A DNA stretch of 64,000 nucleotides from Chloroflexota bacterium. Its GTDB lineage: Bacteria > Chloroflexota > Limnocylindria > QHBO01. The stretch is from NCBI GenBank assembly GCA_039932375.1, contig JBDTQD010000002.1, positions 133 through 64,132 of the forward strand, in the 5' to 3' direction. A program made the translations under genes and the position numbers. The notes below the pieces were generated by a model. It was not told where the DNA came from and did no database searches. It saw only the letters and a program-made list of their open reading frames with translations. This document shows, one piece after another, positions 1 through 64,000 of the stretch (position 1 is its first letter; every line of letters starts with the position of its first letter).

Positions 1-201
1 GGATTCGCTAACCGCAAGGGCATCTTTCACGAGCGGTTTCCCGCTCTACCCTTACCCAAACCTACCCATGGCCTTGCGATCAGTGGTGAATCGCTGCGCG
101 AACAGCCCCAAAAGGATACCTGACAGGTCGGGTATGGGTCAATGGCTGGGGGCTAAGAATCGTTTACATTCCGAAGCGCTTTTGAGGCCGATTGAGCGCG
201 A

Positions 202-885
202 TCAGCCGCCGGATTCGATCGTCACCGACTCGATGATCACGGGCTCGACCGGCACTCCATCCTGCGGATTGTTCACCGGCACGGCGCCGATGGCGTCGAT
301 CACTTCGGTTCCGTCGACGACCTTGCCAAGGATCGTGTAGTAGGGGCGCAATCGGCCCACCAGGTTGTCCAGATCGATGAAGAACTGGCTGCCATTGGTA
401 TCGGTGCCACCCTGGATCTCCCCAGTCACCGGGTCGTATTGCATGGCATTGGCCATCGCCACCGTATACCGGTCATAGGACAGCGCCGCGTCGGGCAGCT
501 CGACCTCGAACCCGTAGCCCGGTCCGCCGCCGCCGCGCCCCTCGAACGGCTTCCGATTCGTGCGCGTCTGCGGGTCACCCGCCTGGATGAGGAACCCGGC
601 AAGGACGCGATGGAAGCTGATCTGGGCGTAGAAGCCGCAGCGCGCGAGCGCCACGAAGTTCGCCACCGCGATCGGCGCGGCCTTGGGCAGCAGCTTGATC
701 GTGAATGAGCCCTTGTTGGTCACCACCACGGCCCGCGCGGCATCGGCCAGGATGGCGGTCGCCTGCGCAGCCGTCGGTGCCGACTTCGGGCATGAGGCCA
801 GGTTGACGCTCGGCGCGGGTCCTGGGCTACACGCGACGAGCGTGCAGACGAGGAGCAGCGCCGACACATGTTGGAGGCGTCGCAT
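202..885 (-). CDS. Cyclophilin-type peptidyl-prolyl cis-trans isomerase, lipoprotein (start at MRRLQHVSALLLVCTLVAC)
   Basis: Cyclophilin motifs (FHRV..GFLIQAGDP, GSQFFI); lipobox LVAC after the internal Met; ATG at 885 overlaps the upstream stop (ATGA). Confidence 0.85.
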   Translation of the reverse strand: MRRLQHVSALLLVCTLVACSPGPAPSVNLASCPKSAPTAAQATAILADAARAVVVTNKGSFTIKLLPKAAPIAVANFVALARCGFYAQISFHRVLAGFLIQAGDPQTRTNRKPFEGRGGGGPGYGFEVELPDAALSYDRYTVAMANAMQYDPVTGEIQGGTDTNGSQFFIDLDNLVGRLRPYYTILGKVVDGTEVIDAIGAVPVNNPQDGVPVEPVIIESVTIESGG

Positions 886-1988
886 CAATGAGCGTTGGGC
901 AACGATCGTCCGAGGAAGCCAAGCACCCATCTGGAGTATTCGGTCGAGCAGGTCTCGATCGACTTCATGTGTCCCGCACCCGGGCATGTCTCCAGCTCGG
1001 CTGTCGCTCCATCCTCGCGCGCGGCTGCCACCAGCTCGGCAGGATCGTTGCGCCCGATCGCGTCATCCTTCCCCGCCGCGATGATCAGCACCGGCCGCTT
1101 CCCGTAGCGCCCGATCGCCTGGACCGGGTCGGCAACCGTCATGTCCTCGCCGGTCCTCAGCAGGCCGCCGAGCAGGATTGACCAGGCGCCCGGCAGGGCA
1201 AGCGGGTAGCCGTCGCGCTGGAGCTGCGCCTGCAGGGCGTTCGCCAGGGTTGCGTGCGTCGAGTCAAGGATGACGGCGCTCACTCGGTCGTCGGAAGCTG
1301 CCTCCTCGATCGCCGCAGCGCCACCCATCGCCACCCCGAGCACCGCGATCGAGCCCGGTCGCTTCTTCGCGGTCCAGGCGACGACTGCTTTCAGGTCGTC
1401 CGATTCCCGTACGCCCAGCGTGGAGAGGCTGCCCGAGCTCTGGCCGTGATTGCGAAAGTCGAAGAAGACGAGGTTGTAGCCAGGGTGCAGTGGCTCCGCC
1501 CAGGCGAGCATCTCGCTCTTGTTGCCGTCGTCGGAATGAGCGAGCACGACGGTCGGGGCAGCCGCTGCCTGGTTTCCGGCAGGCACGAACCAGCCCGCGA
1601 GATGGGTCCCGTCGCTGGCCGTCAGCTCCGTGCCGGCGGCCTGCCCCTGCTCCGGACAGTTGTTACGATCTGCGTACTGGTCGAGGTCCTGGTCGGTGGC
1701 GATGTCGTAGTTGATCGCCTCGTATGACCAGCCGAAGGCGGATGCCGGGGTGCGGCAGTCGCCGGCGCGAGAGTGGGCCCCGAATACCAGCGATCCCTGG
1801 TAGCCGACGACGGCCAGGTAGACGACCAGGAGGACCAATGCCAGCGCCATCGTGAACGAGACCCAGCGCCAAATTGCTGTGCGGCGGGCGGACCGAGGGT
1901 CTGGTGGCGGCTCGTACGGCACGGGCCCGAGTATACGGTGGTGCCTTCGAGACTGGTCCCCTACAATCCGGGCCCGTGAGTAACCCAA
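885..1988 (-). CDS. Membrane-anchored alpha/beta hydrolase (start may be GTG at 1922)
   Basis: N-terminal TM helix, GxSxG-like VLGVAMGG, typical hydrolase-fold spacing; start uncertain. Confidence 0.7.
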   Translation of the reverse strand: MGYSRARIVGDQSRRHHRILGPVPYEPPPDPRSARRTAIWRWVSFTMALALVLLVVYLAVVGYQGSLVFGAHSRAGDCRTPASAFGWSYEAINYDIATDQDLDQYADRNNCPEQGQAAGTELTASDGTHLAGWFVPAGNQAAAAPTVVLAHSDDGNKSEMLAWAEPLHPGYNLVFFDFRNHGQSSGSLSTLGVRESDDLKAVVAWTAKKRPGSIAVLGVAMGGAAAIEEAASDDRVSAVILDSTHATLANALQAQLQRDGYPLALPGAWSILLGGLLRTGEDMTVADPVQAIGRYGKRPVLIIAAGKDDAIGRNDPAELVAAAREDGATAELETCPGAGHMKSIETCSTEYSRWVLGFLGRSLPNAH

Positions 1989-2467
1989 AGGTCACCAAGC
2001 CGGCCTCGCGCACCGTTGCGCCCAGGCAACGTGGACACTCGTTGGCGCCCGAACATCTCGGCGAGAGCGGGGGAGCGGCCACCCTCGTGGCGGCGATCGG
2101 AGGGATGTCCATCTTCATCGGCGCCGTGGGCGTGATGGTGGGTGGCCTGACCCTCCCGGGCAGCTACGCTGGATCCACCCCGCCGCCGAACCTCGGGCGG
2201 CTGGAGACCATGCAGGTGGCAGGTGGAATCGCGCTGCTGGTGCTCGGCATCCTGATCGTCGCCAGCACCGCCGCCCTGCTCGCCAATCTGCCGCGCAGCC
2301 GGGCACTCGCGACCGGCACGTCGGCGATCACGGCGCTGCTCGCCGCCGCCGGCTTCGTCCTGCTTGTGGGCGCCACGCGTCGCGACCCGGTGCTCCTTGC
2401 CGCCCTGGGCGTTGCCTTCGCCGCCTTCGGCGGCGCGGCGGTCGTCCTCGCGCGGCTGCGGCGCTAA
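1976..2467 (+). CDS. Hypothetical integral membrane protein (4 TM)
   Basis: Hydrophobic Gly/Ala-rich helices; GTG start preceded by TACAAT; paralogous to the next ORF. Confidence 0.45.
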   Translation: MSNPKVTKPASRTVAPRQRGHSLAPEHLGESGGAATLVAAIGGMSIFIGAVGVMVGGLTLPGSYAGSTPPPNLGRLETMQVAGGIALLVLGILIVASTAALLANLPRSRALATGTSAITALLAAAGFVLLVGATRRDPVLLAALGVAFAAFGGAAVVLARLRR

Positions 2468-2484
2468 CCCCCCCGCCGGCGCGC

Positions 2485-2934
2485 ATGGCGCGCTCGCCCC
2501 GATTGGCCGTCGCCGTTCTGCTTGCCGCTGGCTTCGTGCTTGTGGTGGCTGCCGCCGCTTGCGTGGCGATCGGACTGCTGAACCCGCAGCTGATCAGCGA
2601 TCAGCTTCCCCCCGATGCCGCCATCGATGCCCCGGCTGTCGGTGGGGCGGCGGTCGCGCTGGGGATCGCCACCGGGCTCCTGGGGGTCATCCACCTGGGG
2701 ACCGCCGTCGCACTGTGGCGACGTGTCAGCATCGCAGCGACGGTTGGGGTGGTGCTGGCGGCGCCGATGGCGATCCTCTCGTTCGGGCTCGCAATCGCCG
2801 CGCTGGTCAGCATCGCATCGGGAGCTGCCCCGGCGATCATCATGCTGCCGGCTTCGGTCGGGCTCGCAGCGGCGGTCCTCGGCTACGCCGCCGCCACGAT
2901 CGCGATCATGCGAGCCAGGGCGCCGGTGATCTGA
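2485..2934 (+). CDS. Hypothetical integral membrane protein, paralogue of the preceding gene
   Basis: Similar 4-TM architecture and composition. Confidence 0.5.
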   Translation: MARSPRLAVAVLLAAGFVLVVAAAACVAIGLLNPQLISDQLPPDAAIDAPAVGGAAVALGIATGLLGVIHLGTAVALWRRVSIAATVGVVLAAPMAILSFGLAIAALVSIASGAAPAIIMLPASVGLAAAVLGYAAATIAIMRARAPVI

Positions 2935-2977
2935 GGCTGGGGAGCGCCCTGCTATACTCCGCCACCGTCGCTCCCGC

Positions 2978-3054
2978 GGGCCCGTGGTGTAGCGGCCCAA
3001 CATGCCAGCCTGTCACGCTGGAGATCGCCGGTTCGAATCCGGTCGGGCCCGCCA
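2978..3054 (+). tRNA. tRNA-Asp (anticodon GTC)
   Basis: Cloverleaf: acceptor GGGCCCG/CGGGCCC, D-stem GUGU/ACAU, anticodon stem CCAGC/GCUGG with loop CUGUCAC, T-loop UUCGAAU, discriminator G, encoded CCA. Confidence 0.9.
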
Positions 3055-3062
3055 TTGGCCCA

Positions 3063-3830
3063 TCAGATCGCCGGGGCGGCACTCTGCGCAGCCAGGTGCA
3101 TCTGGTGGTGAGCCAGGATCACGTCCACCGCCTCGCCAACGTCGTCGGTGACGGTGAAGATGGTCAGGTCCTCCGGGCTGACCTTGCCCTCCTTGAGCGG
3201 CGTGGAACGCATCCAGTCGAGCATCCCGCTCCAGTACTTGGTTCCGAAGAGGACCACTGGGAAGTGCTGGACCTTGCCGGTCTGGATCAGGGTCAGCGCC
3301 TCGAACAGCTCATCGAGGGTGCCGAAGCCGCCCGGAAAGATGCAGAACGCCTCCGCATACTTCACGAACATCGTCTTGCGCACGAAGAAGTAGCGGAACT
3401 CCATCCCGAGCGTGACGAACTCGTTCAGCCCCTGCTCGAACGGCAGCTCGATGTTGCAGCCCACCGACACCCCGCCCCCGTCGCGAGCCCCCCGGTTGGC
3501 CGCCTCCATGATCCCGGGGCCGCCGCCGGTGATGATGGCGTAGCCCTGCTTGGCCAGCCGCCGCGCCAGGCTGCGCGCGGTCCGGTAGTACGGGTCGCCG
3601 CGCCCAATGCGGGCCGAGCCGAAGATGCTCACCGCCTTGCCGATGCCTGCCAGGGCGTCGAAGCCCTCGACGAACTCGCCCATGATCCGCAACGCACGCC
3701 ACGTATCGGTCTTCAGGAAGGATGCGTCGTCACCCTCCTGGAGGAGCTGCTGGTCCTCGGTCGGGCGCTTTTCCGCGCCGCGCATGACCACCGCTCCGCT
3801 TCGGTGCGGCTCATTTCGTGTGCTGGTCAT
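3063..3830 (-). CDS. LOG-family cytokinin riboside 5'-monophosphate phosphoribohydrolase (TIGR00730)
   Basis: Motifs GGGPGIMEA and PGGFGTLDELFE; RBS GAGAAAGG upstream of ATG 3830. Confidence 0.85.
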   Translation of the reverse strand: MTSTRNEPHRSGAVVMRGAEKRPTEDQQLLQEGDDASFLKTDTWRALRIMGEFVEGFDALAGIGKAVSIFGSARIGRGDPYYRTARSLARRLAKQGYAIITGGGPGIMEAANRGARDGGGVSVGCNIELPFEQGLNEFVTLGMEFRYFFVRKTMFVKYAEAFCIFPGGFGTLDELFEALTLIQTGKVQHFPVVLFGTKYWSGMLDWMRSTPLKEGKVSPEDLTIFTVTDDVGEAVDVILAHHQMHLAAQSAAPAI

Positions 3831-3977
3831 GGGGTACCTTTCTCGCTCGACAGGTCCGGCCTCGGATGGTAGGGTGAGGCATCGTTTCGTGCGGGTCGCG
3901 ACCGTGTCCATCGCGGCAGTCGCCTCGGCAGTCGCCTCGGCGGGACCCAAACCCAACCCGCTAGCTCGAGGATTCTA

Positions 3978-4610
3978 TTGCCGGAGCTCCTGCGCCGCAC
4001 TTCGCTGCGAATCATCGTCGCTGCGCTCGTGATCGGCCTGCTGGCCCCGCTCTCCGCCCGATCCGCGACGCCGCTCTCGCTTGCCTCGGAGCACCTGATG
4101 GCAGCCGCTGACCAGCCATCCAACTTCGCCGCCCGAGCTGCGGTCGAGGGCCGGGAACGATCCGCGGCACTGTCGCTGGCCAACGTCACGCCCCCGAGCG
4201 GCCCTGAGACGCTCGGCGACAACGCCGCGCTGGCCAAGCCGCCGAGCGCCCCGATGCAGGCGACCCTGTATCGACGCGCCAGTGCCGCCAAGAGCGTGGC
4301 CGCGCCGACCGGTGGCAGCGCGATCAGTGGCAAGGCAACCTGGTATTGCTGCACGCTCGGCTGGAGCGGCCAGGCCGTGGTGGCGCTGCCGGGGCCACTC
4401 GGCGGCCATTACGACGCGCCGCCCGCCGCTCATTTCGTGACGATCTGCGCCGATCGGTGCGCCGTCCTCCCGGTGGTCGACTACTGCGCCTGCTACTGGG
4501 GCACAGCCAGCCAGAAGGTCGCCGACCTGTCGCCGGAGGCCTGGGCCGCCATCAGCGACAAGAGCCGCTCGCTGGGGGTGCTGAGCGTCACCGTCCACCT
4601 CGGCGGCTGA
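3978..4610 (+). CDS. Secreted RlpA-like double-psi beta-barrel domain protein
   Basis: Signal peptide; C-terminal GKATWY...VVDYCAC...DLS pattern like RlpA/expansin DPBB; TTG start with GAGGA RBS. Confidence 0.55.
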   Translation: MPELLRRTSLRIIVAALVIGLLAPLSARSATPLSLASEHLMAAADQPSNFAARAAVEGRERSAALSLANVTPPSGPETLGDNAALAKPPSAPMQATLYRRASAAKSVAAPTGGSAISGKATWYCCTLGWSGQAVVALPGPLGGHYDAPPAAHFVTICADRCAVLPVVDYCACYWGTASQKVADLSPEAWAAISDKSRSLGVLSVTVHLGG

Positions 4611-4617
4611 CCCGCGG

Positions 4618-4758
4618 CTAGCGCGTGTAGGTAAGGATCGCGAAGCCCGCGACCAGGATCAGCGCCACGAAGATCACGATCAGCCTTGCGCCCCAATTGG
4701 TGCGGCGCCCCGGGAGTGGCTGGTATGGGCGGCCTCGACGCTGCGAGCGGCGGCTCAT
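4618..4758 (-). CDS. Small single-TM protein (46 aa, MSRRSQRRGRPYQPLPGRRTNWGARLIVIFVALILVAGFAILTYTR)
   Basis: ATG 4 nt after the upstream stop; basic N-terminus then one hydrophobic helix; below the ORF-track length cutoff, translated by hand. Confidence 0.35.
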   Translation of the reverse strand: MSRRSQRRGRPYQPLPGRRTNWGARLIVIFVALILVAGFAILTYTR

Positions 4759-4762
4759 CTGC

Positions 4763-5224
4763 TCAGCGGCCCCATTCGCGACGGAGCAGGAACGGGGTCG
4801 TCAGCGCCTCACGCGTGCCGACCGAGCGAAGCTGCTTGCGCACCCGCTTCAGCAGCTTGCCGTGGTACGTGCCATCTCCGTATGGCTCGTGCAGGCGGGC
4901 GACGTCCCAGTCGTGCGTTCCCGCCACCGCGGAGGGCGGGAGGTATCGGTCCAGAACGGCCTTCGCCTCGTCGATCGCCACGAAACGGCGAGCCCGATTG
5001 GCGTTGTCGAGCATGGTCAGCAAATCGGCGAAGCTGGCCTCCAGGTCCGTCACCAGGGTTGACAGCCGCTCCATGGTGCCCGGCATGCGCTCCTGCTTGA
5101 AGAGGCCTCCGAGGAGCGCCTTGCGGTCTTCCTCGCCCACGTCGGAGAGGGCGGCTCGCAATGCGGGCACGCCCGCCCCGGGGTCGGCAGGGGGCACCTC
5201 GTAGTCGTACAGGTGGACCATCAC
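4763..5224 (-). CDS. Hypothetical protein (153 aa)
   Basis: Start 4 nt after the DinB stop; protein-like composition; no recognised family. Confidence 0.5.
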   Translation of the reverse strand: MMVHLYDYEVPPADPGAGVPALRAALSDVGEEDRKALLGGLFKQERMPGTMERLSTLVTDLEASFADLLTMLDNANRARRFVAIDEAKAVLDRYLPPSAVAGTHDWDVARLHEPYGDGTYHGKLLKRVRKQLRSVGTREALTTPFLLRREWGR

Positions 5225-5228
5225 GAAA

Positions 5229-5699
5229 CTAGTCCTCGAAGCCGCCGAAGTTCCAGCCGTCCATCCGCGGCGGCTGGATCCCGATCTGGGTCAGGATGGT
5301 GGCAACGTGGGCCCGATGCTCGGTGGGGTGGTTGATCGCCTGGACCAGCACGACCGATGCCGGCACCTTGTCGTCCTCGAGCCGGAGCACGGCGTCAGGG
5401 GCGATCCCATCCGCAACTTCGACGAGCCGTTCCCCTGTGAATCGGGCGCGCTCCAGAAGCGCATCGATGCCCGGCCATGGACCGGGGATCTCCCAGCGGA
5501 CCGGCGGGACCCAGCCGGTGAGGTGCTTGACGTAGCTGCTCTCCCCGCGCACCAGGTGCACAAGCGTGTGGCCGAGCTCCCCGTAGGTGCCGTCCACCGA
5601 TGCCGCACGCTGCTCATCGGTCAGGTCGCGGCATGCCTCGAGGAGGCGCTCATTGGCCCACAGGTTGTGGCGAAACATCTCGGCGAGGGTTGTGGTCAT
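5229..5699 (-). CDS. DinB-family (DinB_2/DUF664-like) protein
   Basis: MFRHNLWANERLL and HLxxHxxxHR pattern; ATG at 5699. Confidence 0.8.
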   Translation of the reverse strand: MTTTLAEMFRHNLWANERLLEACRDLTDEQRAASVDGTYGELGHTLVHLVRGESSYVKHLTGWVPPVRWEIPGPWPGIDALLERARFTGERLVEVADGIAPDAVLRLEDDKVPASVVLVQAINHPTEHRAHVATILTQIGIQPPRMDGWNFGGFED

Positions 5700-5731
5700 G
5701 CGGCAAGTATCGCGCCCGAGGAGCCGACCGG

Positions 5732-5737
5732 TACAAT
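5732..5737 (+). promoter_or_regulatory. -10-like TACAAT 12 nt upstream of the fabI ATG (short or absent leader)
   Basis: Hexamer position only. Confidence 0.3.
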
Positions 5738-5749
5738 CGGCCGGCATCC

Positions 5750-6553
5750 ATGGAGGAGGACCCCGTTCGCATGCTGCTCGACGGCAAGAAGCTGCTCATC
5801 ACCGGCGTCCTGACCGACGACAGCATCGCCTTCAGCATTGCTCGGGTCGCCCAGGAGGCCGGGGCGGAGATCCTGCTGACAGGCGCTGGACGTGGGATGA
5901 GCCTGACCCAACGCGTGGCGAGGAAGCTCCCCATCACGCCGGACGTGCTGGAGATGGACGTCAACAGCCCCGAGCAGATCGAAGCGGTGGCGGCGGACGT
6001 GACCCGACGCTGGGGACGGCTGGATGGCGCGGTGCATGCCATTGGCTTCATGCCCCAGGACGGGCTCGGCGGCAACTTCCTGAACACGCCGTGGGAGAGC
6101 GTGGCACTTGGCTTCCAGACATCGGCCTTCTCTCTGAAGGCGATGAGCGCAGGCCTGCTGGAGCCAATGAAGGCCGCCGGCAAGGCCTCCGTCGTGAGCC
6201 TCACCTTCGACGGGCGCTTCGCCTGGCCGATCTACGACTGGATGGGGGTCGCAAAGGCGGGCCTCGAGGCGACCACCCGCTACCTTGCCCGCGACCTCGG
6301 CGAGTTCGGGATTCGCGTGAACACGGTCAGCGCCGGGCCGATCCGCACCATGGCAGGGAAGAGCATTCCCGGCTTCGACCAGATCGCCAATACCTGGCTG
6401 AAGCGCGCGCCGCTGGGCTGGGACATGAACGACGCCACCGCGGTCGGCCAGATGTGCTGCTTCCTGCTCAGCGACTGGTCAGCCATGACCTCGGGCGAGC
6501 TGATCCACGTGGACGGTGGCTACCACGCGATGGGGACCGATATTCGCCGCTAG
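5750..6553 (+). CDS. fabI: NADH-dependent enoyl-ACP reductase, InhA-type FabI
   Basis: LLDGKKLLITGVLTDDSIAFSIARVAQEAGA, HAIGFMPQ and SAGPIRT closely resemble InhA/FabI. Confidence 0.9.
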   Translation: MEEDPVRMLLDGKKLLITGVLTDDSIAFSIARVAQEAGAEILLTGAGRGMSLTQRVARKLPITPDVLEMDVNSPEQIEAVAADVTRRWGRLDGAVHAIGFMPQDGLGGNFLNTPWESVALGFQTSAFSLKAMSAGLLEPMKAAGKASVVSLTFDGRFAWPIYDWMGVAKAGLEATTRYLARDLGEFGIRVNTVSAGPIRTMAGKSIPGFDQIANTWLKRAPLGWDMNDATAVGQMCCFLLSDWSAMTSGELIHVDGGYHAMGTDIRR

Positions 6554-6559
6554 GCCGGC

Positions 6560-6943
6560 CTATTCCGGCGGCAGCTGCACGATCCCGATGATGTTCCCCT
6601 CCGAGTCCCGGAACCAGGCGGCCCGGGTCGGCCCCGTCGTCGCGATCGAGTCGACCGTCTTGAGGTTGGGGAAGTCGTAGTCTTCGAAGACCACGCCGCG
6701 TCCCTTCAGCTCACGTACCTCGGCCTCGATGTCCGGCGTCGCGAAGCCCATCAAAGTGTTCGGCGACTGACCCGCGTTGGGGGTCGGGTAGATGATGAAG
6801 CGGGTTCCTTCGGCGGCGTCATACATGAGGCCGCCGGGTAGCTCCCGGATCGGCTTGAACCCCAGCATCGCCTCGTACCACTGCCGTGCCCGACCGAGGT
6901 CGGCGGCAGGGATGGTGGCATGAATACGACGCTGAGTGAGCAC
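6560..6943 (-). CDS. VOC (glyoxalase/bleomycin-resistance) family protein
   Basis: VOC fold pattern, about 127 aa. Confidence 0.75.
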   Translation of the reverse strand: MLTQRRIHATIPAADLGRARQWYEAMLGFKPIRELPGGLMYDAAEGTRFIIYPTPNAGQSPNTLMGFATPDIEAEVRELKGRGVVFEDYDFPNLKTVDSIATTGPTRAAWFRDSEGNIIGIVQLPPE

Positions 6944-6962
6944 TGGCGACCTCCTGGTCCTG

Positions 6963-7379
6963 CTACGCGTTTCCGGCCTGCTGCTGCGCCCAGGCCAGGT
7001 TGACGTTGAACGGGGTGGTTCCCAGGACCCGATCGCCTGCCCGCAGCTCGATCCGGTGCCGTCCCAGCTCGCGGATCTGCAGTCCCTTCACATCGGCCAC
7101 GATGTTGGCCGTGGTGGTGTTCGGCGGGACCTCCATCGTCATCGTCGGCGGACTCTGCAACAACGGCTGGCCCGATGGTGATACGACCTGCAGGCTGAGC
7201 GCGTGCGTTCCCGGATCCGCCTCGAGCACTGCCACGATGAAGAACTGTCCATGGACCGATGGCAACCGACTCACCGTGATCTGCCCGAAGATGCCGATGG
7301 CGCTGATCTTGCCGTCCTGGGCGGTGATGGCGTGGTCGCAGATGACCAGGCTGTGGAGCTCGAGGCGCGTGTCCGCCAT
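6963..7379 (-). CDS. Hypothetical protein (138 aa, starts MADTRLELHSLVICDHA)
   Basis: Internal ATG at 7379 after Arg/Pro-rich junk; within the hmgA operon. Confidence 0.5.
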   Translation of the reverse strand: MADTRLELHSLVICDHAITAQDGKISAIGIFGQITVSRLPSVHGQFFIVAVLEADPGTHALSLQVVSPSGQPLLQSPPTMTMEVPPNTTTANIVADVKGLQIRELGRHRIELRAGDRVLGTTPFNVNLAWAQQQAGNA

Positions 7380-7410
7380 GGGCCGAGTATAGGCGCGAGC
7401 CGACGGTCGC

Positions 7411-8331
7411 CTATCGAGCTTCGAGGAGGCGCAGGCCGGCTTCCACCAGGCCGACGATGGGGAGCTCGGCGAGCTCGGCGCGGGTGAACCAGGCCGCCGC
7501 ATCGGTCGAGCCGTTCGTCTCGTCGCGGAGGTCTCCGCCGGTCGCCCGCACGCGGTAGATGACCTGGATCGCGTGGAATTCTCCCCCGCCGTTGCCGTCC
7601 GCTGTCGTTTCGGCGCGGACCCAGGACTCGACGCCTGCCAGCGAGATGATCTCGCCGGTCAGCCCGGTCTCCTCGTCCAGCTCGCGCAGGACCGCCGCAC
7701 CGAGATCCTCGCCGAAGTCGACGCCGCCTCCGGGGAGTGTCCACTGTCCGGGTTTGACCTCGCCTGGAGAGAGTCGGCAGAGGAGGATCCGCCCGGCATC
7801 GTCCAGGCACAGCGCGTAGGCCGCCACTCGGGTGACCCTGCCAGGCCTCTCGTCATCGACGTACAGGTCGGGGTCCAACAGCCACGCGAGCTCGCCGGCA
7901 CGCGGCTCGGGGACGCCGGGAAACTCGACACAGGCGAGGCCAGCCTTCCGCATGCGGACGGAGGCGGCGCCGGTGAGCAGGCTGACGGCGCTCGACAGGT
8001 CGGGCTCGTGACCGACGAACATCACCCTGCGTGCATCGGGGTGCGCCGCCATGGCACGCGCCAGGTCGCCCCACCCGGCACCTGGACGGAGCCGATCGTC
8101 CTCGACCGGAGATTCCCGCAGGCCCATGCCCGCCACGAACAGGTCGGCCGTGCGTCGTGCGCGAGGCAGGGGCGACGTCAGGACGAGGTCCGGGCGCAGG
8201 TTCAGACGGCGCCAGAGCGGCGCGGCTGCCTGCAGCTCGGCGACTCCCTCGGCGGTCAACTCCCGCGCGTCGTCATCCGACGCGCTCGAGTGGTGGCCTG
8301 CGGCGCCGTGCCGCAGGAAGTAGAGGATCAC
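7411..8331 (-). CDS. Fusion: histidine phosphatase (SixA/PGM-like, RHG motif) N-terminal + NUDIX hydrolase C-terminal
   Basis: LYFLRHGAAG catalytic motif; Nudix box GGGVDFGEDLGAAVLRELDEETGL; GTG start overlaps the upstream stop (GTGA). Confidence 0.75.
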   Translation of the reverse strand: MILYFLRHGAAGHHSSASDDDARELTAEGVAELQAAAPLWRRLNLRPDLVLTSPLPRARRTADLFVAGMGLRESPVEDDRLRPGAGWGDLARAMAAHPDARRVMFVGHEPDLSSAVSLLTGAASVRMRKAGLACVEFPGVPEPRAGELAWLLDPDLYVDDERPGRVTRVAAYALCLDDAGRILLCRLSPGEVKPGQWTLPGGGVDFGEDLGAAVLRELDEETGLTGEIISLAGVESWVRAETTADGNGGGEFHAIQVIYRVRATGGDLRDETNGSTDAAAWFTRAELAELPIVGLVEAGLRLLEAR

Positions 8332-8732
8332 CGTTGGTCGGGCTGCGGCGCCGGCTCGGTCCGAATCTTCCAGAACGAGTCCTTGAGCGCGATCCTGCCG
8401 TCGCGGAAAGTCCACAGGTCGCAGCCGCGGACCTCGAGCCGCTCGCCGGCGGTCGTGGTGCCGCGCAGCGTCCACTCCGAGGCGCCGCGATCGCCATCGA
8501 CGAAGTGCTCGTCCTCCTGGTAGCGAACGTCGGGGATGCCGCTGAATCGGGCGGCGAATCCATCGCGGATCGCAGCCTTCCCCACGAAGCGGGTCCCGTA
8601 TGCCTCCGTGCCGCGCGGAGATTCATACACGGCGTCGTCGGCGAAGTGCGACAGGATCGCGTCCAGATCGTGCGCGTCGAAGCCGGCGGCAACGGTCCGC
8701 AGCACCTCCACCCGGCGGGCGTGTTCGTCCAC
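8328..8732 (-). CDS. SnoaL-like/NTF2-fold protein
   Basis: NTF2-like pattern; GTG start 3 nt after the hmgA stop. Confidence 0.65.
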   Translation of the reverse strand: MDEHARRVEVLRTVAAGFDAHDLDAILSHFADDAVYESPRGTEAYGTRFVGKAAIRDGFAARFSGIPDVRYQEDEHFVDGDRGASEWTLRGTTTAGERLEVRGCDLWTFRDGRIALKDSFWKIRTEPAPQPDQR

Positions 8733-8735
8733 CCG

Positions 8736-9965
8736 TCAGTCCGGGAATGCCTCTGGTCCGCGGTCGGCGAGCTCACGAGCGTGCGACTCGGCATCGGCAT
8801 CGGACGGCGGCAGCCACGAGAAGGGGTAGCGCGGATCGTCAAGCTCGCCGGCTTCGCGAGTCAGGCGAAGCGGGTGGAATGTGTCGATCATGACCGCTAG
8901 CTCCTCGGTCGACTCCTTGCCAATGCTCGCCTCCACCGTTCCGGGATGCGGCCCGTGCGGGATGCCGGCGGGGTGCACCGTGAACGAGCTGATCTCCACC
9001 CCGCGGCGGCTCATGAAGTTGCCGGCCACGTAATAGATGACCTCGTCCGAGTTGATGTTCGAATGGTTGTACGGCGCCGGGATGGCGAGCGGGTGATAGT
9101 CGAACTTGCGCGGCACGAATGAGCAGACCACGAAGTTACGCGGCTGGAAGGTGAGATGCACCGGCGGCGGCTGGTGGATGCGCCCGGTGATCGGCTCGAA
9201 GTCGGCGATGTTGAAGGCGAACGGGTACAGGTACCCGTCCCAGCCGACCAGGTCGAACGGGTGAAAGGCGTAGTGGTAGGCGGTGATTCGGCCCCCCTTC
9301 TTGACCTCCACCACGAAGTCGCCCGACTCGTGGTGCGCCTCCATCTCGGTCGGTGGCCGGATATCGCGCTCGCAGTACGGGGCGTGCTCGAGCATCTGCC
9401 CGTACTCGTTGCGGTAGCGCTTGGGCGGCTCGATGTGGCTGGGGCATTCGAGCCACAGCAACCGCTGCTCATCGGCGCCGGGGATGACCCGGTAGGTGGT
9501 CCCGATGGGGATGACGAGATAGTCGCCCGGCCCGTACTCGATCGGCCCGAAGACCGTCTCCAGCGTGCCGTGCCCCTCGTGGACGTAGTACATCTCGTCC
9601 ATCTCGCCGTTGCGGTAGAAGTGCTCCATGGCCGATGCAGGGCGGACCACGCCAAAGGTGACATCGGCGTTGTAGAAGAGCGGGACGCGACCACCCACTG
9701 CATCGCCGGCGATCGGCACGCCGGTGGAGTTGATCAGGTGATGACGGTGGGGCCCGGCCTCGTCATCGGTCCATGGCTGGAGGCCGACGTCGCGGACCTT
9801 CTCGATCCGGTTGGTCTGGGTCGGGGGCGTGTGGTGGTAGAGGAGGCTCGCCTTGCCGGAGAAGCCTTCGACGCCGAACAGCTCCTCGGCATACAGGCCG
9901 CCATCCGGCTTGCGGAACTGGGTGTGGCGCTTGTGCGGCACCTGGCCACGCTGGATGTAGAACAC
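8736..9965 (-). CDS. hmgA: Homogentisate 1,2-dioxygenase
   Basis: HGD signature regions (LYAEELFGVEGF, YYVHEGHG); about 409 aa. Confidence 0.9.
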   Translation of the reverse strand: MFYIQRGQVPHKRHTQFRKPDGGLYAEELFGVEGFSGKASLLYHHTPPTQTNRIEKVRDVGLQPWTDDEAGPHRHHLINSTGVPIAGDAVGGRVPLFYNADVTFGVVRPASAMEHFYRNGEMDEMYYVHEGHGTLETVFGPIEYGPGDYLVIPIGTTYRVIPGADEQRLLWLECPSHIEPPKRYRNEYGQMLEHAPYCERDIRPPTEMEAHHESGDFVVEVKKGGRITAYHYAFHPFDLVGWDGYLYPFAFNIADFEPITGRIHQPPPVHLTFQPRNFVVCSFVPRKFDYHPLAIPAPYNHSNINSDEVIYYVAGNFMSRRGVEISSFTVHPAGIPHGPHPGTVEASIGKESTEELAVMIDTFHPLRLTREAGELDDPRYPFSWLPPSDADAESHARELADRGPEAFPD

Positions 9966-10063
9966 GGTGGCGCCATTCTAGGGCGGGGTATGCGATGCTC
10001 GTTCCTGCAGCAACACGCGCCACGCAGCCGCCCGCGTCCGCGGGCGAGGAGATCACCAGGCCG

Positions 10064-10549
10064 ATGTTCAACGTCACTCGCCTCAACCACGCCGTCCTCT
10101 GGGTCCGCGATGCCGACAAGGCGGCGGAGTTCTACCACCGAGTCTTCGGCTTCGAGGAGCTGGAGCGACCGGCAGGCATGCGCGCCGCCTTCATGCGTTC
10201 GCCGGCCGGTGGCAACCACCACGACCTGGGGTTGTTCGAGGTCGGGGCGGCGGCGCCACGACCGCCGCGTGGTTCGGTGGGTCTCTACCACCTGGCCTGG
10301 GAGGTCGGCACCATCGAGGACCTGGCGGCCGCGGCGAAGGCGCTCACCGAGGCCGGGGCGCTCGGCGGCGCCAGCGACCACGGTGTGAGCAAGTCGCTCT
10401 ATGGCCGCGACCCCGATGGGAACGAGTTCGAGATCATGTGGCAGGTGCCGCGCGAAGCGTGGGGCGAGTACGCCGATTCAGGCGTGGTCCTGCCGCTCGA
10501 CATGGAGGCCGAGCTGGAGCGCTGGGGCACGAACGGCGCCGTCCAGTAG
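10064..10549 (+). CDS. VOC family protein (glyoxalase-like)
   Basis: MFNVTRLNHAVLWVRD, two beta-alpha-beta-beta-beta modules; GAGGAG RBS. Confidence 0.75.
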   Translation: MFNVTRLNHAVLWVRDADKAAEFYHRVFGFEELERPAGMRAAFMRSPAGGNHHDLGLFEVGAAAPRPPRGSVGLYHLAWEVGTIEDLAAAAKALTEAGALGGASDHGVSKSLYGRDPDGNEFEIMWQVPREAWGEYADSGVVLPLDMEAELERWGTNGAVQ

Positions 10550-10577
10550 GAGCGCATCGGTACACTCGGGGGCGCCC

Positions 10578-11648
10578 GTGTCCGACCTCGCCCCCGTCAT
10601 CCGATCCGATGCGCACCTCGCCCACAGCGGGCTGATCGAGTTCGCCAGCGGGGTAGAGATTCCATGCTTCGACAACCCCGAGCGGATCCTGGCCATCGAG
10701 GCCGCCCTCGAGGCTGACGGCGGCTTCGCCTTCGAGCCACCCGCGGAGCACGGCCGCGCACCGATCCTGGCGGTCCACGACGCCACGATGATCGACGTCT
10801 TCGAGCACGCCTGGACCGATGCGCTTGCCGCCGGCGCCTCCGACGGCTCGCGGGCCTTCTTCCCCGACGCCTTCCTGGTGGCGGCGTACGGCGAGGACAT
10901 GGCGCTCGGCGGCATGCCGGCCGGGGCGCACCACCGCCTCGGAGCCTACTTGTTCGACACCGCCACGCCCATCGTGGCCGGAACGTGGCCGGCCGCCCTC
11001 TCAGCAGTTGACGTCGCGCTGACCGCCGCCGAGCGAGTGGTCGCCGGGGCGCCCCTCGCCTATGGGCTGTGCCGGCCACCGGGACACCACGCCGCGCGGG
11101 GCATGCTGGGCGGCTACTGCTACTTCAACAACGCCGCGATCGTGGCCGAGTGGCTGCGACGCGAGGGCGGCGCGCACAGTGTTGCGATCCTCGATATCGA
11201 CTACCACCACGGAAACGGCACGCAGCAGATCTTCTGGGAGCGGGGCGATGTCCTCTACCTCTCGCTCCATGCCGACCCGGCGCGGGCCTATCCCTACTTC
11301 TCCGGGTACGCGAGCGAGGCTGGCGCGGGCGAGGGGGCCGGCACGACCCGGAACTGGCCACTCGCCGTGCGGACTGGCCTCGATGGCTATGCGGTCGCGC
11401 TGGCGGAGGCCCTGCAGATGATCGTGGCCTTCGCTCCCGACGGGCCGCTCATCATCTCGGCCGGCTTCGACACCTTCGAGCGCGACCCGATCGGCGACCT
11501 CGCGATCCGGACTGAGGACTACCGGGAGATTGGCCGCCTGATTGCGGCCCTCGGAATGCCGACGATCGCGCTCCAGGAGGGCGGCTATGCGGTAGATGCG
11601 CTGGGCGCCAACGCCGTGGCGCTGCTGACCGGTCTGCACGGCGCGTGA
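10578..11648 (+). CDS. Histone-deacetylase-family amidohydrolase (AcuC/acetylpolyamine aminohydrolase-like)
   Basis: DIDYHHGNGTQ and PGHHA motifs; GTG start chosen after the low-complexity N-terminus. Confidence 0.8.
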   Translation: MSDLAPVIRSDAHLAHSGLIEFASGVEIPCFDNPERILAIEAALEADGGFAFEPPAEHGRAPILAVHDATMIDVFEHAWTDALAAGASDGSRAFFPDAFLVAAYGEDMALGGMPAGAHHRLGAYLFDTATPIVAGTWPAALSAVDVALTAAERVVAGAPLAYGLCRPPGHHAARGMLGGYCYFNNAAIVAEWLRREGGAHSVAILDIDYHHGNGTQQIFWERGDVLYLSLHADPARAYPYFSGYASEAGAGEGAGTTRNWPLAVRTGLDGYAVALAEALQMIVAFAPDGPLIISAGFDTFERDPIGDLAIRTEDYREIGRLIAALGMPTIALQEGGYAVDALGANAVALLTGLHGA

Positions 11649-12835
11649 CGTCGCGGCTGCAGGCGCGGCCGCTCTGGCCGGCCTACCTGGCCACCTTCAC
11701 CTTCACCCTGGGCCAATGGGCGTCAGGGGTCGCGATCCCGCTCCATGTCCACTCGCTCGGTGGCTCGCTGACCGAGGCTGGCACCATCGCCGCCATCCGG
11801 TTTGGGCTGGGTGCCCTCTTCAGCCTGCCGTTTGGCGCGGTGGCGGACGCGTGGGGGACGCGGCGCACGGTGATCGTGGCCGTCGTCGGCAGTGCAGCGG
11901 TCAACCTCGTCCCGATCCTGGCCCAGACGACCGGGAGCATCGCCCCACTCTACGGGTGGGCGATCCTGTCGGGGCTCACCTCATCGCTCTTCCTGCCGGC
12001 GATCGGCGCCTACGTGGCCGGAAGCGCGCATGAGTCGCGACGCGGGTCGGCCTTCGGCTGGATGACGCTCGGCACCCACAGTGGGATTGCCCTGGGGCCG
12101 GCGGTCGGAGGCCTCGCCTGGCAACATCTCGGGATCCCGCAGACCTACCTGGTCGCCACCGGTCTGGCGCTGGTGGCCCTGCTCGGGCCGGTCCTGATGC
12201 GCGGCGCGGTGCGCACCCGGATCGACGTTCGTGGCGTGCCGGCCATGGTCGGCCGGCTAGCGCGTGACCGGGTGGTGGTCGGGTGCTGGGTGGCGGGATT
12301 CGGGATCGGGCTGCCGTGGGGTGCGGTGAGCGGCCTCTTCCCGCTGTTCGGGACGTCGATTGGTCTCGCGGCGGGGTCCATCGGGCTCCTGCTGGCCCTC
12401 CAATCCATCACGAACGGGCTGTCCCGGGTCCCGCTCGGCCGACTGATCGATCGTCGCGCCGTGCCGCCCCTGGCGACTGCCGCGGGCTGCGCCGCCTACG
12501 CGGTCGTCACCTCGCTGCTGGGCCTGCAGACCGGGCCGCTCGGCATTGCACTTGTCTTCATGACGGGGATCCTGGCGCTCGCCTTCACGCTGATGATGAT
12601 CCAGGTCGTCATCAGCGAGCGTGCCCCCGCCGAGCTGCGGGCGACCGGGTTGGGCGGCTACTCGACCGCGCTCTCGGCCGGGTTGGGGATCGGTCCGTTC
12701 GTCTCGGGCGCGGTGGCCCAATCGGGCGGCTTCGGCATCGGCTACGGCAGTGTGGCGGCCATGGGGCTGGTGGTTGCAGGCATCGCCGCCGTCCTGCTAC
12801 TTGGAGCGCGACGTGTCACGCGAGGAGGCGGCTGA
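11645..12835 (+). CDS. MFS transporter
   Basis: 12-TM MFS pattern; GTG start overlaps the upstream stop (GTGA). Confidence 0.8.
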   Translation: MTSRLQARPLWPAYLATFTFTLGQWASGVAIPLHVHSLGGSLTEAGTIAAIRFGLGALFSLPFGAVADAWGTRRTVIVAVVGSAAVNLVPILAQTTGSIAPLYGWAILSGLTSSLFLPAIGAYVAGSAHESRRGSAFGWMTLGTHSGIALGPAVGGLAWQHLGIPQTYLVATGLALVALLGPVLMRGAVRTRIDVRGVPAMVGRLARDRVVVGCWVAGFGIGLPWGAVSGLFPLFGTSIGLAAGSIGLLLALQSITNGLSRVPLGRLIDRRAVPPLATAAGCAAYAVVTSLLGLQTGPLGIALVFMTGILALAFTLMMIQVVISERAPAELRATGLGGYSTALSAGLGIGPFVSGAVAQSGGFGIGYGSVAAMGLVVAGIAAVLLLGARRVTRGGG

Positions 12836-12838
12836 CTG

Positions 12839-14278
12839 TCAGCCGGCGAGGATCGCGGCGAAGGCAGCGGGGTCGATGTTTCCACCGCTGATCACGATCA
12901 CGCGGTGGTCGTCCCCGTCGGGCTGCGGAGCGGCTCCGGACAGGTGGGCCGCCATCCCCGCCGCGCCAGACGCCTCGACCACGAGACGCGCCCGGGTGGC
13001 GAGCTGTCGCATCGCATCGGCCATCTGCTCCTCGCTGACGGTGACGATCTCGTCCATGAATCGGCGGAGGTGCAGGAACGGGAGCCAGCCGAGATGCTCG
13101 ACGCGCAGCCCATCGGCCATGGTGCGGGTGGTCAGGGCGCCGTCCCAGCTCACGATCTCGCCCTTCGCCAGCGACTCCTGGGCATCCGCGGCGAGCTCTG
13201 GCTCGACACCGATGACCCGCGCGTTCGGCGCGAGCGCCTTGATGGCCGTCGCGATCCCCGACGAGAGCCCGCCGCCGCTCACCGGGATGAGGACGCTGGT
13301 AACCTCGGGCAGGTCCTCGGCGATCTCCAGGCCGCAGGTTCCCTGACCGGCGATGATCCGCCGCTCGTCGTACGGCTCGATCATGACCCGCCCGCCGCGC
13401 TCGACGTGCTCAAGCGCGATCGCGTGCCGCTCCTCCCCGGTGCGGCCGGCGAAGACGATTTCCGCGCCATCGCGCCGCACGCCCTCGACCTTGACCGGCG
13501 GGGCGTCCTCTGGCATCACGATCGTGGCGTGCGCCCCGAGGAGGCGGGCGGCGCGTGCCACGGCTTGTGCGTGGTTACCGCTCGAATAGGTGACGACACC
13601 GCGCGCTCGCTCCTCGTCGGTGAGCGAGGCGACGGCGTTGTAGGCGCCGCGCATCTTGAATGCTCCCACCGGCTGGAGGCTCTCCGGCTTCAGCCAGGTG
13701 CGGTCGTCCCAGCGCAGGAGCGGGGTGTGGAGGGCAACTCCCCGGATTCGTGCGGCGGCCGCGCGGATCTCGTCGATCGAGACCAGCTCGAGCCCGTCGA
13801 GCTGGTCGGCGTGCTCTTCGAGGTGCGCCAGCACGAAGCGCTCGACGATCGTCCGCACGCTCATCTCGCCGCGGGCCGGATGCAGCCCCATCACGTCCCA
13901 TGCATCGGCGGGGAGTGCGGCCAGCGTCGACGACAGCTCTCCGAGCTGCCCATTCACGCGCCGAAGAAGCTCCGCGGGGTCCGTCCGCCGCTCCCGCTCG
14001 ACCGCCCCCACGCGTGCGGCATCGGTCTTCATGCGCCCGAAGGGGATCGGCATTGCCGCCCCCGCATCGTGGGCGGCGAGGATGCGCCGGACCTGGTCGT
14101 GCCAGTAGGCGGGGAACTCGGCCAGGTGTGCCCACACCTGCCCAGCCTCCCAGCGCTCCTCCTCGCCCGGATCGGGCTCGCTCAAGGCCGTTGGCAGCGG
14201 CCGCGCGGCATGCTCGGCCAGCCTTCGCTCTGCCGAGCTCATCCGCTCCAGGGCAGTCGCCACCGTCTCCTTGGTCAT
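12839..14278 (-). CDS. Fusion: DinB_2/MDMPI_N-like domain (about 190 aa) + PLP-dependent threonine/serine dehydratase
   Basis: N-terminal WAHLAEFPAYW...VLAHLEEHADQL; C-terminal SLQPVGAFKMRGAYN PLP-lysine motif and Gly-rich loop; ATG 14278 overlaps the FAH stop (ATGA). Confidence 0.8.
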   Translation of the reverse strand: MTKETVATALERMSSAERRLAEHAARPLPTALSEPDPGEEERWEAGQVWAHLAEFPAYWHDQVRRILAAHDAGAAMPIPFGRMKTDAARVGAVERERRTDPAELLRRVNGQLGELSSTLAALPADAWDVMGLHPARGEMSVRTIVERFVLAHLEEHADQLDGLELVSIDEIRAAAARIRGVALHTPLLRWDDRTWLKPESLQPVGAFKMRGAYNAVASLTDEERARGVVTYSSGNHAQAVARAARLLGAHATIVMPEDAPPVKVEGVRRDGAEIVFAGRTGEERHAIALEHVERGGRVMIEPYDERRIIAGQGTCGLEIAEDLPEVTSVLIPVSGGGLSSGIATAIKALAPNARVIGVEPELAADAQESLAKGEIVSWDGALTTRTMADGLRVEHLGWLPFLHLRRFMDEIVTVSEEQMADAMRQLATRARLVVEASGAAGMAAHLSGAAPQPDGDDHRVIVISGGNIDPAAFAAILAG

Positions 14279-15279
14279 CGGTCCGCAGGCCGTTCCACGA
14301 CCGGCGTCGTCAGTGCACCGAGCCGGTCGACCGCCAGTGTCACCTCGTCGCCGGGCTGCAGGTAGCGCTTCAGAATCTCGTCCTTCACCTCCAGCAGGCA
14401 TCCCGTCCCCACCGTCCCCGACCCGATCAGGTCGCCGGGTCGCAGTCGTACGTCGGCGCTGGCGCGGGCCACCATCTCGCCGAAGCTGAACTGGGCATCG
14501 GCCCAGCTCCCGCGGCTGAGCTCGGTGCCGTTGACGGTCGCGGTCATGGTGAGGGTGTAGCCCTTTCCGCGGCGCGTCTCTTCCAGCTCGTCGGGGGTGA
14601 CCAGCCAGGGGCCGATGGAGGAGGCAAAATCCTTCCCCTTGGCTGGCCCCAGGCGAACGGCTGTCTCCTCGCGCTGCAGGTCACGGGCGCTCCAGTCGTT
14701 GAAGACGAGGTACCCGCCGATCGCCTCCTCCCCACGCTCTGCCGACAGGTCGTGGACAGGGGTGTCGATGAGCGCCGCGACCTCGAGCTCGTAGTCGAGC
14801 TCCTGCGAGGCCGCGGGGCACCAGACCGGCTCTTCGGGACCGCGGATCTCGGAGACATTCGAGAAGTAGAAGATCGGGATGCGGTACCAGGCCTCCGGGA
14901 CCGTCCCGCCGCGCCGCTCCCACATCGTCCTGACGTGTCCTTCGAAGGCGTAGAAGTCGCGCAGGGAGGGCGGCTGCAGGATCGGCGGCCCGAACGCCAG
15001 GTCCGCGGCCTCGAGCGACTCCTCGCCACTCGCCGCCTCGACGAGCTCGCCCAATGCGGCGACCCGCAGGCCTCGCGCGAGCAGCGCATCCAGGGTGGTC
15101 AGCGGCTGCCGATGGAGCGCCGAATTGTGCGCCAGACGAGGGTCTGCCTGCACCTGCGACCGCCGAACTGGCTCCAGGTCGAGCCAGCGTTGCGGAGCGT
15201 CGCCTCGGTCCAGCGCTGCCGCGAGCCGCCAGGATGTCCCGGCCGGAGCATGTGCCTCCCGAACGTGGGCGATCTTCAT
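14275..15279 (-). CDS. Fumarylacetoacetate hydrolase (FAH) family protein
   Basis: FAH-fold motifs (YEGHV, GTGC); internal ATG at 15279. Confidence 0.8.
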   Translation of the reverse strand: MKIAHVREAHAPAGTSWRLAAALDRGDAPQRWLDLEPVRRSQVQADPRLAHNSALHRQPLTTLDALLARGLRVAALGELVEAASGEESLEAADLAFGPPILQPPSLRDFYAFEGHVRTMWERRGGTVPEAWYRIPIFYFSNVSEIRGPEEPVWCPAASQELDYELEVAALIDTPVHDLSAERGEEAIGGYLVFNDWSARDLQREETAVRLGPAKGKDFASSIGPWLVTPDELEETRRGKGYTLTMTATVNGTELSRGSWADAQFSFGEMVARASADVRLRPGDLIGSGTVGTGCLLEVKDEILKRYLQPGDEVTLAVDRLGALTTPVVERPADR

Positions 15280-15335
15280 CGTGCCGAGTCTAGCGTCCGT
15301 GAAGGGCGGCCCCGGTCGGCCGGTAGAATCGGCAG

Positions 15336-16358
15336 GTGAAGCGCATCGGATTCCTGTCGTTCGGGCACTGGACCAGCTCGCCGCCCTCTGGCACGCGATC
15401 GGCGGCGGACGCGCTCCTCCAGTCCATCGAGCTGGCGGTTGCCGCCGAAGAGCTCGGCGCCGACGGCGCCTATTTCCGCGTGCACCACTTCGCGCGGCAG
15501 CTCGCATCGCCCTTCCCGCTGCTGGCCGCGATCGGGGCGCGAACCAGCCGGATCGAGATCGGGACGGCAGTGATCGACATGCGCTACGAGAACCCGTACT
15601 ACATGGTCGAGGACGCCGGTGCGGCGGACCTCATTGCAGGCGGTCGCCTGCAGCTTGGGATCAGCCGCGGCTCGCCGGAGCAGGTCATCGACGGCTATCG
15701 GCACTTTGGCCATGCCCCGGCCGAGGGCGAGGATGACGGAGCGATGGCCCGCCGGCAGAGCCAAATCTTCCTGGAGCTTCTCTCGGGGAACGGATTCGCG
15801 GAGCCCAATCCACGGCCGATGTTCCCGAATCCTCCGGGCCTGCTGCGCCTCGAGCCCCATTCTCCCGGCCTCCGTGACCGCATCTGGTGGGGCGCCGCCA
15901 CGAACGCGACCGCGGCATGGGCGGCGAGGCTGGGCATGAACATGCAGACGTCCACCCTGAAGTTCGACGAGGGCGGCCAGCCACTGCATCTCCAGCAGGC
16001 CGAGCAGATTGGGGCATATCGCACCGCGTGGCGCGAGGCCGGCCACGCTCGCGAGCCGCGCGTCTCAGTGAGCCGCAGCATCTTCCCGCTGGTTGACGAT
16101 CGCGACCGCGCCTACTTTGGGCATGTGCAGCAGGGAAACGACCAGATCGGCTACCTCGACGAAACGACACGGGCAGTCTTCGGCCGTACCTACGCCGCCG
16201 AGCCGGAGCTCCTCGTCAAGCAGCTGGCGGAGGACACGGCCATCGCCGCTGCCGATACGCTGCTGCTGACGGTACCGAACCAGCTAGGCGTGGACTACAA
16301 CGCCCACGTCATCGAGAGCGTCCTGCGCCACGTTGCCCCAGCCCTCGGCTGGCGCTGA
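15336..16358 (+). CDS. LLM-class flavin/F420-dependent oxidoreductase (luciferase-like)
   Basis: LLM signature; GTG start. Confidence 0.8.
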   Translation: MKRIGFLSFGHWTSSPPSGTRSAADALLQSIELAVAAEELGADGAYFRVHHFARQLASPFPLLAAIGARTSRIEIGTAVIDMRYENPYYMVEDAGAADLIAGGRLQLGISRGSPEQVIDGYRHFGHAPAEGEDDGAMARRQSQIFLELLSGNGFAEPNPRPMFPNPPGLLRLEPHSPGLRDRIWWGAATNATAAWAARLGMNMQTSTLKFDEGGQPLHLQQAEQIGAYRTAWREAGHAREPRVSVSRSIFPLVDDRDRAYFGHVQQGNDQIGYLDETTRAVFGRTYAAEPELLVKQLAEDTAIAAADTLLLTVPNQLGVDYNAHVIESVLRHVAPALGWR

Positions 16359-16413
16359 AGTTCGGCCTGGAGGCGGAGGGTGGTCCGCATGCGACGAGGA
16401 CGCGGTGCGCGGC

Positions 16414-17547
16414 TCAGAGGTTGCCGCGCTTCTCCTGCTCGCGCTCGATGGCCTCGAAGAGGGCCTTGAAGTTGCCGACCCCAAAGCCCCGCGAGCCGTG
16501 CCGTTCGATGATCTCGAAGAAGAAGGTCGGCCGATCCTGCACCGGCTTGGTGAAGATCTGGAGGAGGTAGCCCTCCTCGTCGCGGTCGGCCTCGATCCCC
16601 AGCTCCTCGAGGAGGTCCATCGGGATGCCGACGTCGCCGACGCGTTCCGGGAGATTGGCGTAGTACTCGTGCGGCAGGCCCAGGAACTCCACTCCCCGCG
16701 AGCGGAGGGCACGCACGGTCCCGACGATGTCCTCGGTGCGCAGGGCGATGTGCTGGGTCCCCGCCTCGAGATAGTAGTCGAGGAACTCCTGGATCTGGCT
16801 CTTGCGCTTGCCGTCGGCCGGCTCGTTGATCGGGAACTTGATGCGGCCGTTGCCCGACTGCATCACCTTGCTCATCAGGGCGGAGTACTCGGTGTGGATC
16901 ACCTTGTCGTCGTAGTGGATCAGCTGGCTGAAGCCCATCACGTCGCGGTAGAAGTCGACGAACCGGTTCATGTCGCCCAGCGCCACGTTGCCGACGCAGT
17001 GGTCCACCTCGAGCAGCTGCTGCCCGGACGCCGCGGCCGCTGGCTTCGTGATCCGGTGGTAGCCCGGCGCGAAGGTGCCGTTGTACTCGCTGCGGTCGAT
17101 GAACGAGTGCAGCACCTCACCGTAGGTGTGGATCGCCGAGCGGCGCAGGACGCCCTTCTCGCCGGGGACCTCGGTCGGCTCGAGTGCACTCACGGCTCCC
17201 CGCGCGGTCGTCTCGCGCCAGGCGGATGCCACGTCGTCTACGGCGAAGGCGATGTCGTGCACCCCGTCGCCGTGGCGGCGGACGTGCTCCGCCAGCTCAC
17301 CGTTGTCGGAGATCGGGGCGGTGAAGACGAAGCGGATGTCGTTCTGGACCAGCACGTAGCTGGCGCGGTCACGGACGCCCGTCTCGAGGCCGGCGTAGGC
17401 GACGGGGCTGAAGCCCCACAGGGCCCGATAGTAGGCAGCCGCCTGCTTGGCGTTCCCGACCCAGAACTCGACGTGGTCGATCCCCTTGAGGGGGAGGAAG
17501 TCGGCAGCCGCGTCCGCGGCGGCGGGGCGGGCGATCGTGTCGGTCAT
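16414..17547 (-). CDS. hppD: 4-hydroxyphenylpyruvate dioxygenase
   Basis: HPPD motifs (IDHVEFWVGNAKQAA, FFEIIER, two VOC modules). Confidence 0.9.
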   Translation of the reverse strand: MTDTIARPAAADAAADFLPLKGIDHVEFWVGNAKQAAAYYRALWGFSPVAYAGLETGVRDRASYVLVQNDIRFVFTAPISDNGELAEHVRRHGDGVHDIAFAVDDVASAWRETTARGAVSALEPTEVPGEKGVLRRSAIHTYGEVLHSFIDRSEYNGTFAPGYHRITKPAAAASGQQLLEVDHCVGNVALGDMNRFVDFYRDVMGFSQLIHYDDKVIHTEYSALMSKVMQSGNGRIKFPINEPADGKRKSQIQEFLDYYLEAGTQHIALRTEDIVGTVRALRSRGVEFLGLPHEYYANLPERVGDVGIPMDLLEELGIEADRDEEGYLLQIFTKPVQDRPTFFFEIIERHGSRGFGVGNFKALFEAIEREQEKRGNL

Positions 17548-18281
17548 GGAACCGATTGTACGGCGGCTGTCAGCGCCACCTCGATCATGCGCTCGACCGC
17601 GGCATCGAGGTCCTCGAGCGACATGTACGTCTCCTCGGTCCCCTCCTGCTCATTCAGGACGTCACTCACCGTCAGCAGGCAGGCGGCCTGGATCCCGGCC
17701 CGTGCCGCGAGGTAGAAGAGGACTGATGCTTCCATCTCGAAGGCGAGCACCCCGCGCTCGCGCCACTTTCTGAAGTAGTCGGCATCGGTGTTGTAGAAGA
17801 CGTCGACCGATGCCACCGGCCCGATCCGCAGTGGGATCCCCGCCTGCTCGGCCGCATGCACGAGCGTATGAGTCAGGGCGTAGTCGGCGGTGGGGGCGTA
17901 TCGGTCTCCGTGCAGGTAGGTCGTCGTTGCCCCGTCTGTGGGACAGGCCGATAGTGCGACTACCAGGTCGCCAGTGCGCAGCCCCGGCGCGATCCCTCCG
18001 CACGTGCCGACCCGGATCAGCTGCTTCGCGCCCAGTCGCAGCAGCTCCTCGGCCACGATCGCGAACGACGGGGTCCCCATCCCCGATGTCTGCACGCTCA
18101 CCGGCTGACCCTGGTAGGTGCCGGTCCAGCCGTAGAGGGCACGATGCTCGTTCACCTGCCGCGACTTCTCGAGGCCACCGTCGAAGCGTTCGGCGATCTT
18201 GCGGGCTCGGTTCGGGTCTCCCGGCAGCAGGACCAGCGGCGCGAAGTCTCCCGGCTCCGCGCGGAGGTGGATCTGTGGCAT
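17544..18281 (-). CDS. Purine nucleoside phosphorylase, DeoD-type (PNP/UDP family)
   Basis: GMGTPSFAIVAEEL...IRVGTCGGI; stop overlaps the hppD ATG (ATGA). Confidence 0.75.
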   Translation of the reverse strand: MPQIHLRAEPGDFAPLVLLPGDPNRARKIAERFDGGLEKSRQVNEHRALYGWTGTYQGQPVSVQTSGMGTPSFAIVAEELLRLGAKQLIRVGTCGGIAPGLRTGDLVVALSACPTDGATTTYLHGDRYAPTADYALTHTLVHAAEQAGIPLRIGPVASVDVFYNTDADYFRKWRERGVLAFEMEASVLFYLAARAGIQAACLLTVSDVLNEQEGTEETYMSLEDLDAAVERMIEVALTAAVQSVP

Positions 18282-18388
18282 GCCCGATAGCCTAACGCAG
18301 CCAACCACCGTTCAATTCATCTGGACTGTGGCGCCGGGGCCGTACGCGCGGATCATTCGGGGCGTATCGACGCTCCGGTACGATCCGG

Positions 18389-19243
18389 GTGATGACCACT
18401 TCCCATGATGGAGACCTGGCCTTCGCTATTGAGCTGGCCACACAGGCCGGCGAGCTGCTGAGCGGCAGCTACGAGCGAAGGTTGAAGGTCGATCGCAAGA
18501 GCAAGCGGGACGTGGTCACCGATGTCGACTACGCCAGCGAGGCGCTCATCATCCGCGCGATCCGGGACCGGTTCCCCGCTGACGCGATTCTTGCGGAGGA
18601 GTCAGGCCGTCACGAGCGGGCAGATCAGGGAGGGACTGTCAGCCGGCCTCATCGGCGGCGCTGGAGCCGACGGACGTGGGTCATCGATCCGCTCGACGGG
18701 ACGGTCAACTACGCAAACGGGATCCCGTTCTTCTGCGTTTCCATCGGTCTGGTGGAGGATGGCATGCCAGTGGTGGGCGTGGTACTCGACCCCTTGCGGG
18801 GAGACTGCTATGCGGCGAGCTCGACCACCAGGGCGATGCTCAACGGGCAGCCGTCGCGAGCCACCAATAAGGAGCAGCTGGGCGATTTCGTGATCAGTCT
18901 GGCGATCATCGGGCGCGGTGGCATCGCACGCGAAAGACGGGTCGCCCACGAGATCCGCATCGGGCGGCGGATGGGGAGCGCCGCGCTGGCCCTGGCGTAT
19001 ACGGCATCCAGCCGATTCGATGCGTTCGTGCAGAACGGCGGGCTCTCGCTGTGGGACATCGCCGCGGCCGGATTGATCGCCGAACGGGCCGGGGCAACGG
19101 TCACCGATCTGCACGGCGGACCGTGGTGGAACACGGCGAAGCGGGGCGCGAGGCTGAGCATCGTCTCCGCTCCGCAGCCCCACCACGCGAGGCTTATCGA
19201 GCTGCTGCGGGAGGCGCGCACGACGGTCGAGACCCGGCGCTAG
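18389..19243 (+). CDS. Inositol monophosphatase family protein (SuhB-like), with a longer-than-usual Arg-rich insert before WVIDPLDGT
   Basis: EESG...WVIDPLDGTVNY...FFCVSIGL motifs. Confidence 0.8.
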   Translation: MMTTSHDGDLAFAIELATQAGELLSGSYERRLKVDRKSKRDVVTDVDYASEALIIRAIRDRFPADAILAEESGRHERADQGGTVSRPHRRRWSRRTWVIDPLDGTVNYANGIPFFCVSIGLVEDGMPVVGVVLDPLRGDCYAASSTTRAMLNGQPSRATNKEQLGDFVISLAIIGRGGIARERRVAHEIRIGRRMGSAALALAYTASSRFDAFVQNGGLSLWDIAAAGLIAERAGATVTDLHGGPWWNTAKRGARLSIVSAPQPHHARLIELLREARTTVETRR

Positions 19244-19911
19244 GGCCCGATGGCAGCCTCGGAAAGAACGGCGGCGAACATGGCCAAGGTCCGGGCAGTG
19301 GCGCCCCAGATGCGGTGCCCGGCATAGCGATAGACGGCGGCCTGCAAGACCCAGCCGGGTCCCTCGATCAGCTCCTGGCTGATCACCCCATCGGTGAGCA
19401 GGTGACGCAGGGGAAGCTCAACGATTGCCGATACCTCGTCGACGTGAGGCTCGAGCGCCGGCCGCGCGGCAGCCGTCCCGACGAAGGGGCGCAGCTCGAA
19501 GTTGCTGACCGGGATCCAGATATCGTCGAGCGCCCCAACAATCGAGACAGTCCTCGGATCCACGCCCACCTCCTCGTACGCCTCGCGCAGGGCGGTCGCC
19601 TCCCGGGAAGCGTCAGCAGGATCGACTGCTCCGCCGGGCAGCGAGATCTCCCCGGCGTGCTCTCGCAGGTCGGCGTGGCGGATGGTCAGCGGCACCGCCA
19701 GCTCGCCATCACCACCCGGATAGATGAGCAGGAGCGTCGACGCCATCCGCGCGGGCGGGAAGGTCGAGCGGTCGTAGCGAGGCACGGCCGCTCCATCGGC
19801 GACGTCGCGCGGGGCGAATCGGGGATCGGCGCTGATCGGCCGGCGGGCGGCGGTGAGCGCACCGGCGATGACTTCCTGCCATCCGTCGCCGCCGCGTAAG
19901 ATTCGGTCCAT
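19240..19911 (-). CDS. NUDIX hydrolase, CoA pyrophosphatase-like (NudL family)
   Basis: ISLPGGAVDPADASREATALREAYEEVGV Nudix box with NudL-like context. Confidence 0.75.
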   Translation of the reverse strand: MDRILRGGDGWQEVIAGALTAARRPISADPRFAPRDVADGAAVPRYDRSTFPPARMASTLLLIYPGGDGELAVPLTIRHADLREHAGEISLPGGAVDPADASREATALREAYEEVGVDPRTVSIVGALDDIWIPVSNFELRPFVGTAAARPALEPHVDEVSAIVELPLRHLLTDGVISQELIEGPGWVLQAAVYRYAGHRIWGATARTLAMFAAVLSEAAIGP

Positions 19912-19972
19912 GGCTTTCCCGGCTCCCGCTAGTCGCGACTCCCTGGCCCGCGCCGCCCTGTACCGGTCGCGG

Positions 19973-20356
19973 GTGCTGGTCAACCGCACGCCCCACTTCA
20001 CCACGCGGGCCCGTCGCGAGGCAAATCAGGCCCTGGATCTGCTCGACGCCCAGCTGGGCCTGAACCAGGTCAACGTGCCGGAGGCGGCGCGCGGGATCGA
20101 GCTGCTGATCCGGGCAAACCCGTCGCTGGCATTCGGCCTGCTGCGCGACGCTGCCTTCGTCGATCGCTTCGGCGCTGCGTTGCGGCACCTCGGCCTCAGA
20201 GGTATCGAGCAGCGCCTCGACGAGGTGACCCATTCGGTGATGGCCGAGCCGATCCCGGGACCGACCGGTGGTCGTCGCCACCGGGACGAGCTGCCAGCGG
20301 AGGAGCGGGTCGACGCCGCTGGGAACCCGCTGCCCCCGCCCGCCGCAATCTACTGA
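19973..20356 (+). CDS. Hypothetical protein (start uncertain; GTG 19973 or ATG 19910)
   Basis: Protein-like composition and no better coding alternative; the ATG at 19910 shares a CCATGG with the divergent nudL start. Confidence 0.35.
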   Translation: MLVNRTPHFTTRARREANQALDLLDAQLGLNQVNVPEAARGIELLIRANPSLAFGLLRDAAFVDRFGAALRHLGLRGIEQRLDEVTHSVMAEPIPGPTGGRRHRDELPAEERVDAAGNPLPPPAAIY

Positions 20357-20465
20357 GCCAGGCCGGACGCGGGGCCGGAAATCGGGCTGGACAGGTATGG
20401 CAAGGTAACGGCACAGACTGCCGATCCGGAATTCGATCGGCGCGGCGGAAGGAGGGCAGCGAGCC

Positions 20466-21290
20466 ATGTCGTGGCTATCCCGTCAGTTCTCAACGCGCGT
20501 CGTGGTCCTGATCCCGGTCGCCATCGCCATCAACATCGTGCTCGGCTATACCGTCCAGACCGTCCTCAAGCTGCCGATCTACCTGGACTCGATCGGGACC
20601 ATCCTGGTGGGCGTCCTGGCTGGACCGATTGCTGGCGCCGCCACCGGCGCAGCCTCGAACCTGATTTGGCAATACGCGCCGGGGATCGGCGGCGGGACGA
20701 TCGGGCCATTCGCGATTGTCGCAGGCGTCATCGGCTTCCTCGCCGGCGTGTGGGGCTACCTGGGCGTCTTCCGGCCGCGGCCGACGAGTGGAGCACGGCT
20801 ATGGCTGGCCGTAGTCGTCGGCGTGGCGATCATCCTGCTGCTCGCCTCGCGCATCTACAACAACCCCGCCTACACCGACCCGAACGTCGGGGGCTACCCG
20901 GATTGGGTCTTCACTGCCGCCATCGCGATCGCAGTGGTTGCGTCCTTCGCGGTGGCCGCGTTCATCCTGGTTCGTCGCGACGCGGCCGGCGCATGGGTGG
21001 CGGCAGCCGGCGCCCTGACCGGGATCGTGGCGGCCATCCTCTCTGCGCCGATCGCCGCATACGTCTTCGGCGGCGTAACGGGCTCCGGGACCGACCTGAT
21101 CGTGGCCGCGCTGCGCCAGGGTGGCGCCGACGTTTACAACGCGTCGCTCGGCCAGGGCCTCTTCAGCGACCCGATCGACAAGACGATCACCAGCTTCGTG
21201 GTCTTCATCGTGCTGGCCAGCCTCTCGGACCGCGTCCTCGCCCGCTTCCCCCTCGGCGAGCGGCTCGTGCGGCCTGCTCCAGCGGCCTGA
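20466..21290 (+). CDS. ECF transporter S (substrate-specific) component
   Basis: 6-7 TM, Gly/Ala-rich S-component-like N-terminus; GGAGG RBS; immediately precedes EcfT/EcfA/EcfA'. Confidence 0.7.
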   Translation: MSWLSRQFSTRVVVLIPVAIAINIVLGYTVQTVLKLPIYLDSIGTILVGVLAGPIAGAATGAASNLIWQYAPGIGGGTIGPFAIVAGVIGFLAGVWGYLGVFRPRPTSGARLWLAVVVGVAIILLLASRIYNNPAYTDPNVGGYPDWVFTAAIAIAVVASFAVAAFILVRRDAAGAWVAAAGALTGIVAAILSAPIAAYVFGGVTGSGTDLIVAALRQGGADVYNASLGQGLFSDPIDKTITSFVVFIVLASLSDRVLARFPLGERLVRPAPAA

Positions 21291-21305
21291 GCGCCAGCGG
21301 AGTCG

Positions 21306-22139
21306 GTGGCGAGGTCGGCGCAGATCATCTCGGGCTCCGCTGAGATCGACGTTCGGCTACCTGACTTCGTCCAGCGCCTGCCGGTTGGCACCTATCGGCG
21401 CCTGAACCCGACGACCAAGCTGGTCGTCGCCGTCAGCGAGGCGCTGGTCGCCTTCACGGTGCGCGGCTGGACGGGGCCGGTGGCGGTGCTCATCGTTCTC
21501 GCATTGACCGCCATCGCCGCCCGGACTGGCCGCGCCCTGCTCCCATTCCTGATCGCAACAATCCCGCTGACCGCGTCGATCGTCCTGGTCAACACCTTCC
21601 TGTTTCCCGGGGCGACCGATCCGATCTTCGGCATCGGTCCATTCACGCCGACCTGGACGGGCCTCGAGGCAGCCCTGCAGGCGACCCTGCGAGTGGTGGC
21701 CTTCGCGATGTCGGTGGCGATCCTGGTGCTGACGACCCGGCCGGACGATCTGGTCGGCGATCTCGAGCGACGCGGCGCGCCACGCGGCGTCACCTTCGTC
21801 ATCGGAGCCACCGTGCGCATGATCCCCCGCATCCTGCAGCGGGCAGGGGAGATCGCCGAGGCGCAACGCGCGAGGGGGCTTGACACCGAGGGGCGCATCT
21901 GGCGCCGATTGCGGGGCGTCCTGCCGCTGGCGGCGCCGCTCGTGTTCGGTTCACTGAACGAGGTCGAGGAGCAGACGATGGCCCTCGAGGCGCGCGCATT
22001 CTCGGCCCAGGGACGCCGCACGCCGCTCCGCCTCTTCCCCGATGACGGGGCGCAGCGGGCCTTACGTTGGACGCTCGTGACGGGAACGGCGGTCCTGATC
22101 GTGCTCTCCATCGTCGGTCGCCTCGCCTTCCTGCCATGA
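21306..22139 (+). CDS. ecfT: ECF transporter transmembrane component EcfT (CbiQ family)
   Basis: CbiQ/EcfT pattern (LNPTTKL, C-terminal ARG/AR motif). Confidence 0.8.
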   Translation: MARSAQIISGSAEIDVRLPDFVQRLPVGTYRRLNPTTKLVVAVSEALVAFTVRGWTGPVAVLIVLALTAIAARTGRALLPFLIATIPLTASIVLVNTFLFPGATDPIFGIGPFTPTWTGLEAALQATLRVVAFAMSVAILVLTTRPDDLVGDLERRGAPRGVTFVIGATVRMIPRILQRAGEIAEAQRARGLDTEGRIWRRLRGVLPLAAPLVFGSLNEVEEQTMALEARAFSAQGRRTPLRLFPDDGAQRALRWTLVTGTAVLIVLSIVGRLAFLP

Positions 22140-22155
22140 GCAAGGCAGCAGCCCG

Positions 22156-22971
22156 ATGACGCTGGCGCTGACGGGGGTGACCTACCGCTACCCCGGCATG
22201 ACCCGGCCGGCGCTGGTCGACGTGACCATCCGTGTCGAACCTGGCTCGGTGCTCGGCGTGGTCGGCGCCAACGATGCCGGCAAGTCGACGCTCTGCCTGG
22301 TGGCCGGCGGCCTCGCGCCGGCCACGATCGGTGGCAAGGTCGAGGGGCGGGTCGAGATCGACGGCGCTCCGACCGGCGACTGGCGGCCGTCGGACCTGGC
22401 CCAACGCTGTGGCATCCTCTTTCAGAACGCGGAGACGCAGCTCTCCGGCACAGCGGCGACCGTGTGGGAGGAGGTCGCCTTCGGGCCGCGCAACCTGTCG
22501 CTGCCCCTGCGCGAGGTTGCCGAACGGACGACGTGGGCACTGGACGTGATCGGCATCGAGCCGCTCGCGCCACGCGATCCGGGCCGCCTGTCGGGCGGCC
22601 AGGCTCAGCTAGTCGCGCTTGCCGCGGTCCTCGCCATGCGCCCTGCCTACCTGGTGCTGGACGAGCCGACGAGCCAGCTGGATCCCCAGGGCACGCAGGC
22701 CATCGGGAGCGCCCTCCGGCGCCTGGCGCACGAGACGGGCGTCGGCCTGCTCGTGGTCGAGCACAAGACCGACCTGCTGGCTTCGATCGCGGAGCAATGT
22801 GTCGTTCTCGTGGCGGGCAGCGTGGTGGCGGCGGGTCCGGTGACGACGGTCCTCGCCGATCCGCGCCTCGAGGCGTGGGGGATCGCGCCTCCCTCCGCGG
22901 TCCGCATCGCCCGCGCGGCGGAGCGGGCCGGGCTCCCCGAACAGGTGGTCGCGGCCATGACGTCGACATGA
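22156..22971 (+). CDS. ecfA1: ECF transporter ATPase EcfA1
   Basis: Walker A GANDAGKST, signature LSGGQAQ, Walker B LVLDEP. Confidence 0.85.
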   Translation: MTLALTGVTYRYPGMTRPALVDVTIRVEPGSVLGVVGANDAGKSTLCLVAGGLAPATIGGKVEGRVEIDGAPTGDWRPSDLAQRCGILFQNAETQLSGTAATVWEEVAFGPRNLSLPLREVAERTTWALDVIGIEPLAPRDPGRLSGGQAQLVALAAVLAMRPAYLVLDEPTSQLDPQGTQAIGSALRRLAHETGVGLLVVEHKTDLLASIAEQCVVLVAGSVVAAGPVTTVLADPRLEAWGIAPPSAVRIARAAERAGLPEQVVAAMTST

Positions 22972-23813
22972 GCGACCCCATCGTCGAGGCCGATGACCTC
23001 GTCTTTGTCTACCCCGGCGGCGTCCGCGCCCTCGACGGCATCGACCTGCGGATCAACGCCGGCGAGCGGGTCGCGATCATCGGCCAGAACGGATCGGGCA
23101 AGTCGACCCTCGTCCGTCATTTCGTCGGGCTGCTGCGCGCGACCGCCGGCGTGGTGCGCGTCGGCGGAGAGCCGATCGGACGGCGGCACGTCGCGGAATT
23201 GGCGCGCACGGTGGGGATTGCCTTTCAGAACCCGGACCGCCAGATCTTCGCGGCTCGGGTCCGCAATGAGGTCGCGTTCGGGCCGCGCAACCTGGGGCTG
23301 CGCGGCGCGGCCCTCGAACAACGGGTGCAGAGTGCGCTCGAGGCGGTCGGACTGGCGGGACGCGCCGATAGCAACCCGTACGACCTCGGCTACTCGCAGC
23401 GCAAGCTGCTGGCCCTGGCGTCGATCCTGGCCATGGGAGCGCCGCTGGTGGTCCTGGATGAGCCGACGACCGGGCAGGACGCGCGCGGCGTGCGGCGGGT
23501 GGCGACCGTTGTCGCCGAGCTTGCAGCCAAAGGGACGACGGTCGTCTCCATCAGCCACGACATGCGCTTTGTGGCGGAAACCGCCGGGCGCGTGCTGGTG
23601 ATGCGCGACGGGCGGATCGTGGACGACGGACCATCCGAGAGCGTGTTCGCCGAAGCACGCTGGCCGGTGCTCGAATCGACGTACCTGGAGCCGCCGCTCG
23701 CCGCGCGCGCAGGCGCGCGCCTGGGGCTTGGTTCTACGCCGACCGAGGCATCGCTGGTCGCGCGGGCCGTCGAGAAAGTCGAAGCGGAGGGCGGCTTCAG
23801 CGCCCCAGGTTGA
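22968..23813 (+). CDS. ecfA2: ECF transporter ATPase EcfA2
   Basis: Walker A GQNGSGKST; ATG overlaps the ecfA1 stop (ATGA). Confidence 0.85.
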   Translation: MSDPIVEADDLVFVYPGGVRALDGIDLRINAGERVAIIGQNGSGKSTLVRHFVGLLRATAGVVRVGGEPIGRRHVAELARTVGIAFQNPDRQIFAARVRNEVAFGPRNLGLRGAALEQRVQSALEAVGLAGRADSNPYDLGYSQRKLLALASILAMGAPLVVLDEPTTGQDARGVRRVATVVAELAAKGTTVVSISHDMRFVAETAGRVLVMRDGRIVDDGPSESVFAEARWPVLESTYLEPPLAARAGARLGLGSTPTEASLVARAVEKVEAEGGFSAPG

Positions 23814-24786
23814 CCGCTCGCGTCAGGCGCTGCAGCAGTTCCGCGCGCATCCCCTCCGGATCGATGGCAGTGGCAACGCTCACCTCGGGGCGCTCGACGG
23901 CGTCGAACCGGTACAGGCTGCCCGCCAGGCGTGGATCGTTGCCGGTGTCGCACGCCAGCCTGGCGTCGACCGACTCCGTCACCAGGTCCGGCCGCAACAG
24001 GGAGCCGATCAGCGTCACGGGGTCGTGCAGGTAGCAGCCGTCGAGATCGTCCGCTGCGCGATGGAATGCCACGTAAAAGCGAATGGCGCCTCGTACGACG
24101 GAAGCAAGGTAGGTATCCGGCAGAACTTCGAGATCGTCGAGGGTGAAGACCACGTCCTGGGTCGCGTCCAACGGGAAGATGCGCGACAGGGCACCCGCGG
24201 CCAGGCAGGCCTCCGCGGCCTCGGGGTCGACGCAGGCGTTCCACTCGCCGGTCTCGGTGGTATTGCCGCGCTCCTCGAGCGCCCCTCCCATCCACACGAC
24301 CTCCCTCGTGCCCGCGCGCAGGTCGACGCCATTCAGGGCAGCGGCGGCCAGGTTGGTCAACGGACCGAGCGCCACAACGGTCAGCTCGCCCGGATGCCTG
24401 TCGATGTGCGCCGCCAGGTAGCGCGGGGCGGGGACGGGGGTGAAGTCGGTCGCACCGAGCTCAGGATCCTCTCCGGTCAGCTCCACGTAGCCGGTGCCGG
24501 TCGGCCCATGCGTGTCCGGCGCAGTTCGCAGGCGACGGTGGAGCGGCCTCCCTGCGCCGATGCTGACCGGCACATCGCCGCGCCCCACCATGCGCAGGAT
24601 CTTGCCGGTGTTGCGCGCGACGTGGTGGATCTCGACGTTGCCCGCCACGCAGGTCACGCCGCGCAGGTTGAGCTCCGGGGCGGTGGCGGCGATCAGCAGC
24701 GCCACCATGTCGTCGATCCCGGTGTCGACGTCCAGGATGACCGGGCGGCGCTCGGCGTCGGAAGTGCTCGCCTGCATCGGCGCCAT
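23797..24786 (-). CDS. Nucleoside hydrolase (IunH/RihA family)
   Basis: N-terminal DVDTGIDD aspartate cluster; about 330 aa. Confidence 0.85.
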   Translation of the reverse strand: MAPMQASTSDAERRPVILDVDTGIDDMVALLIAATAPELNLRGVTCVAGNVEIHHVARNTGKILRMVGRGDVPVSIGAGRPLHRRLRTAPDTHGPTGTGYVELTGEDPELGATDFTPVPAPRYLAAHIDRHPGELTVVALGPLTNLAAAALNGVDLRAGTREVVWMGGALEERGNTTETGEWNACVDPEAAEACLAAGALSRIFPLDATQDVVFTLDDLEVLPDTYLASVVRGAIRFYVAFHRAADDLDGCYLHDPVTLIGSLLRPDLVTESVDARLACDTGNDPRLAGSLYRFDAVERPEVSVATAIDPEGMRAELLQRLTRAVNLGR

Positions 24787-24787
24787 C

Positions 24788-25699
24788 CTACGCCGCGGGC
24801 CCCGGCCAGCCGCCGGCGCGACCCACCCTGCTCGTCACCTCGCGACCCAGCTGCGCCGCGATGAACCGCGCGGCGGCCAGGACGCCATCCAGGTCGACCT
24901 CGGTGCGCACTCCCTCGCGATCGAGGAGATAGACCAGGTCCTCGGTCGCCAGGTTGCCGGCCGAACCAGGCGCGTACGGCGAGCCGCCGGTGCCGCCGGT
25001 CGAGGAGTCGAACGCGCGGATCCCGACCTCCATGCCGGCGACCACGTTGGCGAGCGCCGTTCCACGGGTGTCGTGCAGGTGCAACGCCACGACATCTGCG
25101 CCGATGCCGGCCGCGCTCAGCGCTCCGACCACACGCCGCACGTCGAGCGGCGTGGCCACGCCGACAGTGTCGCTGATCGACAGTTCGTCGACGCCGAGCT
25201 GCAGCAGCCGCTCGCTGAGGCTCACCACCGCCAGCTCGTCGACCTCACCGCTGTACGGGCAGCCGAAGGCGACGCTGACGTAGGCGCGCACCCACATCCC
25301 GCGCTCGCGGGCGACCGCCGCCACGGGGGCGAAGGCCGCCAGCGACTCGTCGATCGTCATCCGGATATTTGCCATGGCATAAGCCTCGGAGGCAGCCGTG
25401 AAGAGGCAGATGGCATCCGCCCCGGCCGCCACCGCCCGCTCCATGCCGCGCTGGTTGGGCACCAGCACGGGATAGCGAACGCCGGGACGGCGCTCGAGGC
25501 CCTCCATCAGCTGATCGGCATCGGCCAGCTGGGGAATCGCATCGGGTCGCACGAACGAGGTCGCCTCGACCTCGCGCAGCCCGGCATCGGCCAGCAGGGA
25601 GATGAAGCGCAGCTTGGCCTCGGTCGGCACGATCGTCGCTTCGGCCTGCAGGCCGTCGCGCGGTCCCACCTCGTAGATGCGAACCTCGGGGCGGGTCAT
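24788..25699 (-). CDS. Hydroxymethylglutaryl-CoA lyase
   Basis: HMGL-like TIM-barrel motifs (EVGPRDGLQ, HLHDTRG). Confidence 0.85.
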   Translation of the reverse strand: MTRPEVRIYEVGPRDGLQAEATIVPTEAKLRFISLLADAGLREVEATSFVRPDAIPQLADADQLMEGLERRPGVRYPVLVPNQRGMERAVAAGADAICLFTAASEAYAMANIRMTIDESLAAFAPVAAVARERGMWVRAYVSVAFGCPYSGEVDELAVVSLSERLLQLGVDELSISDTVGVATPLDVRRVVGALSAAGIGADVVALHLHDTRGTALANVVAGMEVGIRAFDSSTGGTGGSPYAPGSAGNLATEDLVYLLDREGVRTEVDLDGVLAAARFIAAQLGREVTSRVGRAGGWPGPAA

Positions 25700-25711
25700 G
25701 GGTCGGTCATC

Positions 25712-27709
25712 TTAGGCCGATACCTCCGCCAACACGTCTCCGCGCTGAACCTGTTGGCCGACGGCCACGGCCATGCGAGTCACCGTCCCAGCCAGCGGCG
25801 TGACCACGGCGTGCTCCATCTTCATGGCCTCGATTACGACCAGCGCCTGGTGTGCCAGGACCGACGCGCCCTCAGGCGCGTGGACCGCGATCACTCGGCC
25901 GGGCATCGGGGCGATGAGTGCTGCACGGCCACCGGCATGATCGGCTGCCTGGCGCACCGCCTCTTCGACGCTCGGCGACATGGCCAGCGACAGCTCCAGC
26001 GACTGCCCCTCGACGTCGACGTGCGCGACCCCGCCCTCGACAGCGATCTCTGCTTGGCTCGGGCCGCCAAGCTCGACGCGTCGCTCCTCGCTGCCCGAGC
26101 GCATGCGTACCGCAGCAGGAGCCGCCGCGCGCCATCCGCCTCCCCAGGGCCCCCGCTGACCGGCATGCACGAGCGCCGCAGCGGCCGCCTGCCAGGCGGT
26201 GTCGCCGGGAACGGGGGCCGGCGGCAGGCTCATGTGCGCGAGGGTATCGGTCCGGACCTGGCCATCGCGCGTGACGGGCTGATCGAGCAGCCAGCGCAGG
26301 AAGCGCAGGTTGGTGCGCACGCCGAGCACCAGTGTTTCGTCGAGCGCGGCTCCCAGGCGTCCCAGCGCCTCGTCCCGCGTGCGGCCGTGCGCGATCAGCT
26401 TGGCGAGGAGCGGGTCGTATCGGTCCGAGACGAGGTCGCCCTCGTGCAGGGCCGTGTCGATGCGGACGCCATCGGGCCAGCGCAGGCGGAGCACTCGACC
26501 GGAGGCCGGCAGGAATCCTGCATCCGGATCCTCGGCGTACACGCGCGCCTCGATGGCGTGGCCGGCGAATCGCACCGCCGACTGGACGAGACCGAGCGGC
26601 TCCCCCGCCGCGATCCGCAGCTGGTCGGCGACCAGGTCGCGGCCCGTGACCGCCTCGGTGACGGGATGCTCGACCTGCAGGCGAGTGTTCATCTCAACGA
26701 AGAAGAACTCGCCGGCATTGGTCAGCAGGAATTCGACCGTCCCGGCATTCGTGTAGCCGACCGCGGCAGCCACCGTGAGTGCTGCTTCGCCCATCCGGAC
26801 TCGCAGCTCCGGCATGACCGATGGCGCGGGCGACTCCTCGATGACCTTCTGGTTACGCCGCTGCGTCGAGCAGTCGCGCTCGCCAAGGTGGACCCCGTGG
26901 CCGTGGTTGTCGCAGAGGAGCTGGATCTCGACGTGCCGCGCACCCTCAAGCAGGCGCTCCAGGATCAGCCGGTCGTCGCCAAATGCCCGCTGCGCCTCGC
27001 GGCGAGCGGCCGCCAATTCGTCTGTGAGGCTGGAAAGATCGCGGATGATACGCATCCCCTTGCCGCCGCCACCCGCCGACGGCTTGACCAGTAGCGGCAG
27101 CCCGATCCGCGCCGCCTCAGTTGTCAAGGTCGCGTCGTCCGTTGCCTCTCCGTCGTAGCCGGGGACCACCGGAACGCCATGCGCCCCTGCGATCCGTCGT
27201 GCCGCCGCCTTGTCGCCCATTGCCGCGATGGCCGTCGAGGGCGGCCCAACCCACGTCAGCCCTGCACGCTCGACGGCCGCGGCGAAGTCGGCGTTCTCGG
27301 CCAGGAAGCCATAGCCGGGATGGATTGCATCTGCCCCGGAGCCTCGCGCGGCGTCCAGGATCGAGTCGGCATCCAGGTAGTCGCTGATGCGAGCGGCCAG
27401 GTCGACCCCATCGGGAGGCACGTCGTCCGACGCATGGACCGCGATGCTGCGGATCCCCAGCTGGCGAGCCGTTCGTGCGATGCGGCCTACGATCTCGCCC
27501 CGGTTGGCGATGAGGAGCGCGCGGATGGCTCGGCCGCTGGCCCGCTCCGGCGCTTCGGTGACGCGGCCGAGCGACGAGCGCGACACCCGCACCCGTCCGC
27601 CGACGCGGATCGCCGGGAGGCGCCCGTCGGCGACCCAGCGCTGGACGGTCCGAACGGTAACGCCCAGTTCATCCGCCACCTGGTGTGGGGTGAGCGTCTC
27701 ATCGGGCAT
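25712..27709 (-). CDS. Biotin carboxylase + BCCP (methylcrotonyl/acyl-CoA carboxylase alpha) with N-terminal HTH_17 (MerR/excisionase-type) extension
   Basis: Residues 1-45 LTPHQVADELGVTVRTVQRWVADGRLPAIRVGGRVRV are HTH-like; then ALLIANRGEIVGRIARTARQLGI biotin carboxylase; C-terminal EAMKME biotinyl motif. Confidence 0.85.
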   Translation of the reverse strand: MPDETLTPHQVADELGVTVRTVQRWVADGRLPAIRVGGRVRVSRSSLGRVTEAPERASGRAIRALLIANRGEIVGRIARTARQLGIRSIAVHASDDVPPDGVDLAARISDYLDADSILDAARGSGADAIHPGYGFLAENADFAAAVERAGLTWVGPPSTAIAAMGDKAAARRIAGAHGVPVVPGYDGEATDDATLTTEAARIGLPLLVKPSAGGGGKGMRIIRDLSSLTDELAAARREAQRAFGDDRLILERLLEGARHVEIQLLCDNHGHGVHLGERDCSTQRRNQKVIEESPAPSVMPELRVRMGEAALTVAAAVGYTNAGTVEFLLTNAGEFFFVEMNTRLQVEHPVTEAVTGRDLVADQLRIAAGEPLGLVQSAVRFAGHAIEARVYAEDPDAGFLPASGRVLRLRWPDGVRIDTALHEGDLVSDRYDPLLAKLIAHGRTRDEALGRLGAALDETLVLGVRTNLRFLRWLLDQPVTRDGQVRTDTLAHMSLPPAPVPGDTAWQAAAAALVHAGQRGPWGGGWRAAAPAAVRMRSGSEERRVELGGPSQAEIAVEGGVAHVDVEGQSLELSLAMSPSVEEAVRQAADHAGGRAALIAPMPGRVIAVHAPEGASVLAHQALVVIEAMKMEHAVVTPLAGTVTRMAVAVGQQVQRGDVLAEVSA

Positions 27710-27734
27710 GTCGCGATTGTCGCAGAGGAGAGTG

Positions 27735-28526
27735 CTACTCCCGGCGCCAGGATGGTGGTCGCTTCTCCAGGAAGGCCCCGAGCCCCTCCTGTCCCTCGGC
27801 CGAGACGCGCTGTCGAGCTGCCCGCTGCACGGTGAGCGCCAGCGCGTCGCCTCGCGTCAGGCCGCGTTGCTCACGGATCACTGCCTTCGCGTTCCGCGTG
27901 GCCTCCGGTCCGGAGGCGAGGACCTCCTCGACAACCGCGTCGACCCGGGCATGCAGTGCGGCCTCGTCAGCAACGACCTCGGAAACCAGCCCGATGCGCT
28001 GCGCCCGCTCCGACCCGAAGCGCTCGCCGGTCACGAAGAGCGCCCGGGCAGCCCCCTCCCCGATGCGCGGGAGCACGAACGGGCTGATCACGGCGGGCAT
28101 CAGGCCGAGCTTCGTCTCGGTGAAGCCGAAGGTGGCATCCGCCGTGGCGAGGGTGATGTCCGCCACGCAGCAGAGCGCCATGCCGCCGCCCAGCGCCGCG
28201 CCGTGGACCGCGGCGATCACCGGCACGGGACACTCGTCGACGGTGAGCAGCATCTCCTGCAGGCGCCCCGCATCGGCCTCGTTCTCCTCCAGGGAGAGGG
28301 CGATCGCGGCGCGCTGCCACTCGATATCGGCCCCAGCGCAGAAGGCCTTCCCGTCGCCCGCAAGGACTACCGCCCGGAGGGTCCCTGGAACCTCGACGCT
28401 GAGCCGCTGGAAGGCGTCGCGCAGCGCGGCGATCAGCTCGGCGTTGAAGGCGTTGCGCACCTCCGGTCGCGCCAGCGTGACACGGACCACGGCGCCCGAG
28501 CGCTCGACGCGCAGCACGTTGCTCAC
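27735..28526 (-). CDS. Enoyl-CoA hydratase (methylglutaconyl-CoA hydratase-like)
   Basis: Crotonase-fold motifs (GDGKAFCAGADI, FGFTETKLGLMP). Confidence 0.8.
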   Translation of the reverse strand: MSNVLRVERSGAVVRVTLARPEVRNAFNAELIAALRDAFQRLSVEVPGTLRAVVLAGDGKAFCAGADIEWQRAAIALSLEENEADAGRLQEMLLTVDECPVPVIAAVHGAALGGGMALCCVADITLATADATFGFTETKLGLMPAVISPFVLPRIGEGAARALFVTGERFGSERAQRIGLVSEVVADEAALHARVDAVVEEVLASGPEATRNAKAVIREQRGLTRGDALALTVQRAARQRVSAEGQEGLGAFLEKRPPSWRRE

Positions 28527-29329
28527 GATCGGCCCTTGCGATAGAAGGGGTCGCTGACCGCCCGGACCGAAGCCAGCAGCGGCTCCTCCAGCCAGACCAC
28601 GTCGGTGCCGTCGGGAACGTCGACCACCGCCGACGCGCCCTCGCCGCCGAGGAGGCCGAGCATCAGGTGACGGGAGCCATCGCTCTCCGACTCGACCAGC
28701 CAGGCGGCCTCGACATCGGTCTGGCGCAGGGCGTCGCGCAGGGGCACCTCGAGGGCCATCGCCGTCGGGCCGGCCAGGCGCAGTCGGATCGAGCGGCTCA
28801 CCGAGGGCGGCGCGATCGGCTCATCGGTACCGGGCAGGCGACCGGCGGCCAGGGCGGCAAGCTCGTTGGCCTCGAAGCGATAGGGGATCGGCCCAGCCGG
28901 ATCCATGATCGCCGGCACGCCCGCCGCGGCCATGTTGGCGACCGCGATGCGCGCCGGGAGCGGCAGGCTGGCGGTGCCACGCGGCGACCAGGCCGAGAGC
29001 GCGGCCACCGACGCGAAGCAGACGCTGGTCGGCCGCCCATCGGCGTCGGCAGCGAGCAGCACGCTCACCTCCACCTCCTCCTCGTCGTTGACCGCCGCCT
29101 CGAGCGCCGACTTCGCCTCGTCGCCATGCTCGGGCGGGACCGGCAGCAGCAGCGTGCCGCTCATCAGGGCCCGATAGAAGGCGTCGAGCGCCTGGCGTCC
29201 GGGATCGCCGCTGGCCTCCGCATCCCGGGCGGCGAGCATCGCCTCGAAGATGGCGAGCGAGCTCTCCTCGAGGGCGCCACTCGGCGCCGAGGGGTCATGC
29301 GAGCCGGGGGCTGGGCGGTCCAGGACCAT
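28523..29329 (-). CDS. Hypothetical protein, SseB-like (LLLPVP motif)
   Basis: Weak resemblance to the SseB N-domain; GTGA coupling to the hydratase. Confidence 0.45.
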   Translation of the reverse strand: MVLDRPAPGSHDPSAPSGALEESSLAIFEAMLAARDAEASGDPGRQALDAFYRALMSGTLLLPVPPEHGDEAKSALEAAVNDEEEVEVSVLLAADADGRPTSVCFASVAALSAWSPRGTASLPLPARIAVANMAAAGVPAIMDPAGPIPYRFEANELAALAAGRLPGTDEPIAPPSVSRSIRLRLAGPTAMALEVPLRDALRQTDVEAAWLVESESDGSRHLMLGLLGGEGASAVVDVPDGTDVVWLEEPLLASVRAVSDPFYRKGRS

Positions 29330-29370
29330 TCCTGGCAGCCTACCACCGGCCTCGGGGTACGATGCGCGCG

Positions 29371-30141
29371 ATGGCCAGCGGGATCGACCACATCGCGATC
29401 GCCGCGGCTGACCCCGACGCCGCGGCCGTGGAGTTGACCGAGCGGGTCGGGCTGGCCTTCACAGCGGGCGGGCATCACCCGGGCCTCGGAACCTTCAACC
29501 GTATCGCCTTCCTGGGCGACTCATACCTGGAGCTGATCGGCGTGGAGGATGCGACCCTTGCCGCGAATTGGGCGGTCGGGGCGGCCGCGGTGCATGCCCT
29601 GGAACACGGCGGCGGGTTCGCGACCTACGGGCTGGTCGACGATGCGATTCGTACCAGCGTCGCACGGCTGCAGGTCAACGGCAGCAGCATCGGCCCGCTG
29701 GTTACCGGCCGCCGCGAGCTCCCCGACGGCGAACGGGTCACGTGGTGGACTGCCGCGCCGCCCGTGCTCGGGCCGGATAAGCCGCCCTTCCTGATCAAGC
29801 ACCTGTACGCCGGTGCGGAATGGGGGGCCGATGCATTGGCCGCACGGCGGGCGTACGTGCACCCGATCGGATCGCCAGTCATTCTCCGGCAGCTCCAGAT
29901 CGCCACAGCCGCTCCGCAAGGGTTGGCGGCCGATTGCTACCGGGACGTGGATCTCGAATTCTGGGAGGTGGCATCGGTCGCGGTCTGCTCGATCGGACCG
30001 CAGACAATCCGGCTGGTGCCCGCGGCCAGCGGTAGGACGACGGTCGTCATCGGTGCGGCCGTCGAGGCGACGCGCACCATTAACGCGCTTGGCGTGCGCT
30101 TCGAGGTGGAACCGGTCGACTTTCCGCTGCCCTTGGCCTGA
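29371..30141 (+). CDS. Glyoxalase-like (VOC) domain protein
   Basis: IDHIAIAAAD N-terminus; TACGAT 9 nt upstream of ATG 29371 (alternative ATG at 29362). Confidence 0.6.
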   Translation: MASGIDHIAIAAADPDAAAVELTERVGLAFTAGGHHPGLGTFNRIAFLGDSYLELIGVEDATLAANWAVGAAAVHALEHGGGFATYGLVDDAIRTSVARLQVNGSSIGPLVTGRRELPDGERVTWWTAAPPVLGPDKPPFLIKHLYAGAEWGADALAARRAYVHPIGSPVILRQLQIATAAPQGLAADCYRDVDLEFWEVASVAVCSIGPQTIRLVPAASGRTTVVIGAAVEATRTINALGVRFEVEPVDFPLPLA

Positions 30142-30151
30142 GCCTCGCCGC

Positions 30152-31777
30152 CTACATCCGGAACACGCCGAAGCGAGTCTCGGGGATCTCGGAATTCAGC
30201 GCGGCGCTGATTCCAATCGCCAGCACACGACGCGTGTCTACGGGATCGATCACGCCGTCGTCCCACAGTCGTGCGGTCGAGTAGTAGGGCGAGCCCTGCC
30301 GCTCGTACTCGGCCAGGATCCGGGCCTCGAAGGCGTCGCGCTCCTCGTCCGAGGCCAAGTCGCCGCTCACCGTGGAGAGGACACGGGCCGCCTGCGCCCC
30401 GCCCATGACGCTGATGCGCGCGTTCGGCCACATCCACAGCTGCCGCGGCGAGTAGGCGCGTCCCGCCATCCCGTAGTTCCCGGCTCCGAACGAGCCGCCG
30501 ATGATGACCGTGAACTTCGGGACCGCCGTGGTGGCAACCGCGCTCACCAGCTTTGCGCCGTCCTTGGCGATCCCGCGCGCCTCGTACTCCCGCCCGACCA
30601 TGAAGCCGGTGATGTTCTGGAGGAAGACGAGCGGGATCCTCCGCTGCGAGGCGAGCTCGATGAAGTGGGTCCCCTTCAGCGCGGACTCGCTGAAGAGGAT
30701 CCCGTTGTTGCCCAGGATCCCGACCGGATACCCCTCGATCCGCGCGAAGCCGGTCACCAGCGTCTCGCCGTAGCGCTCCTTGAACTCGTGGAACTCGCTC
30801 CCGTCGACCAGCCGCGCGATCACCTCGCGCACGTCGTAGGTGATCCGCGAGTCGGCTGGGATGACGCCGTACAGCTCCTCCGGATTGACTGATGGCGGCG
30901 CCGGCTCGCTCCGCTCCCAAGGCGCCTCGGGCTTGCGCCAGGCGAGGCTGCGCACGATCTCGCGACCGATCGCCAGGGCGTGCTCGTCGTCGAGCGCGTA
31001 ATGGTCGGCTACCCCGCTCGTGACGGTGTGGACCTCGGCGCCCCCCAGCTCTTCCGCGCTCACCTCCTCGCCGGTGGCGGCCTTCACCAGTGGCGGCCCG
31101 CCCAGGAAGATGGTGCCGGTCCCCTTGACGATCACCGTCTCGTCGGACATGGCCGGCACGTACGCCCCGCCGGCCGTCGACGAGCCCATCACCAGCGCGA
31201 TCTGCGGGATGCCGCGGGCGGAGAGCTGCGCCTGGTTGTAGAAGATCCGGCCGAAATGCTCACGATCGGGGAAGACCTCGTCCTGGAGTGGCAGATAGGC
31301 GCCGCCCGAATCGACCAGGTAGAGGCACGGCAACCGGTTCTCGAGGGCGATCTCCTGGGCGCGCAGGTGCTTCTTGACGGTGATCGGGAAGTAGGTCCCG
31401 CCTTTGACGGTCGCGTCGTTGGCGACCAAGACGCACTCCACCCCCTCCACCAGCCCGATGCCGGTCACGATCCCCGCCGCCGGCCCGTCCCCGTCGTACA
31501 GGCCATCGGCCGCCAGCGCGGAAAGCTCCAGGAACGCGCTGCCGGGATCTATCAGCCGCTCGATCCGCTCGCGCACGGGTAGCTTGCCGCGTTCGCGGTG
31601 ACGGGCGATCGATCGTTCGTCGCCGCCCGCCCCGCGCTCGCTCACTAGGCGTGTCCGCGCCCGCAGCTCATCCACGAGGGCGCGCATGGCGGCCGCATTC
31701 GCGGCGAAGGCAGGCGAGGCGGGATCGAGGGCGGAGCGCAGGAGGGCCATCGGTGCGGCGATTATCGCCGCTGGCAA
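30152..31777 (-). CDS. Methylcrotonyl-CoA carboxylase beta subunit (carboxyltransferase)
   Basis: Carboxyl-transferase N and C domains; about 530 aa; start may be 31750. Confidence 0.9.
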
Positions 31778-31789
31778 GCGCAGCCGAGG

Positions 31790-32311
31790 CTAGGCCAGGG
31801 TCACCAGCGGCACGAGCTGGGTGATGTGAGCGGTGTTTACGATCACGACGCTCACCACGTGCTCGAACGGCGGCTCACCGTTGTGCAGGAGGTAGGCATC
31901 GGTCAGTGGCAGGAAGCGACGGCCGCGGTAGAGGGTGTGGTCGCCAGTCTCGCCATTCGGCGAAATGTGCAGGTTGCCGGTGACGCTGAACGGTCCAGCG
32001 GTGAGGGCCACGCGGCGCAGCTTGCGATGCAGGCGCAGCTGGCGTGCGGCGCGCCACTCCGGCGGCATTGCCAGGATCAGCTGCTCGGTCATCACCGAGC
32101 GCCATTCGCCGTTGGCATCGTCCCCCGGTTCGACGGGCGTGGCCGGGTCGAGGACGGGCGCCTCGATCGGCCCGGGGGTGGGATGCCAGAGACGGAGCTC
32201 GTCCTGGTCGTTGAGCAGATCGGTTACGCGCTGGCCGTTCGATGCAATCCAGCCGACGATCCGCGAGTCGGCCGTATAAAGCTCGATCGGCGCAAGGTCG
32301 TTACCTGCCAT
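31790..32311 (-). CDS. Hypothetical protein (start uncertain, 32311 or 32377)
   Basis: Protein-like C-terminal 170 aa; Gly/Arg-rich junk upstream. Confidence 0.4.
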   Translation of the reverse strand: MAGNDLAPIELYTADSRIVGWIASNGQRVTDLLNDQDELRLWHPTPGPIEAPVLDPATPVEPGDDANGEWRSVMTEQLILAMPPEWRAARQLRLHRKLRRVALTAGPFSVTGNLHISPNGETGDHTLYRGRRFLPLTDAYLLHNGEPPFEHVVSVVIVNTAHITQLVPLVTLA

Positions 32312-32601
32312 CGCCAACGCGGCTGAGCTGGAGGTCCCTCCCCCAGCAGACCCGCGACGCCAGTTCCAGAAGGTCATGCCCGCATGGTGGAGCCCAGCGG
32401 TGACGGGCGGAAGGGACACGAGAGTACTAGGCAGGACTGTGCCGCTCGATCCCGGACCCCCGGACCCCCGGACCCTGCGCAGACGTGTCAATTGATCTGA
32501 ACAGTTGCACGCCACAGCCCCGCCTACAATTCCGAGCCGATGAGACTCACGATCTACGCCGACGTCGACGACGGCAGCGGCCTGGCTTGACCCAGCAGCC
32601 G

Positions 32602-33021
32602 ATGCTCGGGCCTGAGCTGCCCGATCTTCCGGATCCGGGGCTGAATCCGCCGCAGATCGCCCGCATCGGCGACCCGTTCGGCGGCCTGCGCCTGGTCCAC
32701 TTCCTGGCGCGGCTGCGCCGGAACGAGACACACCAGCTGCGAGACGTGGTGGCCGCGCTGAACGCGGCCTACCTGGATTGGTACTTTTCGGAGAAGGTGG
32801 TGCTCGCTGGCCTCGTCCAGCTCCAGGCCAACTGGTCGATCTCGTACCACGGCGAGGATCGGATCGTCCTCGACCGTAACGAGCGCGGTCACACGATGCT
32901 CATCGTGGACTCGACCAAGATCACCCCGTTCCTGATCGCGCAGGCCAACCGGCTGCGAGACGAATGCGACGAGGAGCTGCGGCGCTTCGCGCTGGGTGAC
33001 GGGATCACGACCGACAACTAG
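32602..33021 (+). CDS. Hypothetical protein (139 aa)
   Basis: Internal ATG after an Arg-rich low-complexity stretch. Confidence 0.4.
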   Translation: MLGPELPDLPDPGLNPPQIARIGDPFGGLRLVHFLARLRRNETHQLRDVVAALNAAYLDWYFSEKVVLAGLVQLQANWSISYHGEDRIVLDRNERGHTMLIVDSTKITPFLIAQANRLRDECDEELRRFALGDGITTDN

Positions 33022-33109
33022 TCGAGCGCGCCGCCTCCAGCCTGCAGCGTGGCGACGGCTCCGCCCCAGCGGTCCAGCGAATGCCGGTTCATGACCCCGA
33101 CCTTCATGG

Positions 33110-34045
33110 TCAGACCCGGTCGGAGCCTCCGGCCTGACCGATCGCGGCCTCGGGCGCCTCGATCGAGATCGGCACCGTCTCCATCCCATCGCCGGTCGGG
33201 ACGCGCGTCGGGCGCGGACGGAAGGGCGAGGTCTCGGGCACGATCGGCCCATCGGTCTCGGCCAGGGCGCCGCCCCGGTAGGCCTCCCAGACGGCCATCA
33301 CCGTGTCCCGATGCGGCCGGATGCGGCAGTGCTCGTCGCGGTTGCCCATCTCGTCGCAGTAGCCGAGCGGCACGCACTTGGGGGCCAGGAACGAGCCGAA
33401 GAAGGGCGACACCCTGAAGATCTCGTGACGGATCTGCTTGAAAAGCTGCCGGATCTCCCATTGGGCCATGGTGCACAGGCGCAGGCCGCTCATGTGGATC
33501 AGCTGCCGCAGGTTGACGGTCATGATCAGGTTCGTCTGCATCGCGTTCGGGAAGATGAACCGCGCGTCCTCGGCCGGCACCTCGGCCTGGAGGAGCTGCC
33601 CGTAGAGATCCATATTCGAGTCGACCGCGCGCTGGAACTGGCCGGCCAGGTCATCGGGGAGGTCGCCCTTCGTGATCGAGTCCGGAATCGTGTAGTTGTC
33701 GCGCTGCTTGAAGCTGACATAGCGCTGCGACTGCTGGTCGAAGGCGGTCCCGGCCCGGTGGCGCACCAGCTGATGCGAGAGGGTCCGGGTCACGCCGCTG
33801 ATGGCGAAGGTGAAGTTGACGTGCTCGATGGTCGAGCCGTGGCCTGACTCCATCACCTTCCGAACGAGGCTCTGCTGCTTCTCATCCGCCACGCCCCGGC
33901 TCACCGCCTTGTCCCAGATCTGGTCGGGGAGCTGCTCGGAATAGCAGGTCCGGCAGGCGGTGTAGATGATCGGGAGGTAGTACTCCTCGACGATCTCCTT
34001 GGTGGGGAAGATCAGCTTGGCGGAGACAGCCGAAGGGGCGGGCAT
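33110..34045 (-). CDS. thyX: FAD-dependent thymidylate synthase ThyX
   Basis: ThyX motifs (RHR..S, YTACRT, about 310 aa); -10-like TATTCT 9 nt upstream of the ATG suggests a leaderless start. Confidence 0.9.
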   Translation of the reverse strand: MPAPSAVSAKLIFPTKEIVEEYYLPIIYTACRTCYSEQLPDQIWDKAVSRGVADEKQQSLVRKVMESGHGSTIEHVNFTFAISGVTRTLSHQLVRHRAGTAFDQQSQRYVSFKQRDNYTIPDSITKGDLPDDLAGQFQRAVDSNMDLYGQLLQAEVPAEDARFIFPNAMQTNLIMTVNLRQLIHMSGLRLCTMAQWEIRQLFKQIRHEIFRVSPFFGSFLAPKCVPLGYCDEMGNRDEHCRIRPHRDTVMAVWEAYRGGALAETDGPIVPETSPFRPRPTRVPTGDGMETVPISIEAPEAAIGQAGGSDRV

Positions 34046-34081
34046 GGTCCGGCGAGAATACCACTCGCGGACCGATGCGAC

Positions 34082-34146
34082 AGCGGGCGTTATCCACAAC
34101 CTGTAGCGGTGTGGATAACGTTTGACCCGCTATCTTGTGGCGTCGG
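34082..34146. repeat. Repeat element copy R1: perfect palindrome CGTTATCCACA-N11-TGTGGATAACG followed by CCGCTATCTTGTGGCGTCGG
   Basis: Aligns at about 75% identity with 34887-34950 with no gaps; the arms match the DnaA-box consensus TTATCCACA. Confidence 0.6.
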
Positions 34147-34149
34147 CGG

Positions 34150-34659
34150 TCATTCCGGACCCCACAGATCGACCTGTGGAAGGCCGAGGCGGCCGAGCGT
34201 CTCGTTCAGCTCGGCGCAATGGTAGACGTCGTGGCTGAACACCCGCTGGATAACGAAGGCGCGCGTGTGGACCCTCGAGTCATTCCACTCGGGAGGGCTG
34301 CGCAACTCCTCGCCAAGGGTGTCCACGGTCCAGCTGTTCAGGCAAGCCTCGACAATGCCAAAGGACGAGTCAAGGGCGTCAGCGAGCTGATCGGCAGCGA
34401 GCACATTTTCTAGGTCGTCGTCGCCCGGGCAGTTGTAGGCGGCGTTCGTGAAGGGCGTGGTCTCCGCCCCGGGCTGACCGGCGAAGTCGCACAGCCAAAA
34501 GACCCGCTGGCATGCCATGTGACCCACCGTCGCCCAGAGAGGCCAGCGCTCGGGCGAGGGGCGGATCGCCAACTGCTGGGCGGTCATCGCAGCCACGACC
34601 TTCCGCAGGCGCCGGTTGTAAGTTGGCCACGAGGTGAAGGACGACCGAATCGTCGACAT
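34150..34659 (-). CDS. DinB-family protein
   Basis: DinB/DUF664 pattern (HMACQRVFW...HDVYHCAEL); ATG 34659 with GGAGG RBS 5 nt upstream. Confidence 0.8.
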   Translation of the reverse strand: MSTIRSSFTSWPTYNRRLRKVVAAMTAQQLAIRPSPERWPLWATVGHMACQRVFWLCDFAGQPGAETTPFTNAAYNCPGDDDLENVLAADQLADALDSSFGIVEACLNSWTVDTLGEELRSPPEWNDSRVHTRAFVIQRVFSHDVYHCAELNETLGRLGLPQVDLWGPE

Positions 34660-34704
34660 GGTCACCTCCTGACGATACGTGGTGATGGTCGCGGTCAGCC
34701 CCCC

Positions 34705-34878
34705 GCCGCGTCCGCTGAGTCCGGTCGCGGACCGCTCTCCGGACGATGTTCATCCAGGCGAGCCAGGCCATGCAGCCGATCGAACGCGATCCGGTTGCCA
34801 CCCGCCGCCCTCGCTGATGCGAGTGCCTCCTCGGCAGCCCGCAGGAGCTCTTCGCCGGTCAGAATAGCTCCGGAGCGG
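34705..34878 (-). pseudogene. Orphan duplicate of the 3' end of the adjacent GGDEF gene (about 75% nt identity to 34950-35120)
   Basis: Translation LTGEELLRAAEEALASARAAGGNRIAFDRLHGLARLDE versus LTGDELLANAEEALASAKAAGGNRIAFDRLHGLARLDE in the GGDEF C-terminus. Confidence 0.55.
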
Positions 34879-34886
34879 GCCTTTGA

Positions 34887-34950
34887 GGGGCCGCTTATCC
34901 ACCACATATGGGGGTGTGGATAAGTTCGTGCCGCTATGTTGTGGCCTCGG
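34887..34950. repeat. Repeat element copy R2: GCTTATCCAC-N13-GTGGATAAGT followed by CCGCTATGTTGTGGCCTCGG; overlaps the GGDEF stop codon
   Basis: See R1; flanking base pair flipped (G/C to C/G) with symmetry kept. Confidence 0.6.
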
Positions 34951-36364
34951 ACGAGGCGCCCGGCTCGGTCCCTGCGTCTGGGTCGCGTCGCTCGTCCAGG
35001 CGTGCCAGACCATGCAGCCGATCAAACGCGATCCGGTTTCCGCCAGCCGCCTTGGCCGATGCCAGCGCCTCCTCGGCATTGGCCAGCAGCTCGTCGCCGG
35101 TGAGCGTCATCCCGGGGCGCATCAGCGCGATGCCGATCGAAAGACGGATCGTGGTATCCCCTCCCGTCGTGGAGAGGCGCCGCTCCATCAGCCGGTCGAG
35201 GAGCGCGGAGGCGAAGGTGGTGGCACCCTGCTCGTCGGTGTGGGGCAGGACCGCCAGGAACGAGTCTCCACCGATGCGACCGAGCGCATCGGCCTCGCGG
35301 ATGCGCAGGCGAAGGCGGAGGGCCACCTCGCGCAGGATGGCGTCGCCGACCTCGACGCCGTGCTCGTGGTTGAGGTCGGCGAAGCGGTCGATGTCCAGCA
35401 GGATGACCGCGACCGCGTGCGCATAGCGGCGCGCCTCGGCGGCGTCGATCCGGAGCCGCCCCAGCGTCGGGCCGCGGCCGGGGAGACCGGTGAGCGGATC
35501 CATGGTCGTGGCGCGCTCGATCTCGGCCCGCTGCAGCTCGATTGTCCGCCGCGCGCCAACGAGGTCGTCGATCGTCCCGCGCAGCTCGTGGGTGAGGCGA
35601 GACAGCTCATCGAATTCGGATTCGGGCTCGGCCTCGACGACCGCCTCTTGCTCGGCAGGGGCGCGGCGCAGGCGATGCGCGCCCAGTGACCAGCCGACCA
35701 CGATCGCGGCAACCGCGATGCCGGCTGTGCCGACAAGGCGTCCGCCGCCGTCCGGTGCGGCCAGGCCAAGTGCCAGGGAGGAGGTGGCGGCAATCCCGAG
35801 CGCCGTGGCGCGCGTCGGCTCGTCGAAGGCCGTCGTCGCCGCAGCGAGGAGCACGATCGCGGCGCCCACCAGCAGGATCGGCGCCACGGAGTCGGCGTCG
35901 CCGGCACCACCAATGAGCAGGACCGCGGCGAGGCATGCCTCGACCAGTACAACGCCGATGATCACTCCGGCAGTGCGGCTCTGGCGGCTCACGAGGACTC
36001 GAATTCCGCTCGCCGACGCAGCGGCAAAGGCAGCCGCGGCGAGTACGGCGCCGATGCCCAGCCCCACCACCCCCGTCGACCCCAGAGCCACGACCGCGAA
36101 GGTAACCGCCAGCATCCCCAGCCCGGTCGCATCGCCGAGATCCCTGGTTCGGCCGCTATCCAGGGCTGCCGCGACGGCGAGCAACAGGGCGAGACCTGCC
36201 GTGGCAGCCGCAGCGCCGGCGATTGCGGGCGCGACCCACGGCAGCAGGGTGCCGTCGCGCAGGGCGGGCACGAAGTGGACGGCCGCGAAGACAGCCAGCG
36301 GCAGGAGCGCCGTCGCGAGGCGGCCTCCGATGATCAGGATCGATTCGCCGAGAGGTCGGTTCAA
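34934..36364 (-). CDS. Multi-TM GGDEF-domain protein with degenerate active site (GGDSF) and intact RxxD I-site (start uncertain; TTG 36364 proposed)
   Basis: About 9 TM helices, then the GGDEF domain; READ-ALGRI-GGDSF. Confidence 0.8.
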   Translation of the reverse strand: MNRPLGESILIIGGRLATALLPLAVFAAVHFVPALRDGTLLPWVAPAIAGAAAATAGLALLLAVAAALDSGRTRDLGDATGLGMLAVTFAVVALGSTGVVGLGIGAVLAAAAFAAASASGIRVLVSRQSRTAGVIIGVVLVEACLAAVLLIGGAGDADSVAPILLVGAAIVLLAAATTAFDEPTRATALGIAATSSLALGLAAPDGGGRLVGTAGIAVAAIVVGWSLGAHRLRRAPAEQEAVVEAEPESEFDELSRLTHELRGTIDDLVGARRTIELQRAEIERATTMDPLTGLPGRGPTLGRLRIDAAEARRYAHAVAVILLDIDRFADLNHEHGVEVGDAILREVALRLRLRIREADALGRIGGDSFLAVLPHTDEQGATTFASALLDRLMERRLSTTGGDTTIRLSIGIALMRPGMTLTGDELLANAEEALASAKAAGGNRIAFDRLHGLARLDERRDPDAGTEPGASSEATT

Positions 36365-36514
36365 GGGCCTTCCGTGGTGCGGCAGTGCACCGGGGAGTCT
36401 CCGGTTCTCAGTCCATGGCCGGCAATAGTACGAAGGGCGCGTCGGCGTGGGGCGTGGCGTGGGCCGTGGCGTATCCTCGCGGTCGTGGCAAGCCCTCCAT
36501 CCAGGCGCGCCGTG

Positions 36515-36847
36515 ATGTCGCGCCGCAGCTTCCTGGAGCAGACCGATCGGCTCATCGCCGACGGCGATGCCCTGGTGGCGACGCCCCACTGGGACCTCTT
36601 CCGCGCCTGGCTGCTGAACTCGGACGAGCTGCTCGAACGCGTGTGGGGACGGATGGACCGATACCACCTGGCCTGGCTGAACGTCGGTCGTGACTCGGCC
36701 GCTCCGGGATCGGCACTCGACGAGGCGGGCACCGCCCGCTTCATGGCGGAGGTGGCGAGCGGCAAGCTGGCGGTCCTGCGTACCATGCGGAACGCCGTTG
36801 CGCAGCGCGGCTGGAGAAATCTCAGCGACGACGAGGAGGAGCGGTGA
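36515..36847 (+). CDS. Hypothetical protein (110 aa)
   Basis: ATG after Arg-rich junk; GTGA coupling to the downstream deacetylase. Confidence 0.45.
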   Translation: MSRRSFLEQTDRLIADGDALVATPHWDLFRAWLLNSDELLERVWGRMDRYHLAWLNVGRDSAAPGSALDEAGTARFMAEVASGKLAVLRTMRNAVAQRGWRNLSDDEEER

Positions 36848-37572
36848 CCGTTCGTCAGCGCGAGCCGATCGGCGGCCTGGCGGCCGTCTTCGCGCACCCC
36901 GACGACGAGAGCTTCACCGCTGCGGGCACGCTGGCCCTGGCGCACGACGCCGGACGCACCGTACGACTGCTGCTCCTGACCCGGGGGGAGGCTGGGACCG
37001 AGGATCGCTTGCCTGATCTCGACCTGGCAGAGCTTCGCGAGGAGGAGATGCGCTGCGCCGCGGCGAAGATCGGGATGGACGAGGTGACCGTGGTCGACCA
37101 CCCGGACGGCCACCTGGCCGAGGTCAAGTTCTCGACCCTCGTCGACGAGATCGCGCTCTGGCTCGCCGATCGGCGTCCGGATGCGGTGATCACCTTCGGC
37201 GCCCACGGTGTGACGAACGACGCCGATCACGTTGTCGTCGGCGCCGCCACCCGGTGGGCGGTCGAGCGACTGGCCGAGTCGGGGCTCGCGCCGCACGCGG
37301 TTTACGTGGTGGCGCCCGTGTTCGGTCCCGGACAGCGGCGATACGACCTCTCGCCGGAGGAGGGTGCCGCCAGCCACCGGATCGAGATCACCGATGTCGC
37401 CGGTCGCAAGCTCGCTGCCCTGGCCTGCCACGCCAGCCAAGCCGATACTGCCGAGGAGATCGCCGAGCTGCGCGCCGCGCTCGATCGGGACGGGGTCGTG
37501 TACGAGGGCTACACCCGCGTTCGCCCAACCGTCCCGGCCGCGCGACCGACCTTCTATTCGCGGCTCGTCTGA
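36844..37572 (+). CDS. PIG-L/LmbE-family N-acetylglucosaminyl deacetylase (MshB/Mca/BshB-like)
   Basis: AHPDDE motif near the N-terminus; LmbE fold length. Confidence 0.8.
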   Translation: MTVRQREPIGGLAAVFAHPDDESFTAAGTLALAHDAGRTVRLLLLTRGEAGTEDRLPDLDLAELREEEMRCAAAKIGMDEVTVVDHPDGHLAEVKFSTLVDEIALWLADRRPDAVITFGAHGVTNDADHVVVGAATRWAVERLAESGLAPHAVYVVAPVFGPGQRRYDLSPEEGAASHRIEITDVAGRKLAALACHASQADTAEEIAELRAALDRDGVVYEGYTRVRPTVPAARPTFYSRLV

Positions 37573-37683
37573 GGGGAGCGGACGCCACTTTCCGCGCTTG
37601 ACGCGCGGGGCTGGGTGTGAGGCGCGCGGCAATGGGCGGGTGGCCCCCGGGAGCTCCCTTGCGGGATCCCGTTCAATCCTTGC

Positions 37684-37689
37684 TAGACT
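37684..37689 (+). promoter_or_regulatory. -10-like TAGACT 8 nt upstream of ATG 37698 (leaderless candidate)
   Basis: Hexamer position. Confidence 0.3.
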
Positions 37690-37697
37690 GGTCGGCA

Positions 37698-37988
37698 ATG
37701 ACGATTGATTCGAACCTCGCCAAGGTGGACGAGGTGATGACCGCCCTGTACGACATTCAGGACCCGGAGATCGGGATGAGCATCGTGGACCTCGACCTGA
37801 TCAAGAACGTCGAGATCGGGGTCGACGGCGCCCCCACCGAGATCAAGATGGTGCTCACCACGCCCTTCTGCCCCTGGGCCGGGGAGCTGATTCAGACGAT
37901 CAAGACCAAGACCGAGGAGGTCGTCGGGCCGCCCGTCAAAGTCACGCTCCTCGCCGATCGCTGGGAGCCACCGCCCGGCCTCTTCTAG
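37698..37988 (+). CDS. DUF59/MIP18-family Fe-S cluster assembly protein (SufT-like)
   Basis: DPEIGMSIVDLGLI...TTPFCP pattern. Confidence 0.75.
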   Translation: MTIDSNLAKVDEVMTALYDIQDPEIGMSIVDLDLIKNVEIGVDGAPTEIKMVLTTPFCPWAGELIQTIKTKTEEVVGPPVKVTLLADRWEPPPGLF

Positions 37989-38025
37989 GAGCGAAGCCGC
38001 CTTCCCGGTGGGCCTCGTTCCATGC

Positions 38026-38167
38026 CGTATCGCCACCGCCGATACACCGACACCGCTGGCACGACTCGCATGTCGAGCGATCGGTGCAGGGAATGAGCCG
38101 ACGCCTCGGGGTTGAGGTCCGGCGCAATCTGTATCGTTCCGGTGCTCGTGTATCGCCGTGGCCGATA
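38026..38167 (+). repeat. Two copies of GTATCGCC-N3-GCCGATA(C/T) (38026-38044 and 38149-38167) plus an extra GTATCG at 38130; candidate operator repeats
   Basis: Seen directly in the intergenic region upstream of the DUF1801 gene. Confidence 0.3.
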
Positions 38168-38226
38168 TCACCCCGGAGCCAGCATCAGCGGCGTCCCGTC
38201 GAGATCTCGCAGAGAGGAAACCTGCC

Positions 38227-38688
38227 ATGAAGGACGCGAAGAAGTCCCCGAAGCGCACCAGCGCGACCAATAAGACGTCCAGCCGATTCACGGACGAGGA
38301 AAAAGGTGCGATGAGGGAGCGCGCAAAAGAGCTGAAGGCGGCCAAGAGCAAGGCAGACGGGGAAAGTGACGTGCTCGCGAAGATCGCCGAGATGGCGAAA
38401 CCGGATCGCGACATGGCCGAGCGGCTCCATGCTCTCATCAAGGCCAGCGCACCAGCCCTCGCGCCGAGAACCTGGTACGGGATGCCGGCGTACGCCAAGG
38501 ACGACAAGGTCGTCTGCTTCTTCCAGCCCGCGGAGAAGTTCAAGACGAGATACGCGACGTTTGGGTTCAACGACTCGGCGAACCTCAACGAGGGCACCAT
38601 GTGGCCCGTCGCCTTCGCTCTGACGAAGTTATCGGCGGCCGACGAGGCACGGATCGGCGCGCTGGTGAGGAGAGCGGCAAAGGACTGA
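38227..38688 (+). CDS. DUF1801 (YdhG-like) domain protein
   Basis: AGAGGAA RBS; composition and pattern like the DUF1801 family. Confidence 0.55.
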   Translation: MKDAKKSPKRTSATNKTSSRFTDEEKGAMRERAKELKAAKSKADGESDVLAKIAEMAKPDRDMAERLHALIKASAPALAPRTWYGMPAYAKDDKVVCFFQPAEKFKTRYATFGFNDSANLNEGTMWPVAFALTKLSAADEARIGALVRRAAKD

Positions 38689-38710
38689 GCTCCGGTGATA
38701 CGGTGAGCGC

Positions 38711-39379
38711 ATGACCGAACGAATCACCCCCCGACAATTCAACGAGGCCGATGGAGTCGAGGACTGGCGAGTGCTCAGCGAAGGCGCATGCGCCTTCTTC
38801 CGCACCGAGTCGCTTGCCTCGGGCGCCAGGCTCGTGCAGGCGATCAGCGAGCTCGACCTCGTCGCCGACCACAGCCCGGCCATCGACCTGCGTCACGACG
38901 GCGTGACCGTCCGATTGCTGACCAGGACCGATGACTACTGGGGGATGAGCGACCGTGACATCGAGCTGGCACGACAGATCTCGGCGGTGGCGCGCGAGCA
39001 GGGCGTGACCGCCGATCCGTCCGCCGTCCAGACGCTGCTCTTCATCCCGGGCGCGCCCGACATCACGAAGGTGATGCCCTTTTGGCGCGCGGTCCTCGGG
39101 TACGAGCCACGCAGTGACAGCCCCGACGAGGACCTGGTCGACCCGCTCGGTCTCGGCCCGGGGTTGTGGTTCGAACAGATGGAGGAGCCGCGCGGGGATG
39201 GTGGCGGCGCGATCCATATCGCCGTTTGGGTGCCGCACGAGCAGGCCGAGGCGCGCATAGCGGCGGCGCTCGCGGCCGGCGGCCGGATGGTTCGCGACGA
39301 CTTCGCGCCCGCGTGGTGGACGCTCGCCGACGCCGCGGGCAACGAGGCGGACATCGCCACTACGACGGGCCGCGACTGA
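38711..39379 (+). CDS. Putative fusion: pterin-4a-carbinolamine dehydratase-like N-domain + VOC/glyoxalase C-domain
   Basis: N-terminal PAIDLRHDGVTVRLLT...GMSDRDIELA is PCD-like; C-terminal VOC pattern. Confidence 0.5.
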   Translation: MTERITPRQFNEADGVEDWRVLSEGACAFFRTESLASGARLVQAISELDLVADHSPAIDLRHDGVTVRLLTRTDDYWGMSDRDIELARQISAVAREQGVTADPSAVQTLLFIPGAPDITKVMPFWRAVLGYEPRSDSPDEDLVDPLGLGPGLWFEQMEEPRGDGGGAIHIAVWVPHEQAEARIAAALAAGGRMVRDDFAPAWWTLADAAGNEADIATTTGRD

Positions 39380-39439
39380 GCGCGGCGCCGGCCTCTGGGG
39401 GGCCACCACTGCTGGCGGTAGATCGGCACGAATTCACTC

Positions 39440-39660
39440 CTGGCGCGCCGATTCACCGCCACCGATGGTGCCGCCACACAGAGGGAACCCCTCCAGTGCT
39501 GTTGTACCGCTGCCCGAGGTGCGGCCCTAGTCACCTGGCTGCCATTTCGGCACCTCGCGGGCCGATAACGGCTCGGAATGTGGCGTTCATGCGTACCTCG
39601 AGTCGCCTGCGTACTCAGACTGCACGCGCGTAGCCCTCCGGCTGCCGACGTAGCACCCTG
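39440..39660 (+). promoter_or_regulatory. Weak cobalamin-riboswitch-like leader upstream of the PduO adenosyltransferase (candidate only)
   Basis: GGTGCC...AGGGAA, GCTGCCCG, a CACCTGG B12-box-like segment, and long-range GGTGCCG/CGGCACC pairing; many consensus positions missing. Confidence 0.2.
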
Positions 39661-39706
39661 ATGAATAACCCCGGTTGCAACCCGCGGCGGCGCTAGCATC
39701 TCCCCA

Positions 39707-40258
39707 ATGCGCATCTACACCCGCAAGGGCGACACCGGCACGACCGGGCTCCTCTTCGGCGGCGCCCGGGTCAGCAAGGCGGACCTCCGCACAGACGCCT
39801 ACGGCACGACCGATGAGGCCGTCTCCGCCCTGGGCCTCGCCCGAGCAGCCCTCGCCGGCTCCCCCTTGGTCGATCTGATCCTGCGGCTCCAGCGCGAGCT
39901 GTTCGTGGTCGGCGCGGAGCTGGCCACGCATGTCGAGAAGCGCGCGAAGCTCACCGATGGCACCAGCCGCGTGACGGCCGAGATGACGACGGCGCTCGAG
40001 CACGAGATCGACGCGCTCGAGGCCACGCACCCGATGCCGGCCGAGTTCGTGATCCCCGGGGAGACCCTCGCCGGCGCGGCGATCGACCTGGCACGGACCA
40101 CCGTGCGACGTGCCGAGCGTCGCGCGGTCGCGCTGAGCAACGCCGGCGGCCTCCCTGACTCGCAGGTCGTGCCCTACCTCAACCGGCTGGCGGACCTGCT
40201 CTTCGTGATCGCCCGCGCGGCGGATGGGGGCTTCCGCCCCGTCCGGAGCCGCGAGTAG
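39707..40258 (+). CDS. ATP:cob(I)alamin adenosyltransferase, PduO-type
   Basis: MRIYTRKGDTGTT N-terminus; about 183 aa. Confidence 0.85.
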   Translation: MRIYTRKGDTGTTGLLFGGARVSKADLRTDAYGTTDEAVSALGLARAALAGSPLVDLILRLQRELFVVGAELATHVEKRAKLTDGTSRVTAEMTTALEHEIDALEATHPMPAEFVIPGETLAGAAIDLARTTVRRAERRAVALSNAGGLPDSQVVPYLNRLADLLFVIARAADGGFRPVRSRE

Positions 40259-40347
40259 AATCGCCCCAGCCCACCAACCCGCCTCCCGGCGGGCTGCACC
40301 GCGGTAGACCGGCTCTGGCGTGGCGCACTGACAAGGAGACCCACACG

Positions 40348-41712
40348 ATGAGCTATGCCGTGACCAACCCCGCCACGGGCGAGACGGTCAAGACCTACGA
40401 CACCATCACCGACGCCGAGCTCGAGGCCGCGATCGCGGCAGCCGACGAAGCGCACCGCACCTGGTCGAAGTCGACCACGGTCGAGGAGCGCGCGGCCCTC
40501 ATCCGCCGGGTCAGCGAACTGCACACCAAGCGCCGCCAGGAGCTGGCGGAGCTCATCGTGCGAGAGATGGGCAAGCCGATCAAGCAGGCGCTCGGCGAGG
40601 TCGACTTCGCCGCCGCGATCTACGAGTACTACGCCGACCACTCGCCGGACTTCCTGAAGGACGAGCCGATCCAGCTCCTCGCGGGCGATGGCTCGGCGGT
40701 CATCCGCCGCTCGTCGCTCGGGGTGCTGCTCGGCGTCATGCCGTGGAACTTCCCGTACTACCAGGTCGCCCGCTTCGCCGGCCCGAACCTCATCATCGGC
40801 AACCCGATCCTGCTCAAGCACGCCCAGCAGTGCCCCGAGTCCGCCGCCGCGATGCAGCAGATCTTCCTCGACGCGGGCTTCCCGGCCGGCGCCTACGTGA
40901 ACATCTACGCCTCGCACGACCAGATCGAGCAGGTCATCGCGGACCCGCGCGTGCAGGGCGTCTCGCTCACCGGCTCCGAGCGCGCCGGCGCCGCGGTCGC
41001 CGAGATCGCCGGCCGCCACCTGAAGAAGGTCGTGCTCGAGCTCGGCGGCTCGGACCCCTTCATCCTGCTCTCGACCGACGACCTCGACGCCACCGTGCAG
41101 AACGCGGTCGACGCCCGCCTCGACAACAGCGGCCAGTCGTGCAACGCGGCCAAGCGCTTCATCGTCGCCGACGAGCTGTACGAGCCCTTCCTCGAGAAGT
41201 TCACCGCGAAGATCGCCGAGATCGAGGCGACCGACCCGACGTCGGCCGACTCGGCGCTCGGCCCGCTGTCCTCGCTGAAGGCCGCCGAGGGCGTCGACGA
41301 GCAGGTCAAGCGCGCGATCGAGCACGGCGCGACGCTCGTGCACGGCGGCACCCGCGACGGCGCGTTCTTCCAGACGACGGTCCTAACGGATGTCACTTCC
41401 GGGAATCCCGCCTCCAAGGAGGAGTTCTTTGGCCCGGTCGCGCAGGTGTACCGTGCGAAGGACGAGGCCGATGCTGTGCGCATCGCGAACGACACCCCAT
41501 TCGGCCTGGGCTCGTACGTCTACACCACCGACCACGAGCAGGCGCTCCGTGTCGCCGACGGCATCGAGGCCGGCATGGTGTTCGTGAACGTCGTGCTCGC
41601 CGACGGCGCCGAGCTGCCGTTCGGCGGCATCAAGCGCTCGGGCTCGGGCCGCGAGCTCGGCCGCTTCGGCGCCGACGAGTTCGTGAACAAGAAGATGATC
41701 CGCATCGGCTGA
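40348..41712 (+). CDS. NAD(P)-dependent succinate-semialdehyde dehydrogenase-like aldehyde dehydrogenase
   Basis: ALDH motifs (ELGGSDPF, catalytic Cys, FGGIKRSG); AAGGAGA RBS. Confidence 0.85.
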   Translation: MSYAVTNPATGETVKTYDTITDAELEAAIAAADEAHRTWSKSTTVEERAALIRRVSELHTKRRQELAELIVREMGKPIKQALGEVDFAAAIYEYYADHSPDFLKDEPIQLLAGDGSAVIRRSSLGVLLGVMPWNFPYYQVARFAGPNLIIGNPILLKHAQQCPESAAAMQQIFLDAGFPAGAYVNIYASHDQIEQVIADPRVQGVSLTGSERAGAAVAEIAGRHLKKVVLELGGSDPFILLSTDDLDATVQNAVDARLDNSGQSCNAAKRFIVADELYEPFLEKFTAKIAEIEATDPTSADSALGPLSSLKAAEGVDEQVKRAIEHGATLVHGGTRDGAFFQTTVLTDVTSGNPASKEEFFGPVAQVYRAKDEADAVRIANDTPFGLGSYVYTTDHEQALRVADGIEAGMVFVNVVLADGAELPFGGIKRSGSGRELGRFGADEFVNKKMIRIG

Positions 41713-41743
41713 CGCCCAGGCGTCACGTGGCGTCCGCGTCCGC

Positions 41744-41995
41744 ATGTGCCAGGGCTTCTTCTTCCAGCCATCGCTGATCGGTGGCGTCGCGCAGGACTCG
41801 GAGATCGTCCAGAAGGAGATCTTCGGGCCGGTCCTGGAGCGGCGAGCCCGCCTACGAGGGGCGCCACTATCGCTTCGAGCCGATGGCATTCCGCCCGACC
41901 CCCGGTGCAGCGACCACGAATCCCCATCTGGCTGGTCGGCGCGTGGCCGAGTGAGCGGGGCGGGACCACCCTGGGCAGCGGCACCGGTCGCCACA
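41744..41995 (+). pseudogene. Composite gene remnants: ALDH C-terminal fragment (GFFFQPSLIGG...EIFGPVLE) followed by a frameshifted LLM-oxidoreductase fragment (YEGRHYRFEP / RPRIPIWLVGAWPSERG)
   Basis: Short in-frame matches to family-conserved C-terminal motifs in two frames; no intact ORF. Confidence 0.5.
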
Positions 41996-42046
41996 ATCAA
42001 CACTGATCAGGCGTAATCCGATGGCAGCTGTAGCGGAGGTATTGGA

Positions 42047-42430
42047 GTGAGTACGTGGCCCGGTGGCATCGGGGCAATCACGCTGTTCGTAGAGGATTTG
42101 GCAGCCGCGAAGCGGTTCTACGAGAAGATCTTCGACCTGCCGGTGACGTTCGAGGACGACAACTCGGCCGTGTTCAAGTTCGGGGACACACTCGTCAACC
42201 TGTTGCAGGCTTCATCGGCGCCAGAGCTGATTGCGCCGGCGACGGTGGCAAGCCGCGACGCGGGGTCCCGCTTTCAATTCACGCTCGAAGTCGATGACGT
42301 GGATGCCAAATGCGCGGACCTGGTCGCCCGCGGGATCGAGCTGCTGAATGGCCCGATGGATCGCCCGTGGGGGATTCGTACCGCAAGCTTCCGCGATCCT
42401 GGCGGCCACATCTGGGAGATTGCGCACTAG
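42047..42430 (+). CDS. VOC family protein (glyoxalase-like)
   Basis: GCGGAGG RBS, GTG start; VOC pattern. Confidence 0.8.
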   Translation: MSTWPGGIGAITLFVEDLAAAKRFYEKIFDLPVTFEDDNSAVFKFGDTLVNLLQASSAPELIAPATVASRDAGSRFQFTLEVDDVDAKCADLVARGIELLNGPMDRPWGIRTASFRDPGGHIWEIAH

Positions 42431-42463
42431 GGTCGTATAGGTCGACGGCTATCATCGGCTTCA

Positions 42464-42970
42464 ATGGGTGAGCAGACCACGCAGCCCGCGTCCCCGCCGC
42501 GGCGGCGCGCCCGCAGGGCGGCTGCCGCGGAGCCGACGACGACTACGCTGGAGGTCACGCTCCCGCGCGGACGGACTCCGCCGCTCGATCCGAAAGAGGA
42601 GCGCGAGCTGCTGCACCGGGGAGTGGCCCTCTTCAACGGCCGCCGGTACTGGCATGCGCATGAGGCCTGGGAGACGCTTTGGCGCGCGGCGCCGGACAGC
42701 GAGCGTGATTTCTGCCAGGGGCTGATCCAGGTCGCCGCCGGGCTCCTGCACCTCCAGCGTCGCAACGCGCGTGGCGCGCGCAACAAGCTCTTCGAAGGGC
42801 TCGCCAAGTTGCGGCCGTACCAGCCGGTGCATCGAGGCATCGTCATGAACGAGCTGGTCGCCACGTGTGAGCAGATCGAGCAGGACCTCGGGGCCGGCCT
42901 GCTCCCGTACCTGATCCCGCCGATAATCCGCTTCGCGGAGCTCGAGCACCCTCGTGAATTCGACCGATGA
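42464..42970 (+). CDS. DUF309 domain protein
   Basis: [17 protein letters not shown] pattern typical of DUF309. Confidence 0.7.
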
Positions 42971-44358
42971 GCCCGGAGTCGCCGGCGCGCACCGAGCGCG
43001 ACTCAATGGGTGAGGTGCGCGTCCCTGCCGATGCCAAATGGGGAGCGCAGACGCAGCGGGCAGTCGAGAACTTCCCGATCAGCGGGCTGCGCGTCGATCC
43101 GGAGCTGATCCATGCGCTCGGCAGGATCAAGGCCGCCGCGGCGAACGCCAATGGCGCGCTCGGCGTGGTCAGTGCCGAGGTAGCCGCCGCCATCCGAGCT
43201 TCAGCCCAGGAAGTGGCAGACGGACGCTGGGACGACCAGTTTCCGATCGACGTCTTCCAGACTGGCTCGGGCACCTCCTCCAACATGAACGCCAACGAGG
43301 TGATCGCCAGCCTCGCAGCGGAGCAGCTCGGGGCGGCGGTCCATCCCAACGACCAGGTCAACGCCAGTCAGTCGAGCAACGATGTCTTCCCGTCGGCCAT
43401 CCACCTGGCTGCCACCGATGGCGTGGTCAACATCCTCATTCCGGCGCTCAACCGGCTCGCCACGGCGCTCGAGGGGAAGGCGGGCGAGTTCGCGAGCGTC
43501 GTCAAGGCTGGCCGCACACACCTGATGGACGCGACGCCAGTGACACTCGGCCAGGAGTTCGGCGGCTACGCGGCGCAGGTTCGATACGGCATCGAACGGC
43601 TGGATGCGAGCCTTCCCCGCGTGGCGGAGCTGCCGCTGGGTGGGACCGCGGTCGGGACCGGAATCAACGCCCCGGCCGGTTTTGCGGAAGCGGTCATCGA
43701 GGAGCTGCGCGAGTCTACCGGTTTGCCGCTGACCGAAGCCCGCAACCACTTCGAGGCACAGGGAGCCCGCGACGGTCTGGTCGAGCTGAGCGGCCAACTG
43801 CGCACCATCGCCATCGGCCTGTACAAGATTGCGACCGACATCCGCTGGATGGGCTCGGGCCCGCGTGCGGGCCTCGGCGAGATCCATCTTCCGGACCTGC
43901 AGCCAGGCTCCTCGATCATGCCCGGCAAGGTGAACCCGGTGATCCCCGAGGCGCTGTCGATGGTCTGCGCCCAGGTGATCGGCAACGACGCCGCGATCGC
44001 CTTCGGCGGCGCGGCCGGCAACTTCGAGCTGAACATCATGCTGCCGATGCTGGCCCGCAATCTCCTTGAGTCGATCCGGCTGCTGGCATCTGCATCGGTC
44101 CTGTTTGCAGACCGATGCGTCAGCGGCATCGTCGCTAACGAGGTACGCGCCCGGGAGTTCGCCGAGGGCTCGCCGGCGGTGGCGACTGCCCTCAACCCGG
44201 TCCTCGGCTACGAGGAGGCGGCGAGCATCGCCAAGCAGGCGCTCGCCGAGCGGAAGAGCATCAGGCAAGTGGTGATCGACCGCGGACACGTTGAGTCGGG
44301 CAAGGTCACCCTCGAGGGCCTCGATCGGCTGCTCGACGTGATGGGTATGACCCGTTGA
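42967..44358 (+). CDS. fumC: Class II fumarate hydratase
   Basis: [11 protein letters not shown] signature; 463 aa; ATG overlaps the upstream stop. Confidence 0.9.
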
Positions 44359-44792
44359 AATGGATCACACGGGAGCACGTCAAGGTCGATCGGGTCGCCT
44401 GCCCATGGCTGATCCGCAAGTACATCGACCCCGATGCCGAGTTCCTGTTCGTCCCCGCCGCCGAGGTTGATGCGAACGCGGCCCGCGAGGGTGCGACGCC
44501 ATTCGACACGCAAGGGGCGCGGCTCGGTCATCGGGATGGGAACTGCAGCTTCGAGACGATCATCGAGGAATACGGACTGCTCGCGCGCGATCCCGCGCTT
44601 GCCCGCCTAGCCGAGATCGTCCACGGCGCCGATGTCTCCGCCGACCTCGATCGCATCCCCGAATCGCGTGGCCTCAAGGCGATTGCCGAGGGGTTCGGGA
44701 TGGTCTACCCCGACGACCACGCCATCCTGGAGGCGGAATTCCCCGTCTACGACGCCCTGTACGCGTGGTGCGCCCGGCAGGCATCGGCCTGA
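44355..44792 (+). CDS. ChrB C-terminal-domain-like (Chrome_Resist) protein
   Basis: [30 protein letters not shown] pattern; TTG start overlaps the fumC stop. Confidence 0.55.
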
Positions 44793-44844
44793 TCAGGGTC
44801 CGGGCGCCGTACAATTGGGCTCCGCATTCTGGAGACCTCCACCC

Positions 44845-46353
44845 GTGACCGTTGCCACCACCAGCTACAAGAACCTGATCGGCGGTCGCTGGGTCAACGC
44901 CAAGTCAGGCGCGACTTTCGACAGCGTGAGCCCCGCCAACCACGAGGACGTGATCGGCTCATTCCCGGCCAGTGGACCGGCCGACGTGGACGCGGCGGTC
45001 GCCGCGGCAAGAGCTGCCTACCCGGCCTGGTCGATGATGCCGGCGCCGAAGCGCGGCGAGATCCTGTTCAAGGTGGCGCGCATTCTGGCCGAGCACAAGG
45101 AAGAGCTGTCGCGGCTCATGACGCGCGAGATGGGGAAGGTGCTGACCGAGGCCCGCGGCGACGTGCAGGAGGCGATCGACGTCGCCTATTACATGGCCGG
45201 CGAGGGACGGCGGCTGTTCGGCCAGACGGTGCCGTCCGAGATGCCGGATAAGTTCGCAATGGCGATTCGCAAGCCGATTGGAGTGGTCGGGATCATCACG
45301 CCGTGGAACTTCCCGATCGCGATCCCCGGTTGGAAGCTCTTCCCGGCGCTGATCTGCGGCAACACCGCGGTCATCAAGCCGGCCAGCGACACGCCCGCCT
45401 GCGCGGTGCGCTTCGTCGAGCTGCTGGTGGAGGGCGGCATTCCCGAAGGCGTGGTCAACATCGTGACCGGCTCCGGCGCCGAGGTCGGCAATGCGATCGT
45501 TGAGCATCCCGACGTCCGGGTCATTTCCTTCACCGGCCACACCGATACCGGCGTCGAGATCAGTACCCGCGCCGCGGCGACCCTCAAGCGGGTCAGCCTG
45601 GAGTTGGGCGGCAAGAACCCGATCGTGGTCTGGGAGGACGCCGACTTGGACCTCGCCCTCGACTCGGCCATCTGGTCCGCTTTCGGCACCTCCGGCCAGC
45701 GCTGCACAGCCGCGTCCCGCCTGATCGTGCATCGGAAGGTGCATGACCAGTTCGTCGATGCGCTCCAGCAGCGTGTGGGCGCCCTTGTCCTCGGCGATGG
45801 GCTGGACGAGGGGACCGATGTCGGTCCGGTCATCAACGACAAGGCGGTCGAGCGCATTGCGGCATACGCCGCGATAGGTCGCGGCGAGGCGGACCTGGTG
45901 ATCGGCGGCGAACCGGCGACCGCAGGTGCGCTCGCCAAGGGAAGTTTCTTCCAGCCGACCATCTTCACCGAGGTGAAGCCCGATGCGCGCATCGCCCAGG
46001 AGGAGATCTTCGGGCCGGTGACATCGGTCATTCCGGTCGATTCGTGGGACGAGGCGGTTCGAATCGTGAACTCCGTCAAGTACGGCCTGTCGACCTCGCT
46101 CTTCACTCGGGACATCAACCTGGCGTTCCGAAGCATCCGCGACTTCGATTCCGGGCTGGGGTACGTGAACCACGGCACCATCGGCGCGGAGGCGCATCTC
46201 CCGTTCGGCGGCACCAAGGCGACCGGCAACGGCCACCGCGAGGTGGGCCAGGCCGCGCTCGACTTCTTCAGCGAGTGGAAGAGCGTCTACATCGACTATT
46301 CGGGGAAGCTGCAGCGCGCCCAGATCGACATGGAGTTCGTCGACCAGGAATAG
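44845..46353 (+). CDS. Aldehyde dehydrogenase family protein
   Basis: ALDH motifs (LELGGKNP, catalytic CTAASR, EIFGPV); GTG start with GGAG RBS. Confidence 0.85.
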   Translation: MTVATTSYKNLIGGRWVNAKSGATFDSVSPANHEDVIGSFPASGPADVDAAVAAARAAYPAWSMMPAPKRGEILFKVARILAEHKEELSRLMTREMGKVLTEARGDVQEAIDVAYYMAGEGRRLFGQTVPSEMPDKFAMAIRKPIGVVGIITPWNFPIAIPGWKLFPALICGNTAVIKPASDTPACAVRFVELLVEGGIPEGVVNIVTGSGAEVGNAIVEHPDVRVISFTGHTDTGVEISTRAAATLKRVSLELGGKNPIVVWEDADLDLALDSAIWSAFGTSGQRCTAASRLIVHRKVHDQFVDALQQRVGALVLGDGLDEGTDVGPVINDKAVERIAAYAAIGRGEADLVIGGEPATAGALAKGSFFQPTIFTEVKPDARIAQEEIFGPVTSVIPVDSWDEAVRIVNSVKYGLSTSLFTRDINLAFRSIRDFDSGLGYVNHGTIGAEAHLPFGGTKATGNGHREVGQAALDFFSEWKSVYIDYSGKLQRAQIDMEFVDQE

Positions 46354-46406
46354 GCCGCGCCCTGGACCCCAGGCGACGAGGGAGAGCTCGCGAAGGAGGT
46401 GACGCG

Positions 46407-47060
46407 GTGGCGGACGCCGTCGACGGGCCGCCGGGAGTGGTCGACCGGCTCCAGGGTGAGATGGCGGAGCTTCGCAGGTCGCGCGAGCGGCTGGTCGCGG
46501 CCGCCGATGCTGATCGACACGAGATCGAGAGTGCACTCCACAGTGGCGTCCAGCAGGACCTCGCCGCGCTCGCCCTCAATCTGCGACGCGCGGCTGGACT
46601 GGTAGACGGTGATCCCGCCGCGGCGAAGGCGCTCCTCGATGAGCTGGCGATGATGGTGCGGCAATCTCTCGACGAAACGGCAGAGCTGGCACGGTCGATC
46701 TACCCGCCGCTGCTCGAAGCGCGGGGGCTCGCCAGCGCCCTACGGGCGGCCGCGGCAGGCGCCGGCGTGACGGCCTCCGTGAAGGTCAACGCGGGTCCCT
46801 GCCCTCCGCAGACGATGGCTGCGGTCTACTGGTGCTGTGTCGAGGCGCTTCTGGCGGCGCCAGACGGGTCCCACGGAACGGTCAGTGTGCTCGACGAGGA
46901 TGGAGCGGTCGCCTTGGAGGTCGCCGTGACCGGTGCCTTCGATGAGGGACGTCTCGAGCGGCTGCGCGATCGCGTCGGCGCGCACGAGGGCAGCCTGACA
47001 ATCCACGACCTGCAAGACGGCAGCTCGCGCATCTCCGCGTCGCTGCCTTCGTCGCGATGA
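46407..47060 (+). CDS. Soluble HisKA_3-type histidine-kinase-like protein (no sensor/TM domain; N-box Asn and G1 box degenerate)
   Basis: DHp H-box DRHEIESALHSGVQQDLAAL; HATPase_c C-terminus; AAGGAGGTGA RBS before GTG 46407. Confidence 0.65.
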   Translation: MADAVDGPPGVVDRLQGEMAELRRSRERLVAAADADRHEIESALHSGVQQDLAALALNLRRAAGLVDGDPAAAKALLDELAMMVRQSLDETAELARSIYPPLLEARGLASALRAAAAGAGVTASVKVNAGPCPPQTMAAVYWCCVEALLAAPDGSHGTVSVLDEDGAVALEVAVTGAFDEGRLERLRDRVGAHEGSLTIHDLQDGSSRISASLPSSR

Positions 47061-47062
47061 CG

Positions 47063-47728
47063 CTAGTCGCCCTCGGCCAGGTACAGGATCACGGCCTTGA
47101 CGCGCTTGTGGACCGCTGGCTCCCACGTCAACCCGAGCTTGAGGAAGATCGAGTGGATCACCTTCTCGACGGACCTCTCCGTAACGACGATCTCTTCGGC
47201 GATCGACGCGTTGTTCCGACCCTCCGCCATCTGGCGCAGCACGTCACGCTCACGCTCGGTCAGCTGGCTGAGCGCCGACTTCGCGCCGCGCGCCTTCTCT
47301 GCCACCAGCCCCTCCACCACCTTCGGGTCGATCACCGAGCCGCCCTGTGCAACGCTCCGGATGGCAGCCACGAGCTGGTCGACGTCGTCGACCCGCTCCT
47401 TCAGCAGGTAGGCGCGTCCGGCGCTGCCGGCGTCCAGCAGGGCAAGCGCGTAGCTCGGGTTCGCGTACTGGCTGAGCACGACCACCCCCAGGTCTGGATC
47501 GGTCTCACGCAACCGCTTGGCGGCCTGGATCCCCTCGTCAGAGTCGCCCGGCGGCATGCGGATGTCGGTAACCACGACATCCGGATGCTCGCTTTCGACC
47601 GCTTTCAGCAACGAGTCAAGGTCGCCGCAGACCGCCGCGACTTCAAGCCCGGCCTGCGCCTCGAGCAATCGGCGAATGCCTTCACGGACGAGGTAGTGGT
47701 CCTCGGCGAGCACGAGCCGGATCGGCAT
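47063..47728 (-). CDS. NarL/LuxR-family response regulator
   Basis: REC domain MPIRLVLAEDHYLVREG plus C-terminal LuxR HTH. Confidence 0.8.
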   Translation of the reverse strand: MPIRLVLAEDHYLVREGIRRLLEAQAGLEVAAVCGDLDSLLKAVESEHPDVVVTDIRMPPGDSDEGIQAAKRLRETDPDLGVVVLSQYANPSYALALLDAGSAGRAYLLKERVDDVDQLVAAIRSVAQGGSVIDPKVVEGLVAEKARGAKSALSQLTERERDVLRQMAEGRNNASIAEEIVVTERSVEKVIHSIFLKLGLTWEPAVHKRVKAVILYLAEGD

Positions 47729-47745
47729 CGTCAGAGGATACCCCG

Positions 47746-48135
47746 GTGACGGCGTCGGACCTGCCGCTCGTCCTGATCGTGGACGACAATGACCGAAACC
47801 GGAAGCTGGCCGGCGACGTTCTTCGCGCGGCCAGCTTTCGGACCCTCGAGGCCCCAACTGCCACGGAAGCGATTGCGCTTGCCGCAGCTCATCTCCCCGA
47901 TCTGATCCTGATGGATCTCCGGCTTCCCGACCTGGATGGCGTCGAGGCGGCGCGGAGGATTCGGTCCGACCCACGAACGTCGGGGATCCCGGTTGTCGCG
48001 TTGAGCGCTCTGCCACCAGGTGCCGGCGACGACTGGCTGCTCGATGCTGGCTTCGCTGGCTACGTGGTCAAGCCGATCGACATCGATGCGTTCCCCGATC
48101 TGGTACGCGGTTTCTGTGCGCGCCGGCCGCGATGA
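47746..48135 (+). CDS. Single-domain (CheY-like) response regulator
   Basis: LVLIVDDNDRNRKL...MDLRLPDLDG...YVVKP; AGAGGA RBS, GTG start. Confidence 0.75.
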   Translation: MTASDLPLVLIVDDNDRNRKLAGDVLRAASFRTLEAPTATEAIALAAAHLPDLILMDLRLPDLDGVEAARRIRSDPRTSGIPVVALSALPPGAGDDWLLDAGFAGYVVKPIDIDAFPDLVRGFCARRPR

Positions 48136-48257
48136 CCCCACCCACCGTCGTCAGGGTGCCAGCATCCCAACCGGGTGGGAGGCAGGCAGGGTTGGCGAGC
48201 GGTCGACCCCCTCGTACGATGGCGTGAATGAATCGGTACCGGCGAGGTAGATCACCG

Positions 48258-49358
48258 ATGAAAGCGGCCTTGGCATCGTCGCGGGTTCTGGCGAGCATCC
48301 TCCTGTTCGCGGGTCTGCTTGGTGCGTGCTCCGGGGCGTCTGGCAACAGCCCGACCCCGAGGCCCATCCCACGTGTCGGTCTGATGCACGTCGGGACGGA
48401 CCACAACCCGCCATCCCTGGCCGCGCTCGTATCGCGCCTCTCCGAACTCGGCTGGTTCGACGGCTCCCCGGACGCCGCGATGCGCCAGCTCGTCGGCGAC
48501 GGGACGACAAAGGTGCAGGGCAAGATGGCGCAGCTGCAAGGTGAATTTGACGGTCTTCGGATCGTTCTGATCTGGCGCAACCTCGCGCCGAGTGAAGTGA
48601 ACCAGCAGGCCAAGGACTACGTCGACCAGGACGTTGACGTAATCGTCGCCTTCGAGGACAAGTCGATCCGCGCAGCGCAGGACGCGACGGCGCAGCCAGG
48701 AAACCAGATTCCGGTCGTCTTCCTTCACCCATCCGATCCCGTCAGAGACGGCCTCGTGCAGAGCCTTTCCCATCCGGGCGGAAACCTGACGGGCGTCTTT
48801 GGGGCGAGGGATCCTGTGGCCAAGCAGCTCGAGCTCTACAAGGAGATCATGCCCGGGGTACAGCGGCTGCTCACGCTCGTCGACCCGGCCGACACGACGG
48901 CGACGCCACCCCTCCTGACGCAGGCAAGCGATGCCGCGCAGCAGCTTGGCATCACTCTGGTCATGCGGAATGCGTCCGACCAGGCCGGGCTCCAGCAGGC
49001 CTTCCAGTCACTCACACCGGGCGATGTCGACGGCGCGTTCCTGCTATCTCCGAGCCTGCGGCTCAACTTATCGCAAGCCGCGATCGACCTAGCAACGGCA
49101 GCGAACCTCCCCATCCAGGCCCACCGTAAGGAGTGGGTCAAGTACGGCGCGCTCTTCTCGCTCGGCGTCGACGTCGGCCCGGTGGGAACCGCCGGCGCGA
49201 ACTTCGTCGACGCCATCCTCAAGGGCCAGCCGCCCGCCGACCTGGCCGTCGAGGAGGTGCCGCGGGTCGAGTTCGCGCTCAACCTCAAGAGAGCGAAGGA
49301 GCTCAGCATCGAGGTAAAGCAGGAGGTGCTCGACCAGGTCGATGTGGTGTATCGCTAG
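48258..49358 (+). CDS. ABC_sub_bind-type (PF04392-like) substrate-binding lipoprotein
   Basis: Lipoprotein signal LLGAC; family pattern; immediately upstream of the sensor kinase. Confidence 0.7.
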
Positions 49359-49390
49359 CCCGGCCCAGACACCGAGGCCTTAGCGTGGAG

Positions 49391-51256
49391 ATGCCGGCGC
49401 GGCTGCGTGACCGCCTCATCTGGAAGTACACCGCGGTTGTCGTGACGCTGGTAGCCGCGGCCATCATCTCGGTCGGAGTCAGCGAGTCCTACTTCACCTA
49501 CGAGGACAGCAAGCGGGCCGTAACCAGCTCGGAGGCGGACAAGGCCTCGTCCGCCGCGGTGTCAATCGACCAGTTCATCCAGGGAATCCTGGGGGATCTC
49601 GCGGGCGTGGCCCAGCCGATGGTCGATCCGGGTGGACTGGAGCGGAAGCAGGCGTTCAGCAGCCTCCTCCACCTCCAGAAGTTGTTGATCCAGTTGACAT
49701 ACCTGGATGCACGCGGAATCGACTGCGTTCGCGCATATTCCTTCGAGAAGAACCTGGTCAACAGTTCCGAGTGCGCTGACGATCGGGCGACGAGCCAAGA
49801 GTTCATCCGCGCCAGGTCCGACGGTCAGTACTTCGGCCCTGTTGACTTCGACGCAAGCACGGCCAGGCCGCACATGACCGTCGCGGTGGCCGAGGCTTCG
49901 CCCGGGAAGGGTGTCATCGTCGCCGACGTCGACCTGAGGTCCGTCCGGGAGGCACTCGACCGGGCGCGGATCGGCACCGCTGGCTATGCGTACGCCGTCG
50001 ACTCGACTGGCGAGCTGATCGCCCATCCTGACACCAACCTGGTGCTCCGCCATACGAGCTTCGCGGAGCTGCCACAGGTGCAGGCCGCTCTGACCGGGGC
50101 CTCAGCGGCTCCCGCTGGCGTGGTGACCGCGGGACGTGATCTGGGCGGAAAGGAGGTCCTGAGCGCTTTTCAACGAGTGGCACAGCCCGGCTGGTGGGTC
50201 TTCGTCGAGGAACCGCTGAGCGAGGCGTTTGCGCCGATCGAGTCGGCGATTTGGCGCACGGTGTTGCTGCTGGTGGCGTTCCTCCTCGCTGCCGTGGTCA
50301 CGAGCGTGCTGCTTGCGCGCAACCTGGTGAGGCCCATCGAGTCGATCCAGGCCGCGGCCGCGAGCATCGGCTCGGGTGCGCTCAACCAGCGCATCGAGAT
50401 CTCGAGCCGTGACGAGCTCGGCGCGCTGGCGGACGAGTTCAACCGCATGGCGGCCCGCCTGCAGGAGTTCTACGCCGGCCTGGAGAAGCAGGTGCAGGAG
50501 CGGACCCAGGAGCTCGCCACGGCGCTCGCCGAACTGGATGAAAGGAGCCGCGAGCTCGAGGCTGCGAGTCGCCACAAGTCGGAGTTCCTGGCCAACATGT
50601 CGCATGAGCTCCGGACCCCGCTGAATGCGATCAGCGGCTTCTCGCAGGTGCTTCGGAAGCAGCTGTTCGGCGAGATCAACGAGAAGCAGGCCGAATACCT
50701 CGACGACATCCTCGGCTCGGCACGCCACCTGCTGTCGCTCATCGACGACGTCCTCGACCTATCGAAGGTCGAGGCGGGCCAGATCGATCTCCGGGTCGCT
50801 CCCTTCTCGCTGCCCGAGGCGCTCGAGCGCGGGGTTGTCATCGTGCGCGAGCGGGCGATGAAGGGAGGGGTCCAGGTCACTGCGTCGTCGGACCCGGGCG
50901 TCGAGACGGTCATCGGCGATGAGCGCCGGATCATCCAGGTGATCTTCAACCTGCTCTCGAACGCGGTCAAGTTCACGCCGGCGGGCGGTACGATCGACGT
51001 GGCTGCAACCCGCGTCGACGATGAGGTGCGAGTTTCAGTCAGTGACAGCGGCCCCGGCATCGCGCAGGAGGACCAGGACCGAATCTTCGAGGAGTTCCAG
51101 CAGGCCGATGCGGGGAAGGAGCAGCGCGAGGGGACGGGCCTTGGGCTCGCACTTTCCAAGCGCCTTGTCGAGCTGCACGGCGGACGGATCTGGGTCGACA
51201 GCGAGCTCGGGAAGGGCAGCACGTTCGTGTTCACCCTGCCGGATCGGCCTGTGTAG
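49391..51256 (+). CDS. Sensor histidine kinase (2 TM, extracytoplasmic domain, HAMP, HisKA, HATPase_c)
   Basis: H-box [14 protein letters not shown] boxes, TM1 and TM2. Confidence 0.85.
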
Positions 51257-51258
51257 CC

Positions 51259-51639
51259 ATGGCCGGCGAGCAGATCCTGGTGGTCGAAGACAACGAGAAG
51301 AACATGAAGCTGCTTCGCGACGTGCTCCATGCGACCGGGTATCGGACGCTGGAGGCATCGACCGGGGGCCAGGCCCTGGCGCTGGCGACCGAGCATCGAC
51401 CAGCCCTCGTGCTGATGGACATCCGGCTGCCCGACATGGACGGCCTTGAGGCGTTGAGCCTGCTGCGGATGGATGAGCGCACCGCCGCCATACCAGTGCT
51501 CGCGGTGACCGCCCAGGCGATGCGCGGAGACCGCGAGCAGCTTACGCTGGCGGGCTTCGATGGTTACATTTCGAAGCCGGTTGACGTCGACGAGCTCCTC
51601 GAGACCGTCAGGCAGCACTGCGAGGGAGCGGAGACGTGA
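51259..51639 (+). CDS. Single-domain response regulator (CheY-like)
   Basis: ILVVEDNEKNMKL...MDIRLPDMDG...YISKP. Confidence 0.85.
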   Translation: MAGEQILVVEDNEKNMKLLRDVLHATGYRTLEASTGGQALALATEHRPALVLMDIRLPDMDGLEALSLLRMDERTAAIPVLAVTAQAMRGDREQLTLAGFDGYISKPVDVDELLETVRQHCEGAET

Positions 51640-52769
51640 ATCAGGACCAGCCTGCCCGAATCCTCGTCGTGGACGACATCGCGGAGAACGTGCGTCTGCT
51701 GGAGGCATTGCTCACTGCGCGCGGCTACGAGGTCATTTCGGCCAATGACGGCGCGTCCGCGCTCGAGCTCGTCGCGACGGCGAAACCCGATCTTGTCCTG
51801 CTCGACGTCATGATGCCGCCGCCCGATGGCTACGCCGTGTGCCGGCAGCTTCGCGAGCGCGGAGAGACGGCGATGTTGCCAGTCATCATGCTCACGGCGG
51901 CCCTCGGGCCGGAAAAGACGATGGGCCTCGAGGCCGGCGCCGACGACTTCATCACCAAGCCGTTTGATCACGACGAGCTGTTCGCACGGGTGCAGTCGCT
52001 GCTCCGGATCAAGCGCTACCACGACGTCATCACTGACTTGAACCGGACGCTCGAAGAGCGAGTGAGCATGCAGGTCGCGGAACTTGCGCGCGTGCGGCGC
52101 CTGCAGCGGTTCCTGTCACCACGGCTCGCCGAGGCCATCATCTCGTCGGGCGACGAATCCATCCTCGTCAGCCACCGCCGACAGGTGGCGATGCTCTTCG
52201 CCGACCTGCGCGGCTGGACCAGTTTCGTCGACGCGGTCGAGCCTGAGGAGCTGATGCGCGTACTTGGGGAATTCCACGAAACGATCGGTCGCTTGGTAAG
52301 TCGCTTCGACGCGACGGTCGGCTTCCTCGAGGGCGACGGCGTCCAGCTCTTCTTCAACGACCCGATCGAGGTACCGGACGCTCCGTTGCGGGCAGTCCGG
52401 CTGAGTTGCGCGCTCCGCGACGAGACGGCTCAGCTGATCCCTCAATGGCGGAAGCGGGGCCACGACCTCGACCTGGGAATCGGAATCGCGCTGGGCTACG
52501 CGACCTGCGGTGAGGTTGGCTTCGAGGCGCGCTCCGACTATGCGGCGATCGGAGCGGTGACCAACCTTGCCTCGCGGCTCTCCGACCGGGCACTTGGTGG
52601 GCAGATCCTGATCGCACAGCGGCTCTACGCCGAGGTCGAGGACGACGTCGAGGTCGAGCCGATCGGTGAGCTTGAGCTGAAGGGCTTCCAACGGCCGGTC
52701 ACGGCCTTCAACGTCATCGCCATGCGTCGTCCCGCTGCATCCTCTCTCGAGACGCCGGGCGCCGAGTAG
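51636..52769 (+). CDS. Response regulator with class III adenylate/guanylate cyclase output domain
   Basis: N-terminal REC domain; C-terminal CHD-domain motifs (MLFADLRGWT, GDGVQLFF); GTGA overlap with the upstream gene. Confidence 0.85.
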   Translation: MNQDQPARILVVDDIAENVRLLEALLTARGYEVISANDGASALELVATAKPDLVLLDVMMPPPDGYAVCRQLRERGETAMLPVIMLTAALGPEKTMGLEAGADDFITKPFDHDELFARVQSLLRIKRYHDVITDLNRTLEERVSMQVAELARVRRLQRFLSPRLAEAIISSGDESILVSHRRQVAMLFADLRGWTSFVDAVEPEELMRVLGEFHETIGRLVSRFDATVGFLEGDGVQLFFNDPIEVPDAPLRAVRLSCALRDETAQLIPQWRKRGHDLDLGIGIALGYATCGEVGFEARSDYAAIGAVTNLASRLSDRALGGQILIAQRLYAEVEDDVEVEPIGELELKGFQRPVTAFNVIAMRRPAASSLETPGAE

Positions 52770-52953
52770 CACCCCGCTGGGCACCCGTCGTGTCGGGGCC
52801 TCGACGGCCTCCTTAGACTTCGCGCATGCCTGACCCGGACGAGGCTCGGCGCCTGCCCCAAGCAGCCCGGGTCGCGGAGCGCATCGCCGGCGGCTGATGC
52901 CCAGGGCGTCGCGAGCCCTTTGCCACGACCCGCCCGGCGTGCCACCATCCGGC

Positions 52954-53682
52954 ATGCGCCTGCCGCTCTTCCCGCTCCACGTCGTCCTCTTCCCGCACCT
53001 GCCCTTGCCGCTTCACATCTTCGAGGAGCGCTACCGGGCCATGACCCGCGACCTGATGGCGGACGGTTCGCCGTACGGCGGCCGGTTCGTGATCAGCCCC
53101 AGCACCTCGGGCGCGGAGGCCGGTGAGTCGGGCATCGCCCCCGAGATTGGATCGATCGGCACGGTCGCCGAAGTCCGTCGCGCCGAGCGCTTTGCCGACG
53201 GCCGCTGGGCGCTGGTGGTGGTCGGGGTCGAGCGAGTAAGGATGGGCGATGTCGATCGATCCGGGCCATATGCGCTGGTCGAGGTGGAGCCGCTGCCCGA
53301 GTCGCTGGGCGACGCGGAACAGGCGGGTCGTCTCCTGCCCCAGGTGCAGGCCGCGCTCGACGCCTACCTCGACACGGTGAAACGCTTCGTGGCCTCCGCG
53401 GCGTCCCAGGGGAAAGAGTCGCAGGAGATCAGCGACGTGGCAGCCTCTCTGGACGAAGTCCTCAAGCCGATCCACCTGCCGGACGACCCGCTGGCGGCCA
53501 GCTACGCGGTGGCCGGGGTGCTCCAGATCGAGCTGCACCGCAAGCAGCAGCTCCTCGAGCAGCCCGACGGCGCCGCACGCCTCCAGGCCGAGCTGAACCT
53601 GCTCCGTCGTGAGGCCCGCCTCCTGGCGGATGGCTCGGTGCCACCGGTCGGCCGCGACGATCTCCGCTACAACCTCAACTGA
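52954..53682 (+). CDS. LON N-terminal (substrate-binding) domain protein
   Basis: LPLFPLHVVLFPHLPLPLHIFEERY, the typical Lon N-domain opening. Confidence 0.7.
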   Translation: MRLPLFPLHVVLFPHLPLPLHIFEERYRAMTRDLMADGSPYGGRFVISPSTSGAEAGESGIAPEIGSIGTVAEVRRAERFADGRWALVVVGVERVRMGDVDRSGPYALVEVEPLPESLGDAEQAGRLLPQVQAALDAYLDTVKRFVASAASQGKESQEISDVAASLDEVLKPIHLPDDPLAASYAVAGVLQIELHRKQQLLEQPDGAARLQAELNLLRREARLLADGSVPPVGRDDLRYNLN

Positions 53683-53686
53683 GCCG

Positions 53687-54778
53687 ATGAGCCGGCGCCT
53701 CCTCGCCGCGGTGGCCGCGGCCGTCGTCCTGCTGAGCGCCTGCAGCGCGACGCCGTCGCCGTCGACGAGCTCGAGCGTCAACGGCCAGCCCACTCCCACG
53801 TCCTTCGGGACCACCGATCCGAGCGAGAGCGCCTCCCCGACCGCCACCGCCAGCCAGCCGCCAGCCGGCGCCACCTACACGGTTCGCCCCGGCGACACGC
53901 TCTCGTCGATTTCCCGTGACTGGGGCACGACCGTTACCCGGCTCCAGTCCTGGAATGGCGTTGCATACCCCTCGCTGCTGACCGACCCCAACACCCTCGA
54001 GGCCGGCTGGGTGCTGGTCGTCGCCGCCAATCCAAACACCACCCCGCAGCCGACCCCGACGACTCCGGCCAGTGGCTGCCGGGCCGGAAATCGGGTGCCT
54101 GCCGGCACCTCCGAGACGTTCGCCAAGGTGCCCGGCGCGGGCCATGCCTTGGCGCTCACGCTCGACATGGGCGGGCGCCTCGACCCGGGGATCGAAATCC
54201 TCAACTTCCTGATCGCCAGCAGGGTGTGCGTCACCCTCTTCCCGACCGGCGCGATGGCGCAGACCGCAGAGGGTCGGAAGGTGATGGCGATCATCAAGGC
54301 GCATCCGGAGCTGTTCGAGATCGGCAACCACACCATGCACCACTGCAACCTGGTGAGCGGCGGCGGCGGCTCCCCGACGGCGGCGCCCTGCACGGGTGTG
54401 AGCCCGACGGCAGACTTCATCCGCTCTGAGCTGACCGATGCGGCGGCGATCCTGGAACCGCTCTCCGGCCAGCGGCCGGTCCCGTACTGGCGCCCGCCAT
54501 ACGGTGCCGTGAACCAGGCGGTCCGCGACGCGGCGGCATCGGTCGGGTACACCAAGACCTTCATGTGGGATATCGACACGATCGACTGGAAGCCGATCGC
54601 CGATGGCGGGCCAACGGCCAAGCAGATCGCGAGCAAGGTCATGAGCCGCTCCACCGACGGCTCGAACGTGCTGATGCACCTGGGCGGCTACGAGACCCTC
54701 GACGCGCTGAAGATCATGGTCCCCGGCCTGCGCGATCGGGGCTTCCTGCTGACGAGCCTCTCCGACCTGCTGAACTAG
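53687..54778 (+). CDS. Lipoprotein with LysM domain + polysaccharide deacetylase (NodB) domain
   Basis: Signal/lipobox LLSACS; LysM YTVRPGDTLSSISRDWG; NodB motifs. Confidence 0.8.
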   Translation: MSRRLLAAVAAAVVLLSACSATPSPSTSSSVNGQPTPTSFGTTDPSESASPTATASQPPAGATYTVRPGDTLSSISRDWGTTVTRLQSWNGVAYPSLLTDPNTLEAGWVLVVAANPNTTPQPTPTTPASGCRAGNRVPAGTSETFAKVPGAGHALALTLDMGGRLDPGIEILNFLIASRVCVTLFPTGAMAQTAEGRKVMAIIKAHPELFEIGNHTMHHCNLVSGGGGSPTAAPCTGVSPTADFIRSELTDAAAILEPLSGQRPVPYWRPPYGAVNQAVRDAAASVGYTKTFMWDIDTIDWKPIADGGPTAKQIASKVMSRSTDGSNVLMHLGGYETLDALKIMVPGLRDRGFLLTSLSDLLN

Positions 54779-55515
54779 GCGACCAGCTCCCGGATCATGG
54801 CCAGCGCCTCATCTGATGGCGCCGGGAGAATGGCGACCGATGTAGCGCGGCGGATCGACCAGCCGCTGCCGGCATCGACCGTCCACTCGTCGACCCCGGG
54901 ATGGAGGCTGGAGAGCTCCATCTCCCCATCCGACCCGAAGTGGTAGACGCCGAGCTGGGTGACGACGGCAGTTGGCCCGGCGCCGGCCCAGGCCGCCCGC
55001 CCACCGCTCCCATCGGGCCTGCGATGGCCGGGCGAGGTCACGAAGTCGACCCGATCGACGAAGGAGCGCGTCGACTGGCTCATGACCACGATCACGCGCC
55101 GGGCATTGAGGGCGATCTCGCAGGCGCCGCCGGATCCCGGCAGCCGCACGCTCGGGCGCTGGTACGGCCCGATGACGGTGGTGTTGAGATTCCCCCAGCG
55201 GTCGATCTGGGCGGCGCCAAGCATCCCGACCTCGATCCGGCCGCCCTGCAGGAAGCCGCCGAAGAGGTCGCGCATGCTCATCGTGCCGGCGGCGCCCGAC
55301 ACGAGCGCCGGGTCGCCGATGCTGTCGGGGAGCCGCGTCGGCCGCGCTCCGACCACGCCGGATTCGTAGATCAGCTCCAGGTCGGGTGCGACCGATTGGC
55401 GCGCCAGGATGGCGGCGGCGTTCGGCAGCCCGATCCCTACGAAGACGGTGCGCACGCCGGACAGCTCGTCTGCCGCCGCGGAGATCATCAGCTCGTCGGG
55501 GGTGGCGTCGCTCAC
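54775..55515 (-). CDS. CoA-transferase subunit B (3-oxoacid/glutaconate CoA-transferase family)
   Basis: Family pattern; GTG start overlaps the subunit A stop (GTGA). Confidence 0.8.
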   Translation of the reverse strand: MSDATPDELMISAAADELSGVRTVFVGIGLPNAAAILARQSVAPDLELIYESGVVGARPTRLPDSIGDPALVSGAAGTMSMRDLFGGFLQGGRIEVGMLGAAQIDRWGNLNTTVIGPYQRPSVRLPGSGGACEIALNARRVIVVMSQSTRSFVDRVDFVTSPGHRRPDGSGGRAAWAGAGPTAVVTQLGVYHFGSDGEMELSSLHPGVDEWTVDAGSGWSIRRATSVAILPAPSDEALAMIRELVA

Positions 55516-56423
55516 CGGTAGCTCCCGTAGTCGACGCTCCCCGATGGGCGCGGCTCGGGGCGCAGCGCGTCGAGGGCGGCGGAGCCCAGTCGGGCGAGGT
55601 AAGCATCCCGGCCCTTCAGGCCAACGACCCACTCGTCGAGCCAGGCCGCGAGGCGCCCGGGGTCGCGGCTGATGGCATCCCAATCGCGATAGAAGGCGTT
55701 GTCGCGGTCGTAGTGGCCCTGCGCGTACGAGGGGTGGGCGCCGAACGGCTCGACGCAGACAGCGTCGACCACCGTCCCCGGCAGCAGCGTGCGATCGGGG
55801 TCATCGCGCACGACAAACGAGTCGACCACCTGCTCGACCACGGCGATGACGCGGCCCGCGGCGAGCGCCGCCTCGCGCTGGACCCCGACGATCCCCCAGG
55901 CCTGGACGTTGCCGTCGATATCGGCCCGCTGGGCGTGAACGATGGTGACGTCCGGGTTGAGCGGCGGCACGACGGCGATCTCCTCGCCGTCGTAGGGCGA
56001 GGAGACCCGGCGGATCAGGGGATTGGCATCGGCCAGGTCGCTGCCGTCGTATGAGCGGAGCGGGAAGAAGGGGAGGCGGCTGGCACCGGCGGCGTAGCGC
56101 GCCACCATGCCGTGGTGGCTGTACTCCTCGATCTCGAGCGACCCATCCTCGATTGCGCGGCGAATCGCGTGGAGCGACCCGACGCCAGGATTGCCGAGCC
56201 ACGAGAAGACGAGCTTCGTGGCGCATCCGGCGGCGACCATCTGGTCGTAGACGAGGTCAGGGGTGAGGCGGGCGAGCGTCAGACCGCGCCTGCCCTGGCG
56301 GATCACCTCGTGCGCGGCGGCGAAGCTGATCAGGTGCGTGAAGCCCTCGATCGCCAGGATGTCGCCGTCGTGGACGTGCTCGGCTATGGCGTCCCGCAGG
56401 CTCGTGACCTTGGAGTCGGCCAT
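55512..56423 (-). CDS. CoA-transferase subunit A
   Basis: Family pattern; precedes subunit B. Confidence 0.8.
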   Translation of the reverse strand: MADSKVTSLRDAIAEHVHDGDILAIEGFTHLISFAAAHEVIRQGRRGLTLARLTPDLVYDQMVAAGCATKLVFSWLGNPGVGSLHAIRRAIEDGSLEIEEYSHHGMVARYAAGASRLPFFPLRSYDGSDLADANPLIRRVSSPYDGEEIAVVPPLNPDVTIVHAQRADIDGNVQAWGIVGVQREAALAAGRVIAVVEQVVDSFVVRDDPDRTLLPGTVVDAVCVEPFGAHPSYAQGHYDRDNAFYRDWDAISRDPGRLAAWLDEWVVGLKGRDAYLARLGSAALDALRPEPRPSGSVDYGSYR

Positions 56424-56459
56424 CGGCCTCGACCAGCAGCTAGGCGGGCGCGAGCCGGT

Positions 56460-57833
56460 TCATCCGCCGGTCTCGTTGATTCCCCGCTTCGGGTGGCTCG
56501 CAGCGGCAATCGCCTCTCCGAAGAGCCGGATCGCGGTATCGACCGCGGCGTCGTCCACGATCAGCGGCGGGCAGAGCCGGATCGTGGCCTCCCCGCATTC
56601 CAGCACCAGCAGGCCGAGCCCGAAAGCCGCCTGCTGCACTGCATTCGCGGCCTCGTGGCTCGCGAACTCGACGCCGATCATCAGCCCGACGCCCCGGATG
56701 TCGCGCACGCCTTCGTGCTCGGTGGCAACCTGCTCGACGCCTGCCAGCAGCCGCGCTCCCATCCTGGCGGCGTTCTCCATCAGCCCGCCCTCGATCAGGT
56801 CCATGGTGGCCTTGCCGGCGGCAGCGCAGACGGGGTTGCCGGCGAAGGTCGAGCCGTGGGCGCCGGCCGGCCAGGTCATAACCGAGCTGCGTGCCACGAA
56901 TGCGCCGAGCGGCATCCCCGATGCGATCCCCTTGGCGGTGGTGACGATGTCCGGCTCGATGCCCGCATGCTGGATCGCCCACCATCGGCCTGTCCGGCCC
57001 ATCCCTGACTGGATCTCGTCGGCGACGAGCAGGATGCCGTGCTCATCACAAAGCTCGCGGAGCCCCTTGAGGAACGAGGTGGGCGCCGGGAAGTAGCCGC
57101 CTTCGCCCTGGATCGGCTCGATCACGATCGCCGCCACGTCACCCGGCGCGATCAGCCGGCCCAGGATGCTGCGTCGCAGCACATCCAGCTCGGCGCTGCC
57201 ATCGCCGCCGCTCCCCTCGCGCCAGCTGCGGACCCGCGGGAATGGCGCGTGATAGACCATCGGTAGGAGCGGCCCGAAGCCGGCTCGCTGCTTGAGCTTG
57301 CTGTTGGTGAGCGACAAGGCCCCCATGGTCCGGCCATGGAATGCGCCCTCGAAGGCGATCAGGCCGGGCCGATGGGTGTGGTAGCGCGCCAGCTTGATGG
57401 CTCCCTCGACCGCCTCGGTGCCCGAGTTGGTGAGGAAGACGCGTGCCGGCTCTGCGAACGGCGCGATCCGCGCCAGGTGCTCGGTCAGCTCCAGGTAGCG
57501 CGGCTCGTAGAAATCGGTCGCCGCGATGTGGATCAGCCGATCGGCCTGGGCCTTGATCGCCTCGACCACCTTGGGATGGCCGTGCCCGGTGGAGCAGACG
57601 GCGATGCCGGCAGCGAAGTCCAGGAAGCGGTTGCCATCGACATCGGTGATGACGCATCCGCTGCCGGTATCGGCGACCAGGGGATAGGCCCTTGTCAGGC
57701 TGGGGCTGACGACCGCGTCGTCACGGGCGATCAGCGCCCGCGCCCGAGGGCCGGGCAGCTCGGTGACGATGTGCGGCGCCGTGATGCGGGCAGCCGCGTT
57801 GGAGGTGCTGGTCTCGAGGGTCATCGGTACCAA
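56460..57833 (-). CDS. Class III aminotransferase (4-aminobutyrate aminotransferase-like)
   Basis: PLP-AT class III motifs (DEIQSGMGRTG, TTAKGI). Confidence 0.85.
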   Translation of the reverse strand: MVPMTLETSTSNAAARITAPHIVTELPGPRARALIARDDAVVSPSLTRAYPLVADTGSGCVITDVDGNRFLDFAAGIAVCSTGHGHPKVVEAIKAQADRLIHIAATDFYEPRYLELTEHLARIAPFAEPARVFLTNSGTEAVEGAIKLARYHTHRPGLIAFEGAFHGRTMGALSLTNSKLKQRAGFGPLLPMVYHAPFPRVRSWREGSGGDGSAELDVLRRSILGRLIAPGDVAAIVIEPIQGEGGYFPAPTSFLKGLRELCDEHGILLVADEIQSGMGRTGRWWAIQHAGIEPDIVTTAKGIASGMPLGAFVARSSVMTWPAGAHGSTFAGNPVCAAAGKATMDLIEGGLMENAARMGARLLAGVEQVATEHEGVRDIRGVGLMIGVEFASHEAANAVQQAAFGLGLLVLECGEATIRLCPPLIVDDAAVDTAIRLFGEAIAAASHPKRGINETGG

Positions 57834-57891
57834 TACTCCGAGCGGAGCGGCGCGTCCTGCCCGCGCCCCTGGCTAGTTGGCGGCCATCGTA

Positions 57892-58950
57892 TCAGCCCGC
57901 ATGCCTTCTCCCGGTCGCTTTGGTGGCTGCGCCGATGAGGCCCGGTCCCGCGTAGACGAGTCCCGACCAGAGCTGGACGAGATCCGCGCCGGCATCGAGA
58001 AGCATCGCTGCGTCCTCCCCGGAGCCGATTCCGCCCGACGCGATGATGGCGAGCCGCGATCCGGCCAGGCTGCGCGCGCGTCGGACCACGCCCCGTGTTC
58101 GCGTCAGCAGGGGCGCGCCCGAGAGCCCGCCGATTTCCTGAGCGAGCCCTGGCGGCGAGACGAGCCGATTGCGCGCCAGGGTCGTGTTGGTCAGGATCAC
58201 CCCCGCCGCTGACTCCTCGACAGCCGCCAGGGTCGCCTCGAGCTCACCCTGCGCAAGGTCGGGCGCCAGCTTGACGAAGATTGGCCTCGAGCAGCCGAGC
58301 CGCTCACCGGCGTTCACCAACGCCTCGAGCAGCGCGCGGAGGCGGTTCGGGGCCTGCAGGTCGCGCAGGCCGGGCGTGTTGGGCGAGGAGACGTTGATGG
58401 CCAGGTAGTCGGCCAGCGGCGCCAACACGCGTTGGACGGACAGGTAGTCGCGCGGCGAGTCCTCGTTCGTCGTGACCGCGTTGCGTCCGATGTTGACGCC
58501 TACTACGAAGCCGGCGGGCAGATGCCCGCGCACCGCAGCCAGGTTGCGGGCCACCGCCTCGGCGCCCGCGTTGTTGAACCCCATCCGGTTAATCAGCGCC
58601 TCGTCTCGAGGGAGCCGGAAGAGACGAGGCCGAGGGCTGCCTCGCTGGGGGAGCGGGGTGACGGTCCCGACCTCCGCGAAACCAAGTCCCAGCGCCGCCC
58701 AGCCCCGTAGCGCGACAGCATCCTTGTCGAAGCCGGCCCCGAGCCCGACCTGGCTACGGAAGCGAAGGCCTACCGCCTGGACGGCATGGTCGTGGTGCGG
58801 AGCTCCGCCGGCCAGGGCCGCGAGGCTGCGTCCGGTCGACGTGCCGCCGGCGACGCGCAGCGCACCCAGGCTGAACCGATGAATCTCCTCGGAATCGAAG
58901 CGGAAGAGGAGCGGCCGAATCGCGCGGTACGCGCCGCTCCGCCAGGGCAT
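57892..58950 (-). CDS. pyrD: Dihydroorotate dehydrogenase (quinone), class 2
   Basis: Class-2 DHOD motifs and N-terminal membrane-association segment. Confidence 0.9.
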   Translation of the reverse strand: MPWRSGAYRAIRPLLFRFDSEEIHRFSLGALRVAGGTSTGRSLAALAGGAPHHDHAVQAVGLRFRSQVGLGAGFDKDAVALRGWAALGLGFAEVGTVTPLPQRGSPRPRLFRLPRDEALINRMGFNNAGAEAVARNLAAVRGHLPAGFVVGVNIGRNAVTTNEDSPRDYLSVQRVLAPLADYLAINVSSPNTPGLRDLQAPNRLRALLEALVNAGERLGCSRPIFVKLAPDLAQGELEATLAAVEESAAGVILTNTTLARNRLVSPPGLAQEIGGLSGAPLLTRTRGVVRRARSLAGSRLAIIASGGIGSGEDAAMLLDAGADLVQLWSGLVYAGPGLIGAATKATGRRHAG

Positions 58951-59345
58951 CAGTCGTCGTGGGCGCGGGGGAAAGCCATCTCGGAGGGGCGCAGGGCCGG
59001 CAGCGGCTCGCTATCGGCCGCGGCCTCGACGCCCGGCGCGGCCATGAACTCGTGCCAGACCTCCGTGCCGGCGGCGGGCGGATCGTCGAGCTCCTTGATG
59101 GCCACGATCCCCTCGAAGCGGATCACGCCGGACTCGCCGACATCGGTCTCGAACTCGTCCTCGTACTCCTCGGCGACCTCGATGGCATGCCCCATTGCGG
59201 TCTCCTCGTCATCGCCGTCTACCAGCACCACGCGGTCCTCGACCATGATCGGGGCGCCGTCGACGAGGTACGCGTATCGGAGCTGGACGCTGAACCAGCC
59301 GCTCGGGTCGACCACCGGCTCGAGGGCGAGCTCGTCGAGGGTCAT
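58950..59345 (-). CDS. Small acidic hypothetical protein (DUF4288-like?)
   Basis: Start/stop overlaps with both neighbours. Confidence 0.45.
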   Translation of the reverse strand: MTLDELALEPVVDPSGWFSVQLRYAYLVDGAPIMVEDRVVLVDGDDEETAMGHAIEVAEEYEDEFETDVGESGVIRFEGIVAIKELDDPPAAGTEVWHEFMAAPGVEAAADSEPLPALRPSEMAFPRAHDD

Positions 59346-60937
59346 GCCGGGGGCGGCTCCTGCCCCATCACCGTCTGCGACTGCTCCCGCAGGAACTGCT
59401 GCACGTAGTACGGACCCAGCCCGCTCTTGCCGGAGGAGCCGGAGCCCTTCCAGCCGCCGAACGACTGGATGCCGGGCCAGGCGCCGGTCGTGGCGCCCGA
59501 GCGGCGGTTGACGTAGACCACGCCCGCCTGGATGGTGTCCAGGAAACGTCGGATCTGCGCGTTGTCGTGGCTGAAGATGCCCGCCGTCAGGCCATAGGGG
59601 GTCGCGTTCGAGAGCGCGATCGCCTCGTCAACCGAGTCGACCTCGCCGACCACGATGAAGGGCACGAACAGCTCGTCACGGAAGAGCCGATGGCTGGTCG
59701 GCAGGCCCGCCACGACGGTCGGGGTCGGGAAGTAGCCGCGCGTCGTATCGGGGTCGCGCAGCACCTCGCCGCCGACCTCCACCCGGCCGCCGTCGCGTTT
59801 CGCCTCGGCGACGGCATCGGTGAACTTGCCCAGGGCGCGCTCATTGATGACCGGGCCCATCCAGGTCTCGCGCCGGGTCGGATCGCCGACGCGGATCCTC
59901 TTCGCCTTCTCGACCAGCAACTCAGTGAAGGGGCCGGCCACGGAGCGCTCGACATAGACGCGGCTGTTGGCGCTGCACTTCTGCCCGTCGTAGCCGAACG
60001 CGGATCGCATCACGCCCTCGGCGGCCTCATCCAGGTCGGCGGAGGCGCTGACGATGGACGGGTTCTTGCCGCCCATCTCGGTGATGATCGGCCGAGGATA
60101 GTCGCGCGTGAAGCTGGTGTAGAGCCGCATCCCGACCTCGTAACTGCCGGTGAAGACCATCCCGTCAATGTCGGCGTTCGTCTCGAGCTCCGCGCCGACC
60201 GTCTCCCCGGGGCCGGTGACCAGGTTGAAGACCCCCGGCGGAATGCCGGCGTCGCGCAGCGCCTCGCAGAACTTGTACGCCATCAACGGCGCGTCGGAGG
60301 AGGGCTTGATCACGACCGTGTTGCCGGCGATCAGCGCGCCGCCGGCGGGTCCACCGGCGAGCGCCATCGGGAAGTTGAAGGGGCTGATCACCGCCCACAC
60401 GCCATGCGGCTTCAGGATCGAGCGCGTGTGCTCGGCCGGCGAGAGGGACCCCATCGGCTGCACAAAGCCGTTCGCCTTCTCCATCCCGTCGCTGTAGTAG
60501 CGCAGCAGGTCGGCGGTCTCCTCGACGTCGCCGAGCGCCTCGAGCCGGGTCTTGCCTACCTCGAATGACATCAGCGCGGCGTAGTCGAACTGGCGCTCGC
60601 TGATCAGGTCGGCGGCGCGCCGGATCAGCTCCAGCCGCTTGCGCCAGCCGAGGTCGCGCCAGGCCGGGAATGCCGCGCGCGCGGCGGCGACTGCGTCCTC
60701 CACGTCCGTGGGCGTCCCAAGCGGGAAGCGGGAAACGACGATGGTGGCGTCGATCGGAGAGCGGTCCTCGAACTCGCTCGCGCCGCTCCTTTCCTCGGCC
60801 CCGATCAGCATTGGGTACGAGCGACCGAGTTCGCCGCGCGCCCGTTCGACGGCGGCGTCGAACGCTGCCTGCAGCTCCTCGTTGTCCGCCGACAGGGTGG
60901 CGTAGGTGATCTTCATGCGGGGTGTGGTGGTGGCCAT
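59342..60937 (-). CDS. L-glutamate gamma-semialdehyde (1-pyrroline-5-carboxylate) dehydrogenase
   Basis: ALDH core plus P5CDH-type Gly-rich C-terminus (GAWPGIQSFGGWKGSGSSGKSG); GGAGG RBS for ATG 60937. Confidence 0.85.
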   Translation of the reverse strand: MATTTPRMKITYATLSADNEELQAAFDAAVERARGELGRSYPMLIGAEERSGASEFEDRSPIDATIVVSRFPLGTPTDVEDAVAAARAAFPAWRDLGWRKRLELIRRAADLISERQFDYAALMSFEVGKTRLEALGDVEETADLLRYYSDGMEKANGFVQPMGSLSPAEHTRSILKPHGVWAVISPFNFPMALAGGPAGGALIAGNTVVIKPSSDAPLMAYKFCEALRDAGIPPGVFNLVTGPGETVGAELETNADIDGMVFTGSYEVGMRLYTSFTRDYPRPIITEMGGKNPSIVSASADLDEAAEGVMRSAFGYDGQKCSANSRVYVERSVAGPFTELLVEKAKRIRVGDPTRRETWMGPVINERALGKFTDAVAEAKRDGGRVEVGGEVLRDPDTTRGYFPTPTVVAGLPTSHRLFRDELFVPFIVVGEVDSVDEAIALSNATPYGLTAGIFSHDNAQIRRFLDTIQAGVVYVNRRSGATTGAWPGIQSFGGWKGSGSSGKSGLGPYYVQQFLREQSQTVMGQEPPPA

Positions 60938-61132
60938 CTCGCCTCTCGGCCCTCCGCGGTTCAGGGTCGCGCCCGTGCCGGAAGGCCGGGCGTTGCGTTG
61001 GGGATCTGCGCTCATTATGGCACCCGCCCGTGAAGCGGAGCATGCCAAAGGCCAGGCTCCGGGGGGAGAAGAGCCTGGCCTTCGACGGCGCGAATCATAC
61101 GGGCCACGCTCAGGCCTCGCAAGGAGTTTTCG

Positions 61133-61828
61133 TCAGCCCTTGGCGAGGTGATAGAGGCCCAGCTTGAGGGTCAGCGAGGCCGGATGAGGCCTAACCAGGA
61201 AGGCGCGCGCCCGGTCGCCGTAGAGGCGCGGCAGGAGCTCCATGGCGGTCGCCGGATCGGAGATGTCGATGCGGCTATGCACCACCTTGATTTTGAAACC
61301 GTGGCGCAGCCACCAGCCGGTGCGTCGCTGCGTTGCCTCGAGGGCATGCGCCACGACCTCGGGCTCCAGCAGGCTGGAGACCTGGTCGCGACCGTAGTAG
61401 CCGATCACGATCAGCCGCCCACCGGGGCGCAGGACGCGCAGCAGTTCCTCGATCGCGGGCAGCGAGGCATCATCGGCCTCGATCAGGCCGCACAGCACCA
61501 CGTCCACGGCGCCGTCGCGGAGGGGCAACGACTCGAGGGCGCCCTCGACGATGCGCAGGTTCGGCTGATGAGCGTCACTGGCCCGCTGCCGCGCAACGTC
61601 GAGCAGCGCCGGATCGGACTCGATCCCATAGGTGCGACCGGTGTGCCTGGCCAGCAGCATCGGGTAGTGGCCGATCCCTGTCCCGACGTCGGCGATCCGC
61701 TTGCCGGCGAGCGGCGTGATCCGCTCGATGGCGGTCAGCACCTTGCGCTCGGGGTCGATCACCTCCCCGAGGCGGGCATGCATCGCGGCATCGATGCCGG
61801 TCCAGGCGGGAAGGATGGCGTGCATCAC
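61133..61828 (-). CDS. Class I SAM-dependent methyltransferase
   Basis: DVGTGIGHY motif I plus post-I/II motifs. Confidence 0.75.
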   Translation of the reverse strand: MMHAILPAWTGIDAAMHARLGEVIDPERKVLTAIERITPLAGKRIADVGTGIGHYPMLLARHTGRTYGIESDPALLDVARQRASDAHQPNLRIVEGALESLPLRDGAVDVVLCGLIEADDASLPAIEELLRVLRPGGRLIVIGYYGRDQVSSLLEPEVVAHALEATQRRTGWWLRHGFKIKVVHSRIDISDPATAMELLPRLYGDRARAFLVRPHPASLTLKLGLYHLAKG

Positions 61829-62511
61829 GGGACATTCACCTGCTCGATTGCCGGGGCATGGCCGCTGGTGAGCACCGCCTCACCGTCCAGGATCTGGAGG
61901 GCAAAGACAAGCGGCCCCGGAGCGACCCTGGTGGCCAAGACCGGGATCGTGAGCGTCCCGTCCGGAAGGAGCGGCCCCCAGCCGAGCGACGTGGTGCCGG
62001 CCGGCTCCCCCTGTTCGCCAGGCCCCTCGACCCACTTCGTCCAGTCCTGCACGAGCGGATCGCCTCCCTCCCTGATGCGCTGCTGCGACGGCTCGAACGG
62101 CGCCAGGACGATCGTATCGCGCACGGCGGTCGGCCAGCGCAGGACCAGCTCCGGCACCATCGTCTTCGTCAGGTTGCTGACGACCACGACCAGTCGACCC
62201 GACTCGCCGGCTTTCAGCTCCACGGTTACGGAGAAGGTGATCGTGGTCTGGCTGGTCGCCGCCGGCGCGGGCAGGGTCAGGTGCGGGATCGGCGTGGCCG
62301 TCGGTTCTGGAGTGGCCGTGGGCAGGGCCGAGGGTGATGCGCTCGGGCTCGGGGTCTGGGGACTCGGCGACGGCGACGCGACGCAGGCGGCGAGTGCGCT
62401 CGCAATGAGCGCGGCCATCGACGCAATGGCCGGTAGCCGGTGCCAACTGGAGCGCGGGATGCGGATCGAATGTGCGACGGTCACGGCGACACCGGGATGC
62501 AAAGGGCTCAT
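61825..62511 (-). CDS. Putative lipoprotein with Pro/Ser/Thr-rich linker
   Basis: Lipobox LAAC; low-complexity linker then a beta-rich domain; start uncertain. Confidence 0.45.
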   Translation of the reverse strand: MSPLHPGVAVTVAHSIRIPRSSWHRLPAIASMAALIASALAACVASPSPSPQTPSPSASPSALPTATPEPTATPIPHLTLPAPAATSQTTITFSVTVELKAGESGRLVVVVSNLTKTMVPELVLRWPTAVRDTIVLAPFEPSQQRIREGGDPLVQDWTKWVEGPGEQGEPAGTTSLGWGPLLPDGTLTIPVLATRVAPGPLVFALQILDGEAVLTSGHAPAIEQVNVP

Positions 62512-62585
62512 CGGGGCATGGCCATCGGCCACGCATCGGCATGGTATGCGAGGGACCGTCGGTGCGCGCTGCTACGATCGTCCGG

Positions 62586-63002
62586 ATGTCCGACGAGCCG
62601 CCACCGCCCATGCCGATCGGGGTCAGGCTCTGGTTCATCTGGGCCTTCGCCCTGCTGGCCATCACCGGCCTGCTGCTGCCGCGCATCATCGAGTTCGTCG
62701 ACTTCAGCCAGAAGGCGCCATTCAGCCTGCTCGGCATCTTCATGATGGCGGAGCTGGCGGCCCTCCTCTTCGGGATCACCGTCGCCATGCAGCGCAAGCG
62801 AATCGCGCACCGTTTCGCGATCGGCATCGCAATCCTGGCCGCGCCGATCCTTGCCGGCCTGCCGCCGATCCTGCTCGACTTCCCGCCGGCGGCCGCCGCC
62901 GGCTGGCAGGCCCTCTTCCTGCCAGTCGGCCTCGCGATCAGCGCGATCCTGGTCGTGGGGCTCCTGCGGCCGCGGTCGCGCGCCTACTTCAGCGAGGACT
63001 GA
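62586..63002 (+). CDS. Hypothetical membrane protein (4 TM)
   Basis: Internal ATG after an Arg-rich stretch; hydrophobic helices. Confidence 0.45.
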   Translation: MSDEPPPPMPIGVRLWFIWAFALLAITGLLLPRIIEFVDFSQKAPFSLLGIFMMAELAALLFGITVAMQRKRIAHRFAIGIAILAAPILAGLPPILLDFPPAAAAGWQALFLPVGLAISAILVVGLLRPRSRAYFSED

Positions 63003-63020
63003 GGCGCTCCGGCGCCTCCC

Positions 63021-63026
63021 TATACT
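63021..63026 (+). promoter_or_regulatory. -10-like TATACT 6 nt upstream of ATG 63033 (leaderless candidate)
   Basis: Hexamer position. Confidence 0.3.
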
Positions 63027-63032
63027 GGGCCG

Positions 63033-64000
63033 ATGACCACCACGGCCGTCTCGGCGCGCACGATGCGCGCGCTGGCCAAGACGCGCCCCGAGCCCGGCCT
63101 CGAGCTGGTCCAGCGCCCGATCCCAGTGCCGGGCCCCGGCGAAGTACTGCTGCACATGGAGGCGGCCTCGATCTGTGGTACCGATTACCACCTCTTCAGC
63201 TGGGACCCGTGGGCGCGCGAGATTGTCAAGCCGCCGACAATCCTGGGGCATGAGCTGGCTGGCCGCGTGGTCGGCATCGGGGCAGGGGTGACGCGGGTAG
63301 TCGAAGGCGACCTCGTCGGCGTCGAGAGCCACATCGTCGACGGGACCTGCGCACAATGCCGCCGCGGCGATCGGCACCTCTGCCGCAATCTCAAGGTGAT
63401 CGGTGCGCACGTGGATGGCGGCTTTGCCGAGTTTGTCGTGATCCCCGAGGCCAACGCCATCGAGAGCAACGGTTTGGAGCCAGCGGTGGTGGCCCTCCAG
63501 GAGCCGATGGGCAACGCGGTCCACGCCGCTTTCGTCGAGCCGATCGAGGGCCGCACGGTCCTCGTCACCGGCTGTGGGCCGATCGGCCTCTGCGCGGTGG
63601 GGATCGCCCGTGCGGCCGGCGCGGCGATGGTGATCGCCACCGACACCGAGGAGTACCGCCTGGAGCTGGCACGGGGCATGGGCGCCGACATTGCCCTGGA
63701 TGCGCGTGACCCAGTCACCGTCGAGCGGATCCTGGACGCCACGTCGGGCGATGGCGTCGAGGTGGTGCTGGAGATGAGCGGCGCACAGGCCGCGCTCGAC
63801 CAGGCGCTGGCCGCGATCACGCGTGGCGGGCGGATCAGTCTGCTCGGCATCTTCGGCGACCCGGTGCGGGTCGACCTCTCCGACTTCGTGATCCAGAAGG
63901 GGCTCCGCATCTACGGCATCTACGGGCGGCGCATCTACGACACCTGGGAGCGGACCCAGGCGCTGCTGCGGTCAGGCGCCCTCGACGTCACGCCGATCAT
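63033..64000 (+). CDS. tdh: Zn-dependent L-threonine 3-dehydrogenase-like alcohol dehydrogenase (3' end outside the window)
   Basis: Hand translation: CGTDYH zinc motif, GCGPIGL Rossmann loop; not in the ORF track because there is no stop within the window. Confidence 0.8.
   Translation, partial: MTTTAVSARTMRALAKTRPEPGLELVQRPIPVPGPGEVLLHMEAASICGTDYHLFSWDPWAREIVKPPTILGHELAGRVVGIGAGVTRVVEGDLVGVESHIVDGTCAQCRRGDRHLCRNLKVIGAHVDGGFAEFVVIPEANAIESNGLEPAVVALQEPMGNAVHAAFVEPIEGRTVLVTGCGPIGLCAVGIARAAGAAMVIATDTEEYRLELARGMGADIALDARDPVTVERILDATSGDGVEVVLEMSGAQAALDQALAAITRGGRISLLGIFGDPVRVDLSDFVIQKGLRIYGIYGRRIYDTWERTQALLRSGALDVTPI

What the first reader, a model, noticed from the sequence alone, without database searches (positions are those of the whole stretch)
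12839..15279. MDMPI_N/DinB_2 domain fused to threonine dehydratase and translationally coupled to an FAH-family hydrolase inside a tyrosine-catabolism neighbourhood
hppD (16.4-17.5 kb) and hmgA (8.7-10.0 kb) are present, but no glutathione-type maleylacetoacetate isomerase is evident. The gene directly downstream of the FAH-family hydrolase (ATGA overlap) starts with an approximately 190-aa domain of the mycothiol-dependent maleylpyruvate isomerase N-terminal (DinB_2) type, fused to a complete PLP-dependent Thr/Ser dehydratase. Hypothesis: the N-domain supplies the thiol-dependent cis-trans isomerase step between HGD and FAH in a mycothiol organism. A PIG-L deacetylase at 36.8 kb fits mycothiol metabolism. 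The fusion to a dehydratase is itself unusual and unexplained.
Basis: inference. Interest (0 to 1): 0.6.

Follow-up and report, generated by a model that had tools for sequence, protein, structure and literature searches.

The report
Probable missing isomerase of tyrosine breakdown
A small metal-binding (DinB/YfiT-type) module that sits directly after the fumarylacetoacetate-hydrolase gene in tyrosine-breakdown clusters of soil Chloroflexota and Acidimicrobiia is probably that pathway's unidentified isomerase in bacteria without the glutathione enzyme; in this window it is fused to a serine/threonine-dehydratase-like enzyme whose role is unexplained.

Summary
On the minus strand, an FAH-family gene (15279..14275) overlaps by ATGA a 479-aa gene (14278..12839). 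That gene encodes a ~164-aa DinB/YfiT-fold domain fused to an intact serine-racemase/threonine-dehydratase-like PLP domain. It is not an assembly artefact.

The organism is a Chloroflexota of class Limnocylindria, not an actinobacterium, so "mycothiol organism" is unsupported.

The DinB module belongs to a small, unannotated family. It is mostly found as stand-alone ~165-aa proteins.
- In 74 of 80 species-level genome loci, its start overlaps the stop of the FAH gene by 4 nt, whether it is fused or free.
- In 52 of 56 informative metagenome loci, FAH lies directly upstream.
- In Acidimicrobiales it is instead fused to a HisC/Pat-type aminotransferase, inside hppD / AT::DinB / fumarylacetoacetase / HGD-like operons.

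In these clusters it is the only unassigned domain, and the isomerase is the only unassigned step. No GST-zeta gene was found nearby.

My best reading is a new DinB-type maleylacetoacetate isomerase with an unknown thiol cofactor. The PLP fusion arose once from a downstream operon neighbour, and its role remains unexplained. There is no biochemical evidence.

The parts
14275..15279 (-). FAH-family hydrolase gene (334 aa), the presumed fumarylacetoacetate hydrolase of this lineage
   Evidence: PF01557 at 173.8 bits. TIGR01266 gives only 69 bits against a cut-off of 375. An orthologue lies directly upstream of the DinB module in essentially every related locus.
14275..14278 (-). ATGA stop/start overlap between the FAH gene and the DinB::PALP gene (translational coupling)
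   Evidence: Read directly from the sequence. A 4-nt ATGA/GTGA overlap is conserved in 74 of 80 GTDB loci, in both fused and stand-alone forms.
12839..14278 (-). Fusion gene, 479 aa plus stop: DinB/YfiT-like domain fused to a PLP fold-type II domain
   Evidence: There are 120 homologues at 79-91% identity, all about 479 aa with the same architecture.
13787..14278 (-). DinB/YfiT-fold N-domain (aa 1-164), the candidate maleylacetoacetate isomerase. Candidate metal ligands are H51, H152 and H156. R82, R89, H133 and W43 are also conserved.
   Evidence: AF2 model with pLDDT 96. Foldseek gives YfiT 1rxq at TM 0.76 and MDMPI 2nsg/2nsf at 0.60-0.63. The family profile hits YfiT-like BH0186 (2rd9) at E 4e-6 with the His residues aligned.
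12842..13786 (-). Serine-racemase/threonine-dehydratase-like PLP domain (aa 165-479). The catalytic residues are intact. The substrate is unknown.
   Evidence: PALP at 242 bits. The best NCBIfam match, threo-3-hydroxy-L-aspartate ammonia-lyase, scores 306 bits, below its 452 cut-off. The best PDB match is S. pombe serine racemase 1v71 at E 5e-64. K208, SSGNH 232-236 and the G-rich loop are invariant.
16414..17547 (-). hppD, 4-hydroxyphenylpyruvate dioxygenase
   Evidence: TIGR01263 at 424.9 bits, above the 277 cut-off. It lies directly upstream of FAH in relatives L002, L007 and L010.
8736..9965 (-). Divergent homogentisate 1,2-dioxygenase-like gene (409 aa)
   Evidence: HgmA_N at 24.8 bits and TIGR01015 at 34 bits. 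It aligns to human HGD 1ey2 with the positions of H335, E341 and H371 conserved. It co-occurs with DinB in 54 of 80 genome loci and in the Acidimicrobiales operons.
15336..16358 (+). Luciferase-like monooxygenase gene on the opposite strand, inserted between hppD and FAH. It is not part of the conserved unit.
   Evidence: PF00296 at 92.7 bits. It is present in some relatives (L004, L019, L020, L027 and others) and absent in others (L002, L007, L010).

Best explanation
The window comes from a Limnocylindria-class Chloroflexota genome and carries a homogentisate (tyrosine/phenylalanine) catabolic neighbourhood. It is split into three minus-strand units: PNP-hppD, FAH-DinB::PALP, and HGD-like-SnoaL.

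The N-terminal ~164 aa of the 479-aa protein is a single-domain DinB/YfiT-fold metalloprotein. It belongs to a small, so far unannotated family that I propose is the pathway's maleylacetoacetate cis-trans isomerase, replacing the glutathione-dependent GST-zeta enzyme (MaiA/HmgC).

Inferred mechanism, by analogy with the DinB-superfamily maleylpyruvate isomerases:
1. A divalent metal held by H51, H152 and H156 positions a low-molecular-weight thiolate and/or the substrate's dicarbonyl.
2. Conserved R82 and R89 bind the carboxylates.
3. The thiolate adds to the cis double bond, the bond rotates, and the thiol leaves.
4. The product, fumarylacetoacetate, goes to the FAH enzyme, which is made in equimolar amounts through the conserved ATGA coupling.

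The identity of the thiol is unknown, and mycothiol is not indicated.

The C-terminal PLP domain is an intact serine-racemase/threonine-dehydratase-like enzyme. It was a separate gene directly downstream (the split form FAH-DinB-PALP still exists) and became fused once in one clade. Its contribution to the pathway is unknown and may be independent.

Shown: the anatomy, fold, conserved residues, gene-order conservation, and the independent fusions.
Inferred: the isomerase activity, the thiol and metal dependence, and the hand-over to FAH.
For: 1. Architecture and fold.

2. The family is small (393 clusters at 50% identity) and consists mostly of stand-alone ~165-aa proteins. It matches no NCBIfam model, and sources name it only 'DinB family protein' or 'hypothetical'.

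3. The invariant unit is FAH followed by DinB.
- 74 of 80 GTDB species loci show the 4-nt stop/start overlap, in fused (about 41) and stand-alone (about 35) forms alike.
- 52 of 56 metagenome loci with upstream sequence have FAH directly upstream.

4. There is an independent Rosetta-stone link. HisC/Pat-type aminotransferase::DinB fusions (at least 120 clusters, Acidimicrobiales) sit in operons of the form AsnC-hppD-AT::DinB-fumarylacetoacetase-HGD-like, with or without phenylalanine hydroxylase. The fumarylacetoacetase there passes TIGR01266 at 376-429 bits against a cut-off of 375. In these operons the DinB domain is the only unassigned domain and the isomerase is the only unassigned step.

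5. Other gene orders in distant members (36-48% identity) also place it in the pathway:
- hppD-HGD-AT-FAH-DinB (L087, L107, L132, L160)
- hppD-HGD-FAH-DinB (L153)
- FAH-HGD-DinB (L088)
- hppD-DinB with a 4-nt overlap (L090)
- FAH-DinB::GNAT (L175)
.

6. No GST-zeta-like sequence was found in the window or in the 94 loci fetched up to that point (L001-L094, 1.34 Mb in all), and no GST was found among the window ORFs that were scanned.

7. The catalytic signature is conserved family-wide: W43, H51, G81, R82, R89, H133, G137, H152, H156.

8. The gap is acknowledged in the literature. No MAAI gene can be identified in B. anthracis although hppD, hmgB and hmgA form an operon (PMC4457819). No paper in the library links DinB proteins to homogentisate.

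9. FAH followed by the isomerase is the same gene order as hmgB-hmgC in Pseudomonas. The order is from my own knowledge; the gene names appear.
Against: - There is no biochemical evidence. Everything rests on guilt by association and fold.
- The closest solved structure is the bacillithiol S-transferase YfiT, not the isomerase MDMPI.
- The DinB superfamily is functionally very diverse.
- Some family members lie outside any tyrosine context: L085 (HisKA-DinB-LepA), L091 (DinB-Ldh_2) and L159/L164.
- Maleylacetoacetate can isomerise non-enzymatically with thiols. Some Bacillus species are reported to hydrolyse it directly (PMC4457819). A dedicated isomerase is therefore not strictly required.
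- Within the fused clade the N-domain is less conserved than the PLP domain (mean column conservation 0.79 against 0.94).
- The thiol cofactor of Limnocylindria is unknown.
- Only flanks of at most 10 kb were inspected, so a GST-zeta gene elsewhere in these genomes is not excluded.
Confidence: 0.6

Rival explanations
1. The DinB module is a thiol S-transferase or other detoxifying enzyme that protects the cell from reactive pathway by-products. Candidates are benzoquinone acetate formed from oxidised homogentisate, or the electrophilic enediones maleyl- and fumarylacetoacetate. On this view it is not the isomerase.
For: The best structural match is YfiT/BstA, a bacillithiol S-transferase, and the family profile hits YfiT-like BH0186. 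Characterised DinB-superfamily members are mostly S-transferases (PMC10950700). In some loci the gene follows hppD or the HGD-like gene rather than FAH.
Against: The near-universal 4-nt coupling to FAH and the fusion to the pathway aminotransferase argue for a stoichiometric pathway enzyme. This reading leaves the isomerase step unassigned in operons that use a canonical, trans-specific fumarylacetoacetase.
Confidence: 0.15
2. No isomerase is needed. Either the short FAH-family enzyme hydrolyses maleylacetoacetate directly, or isomerisation is spontaneous. The DinB module would then be an accessory partner of FAH (a metal-delivery or structural subunit), or it would have an unrelated role.
For: The window's FAH is far from the fumarylacetoacetase equivalog (69 bits against a cut-off of 375). 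Maleylpyruvate hydrolases exist in the FAH family (PDB 6jvv among the hits). Maleylacetoacetate hydrolase activity is reported in Bacillus (PMC4457819). Tight translational coupling is typical of protein partners.
Against: The same DinB family also accompanies canonical fumarylacetoacetase in Acidimicrobiales, where it is fused to the aminotransferase and not to FAH. It keeps a complete metal triad and conserved Arg/His residues typical of an active site.
Confidence: 0.1
3. The fusion is a functionally integrated bifunctional enzyme. The PLP domain would take the place of the aromatic aminotransferase as an entry step, for example by dehydrating a beta-hydroxy aromatic amino acid to (4-hydroxy)phenylpyruvate. 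Alternatively it would supply or recycle the thiol used by the DinB domain.
For: The pattern is complementary. Clusters with an aminotransferase have no PALP gene. Limnocylindria clusters have a PALP gene (fused, split or nearby) in 52 of 80 loci and no HisC-type aminotransferase within 10 kb. The DinB module is fused to a PLP amino-acid-converting enzyme in two separate cases. The PLP domain is very strongly conserved and has an unusual YD(D/E)RR substrate-loop motif.
Against: - Fold-type II dehydratases cannot deaminate tyrosine itself.
- The complementary pattern rests on only two or three independent lineages.
- About 35 species keep FAH-DinB without an adjacent PALP gene.
- DinB is also fused to a GNAT in the same position, which suggests opportunistic fusion with whatever gene lies downstream.
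Confidence: 0.1
4. The fusion is an assembly or frameshift artefact that joins two separate genes.
For: Split forms exist in related genomes (L079, L080 and 15 metagenome loci). A few fused-clade loci have interrupted ORFs (L032, L054).
Against: More than 120 independent clusters from different assemblies and about 41 species genomes share an uninterrupted ~479-aa ORF. The fused forms are monophyletic.
Confidence: 0.01

Closest known systems
Mycothiol-dependent maleylpyruvate isomerase (MDMPI, Corynebacterium glutamicum; PDB 2NSF/2NSG; Pfam MDMPI_N + MDMPI_C)
   Same: It has a DinB-type four-helix-bundle metal domain (Foldseek TMq 0.60-0.63). The reaction is of the same type, thiol-assisted cis-trans isomerisation of a maleyl-dicarbonyl ring-cleavage product ahead of an FAH-family hydrolase. 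The gene sits next to the hydrolase gene.
   Different: The window's domain has no MDMPI_C domain. Its metal site is His/His/His rather than His/Glu/His. It matches no NCBIfam model and gives only borderline MDMPI_N scores. Sequence identity is 16-19%. The presumed substrate is maleylacetoacetate (homogentisate pathway), not maleylpyruvate (gentisate pathway). The host is Chloroflexota, so mycothiol is not implied.
BagL, the L-cysteine-dependent maleylpyruvate isomerase of Paenibacillus sp. NyZ101 (Liu & Zhou 2012, listed in the references of PMC8562490; details from my own knowledge)
   Same: It is a non-glutathione, non-mycothiol maleyl isomerase in a Gram-positive bacterium. It shows that such isomerases can use simple thiols.
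   Different: It acts in the gentisate pathway.
YfiT/BstA and YfiT-like proteins (bacillithiol S-transferases; PDB 1RXQ, 2RD9)
   Same: This is the closest solved fold (TM 0.76). A profile hit to 2rd9 at E 4e-6 aligns the metal histidines. The proteins are also single-domain and about 170 aa.
   Different: Those proteins are S-transferases or of unknown function, and they are not linked to FAH, HGD or HPPD genes. Sequence identity is about 17%.
GST-zeta maleylacetoacetate isomerase (MaiA/HmgC/GSTZ1, EC 5.2.1.2)
   Same: It carries out the same proposed reaction at the same pathway position. In Pseudomonas hmgABC the gene likewise follows the FAH gene (own knowledge).
   Different: The fold is unrelated (thioredoxin-like GST) and the enzyme depends on glutathione. 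No homologue was found in the window or in the loci fetched up to that point (L001-L094).
Serine racemase / catabolic threonine dehydratase / threo-3-hydroxyaspartate ammonia-lyase group of fold-type II PLP enzymes
   Same: The C-domain aligns end to end with S. pombe serine racemase (E 5e-64). The PLP lysine, the SSGNH loop, the G-rich phosphate loop and the Mg-site acids are all conserved.
   Different: It falls below every NCBIfam equivalog cut-off (best 306 against 452). It has YD(D/E)RR in place of the YDDP(K/L) or YDHPH loop, and a 3-residue insertion before TTRTMADG. Here it is fused to a DinB domain.

Membership tests
MDMPI (mycothiol-dependent maleylpyruvate isomerase family) | N-terminal DinB-like four-helix bundle with a divalent-metal site | tested here: met
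   AF2 model with pLDDT 96. Foldseek matches 2nsg/2nsf at TMq 0.60-0.63 with probability 1.00. H51, H152 and H156 are conserved.
MDMPI (mycothiol-dependent maleylpyruvate isomerase family) | C-terminal MDMPI_C domain (PF07398) | tested here: not met
   No PF07398 hit in the window protein or in homologues. The stand-alone forms end after the bundle at about 165 aa.
MDMPI (mycothiol-dependent maleylpyruvate isomerase family) | Match to the curated family models (Pfam MDMPI_N above its gathering score; an NCBIfam mycothiol-dependent maleylpyruvate isomerase family model) | tested here: not met
   The window N-domain matches only DinB_2 (29.6 bits). MDMPI_N appears only at 20-27 bits in some homologues. 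NCBIfam gives zero families at E<=0.01 for four family members.
MDMPI (mycothiol-dependent maleylpyruvate isomerase family) | Mycothiol as cofactor, in a mycothiol-producing host | tested here: inconclusive
   The host is Chloroflexota, class Limnocylindria. The PIG-L protein's best match is BshB2 at 64.7 bits against a cut-off of 195; Mca scores 42.8 and MshB 30.8. Cofactor use cannot be tested in silico.
DinB/YfiT-like (S-transferase-like) superfamily | Four-helix bundle with a conserved His triad (one His on an early helix, HxxxH on the last helix) | tested here: met
   PF12867 scores above its cut-off. 1rxq matches at TM 0.76. The profile alignment to 2rd9 aligns H51, H133, H152 and H156.
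DinB/YfiT-like (S-transferase-like) superfamily | Thiol-dependent catalytic activity | not testable with these tools
   Needs an enzyme assay.
GST-zeta maleylacetoacetate isomerase (MaiA/HmgC) | Thioredoxin-like GST fold with the zeta-class motif | tested here: not met
   The N-domain is an all-helical DinB bundle. tblastn with human GSTZ1 (sequence recalled from memory) finds nothing at E<=1 in the window plus the 94 loci fetched up to then, 1.34 Mb in all.
Maleylacetoacetate isomerase activity (EC 5.2.1.2), functional class | Catalyses 4-maleylacetoacetate to 4-fumarylacetoacetate | not testable with these tools
   Only genomic association is available.
Fold-type II PLP serine/threonine dehydratase / serine racemase group | PALP domain with the PLP-binding Lys, the S-x-G-N-H loop and the Gly-rich phosphate loop | tested here: met
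   PF00291 at 242 bits. K208, S232-H236 and G335/G336 are invariant in 58 homologues.
Fold-type II PLP serine/threonine dehydratase / serine racemase group | Equivalog-level match to a characterised enzyme (TdcB, IlvA, threo-3-hydroxyaspartate ammonia-lyase, EutB, BhcB) | tested here: not met
   The best is PRK07048 at 306.6 bits against a cut-off of 452. All others also fall below their cut-offs.
Fumarylacetoacetase (TIGR01266 equivalog), for the coupled upstream gene | FAA_hydrolase_N plus FAA_hydrolase domains, scoring above the equivalog cut-off | tested here: not met
   The window FAH has only the C-terminal FAA_hydrolase domain, and TIGR01266 scores 69 against 375. The Acidimicrobiales partners do meet the cut-off, at 375.7 and 428.8.

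The most novel reading that the evidence does not exclude
The DinB::PLP protein is a truly bifunctional pathway enzyme. In this reading the serine-racemase/dehydratase-like domain (with its unusual YD(D/E)RR loop) replaces the missing aromatic aminotransferase as an entry step. It would produce (4-hydroxy)phenylpyruvate or another pathway input from a beta-substituted amino acid, or it would supply the thiol cofactor. It would be physically tethered to a new single-domain DinB-type maleylacetoacetate isomerase that works with a non-glutathione, non-mycothiol thiol, or with the metal alone.
Probability: 0.08. Interest if true: 0.8.

Novelty: new variant of a known kind. Interest (0 to 1): 0.62.

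Why it matters
The isomerase step of the homogentisate pathway has one known enzyme type, the glutathione-dependent GST-zeta enzyme. It has remained unassigned in bacteria that lack it; the B. anthracis literature says so explicitly (PMC4457819).

This work gives a defined ~165-aa protein family with a conserved active-site signature. The family is tightly coupled to FAH in abundant soil Chloroflexota and fused to the pathway aminotransferase in Acidimicrobiales. That makes the question directly testable with a simple coupled assay or with complementation.

If confirmed, it would have four consequences:
- It would add a second, non-homologous maleylacetoacetate isomerase.
- It would extend DinB-superfamily chemistry from maleylpyruvate to maleylacetoacetate.
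- It would correct thousands of 'threonine dehydratase', 'histidinol-phosphate transaminase' and 'DinB family protein' annotations.
- It would give a handle on which low-molecular-weight thiol Limnocylindria use.

Tried and rejected
- An exact-sequence look-up of the window protein found nothing on record.
- Sequence searches of the PDB with the N-domain alone, and with a narrow profile of it, found nothing. Only the diverse profile reached 2rd9.
- The first alignment (A4) was too diverse for the search for related loci, so A5 and A7 were used instead.
- The promoter and terminator scan of 12.4-18.5 kb found nothing.
- PIG-L as a marker of mycothiol was rejected because it scores far below all BshB, MshB and Mca cut-offs.
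- 'Actinobacterium' was rejected because the closest relatives are Limnocylindria MAGs.
- 'Assembly artefact' was rejected.
- P0245 (834 aa, apparently AT-DinB-FAH) was rejected as a true triple fusion. Its sequence shows frameshifted low-complexity stretches, so it only indicates adjacency.
- I looked for thiol metabolism or tyrosine catabolism in a recent Limnocylindria genomics paper and found no mention.
- The BagL paper is not held.
- I could not derive a substrate for the PLP domain from loop comparisons.
Full report
**Observation.** The window has about 69% G+C. On the minus strand an FAH-family gene runs from the ATG at 15279 to the TGA at 14277-14275 (334 aa; PF01557 at 173.8 bits). 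The next gene starts at the ATG at 14278, so the two genes share ATGA. The 520-aa ORF listed from 14401 is an over-extension, because the 120 closest homologues are all about 479 aa.

The 479-aa product has two domains:
- DinB_2 (PF12867), aa 17-159, 29.6 bits against a cut-off of 24.8.
- PALP (PF00291), aa 185-465, 242 bits.

The N-domain is about 160-165 aa rather than about 190, and it matches DinB_2 rather than MDMPI_N.

hppD (16414-17547) is a clean TIGR01263 match. The 'hmgA' gene (8736-9965) is a divergent homologue (TIGR01015 34 bits against 510) that nevertheless aligns with human HGD through the three iron ligands.

**Origin.** All close homologues (79-91% identity, same architecture) come from soil metagenomes and from MAGs named Chloroflexota or Candidatus Limnocylindria. 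The organism is therefore not an actinobacterium. The PIG-L protein at 36844-37572 scores 64.7 bits on BshB2 (cut-off 195), 42.8 on Mca and 30.8 on MshB. It says nothing specific about mycothiol.

**The N-domain.**
- A search of 1.84 billion cluster representatives with aa 1-162 found only 393 clusters at E<=1e-3. Most are stand-alone proteins of 160-175 aa.
- Sources call them 'DinB family protein' or 'hypothetical', and no NCBIfam model matches them.
- With a 75-sequence alignment, AlphaFold gives a confident model (pLDDT 96, pTM 0.88) of a four-helix bundle.
- Foldseek against the PDB ranks YfiT/BstA (1rxq) first at TM 0.76. MDMPI (2nsg/2nsf, TMq 0.60-0.63), ClbS and other DinB proteins follow.
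- A diverse family profile hits the YfiT-like protein BH0186 (2rd9) at E 4e-6, with H51, H133, H152 and H156 aligned to histidines.
- Across the family, W43, H51, G81, R89, G137 and H156 are invariant. R82, H133, H152 and Q159 are nearly invariant.
- The window's N-domain contains no cysteine (sequence) and none is conserved across the family, so a nucleophile would have to be external.

**Gene context, Limnocylindria.** A scan of GTDB species genomes returned 304 relatives, and the best 80 loci were analysed.
- An FAH orthologue lies directly upstream of the DinB module wherever upstream sequence exists.
- In 74 of 80 loci the FAH stop and the DinB start overlap by 4 nt (ATGA or GTGA).
- About 41 loci carry the DinB::PALP fusion (474-490 aa), and about 35 carry a stand-alone DinB gene (160-172 aa).
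- L079 and L080 carry FAH, stand-alone DinB and a separate PALP gene in a row.
- A neighbour-joining tree of the DinB modules puts all fused forms in one clade. The split forms are basal and the stand-alone clade is sister. This indicates one fusion event with the downstream neighbour.
- The HGD-like gene is within a few kb in most loci, and hppD lies upstream in the fused clade.

A metagenome scan seeded with a more distant member gave the same picture. Of 56 loci with at least 700 nt of upstream sequence, 52 have FAH directly upstream. Fifteen show the split FAH-DinB-PALP operon, and four are fused.

**Gene context, other lineages.** The same DinB family is fused to the C-terminus of a HisC/Pat-type aminotransferase in Acidimicrobiales (530-545 aa; at least 120 clusters down to 48% identity).

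Three such loci (L084, L093, L094) have the operon AsnC regulator, hppD, AT::DinB, fumarylacetoacetase, HGD-like gene. Two of them (L084, L093) also have phenylalanine hydroxylase nearby. Their FAH passes the TIGR01266 equivalog cut-off (375.7 and 428.8 against 375.3). These operons encode every step from phenylalanine or tyrosine to fumarate plus acetoacetate except the isomerase, and the DinB domain is their only unassigned domain.

Stand-alone members at 36-48% identity occur in these arrangements:
- hppD-HGD-AT-FAH-DinB (L087, L107, L132, L160)
- hppD-HGD-FAH-DinB (L153)
- FAH-HGD-DinB (L088)
- hppD-DinB with a 4-nt overlap (L090)
- FAH-DinB::GNAT (L175)

A minority lie elsewhere: L085, L091 and L159/L164.

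No GST-zeta-like sequence was detected in the window plus the 94 loci fetched up to that point (L001-L094), 1.34 Mb in all. The query was human GSTZ1 recalled from memory, so this negative result is weak. No GST domain was seen among the window ORFs scanned.

**Interpretation.** The conserved functional unit is FAH plus DinB, embedded in the homogentisate pathway. The most economical role for the DinB module is the missing maleylacetoacetate cis-trans isomerase. This is analogous to the DinB-superfamily maleylpyruvate isomerases of the gentisate pathway: MDMPI, whose structure is 2NSF, and the L-cysteine-dependent BagL, which is cited in PMC8562490.

The mechanism I propose is inferred by analogy, not shown. 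A metal is bound by three histidines. A thiolate adds to the cis double bond, the bond rotates, and the thiol is eliminated. The arginines bind the carboxylates. The product passes to the co-translated FAH.

The literature in the library recognises the gap. No MAAI gene is identifiable in B. anthracis despite an hppD-hmgB-hmgA operon (PMC4457819). [quoted passage not shown] I found no paper connecting DinB proteins with homogentisate.

**The PLP domain.** It aligns end to end with S. pombe serine racemase (E 5e-64) and with catabolic threonine dehydratases. It keeps the PLP lysine (K208), the SSGNH loop, the glycine-rich loop and the Mg-site acids. It is more conserved than the N-domain, with mean column conservation of 0.94 against 0.79. 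It falls below every NCBIfam equivalog cut-off (best 306 against 452). It also has YD(D/E)RR where relatives have YDDP(K/L) or YDHPH.

Its role is unresolved. Three observations suggest an opportunistic fusion with the downstream operon neighbour:
- The fusion arose once.
- About 35 species lack the fusion.
- A GNAT is fused to DinB in the same position elsewhere.

The complementary pattern is a hint of a functional link, but it rests on few independent lineages. Clusters with an aminotransferase have no PALP gene. Limnocylindria clusters have PALP (52 of 80 loci) and no HisC-type aminotransferase within 10 kb.

**Verdict.** The central hypothesis, that a DinB-type domain acts as the isomerase between HGD and FAH, is well supported by comparative genomics but remains untested biochemically. 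The mycothiol and actinobacterial framing, and the PIG-L argument, are not supported.

The family fails defining features of MDMPI: it has no MDMPI_C domain and matches no curated model. It is best described as a new variant within the DinB superfamily that probably works like MDMPI or BagL on a different substrate.

Noticed in passing
window 17544-18308 (-) and 16414-17547 (-): A DeoD-type purine-nucleoside phosphorylase gene overlaps the start of hppD by 4 nt. The PNP-hppD pairing is conserved in most fused-clade relatives. It is an odd, unexplained partnership for a tyrosine-catabolism gene.
   Followed up: partly
window 10401-11648 (+) and 11645-12835 (+): An HDAC-like amidohydrolase gene and an MFS transporter gene overlap by 4 nt and converge on the fusion gene, with stops 3 nt apart. 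The pair is conserved next to FAH-DinB across Limnocylindria, either downstream or upstream. Its function is unknown.
   Followed up: partly
window 8328-8732 (-): A SnoaL_2-like gene starts 3 nt after the stop of the HGD-like gene. The same pairing occurs in L005 and L025. It may be an extra pathway component.
   Followed up: no
window 8736-9965 (-); L084 10014-11186; L087 4639-5799: The 'hmgA' of all these clusters is a distinct, divergent HGD-like family of 386-409 aa. TIGR01015 scores 34-62 bits against a cut-off of 510, yet the Fe ligands are conserved. It always travels with this DinB family, even where FAH is the canonical type.
   Followed up: partly
window 15336-16358 (+): A luciferase-like monooxygenase gene is inserted on the opposite strand between hppD and FAH. 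It is present in many relatives (80-95% identity) and absent in others.
   Followed up: partly
L026 10001-10474 and 10498-10950: Two tandem DinB-family copies (65% and 51% identity to the window's N-domain) follow FAH.
   Followed up: no
P0128 / L175 128-1384; P0135: There are further fusions of the same DinB family. One is DinB::GNAT acetyltransferase, still overlapping an upstream FAH gene by 4 nt. The other is DinB::hemerythrin.
   Followed up: partly
window aa 303-307 of the fusion (about 13358-13372, minus strand): The PLP-domain substrate loop reads YD(D/E)RR instead of the YDDP(K/L) or YDHPH found in threonine dehydratases and serine racemases. There is also a 3-residue insertion before TTRTMADG. 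This may point to an acidic or otherwise unusual substrate.
   Followed up: partly
P0245 (834 aa, metagenome gene call): This is a chimeric, frameshifted gene call that runs through the aminotransferase, DinB and canonical FAH genes. It is an annotation artefact that nevertheless records their adjacency.
   Followed up: yes
window 38711-39379 (+): A 222-aa ORF has a weak match to 4a-hydroxytetrahydrobiopterin dehydratase (34.5 bits against a cut-off of 80). That enzyme is the recycling partner of phenylalanine hydroxylase.
   Followed up: no
window 7411-8475 (-): An ORF combines a histidine-phosphatase domain and a NUDIX domain. A second NUDIX gene lies at 19240-20004.
   Followed up: no
L032 and L054 (fused clade): The DinB::PALP ORF is cut short at 355 and 364 aa inside otherwise fused-type loci. 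This could be frameshift, pseudogene or assembly error.
   Followed up: no

What the first reader, a model, noticed from the sequence alone, without database searches (positions are those of the whole stretch)
25712..27709. Biotin carboxylase/BCCP subunit carrying an N-terminal MerR/excisionase-type helix-turn-helix
About 45 residues (LTPHQVADELGVTVRTVQRWVADGRLPAIRVGGRVRV) with the HTH_17 signature are fused in-frame ahead of a complete biotin carboxylase-BCCP protein. There is no stop codon between them and no alternative start before the ANRGEI motif. A DNA-binding domain on a carboxylase subunit hints at direct autoregulation of the leucine-catabolic operon (hydratase - carboxylase alpha - HMG-CoA lyase - nucleoside hydrolase). 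Alternatively it is an unannotated fusion class.
Basis: seen in the sequence. Interest (0 to 1): 0.55.

Follow-up and report, generated by a model that had tools for sequence, protein, structure and literature searches.

The report
Carboxylase subunit with DNA-binding head
In a class of uncultured Chloroflexota, the biotin-carrying subunit of a leucine-breakdown enzyme always carries a small DNA-binding domain, and its gene always sits behind a conserved repeat motif, so the enzyme probably controls its own gene.

Summary
Window 25712-27709 (-) encodes 665 aa: HTH_17/excisionase wHTH (res 6-47), a variable low-confidence linker (48-61), then an apparently intact biotin carboxylase plus BCCP. 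The closest solved structures are methylcrotonyl-CoA carboxylase alpha, and they align only from residue ~60.

The fusion is not an assembly error. All 119 further best full-length relatives (70-81% identity), from many independent metagenomes, encode it. So do clades at ~45-55% identity. Nearly all named sources are Chloroflexota / Candidatus Limnocylindria.

New here: the 14-mer GCGACAATCGCGAC (27710-27723) sits just 5' of the start codon. It is invariant in 8 loci and differs by 1-3 bases in 5 more. Synonymous sites are almost randomised in these loci. It overlaps an inferred -10/transcription start, and reads as 9-bp-spaced GCGAC direct repeats. An inverted second copy lies ~138 bp downstream (27571-27584). 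Different amino acids encode that copy in different clades.

The HTH most resembles Xis, BldC and RacA. BldC binds 9-bp direct repeats.

Best reading (about 0.55): a trigger enzyme that represses its own promoter. No DNA binding has been shown. I found no paper describing it. New variant of a known kind.

The parts
25712..27709 (-). Gene for the 665-aa HTH_17 + biotin carboxylase + BCCP protein (methylcrotonyl-CoA carboxylase alpha-type subunit)
   Evidence: ORF and translation. Pfam domains. Best solved relatives are MCC alpha 3u9s and 9yx0, aligned from residue 60 on. Identical to NCBI MAG protein P0121.
27569..27694 (-). HTH_17 / excisionase-type winged helix-turn-helix domain (residues 6-47)
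   Evidence: PF12728 45.5 bits, TIGR01764 45.6 bits. AF2 fold is beta-alpha-alpha-beta-beta-alpha, pLDDT about 80-90. Foldseek top hits are Pukovnik Xis, BldC-DNA and RacA-DNA, TM 0.7-0.8. R20, Q23, R24, W25 and G37 are invariant and T21, V22 and R39 nearly invariant in 44 sequences.
27527..27568 (-). Linker (residues 48-61), variable in sequence and length
   Evidence: The alignment shows indels and no conservation here. AF2 pLDDT is below 50 for residues 51-58.
26237..27526 (-). Biotin carboxylase (residues 62-491); conserved motifs GGGGKGM, ERDCS, EMNTRLQVEHPVTE present
   Evidence: Pfam Biotin_carb_N, CPSase_L_D2 and Biotin_carb_C. Invariant columns. pLDDT above 90.
25724..25915 (-). Biotinyl (BCCP) domain with the EAMKME motif (K630)
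   Evidence: Pfam Biotin_lipoyl 599-662. E627-E632 are invariant. The 17-nt block ATGAAGATGGAGCACGC at 25809-25825 is shared by six loci.
27710..27723 (-). O1: GCGACAATCGCGAC, candidate operator. Two GCGAC pentamers 9 bp apart, abutting the start codon and containing the inferred -10 hexamer GACAAT (27716-27721). With the preceding T (27724) it forms an extended -10, TGcGACAAT.
   Evidence: Exact in the window, L001, L002, L081-083, L166 and L005; 1-3 changes in L004, L084, L003, L165 and L167. Only 10-12% of third codon positions are invariant in the same loci, and the longest invariant coding run is 9 nt. It is the only non-coding block of 14 nt or more shared across 21 kb of synteny. Promoter geometry fits in 12 of 13 loci.
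27571..27584 (+). O2: GCGACGAGCGCGAC, an inverted second copy 139 bp downstream of O1, inside the codons for HTH residues 42-47. Candidate auxiliary operator.
   Evidence: Found at 136-151 bp from O1 with 0-1 mismatch in 10 of 13 loci. A further locus (L084) has 2 mismatches; L165 and L167 have no copy there. The background rate for 1 mismatch or fewer in a random 260-nt window is 6.7%. Different amino acids and a different codon register encode it in different clades: VSRSSL versus VAFDAL/VASDAL.
27735..28526 (-). Enoyl-CoA hydratase (candidate methylglutaconyl-CoA hydratase), directly upstream
   Evidence: Pfam ECH_1. Conserved synteny.
28523..29329 (-). SseB-family protein; its stop codon overlaps the start codon of the hydratase gene
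   Evidence: Pfam SseB. Synteny.
24788..25699 (-). HMG-CoA lyase, directly downstream. It stays linked to the fusion gene in all clades.
   Evidence: Pfam HMGL-like. Synteny.
23797..24786 (-). Inosine-uridine-preferring nucleoside hydrolase, last gene of the run
   Evidence: Pfam IU_nuc_hydro. Synteny in the window clade.
30152..31777 (-). Carboxyltransferase (MCC beta-type subunit). It is separated from the alpha gene by an opposite-strand gene.
   Evidence: Pfam Carboxyl_trans. Best solved relative is MCC beta 3u9r, E = 4e-233.
29362..30141 (+). Glyoxalase_3 gene on the opposite strand, interrupting the cluster; position conserved
   Evidence: Pfam. Synteny.

Best explanation
This is the alpha subunit (biotin carboxylase + BCCP) of a methylcrotonyl-CoA carboxylase. 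[quoted passage not shown]

Proposed mechanism:
- The HTH domains bind the 9-bp-spaced GCGAC direct repeats of O1. O1 overlaps the -10 element and the transcription start of the gene's own promoter, and most loci appear to make a leaderless or near-leaderless mRNA.
- In most clades the HTH probably also binds an inverted repeat set, O2, about 138 bp downstream.
- Binding represses transcription of the alpha gene and of the HMG-CoA lyase (and nucleoside hydrolase) genes behind it.
- The carboxylase body supplies the oligomerisation that a lone HTH lacks. It could also couple DNA binding to assembly with the beta subunit, to biotinylation, or to substrate state.

Shown: the fusion, its conservation, the fold, the conserved DNA elements and where they lie.
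Inferred: the promoter and transcription start, that this HTH (not another factor) binds these sites, the sign of regulation, and any signal.
For: 1. The fusion is real and under selection.
- All 119 further best full-length hits encode it.
- It is also present in clades at about 45-55% identity.
- The HTH is conserved while the linker is not.

2. The domain looks like a DNA binder.
- It passes the HTH_17 and TIGR01764 cut-offs.
- The predicted fold matches Xis, BldC-DNA and RacA-DNA structures.
- BldC contacts DNA through K26 and R30 on its recognition helix and H46 in its wing (PMC5859096).
- By my own counting from the printed alignment, these align with R20, R24 and R39 here. R20 and R24 are invariant and R39 nearly so.

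3. O1 is conserved far beyond neutral expectation.
- The 14 nt are invariant in 8 loci, where only about 10-12% of third codon positions are invariant.
- It is the only non-coding block of 14 nt or more shared across 21 kb of synteny.

4. O1 travels with the fusion gene, not with the upstream gene.
- It is kept when 230 nt or 1.4 kb are inserted upstream.
- It is kept when the upstream gene is different.

5. O1 overlaps an inferred promoter in 12 of 13 loci.
- In L165 and L167 the -10 has moved one repeat downstream, yet both GCGAC pentamers are kept.
- This argues that they are more than a -10 element.

6. The 9-bp direct-repeat layout matches the way the HTH-only protein BldC binds DNA: AATTNNNN(C) units, head to tail.

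7. O2 recurs at a fixed distance and is encoded by different amino acids in different clades.

8. Controls.
- None of the 75 non-fusion biotin carboxylase loci then held contains the exact 14-mer.
- None of the degenerate-motif hits in 155 non-fusion loci lies at a biotin carboxylase start.
- No other DNA-binding gene is conserved in the neighbourhood.
Against: - No binding experiment exists. The link between this HTH and these sites rests on co-occurrence within one lineage, so shared ancestry inflates the counts.
- O1 could be conserved as a promoter plus the site of an unlinked regulator.
- The transcription start and promoter are inferred from sequence only. A strict sigma-70 consensus scan finds nothing here.
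- O2 is missing in the L165/L167 clade. It lies in coding sequence with a strong TCG codon preference, so it is less secure than O1.
- The BldC family model scores well below its cut-off (35.8 against 77).
- The repeat unit here is GC-rich, unlike BldC's AT-rich unit.
- Only one O1 site occurs in the 64-kb window, so a regulon could not be tested.
Confidence: 0.55

Rival explanations
1. The HTH does bind DNA, but O1 and O2 are not its sites. In this reading O1 is simply a conserved promoter/discriminator, or the site of an unlinked regulator. The HTH then serves another purpose, such as tethering the carboxylase to the nucleoid, or binding DNA non-specifically or at distant targets.
For: - The O1 sequence supplies the -10 element and the region up to the start codon, which could by itself explain part of the conservation.
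- RacA, one of the closest structural relatives, is a chromosome-anchoring protein rather than a gene regulator.
- No regulon could be examined. Only 64 kb of this genome, plus windows of about 20 kb elsewhere, were available.
Against: - Promoters do not normally keep 14 of 14 bases invariant when synonymous sites are randomised.
- Both GCGAC pentamers persist when the -10 shifts by one repeat.
- O2 repeats the motif inside coding sequence, where no promoter is expected.
- The only DNA-binding domain that always accompanies the motif is the fused HTH.
Confidence: 0.22
2. The HTH binds O1 but activates transcription, as classical MerR regulators do by remodelling a promoter. Binding would be switched on by a leucine-pathway signal sensed by the enzyme.
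For: - The window clade lacks a recognisable -35 element, which is typical of activator-dependent promoters.
- The domain is MerR-related.
- From my own knowledge (Kazakov et al. 2009, J Bacteriol): in Proteobacteria the liu genes are controlled by the MerR-family protein LiuR.
Against: - The site covers the -10 and the transcription start, which is a repressor position.
- Where a -35 exists the spacer is an optimal 17 bp, not the 19-20 bp that MerR-type activation corrects.
- There is no coiled-coil dimerisation helix, and Pfam MerR scores below its cut-off.
- Most window-clade loci have an extended -10 (TGn), which can function without a -35.
Confidence: 0.12
3. The fusion is an annotation or assembly artefact. 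The real carboxylase would start at an internal GTG, and the HTH would be a separate or untranslated remnant.
For: - In-frame GTG codons exist at V40 and V42.
- One database entry (P0227) is called from that position.
- Several long-read MAG contigs show the gene broken by frameshifts.
Against: - More than a hundred independent assemblies have the uninterrupted frame.
- The HTH shows protein-level conservation with invariant functional residues, next to a variable linker.
- A start at V40 or V42 would cut the wing of a folded domain.
- The P0227 locus still encodes the whole HTH.
- The broken copies sit in contigs where neighbouring genes are fragmented too.
Confidence: 0.03

Closest known systems
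BirA, group II biotin protein ligase / bio operon repressor
   Same: A biotin-metabolism enzyme with an N-terminal wHTH on a linker that represses transcription at an operator overlapping a promoter. It is a classic bifunctional enzyme-regulator (PMC4016012 abstract, seen).
   Different: - Different enzyme (ligase, not carboxylase) and a different HTH family.
- BirA binds an inverted repeat as a dimer induced by biotinoyl-AMP.
- Here the sites are direct repeats, the enzyme is expected to be a large oligomer, and the signal is unknown.
BldC (Streptomyces), MerR-like HTH-only regulator
   Same: - Closest characterised structural relative of the HTH, with rmsd 1.4-1.9 A and TM 0.7-0.8.
- It has no coiled coil and no effector domain.
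- It binds 9-bp direct repeats head to tail as cooperative multimers (PMC5859096). The 9-bp GCGAC spacing found here matches that layout.
- The DNA-contacting basic residues are at equivalent positions.
   Different: - BldC is a free 68-residue protein with an AT-rich unit, AATTNNNN(C). Here the HTH is fused to a roughly 600-residue enzyme and the unit is GC-rich.
- The NCBIfam BldC model scores 35.8 against a cut-off of 77, so this is not a BldC family member.
E. coli AccB autoregulation of accBC
   Same: A BCCP-bearing carboxylase component is reported to feed back on transcription of its own operon (PMC11602165, citing James & Cronan 2004).
   Different: AccB has no recognisable DNA-binding motif, as that paper states, and its mechanism is unresolved. 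Here a canonical DNA-binding domain is part of the subunit.
PutA (proline utilisation A)
   Same: [quoted passage not shown]
   Different: PutA uses a ribbon-helix-helix domain. Its switch is membrane association driven by flavin reduction. The chemistry is unrelated.
LiuR, MerR-family regulator of leucine/isovalerate utilisation genes in Proteobacteria
   Different: LiuR is a separate full-length MerR protein with a dimerisation helix that binds a palindrome. Here only the wHTH is present and it is part of the enzyme.
Methylcrotonyl-CoA carboxylase alpha subunits with solved structures (P. aeruginosa 3u9s, human 8j4z, Leishmania 8f3d and others)
   Same: Same domain order from residue 60 on (BC, BT region, BCCP); best sequence matches. 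The partner beta subunit best matches MCC beta 3u9r.
   Different: In none of them does a meaningful alignment reach the HTH. The alignments start at query residue about 60. The human chain aligns from residue 30, through its presequence region.

Membership tests
HTH_17 / excisionase-family DNA-binding domain (PF12728, TIGR01764) | Profile match above the curated cut-off | tested here: met
   PF12728 45.5 bits against 27. TIGR01764 45.6 bits against 28.8 in the full protein, and 50.9 bits on residues 1-58 alone.
HTH_17 / excisionase-family DNA-binding domain (PF12728, TIGR01764) | Winged helix-turn-helix fold of the Xis/MerR type | tested here: met
   AF2 gives beta-alpha-alpha-beta-beta-alpha with pLDDT 80-92. 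Foldseek top hits are 4j2n Xis, 6ama/6amk BldC and 5i44 RacA.
HTH_17 / excisionase-family DNA-binding domain (PF12728, TIGR01764) | Sequence-specific DNA binding | not testable with these tools
   Indirect evidence only: invariant basic residues at BldC's contact positions and conserved candidate sites.
BldC family | NCBIfam HTH_BldC model above its cut-off; small stand-alone protein | tested here: not met
   35.8 bits against a cut-off of 77. The domain is fused to a roughly 600-residue enzyme.
BldC family | Binds tandem 9-bp direct repeats head to tail | tested here: inconclusive
   The candidate sites have GCGAC pentamers at 9-bp spacing, with 2-3 units. Binding was not tested.
Classical MerR regulators | wHTH followed by a long coiled-coil dimerisation helix and a C-terminal effector domain; Pfam MerR or MerR_1 above cut-off | tested here: not met
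   MerR 21.8 bits against 28.2; MerR_1 16.8 against 21.6. After helix 3 comes a disordered linker and then the carboxylase.
Methylcrotonyl-CoA carboxylase alpha subunit | BC N, ATP-grasp and C domains plus a BCCP domain with the AMKM biotinylation motif | tested here: met
   Pfam domains. The GGGGKGM, ERDCS, EMNTRLQVEHPVTE and EAMKME motifs are conserved.
Methylcrotonyl-CoA carboxylase alpha subunit | Closest to characterised MCC rather than ACC, PCC or PC; partner beta subunit of MCC type | tested here: met
   Among the top PDB hits is MCC alpha 3u9s, 518 bits. The beta subunit best matches MCC beta 3u9r at 778 bits, against true PCC beta at about 250 bits.
Methylcrotonyl-CoA carboxylase alpha subunit | Genomic association with the other leucine-catabolic steps | tested here: met
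   Enoyl-CoA hydratase upstream and HMG-CoA lyase downstream in the window clade. HMG-CoA lyase stays linked in all clades. No isovaleryl-CoA dehydrogenase was seen in the cluster.
Methylcrotonyl-CoA carboxylase alpha subunit | Carboxylation of 3-methylcrotonyl-CoA | not testable with these tools
   Needs an enzyme assay.
Trigger enzymes (enzyme-transcription factor fusions such as BirA and PutA) | An apparently intact enzyme covalently joined to a DNA-binding domain | tested here: met
Trigger enzymes (enzyme-transcription factor fusions such as BirA and PutA) | Operator at the promoter of its own or its pathway's genes | tested here: inconclusive
   Conserved O1 over the inferred -10 and transcription start, plus O2. 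Neither occupancy nor the transcription start has been measured.
Trigger enzymes (enzyme-transcription factor fusions such as BirA and PutA) | DNA binding switched by the enzyme's substrate, cofactor or assembly state | not testable with these tools
   No data.

The most novel reading that the evidence does not exclude
The assembled carboxylase itself is the repressor. Under the alpha6-beta6 architecture of solved MCCs, three HTH domains at each end of the particle would bind the three-unit direct-repeat arrays O1 and O2. These arrays lie in opposite orientation about 13 helical turns apart. Binding both would loop the DNA across the enzyme's own promoter. Occupancy would depend on alpha-beta assembly, on biotinylation of the BCCP domain, or on methylcrotonyl-CoA turnover. 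That would make this the first biotin-dependent carboxylase shown to act directly as a transcription factor. It would also be a natural example of a metabolic megacomplex used as the oligomerisation scaffold for BldC-type HTH domains.
Probability: 0.25. Interest if true: 0.8.

Novelty: new variant of a known kind. Interest (0 to 1): 0.62.

Why it matters
Enzymes that double as transcription factors (BirA, PutA) are few, and they have taught a great deal about how metabolism talks to gene expression. A biotin-dependent carboxylase subunit with a built-in DNA-binding domain has not, as far as I could find, been described.

Feedback by BCCP-bearing subunits on their own genes has been proposed for E. 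coli AccB, but without any DNA-binding motif to explain it (PMC11602165). This lineage offers a version in which both protein and DNA partners are identifiable from sequence:
- a 45-residue HTH;
- a 14-bp site at the promoter;
- a second site about 138 bp away.
The idea can therefore be tested directly with a gel shift and a reporter.

It also extends the BldC-style 'HTH-only, direct-repeat' binding mode to a case where a large enzyme may supply the multimerisation. Finally, it gives a concrete regulatory handle in Candidatus Limnocylindria, an abundant uncultured freshwater and soil class.

Tried and rejected
1. The metagenome-contig scan with an alignment of fusion N-termini was wasted. L091, L095 and L106, which seemed to match the HTH region, have stops or unrelated sequence upstream.

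2. In the genome-contig scan, extended matches in Inhella, Methyloversatilis and an Actinomycetota MAG (L021, L049, L028) are spurious: there are stops upstream and no HTH.

3. RNA element hypothesis for the 14-mer.
- Folding of -50..+50 in five loci gives z-scores from -1.0 to +0.6.
- The tiny GCGA/UCGC hairpin is broken in L165, L167 and L003.
- Rfam finds nothing there.
- Rejected.

4. A stand-alone HTH ancestor next to a carboxylase gene. The short, highly similar proteins from the representative search (P0246, P0254, P0257, P0260, P0328) have frameshifted or chimeric tails and look like fragments. None was found.

5. An 'HTH-less' natural variant, P0227. Its DNA still encodes the HTH; the ATG is changed to AGG and the gene call slid to an internal GTG.

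6. A strict sigma-70 consensus scan of 27400-29600 finds no promoter. The promoter inference instead rests on an extended -10 or a TTGnnn-17-bp geometry across loci.

7. A regulon search. No further O1-like site lies near the carboxyltransferase, sseB or other gene starts in the window. The 13/14 copy at 20709-20722 lies inside an ECF S-component coding region and is not shared by other loci, so it is treated as chance.

8. I first dismissed the inverted copy at 27571-27584 as a by-product of VSRSSL codons. I revised this after finding it in clades with different residues and a different codon register.

9. Literature searches for 'HTH_17 + carboxylase' and 'Limnocylindria + leucine', and a multi-term search on HTH/biotin carboxylase fusions, found no description. 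The Legionella MCC preprint's 'helix-turn-helix' is a structural motif in the beta subunit and is unrelated.
Full report
**1. The observation**

Window 25712..27709 on the minus strand is a single 665-codon ORF with an ATG start.

Pfam domains:
- HTH_17, residues 6-47: 45.5 bits, gathering cut-off 27.
- Biotin_carb_N, 62-161.
- CPSase_L_D2, 166-373.
- Biotin_carb_C, 387-491.
- Biotin_lipoyl, 599-662.

NCBIfam's excisionase-family model TIGR01764 also passes its cut-off.

One detail is wrong. In-frame GTG codons encode V40 and V42, so an alternative start is formally available.

**2. Is the fusion real?**

Yes.
- The identical protein is in an NCBI Chloroflexota MAG (P0121).
- Of the other 119 best full-length relatives (70-81% identity, from JGI, ENA and NCBI assemblies), 118 carry PF12728 together with the carboxylase domains.
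- The single exception, P0227, still encodes the whole HTH in its DNA. Its ATG has become AGG and the gene call slid to the internal GTG.
- Fusions also occur in more distant clusters at about 45-55% identity.
- Where sources give names, they are almost all Chloroflexota or Candidatus Limnocylindria, a class of Chloroflexota.
- A pattern-limited scan of GTDB species representatives found fusions only in Chloroflexota (L001-L005). Apparent matches elsewhere were spurious.

In a 44-sequence alignment, P8, A12, G16, R20, Q23, R24, W25 and G37 are invariant, and T21, V22, R39 and R41 nearly so. Residues 48-61 vary in both sequence and length. This is the pattern of a functional domain on a flexible tether.

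AlphaFold2 agrees:
- Residues 5-50 fold as beta-alpha-alpha-beta-beta-alpha, with pLDDT about 72-92.
- Residues 51-58 fall below 50.
- The carboxylase body is above 90.

**3. What the enzyme is**

- The glycine-rich loop, the ERDCS and EMNTRLQVEHPVTE motifs, and the EAMKME biotinylation motif are all conserved. The enzyme therefore looks intact rather than a degenerate sensor.
- The best solved relatives are methylcrotonyl-CoA carboxylase alpha subunits (3u9s, 9yx0). They align only from query residue about 60.
- The nearby carboxyltransferase (30152-31777) best matches MCC beta 3u9r (E = 4e-233), far above true propionyl-CoA carboxylase beta subunits.
- The gene order is DUF6812, carboxyltransferase, Glyoxalase_3 (opposite strand), SseB, enoyl-CoA hydratase, HTH-alpha, HMG-CoA lyase, nucleoside hydrolase. 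It is conserved in the window clade.
- In distant clades the upstream genes differ, but HMG-CoA lyase stays directly downstream.

**4. A conserved DNA element at the gene's 5' end (O1)**

Reading the upstream regions of distant fusion loci showed the same 14-mer, GCGACAATCGCGAC. Its state in the 13 fusion loci is as follows:

| Loci | Motif | Position relative to the start codon |
|---|---|---|
| window (27710-27723), L001, L002, L081, L082, L083 | exact | ends at -1 of the ATG |
| L166 | exact | abuts a GTG start |
| L005 | exact | 4 nt before the ATG |
| L004 | GCGACGATCGCGAC | 4 nt before the ATG |
| L084 | GCGACACTCGCGAC | at the lost ATG (now AGG) |
| L003 | GCGACAATCACGCC | 17 nt before the ATG |
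| L165, L167 | GCGACAAACGCGAC | about 12 nt before the probable TTG start in L165; start not resolved in L167 |

Some database gene calls that run too far upstream translate the motif as CDNRD or SDNRD. This is further, independent evidence for it.

How strong is the conservation?
- Among the loci with the exact motif, only 12% (7 loci) or 10% (8 loci) of third codon positions are invariant.
- The longest invariant run in the first 600 nt of coding sequence is 9 nt.
- Across about 21 kb of shared synteny, only six blocks of 14 nt or more are identical in the window and five other loci. Five encode top-conserved protein motifs, such as the MKMEHA of the biotin site. The sixth is O1, the only non-coding one.
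- None of the 75 non-fusion carboxylase loci then held contains the exact 14-mer.
- None of the degenerate-motif hits in 155 non-fusion loci lies at a carboxylase start.

O1 follows the fusion gene rather than its upstream neighbour:
- It is kept when 230 nt (L081) or 1.4 kb (L084) are inserted upstream.
- It is kept when the upstream gene is unrelated (L003, L005, L165).

**5. The inferred promoter**

O1 contains GACAAT, which fits the xAxxxT pattern of a -10 hexamer. The promoter geometry by locus:

| Loci | Geometry |
|---|---|
| 8 loci, including the window | TG-n precedes the hexamer, giving an extended -10 (TGcGACAAT) |
| L003, L004, L005 | TTGnnn exactly 17 bp upstream |
| L165, L167 | perfect TTGACA 17 bp upstream of GACATT, the hexamer formed by the second pentamer |

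Transcription would then start about 7 nt after the hexamer. In the window clade that is the A of the ATG, giving a leaderless mRNA. In L004 and L005 it leaves a 4-nt leader. In L003 it leaves a 17-nt leader with a GGGGAG Shine-Dalgarno sequence. All of this is inference from sequence, and a strict consensus scan finds nothing.

In L165 and L167 the -10 has moved by one 9-bp unit, yet both GCGAC pentamers are still kept. This suggests the pentamers are conserved for a reason beyond being a -10 element.

**6. Repeat structure and a second site (O2)**

O1 reads as GCGAC pentamers 9 bp apart. A weaker third unit follows at the same spacing: CCGAY across codons 2-3 in the window clade, and GTGAC in L165.

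A second full copy, GCGACGAGCGCGAC, lies in inverted orientation at window 27571-27584, 139 bp downstream.

I first took O2 for a by-product of the VSRSSL codons. However:
- It recurs 136-151 bp from O1 with 0-1 mismatch in 10 of 13 loci. The background rate for 1 mismatch or fewer anywhere in a random 260-nt window is 6.7%.
- In L003 and L005 the same DNA motif is encoded by different residues (VAFDAL, VASDAL) in a different codon register. In L004 the motif is also present, but that contig is frameshifted at this point.
- In L003 and L005 it extends to three 9-bp-spaced units.
- The three serine codons in the window clade are TCG in 23 of 24 cases, against about 50% TCG usage overall.

O2 is absent in L165 and L167. 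I rate O2 as probable and O1 as secure.

**7. What the HTH resembles**

- By sequence, the nearest solved proteins are mycobacteriophage Pukovnik Xis, RacA, BldC and the wHTH of terminase small subunits.
- By predicted fold, the top matches are Xis, BldC-DNA complexes and RacA-DNA complexes.
- BldC is an HTH-only MerR relative that binds 9-bp direct repeats head to tail as cooperative multimers.
- It contacts DNA through K26 and R30 on the recognition helix and H46 in the wing (PMC5859096).
- By my own counting from the alignment, these positions correspond to R20, R24 and R39 here.

The domain is not a BldC family member (35.8 bits against a cut-off of 77). It is not a classical MerR either: there is no coiled coil and the Pfam MerR score is below its cut-off.

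**8. Mechanism proposed**

The alpha subunit is a trigger enzyme. Its HTH domains bind the GCGAC arrays over its own -10 and transcription start, and probably at O2. This would repress the alpha gene, the HMG-CoA lyase gene and, in this clade, the nucleoside hydrolase gene.

A lone HTH of this type needs multimerisation, which the carboxylase body could supply. Solved MCCs are alpha6-beta6 (names of the entries; the architecture itself is from my own knowledge).

A plausible rationale is dosage control of the BCCP-bearing subunit relative to beta. The beta gene lies in a separate transcription unit here, behind an opposite-strand gene. E. coli AccB has likewise been proposed to autoregulate accBC, though it has no DNA-binding motif (PMC11602165).

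The signal, the sign of regulation and the binding itself are all untested.

**9. Alternatives**

- O1 might be a promoter plus the site of an unlinked factor, with the HTH doing something else.
- The HTH might activate rather than repress.
- The artefact reading is essentially excluded.
- An RNA-structure role for the 14-mer is not supported.

**10. Novelty**

Pipelines already name these proteins 'excisionase family DNA-binding protein' or 'biotin carboxylase N-terminal domain-containing protein'. The architecture is therefore in databases, but I found no paper on it.

It is a new variant of a known kind, the enzyme-regulator fusion. It comes with a specific and cheaply testable protein-DNA pair.

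Noticed in passing
L081:8746-8980: A roughly 230-nt non-coding insertion lies between the hydratase stop and O1 in one close relative. It is absent from the window and other loci. There is no Rfam match. It could be a small mobile element or a structured RNA.
   Followed up: partly
L084:1122-2474: A 1.4-kb insertion lies between the hydratase gene and the fusion gene. It carries two ORFs (116 and 171 aa) with no Pfam hits. In the same contig the fusion's ATG is AGG and O1 has one change.
   Followed up: partly
window 29362-30141 (+) and 28523-29329 (-): A Glyoxalase_3 gene on the opposite strand, and an SseB-family gene whose stop codon overlaps the hydratase start codon, are conserved parts of this carboxylase cluster. 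Neither has an obvious role in leucine catabolism. Only 32 bp separate their divergent starts.
   Followed up: no
window 32358-32371 (-): The 14-nt block TTCTGGAACTGGCG is identical in six loci. It lies inside the ORF upstream of the carboxyltransferase, which is DUF6812 in relatives. It is as conserved as the biotinylation motif.
   Followed up: no
window 20466-23813 (+): This stretch encodes an ECF-type transporter module: a membrane S-like component, CbiQ, and two ABC ATPases. In the window and close relatives it lies right beside the nucleoside hydrolase that ends the carboxylase gene run. The substrate is unknown.
   Followed up: no
window 20709-20722 (-): A 13/14 copy of the O1 motif (GCGACAATCGCGAA) lies inside the coding region of the ECF S-like component. 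It is not shared by related loci and is probably chance.
   Followed up: partly
P0249, P0250, P0269, P0304, P0308 (representative search): These proteins have five to seven tandem HTH_17 repeats, and P0249 has a C-terminal hydrophobic region. They scored against the HTH query. This is a multi-HTH architecture that I did not pursue.
   Followed up: no
L004, L165, L166, L167: Long-read MAG contigs (MFD and ERZ250395xx assemblies) show the fusion gene and its neighbours chopped into several ORFs by frameshifts. Fragmentary 'short' homologues in the protein databases mostly come from such contigs, or from contig ends.
   Followed up: yes
P0008, P0019, P0449: A few partial fusion proteins are labelled Methylomirabilota or Egibacteraceae (Actinomycetota) by NCBI. 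This is either mis-binning or a wider distribution of the fusion.
   Followed up: no
window 2978-3051 (+): A tRNA gene is the only Rfam match at gathering threshold in the window.
   Followed up: no
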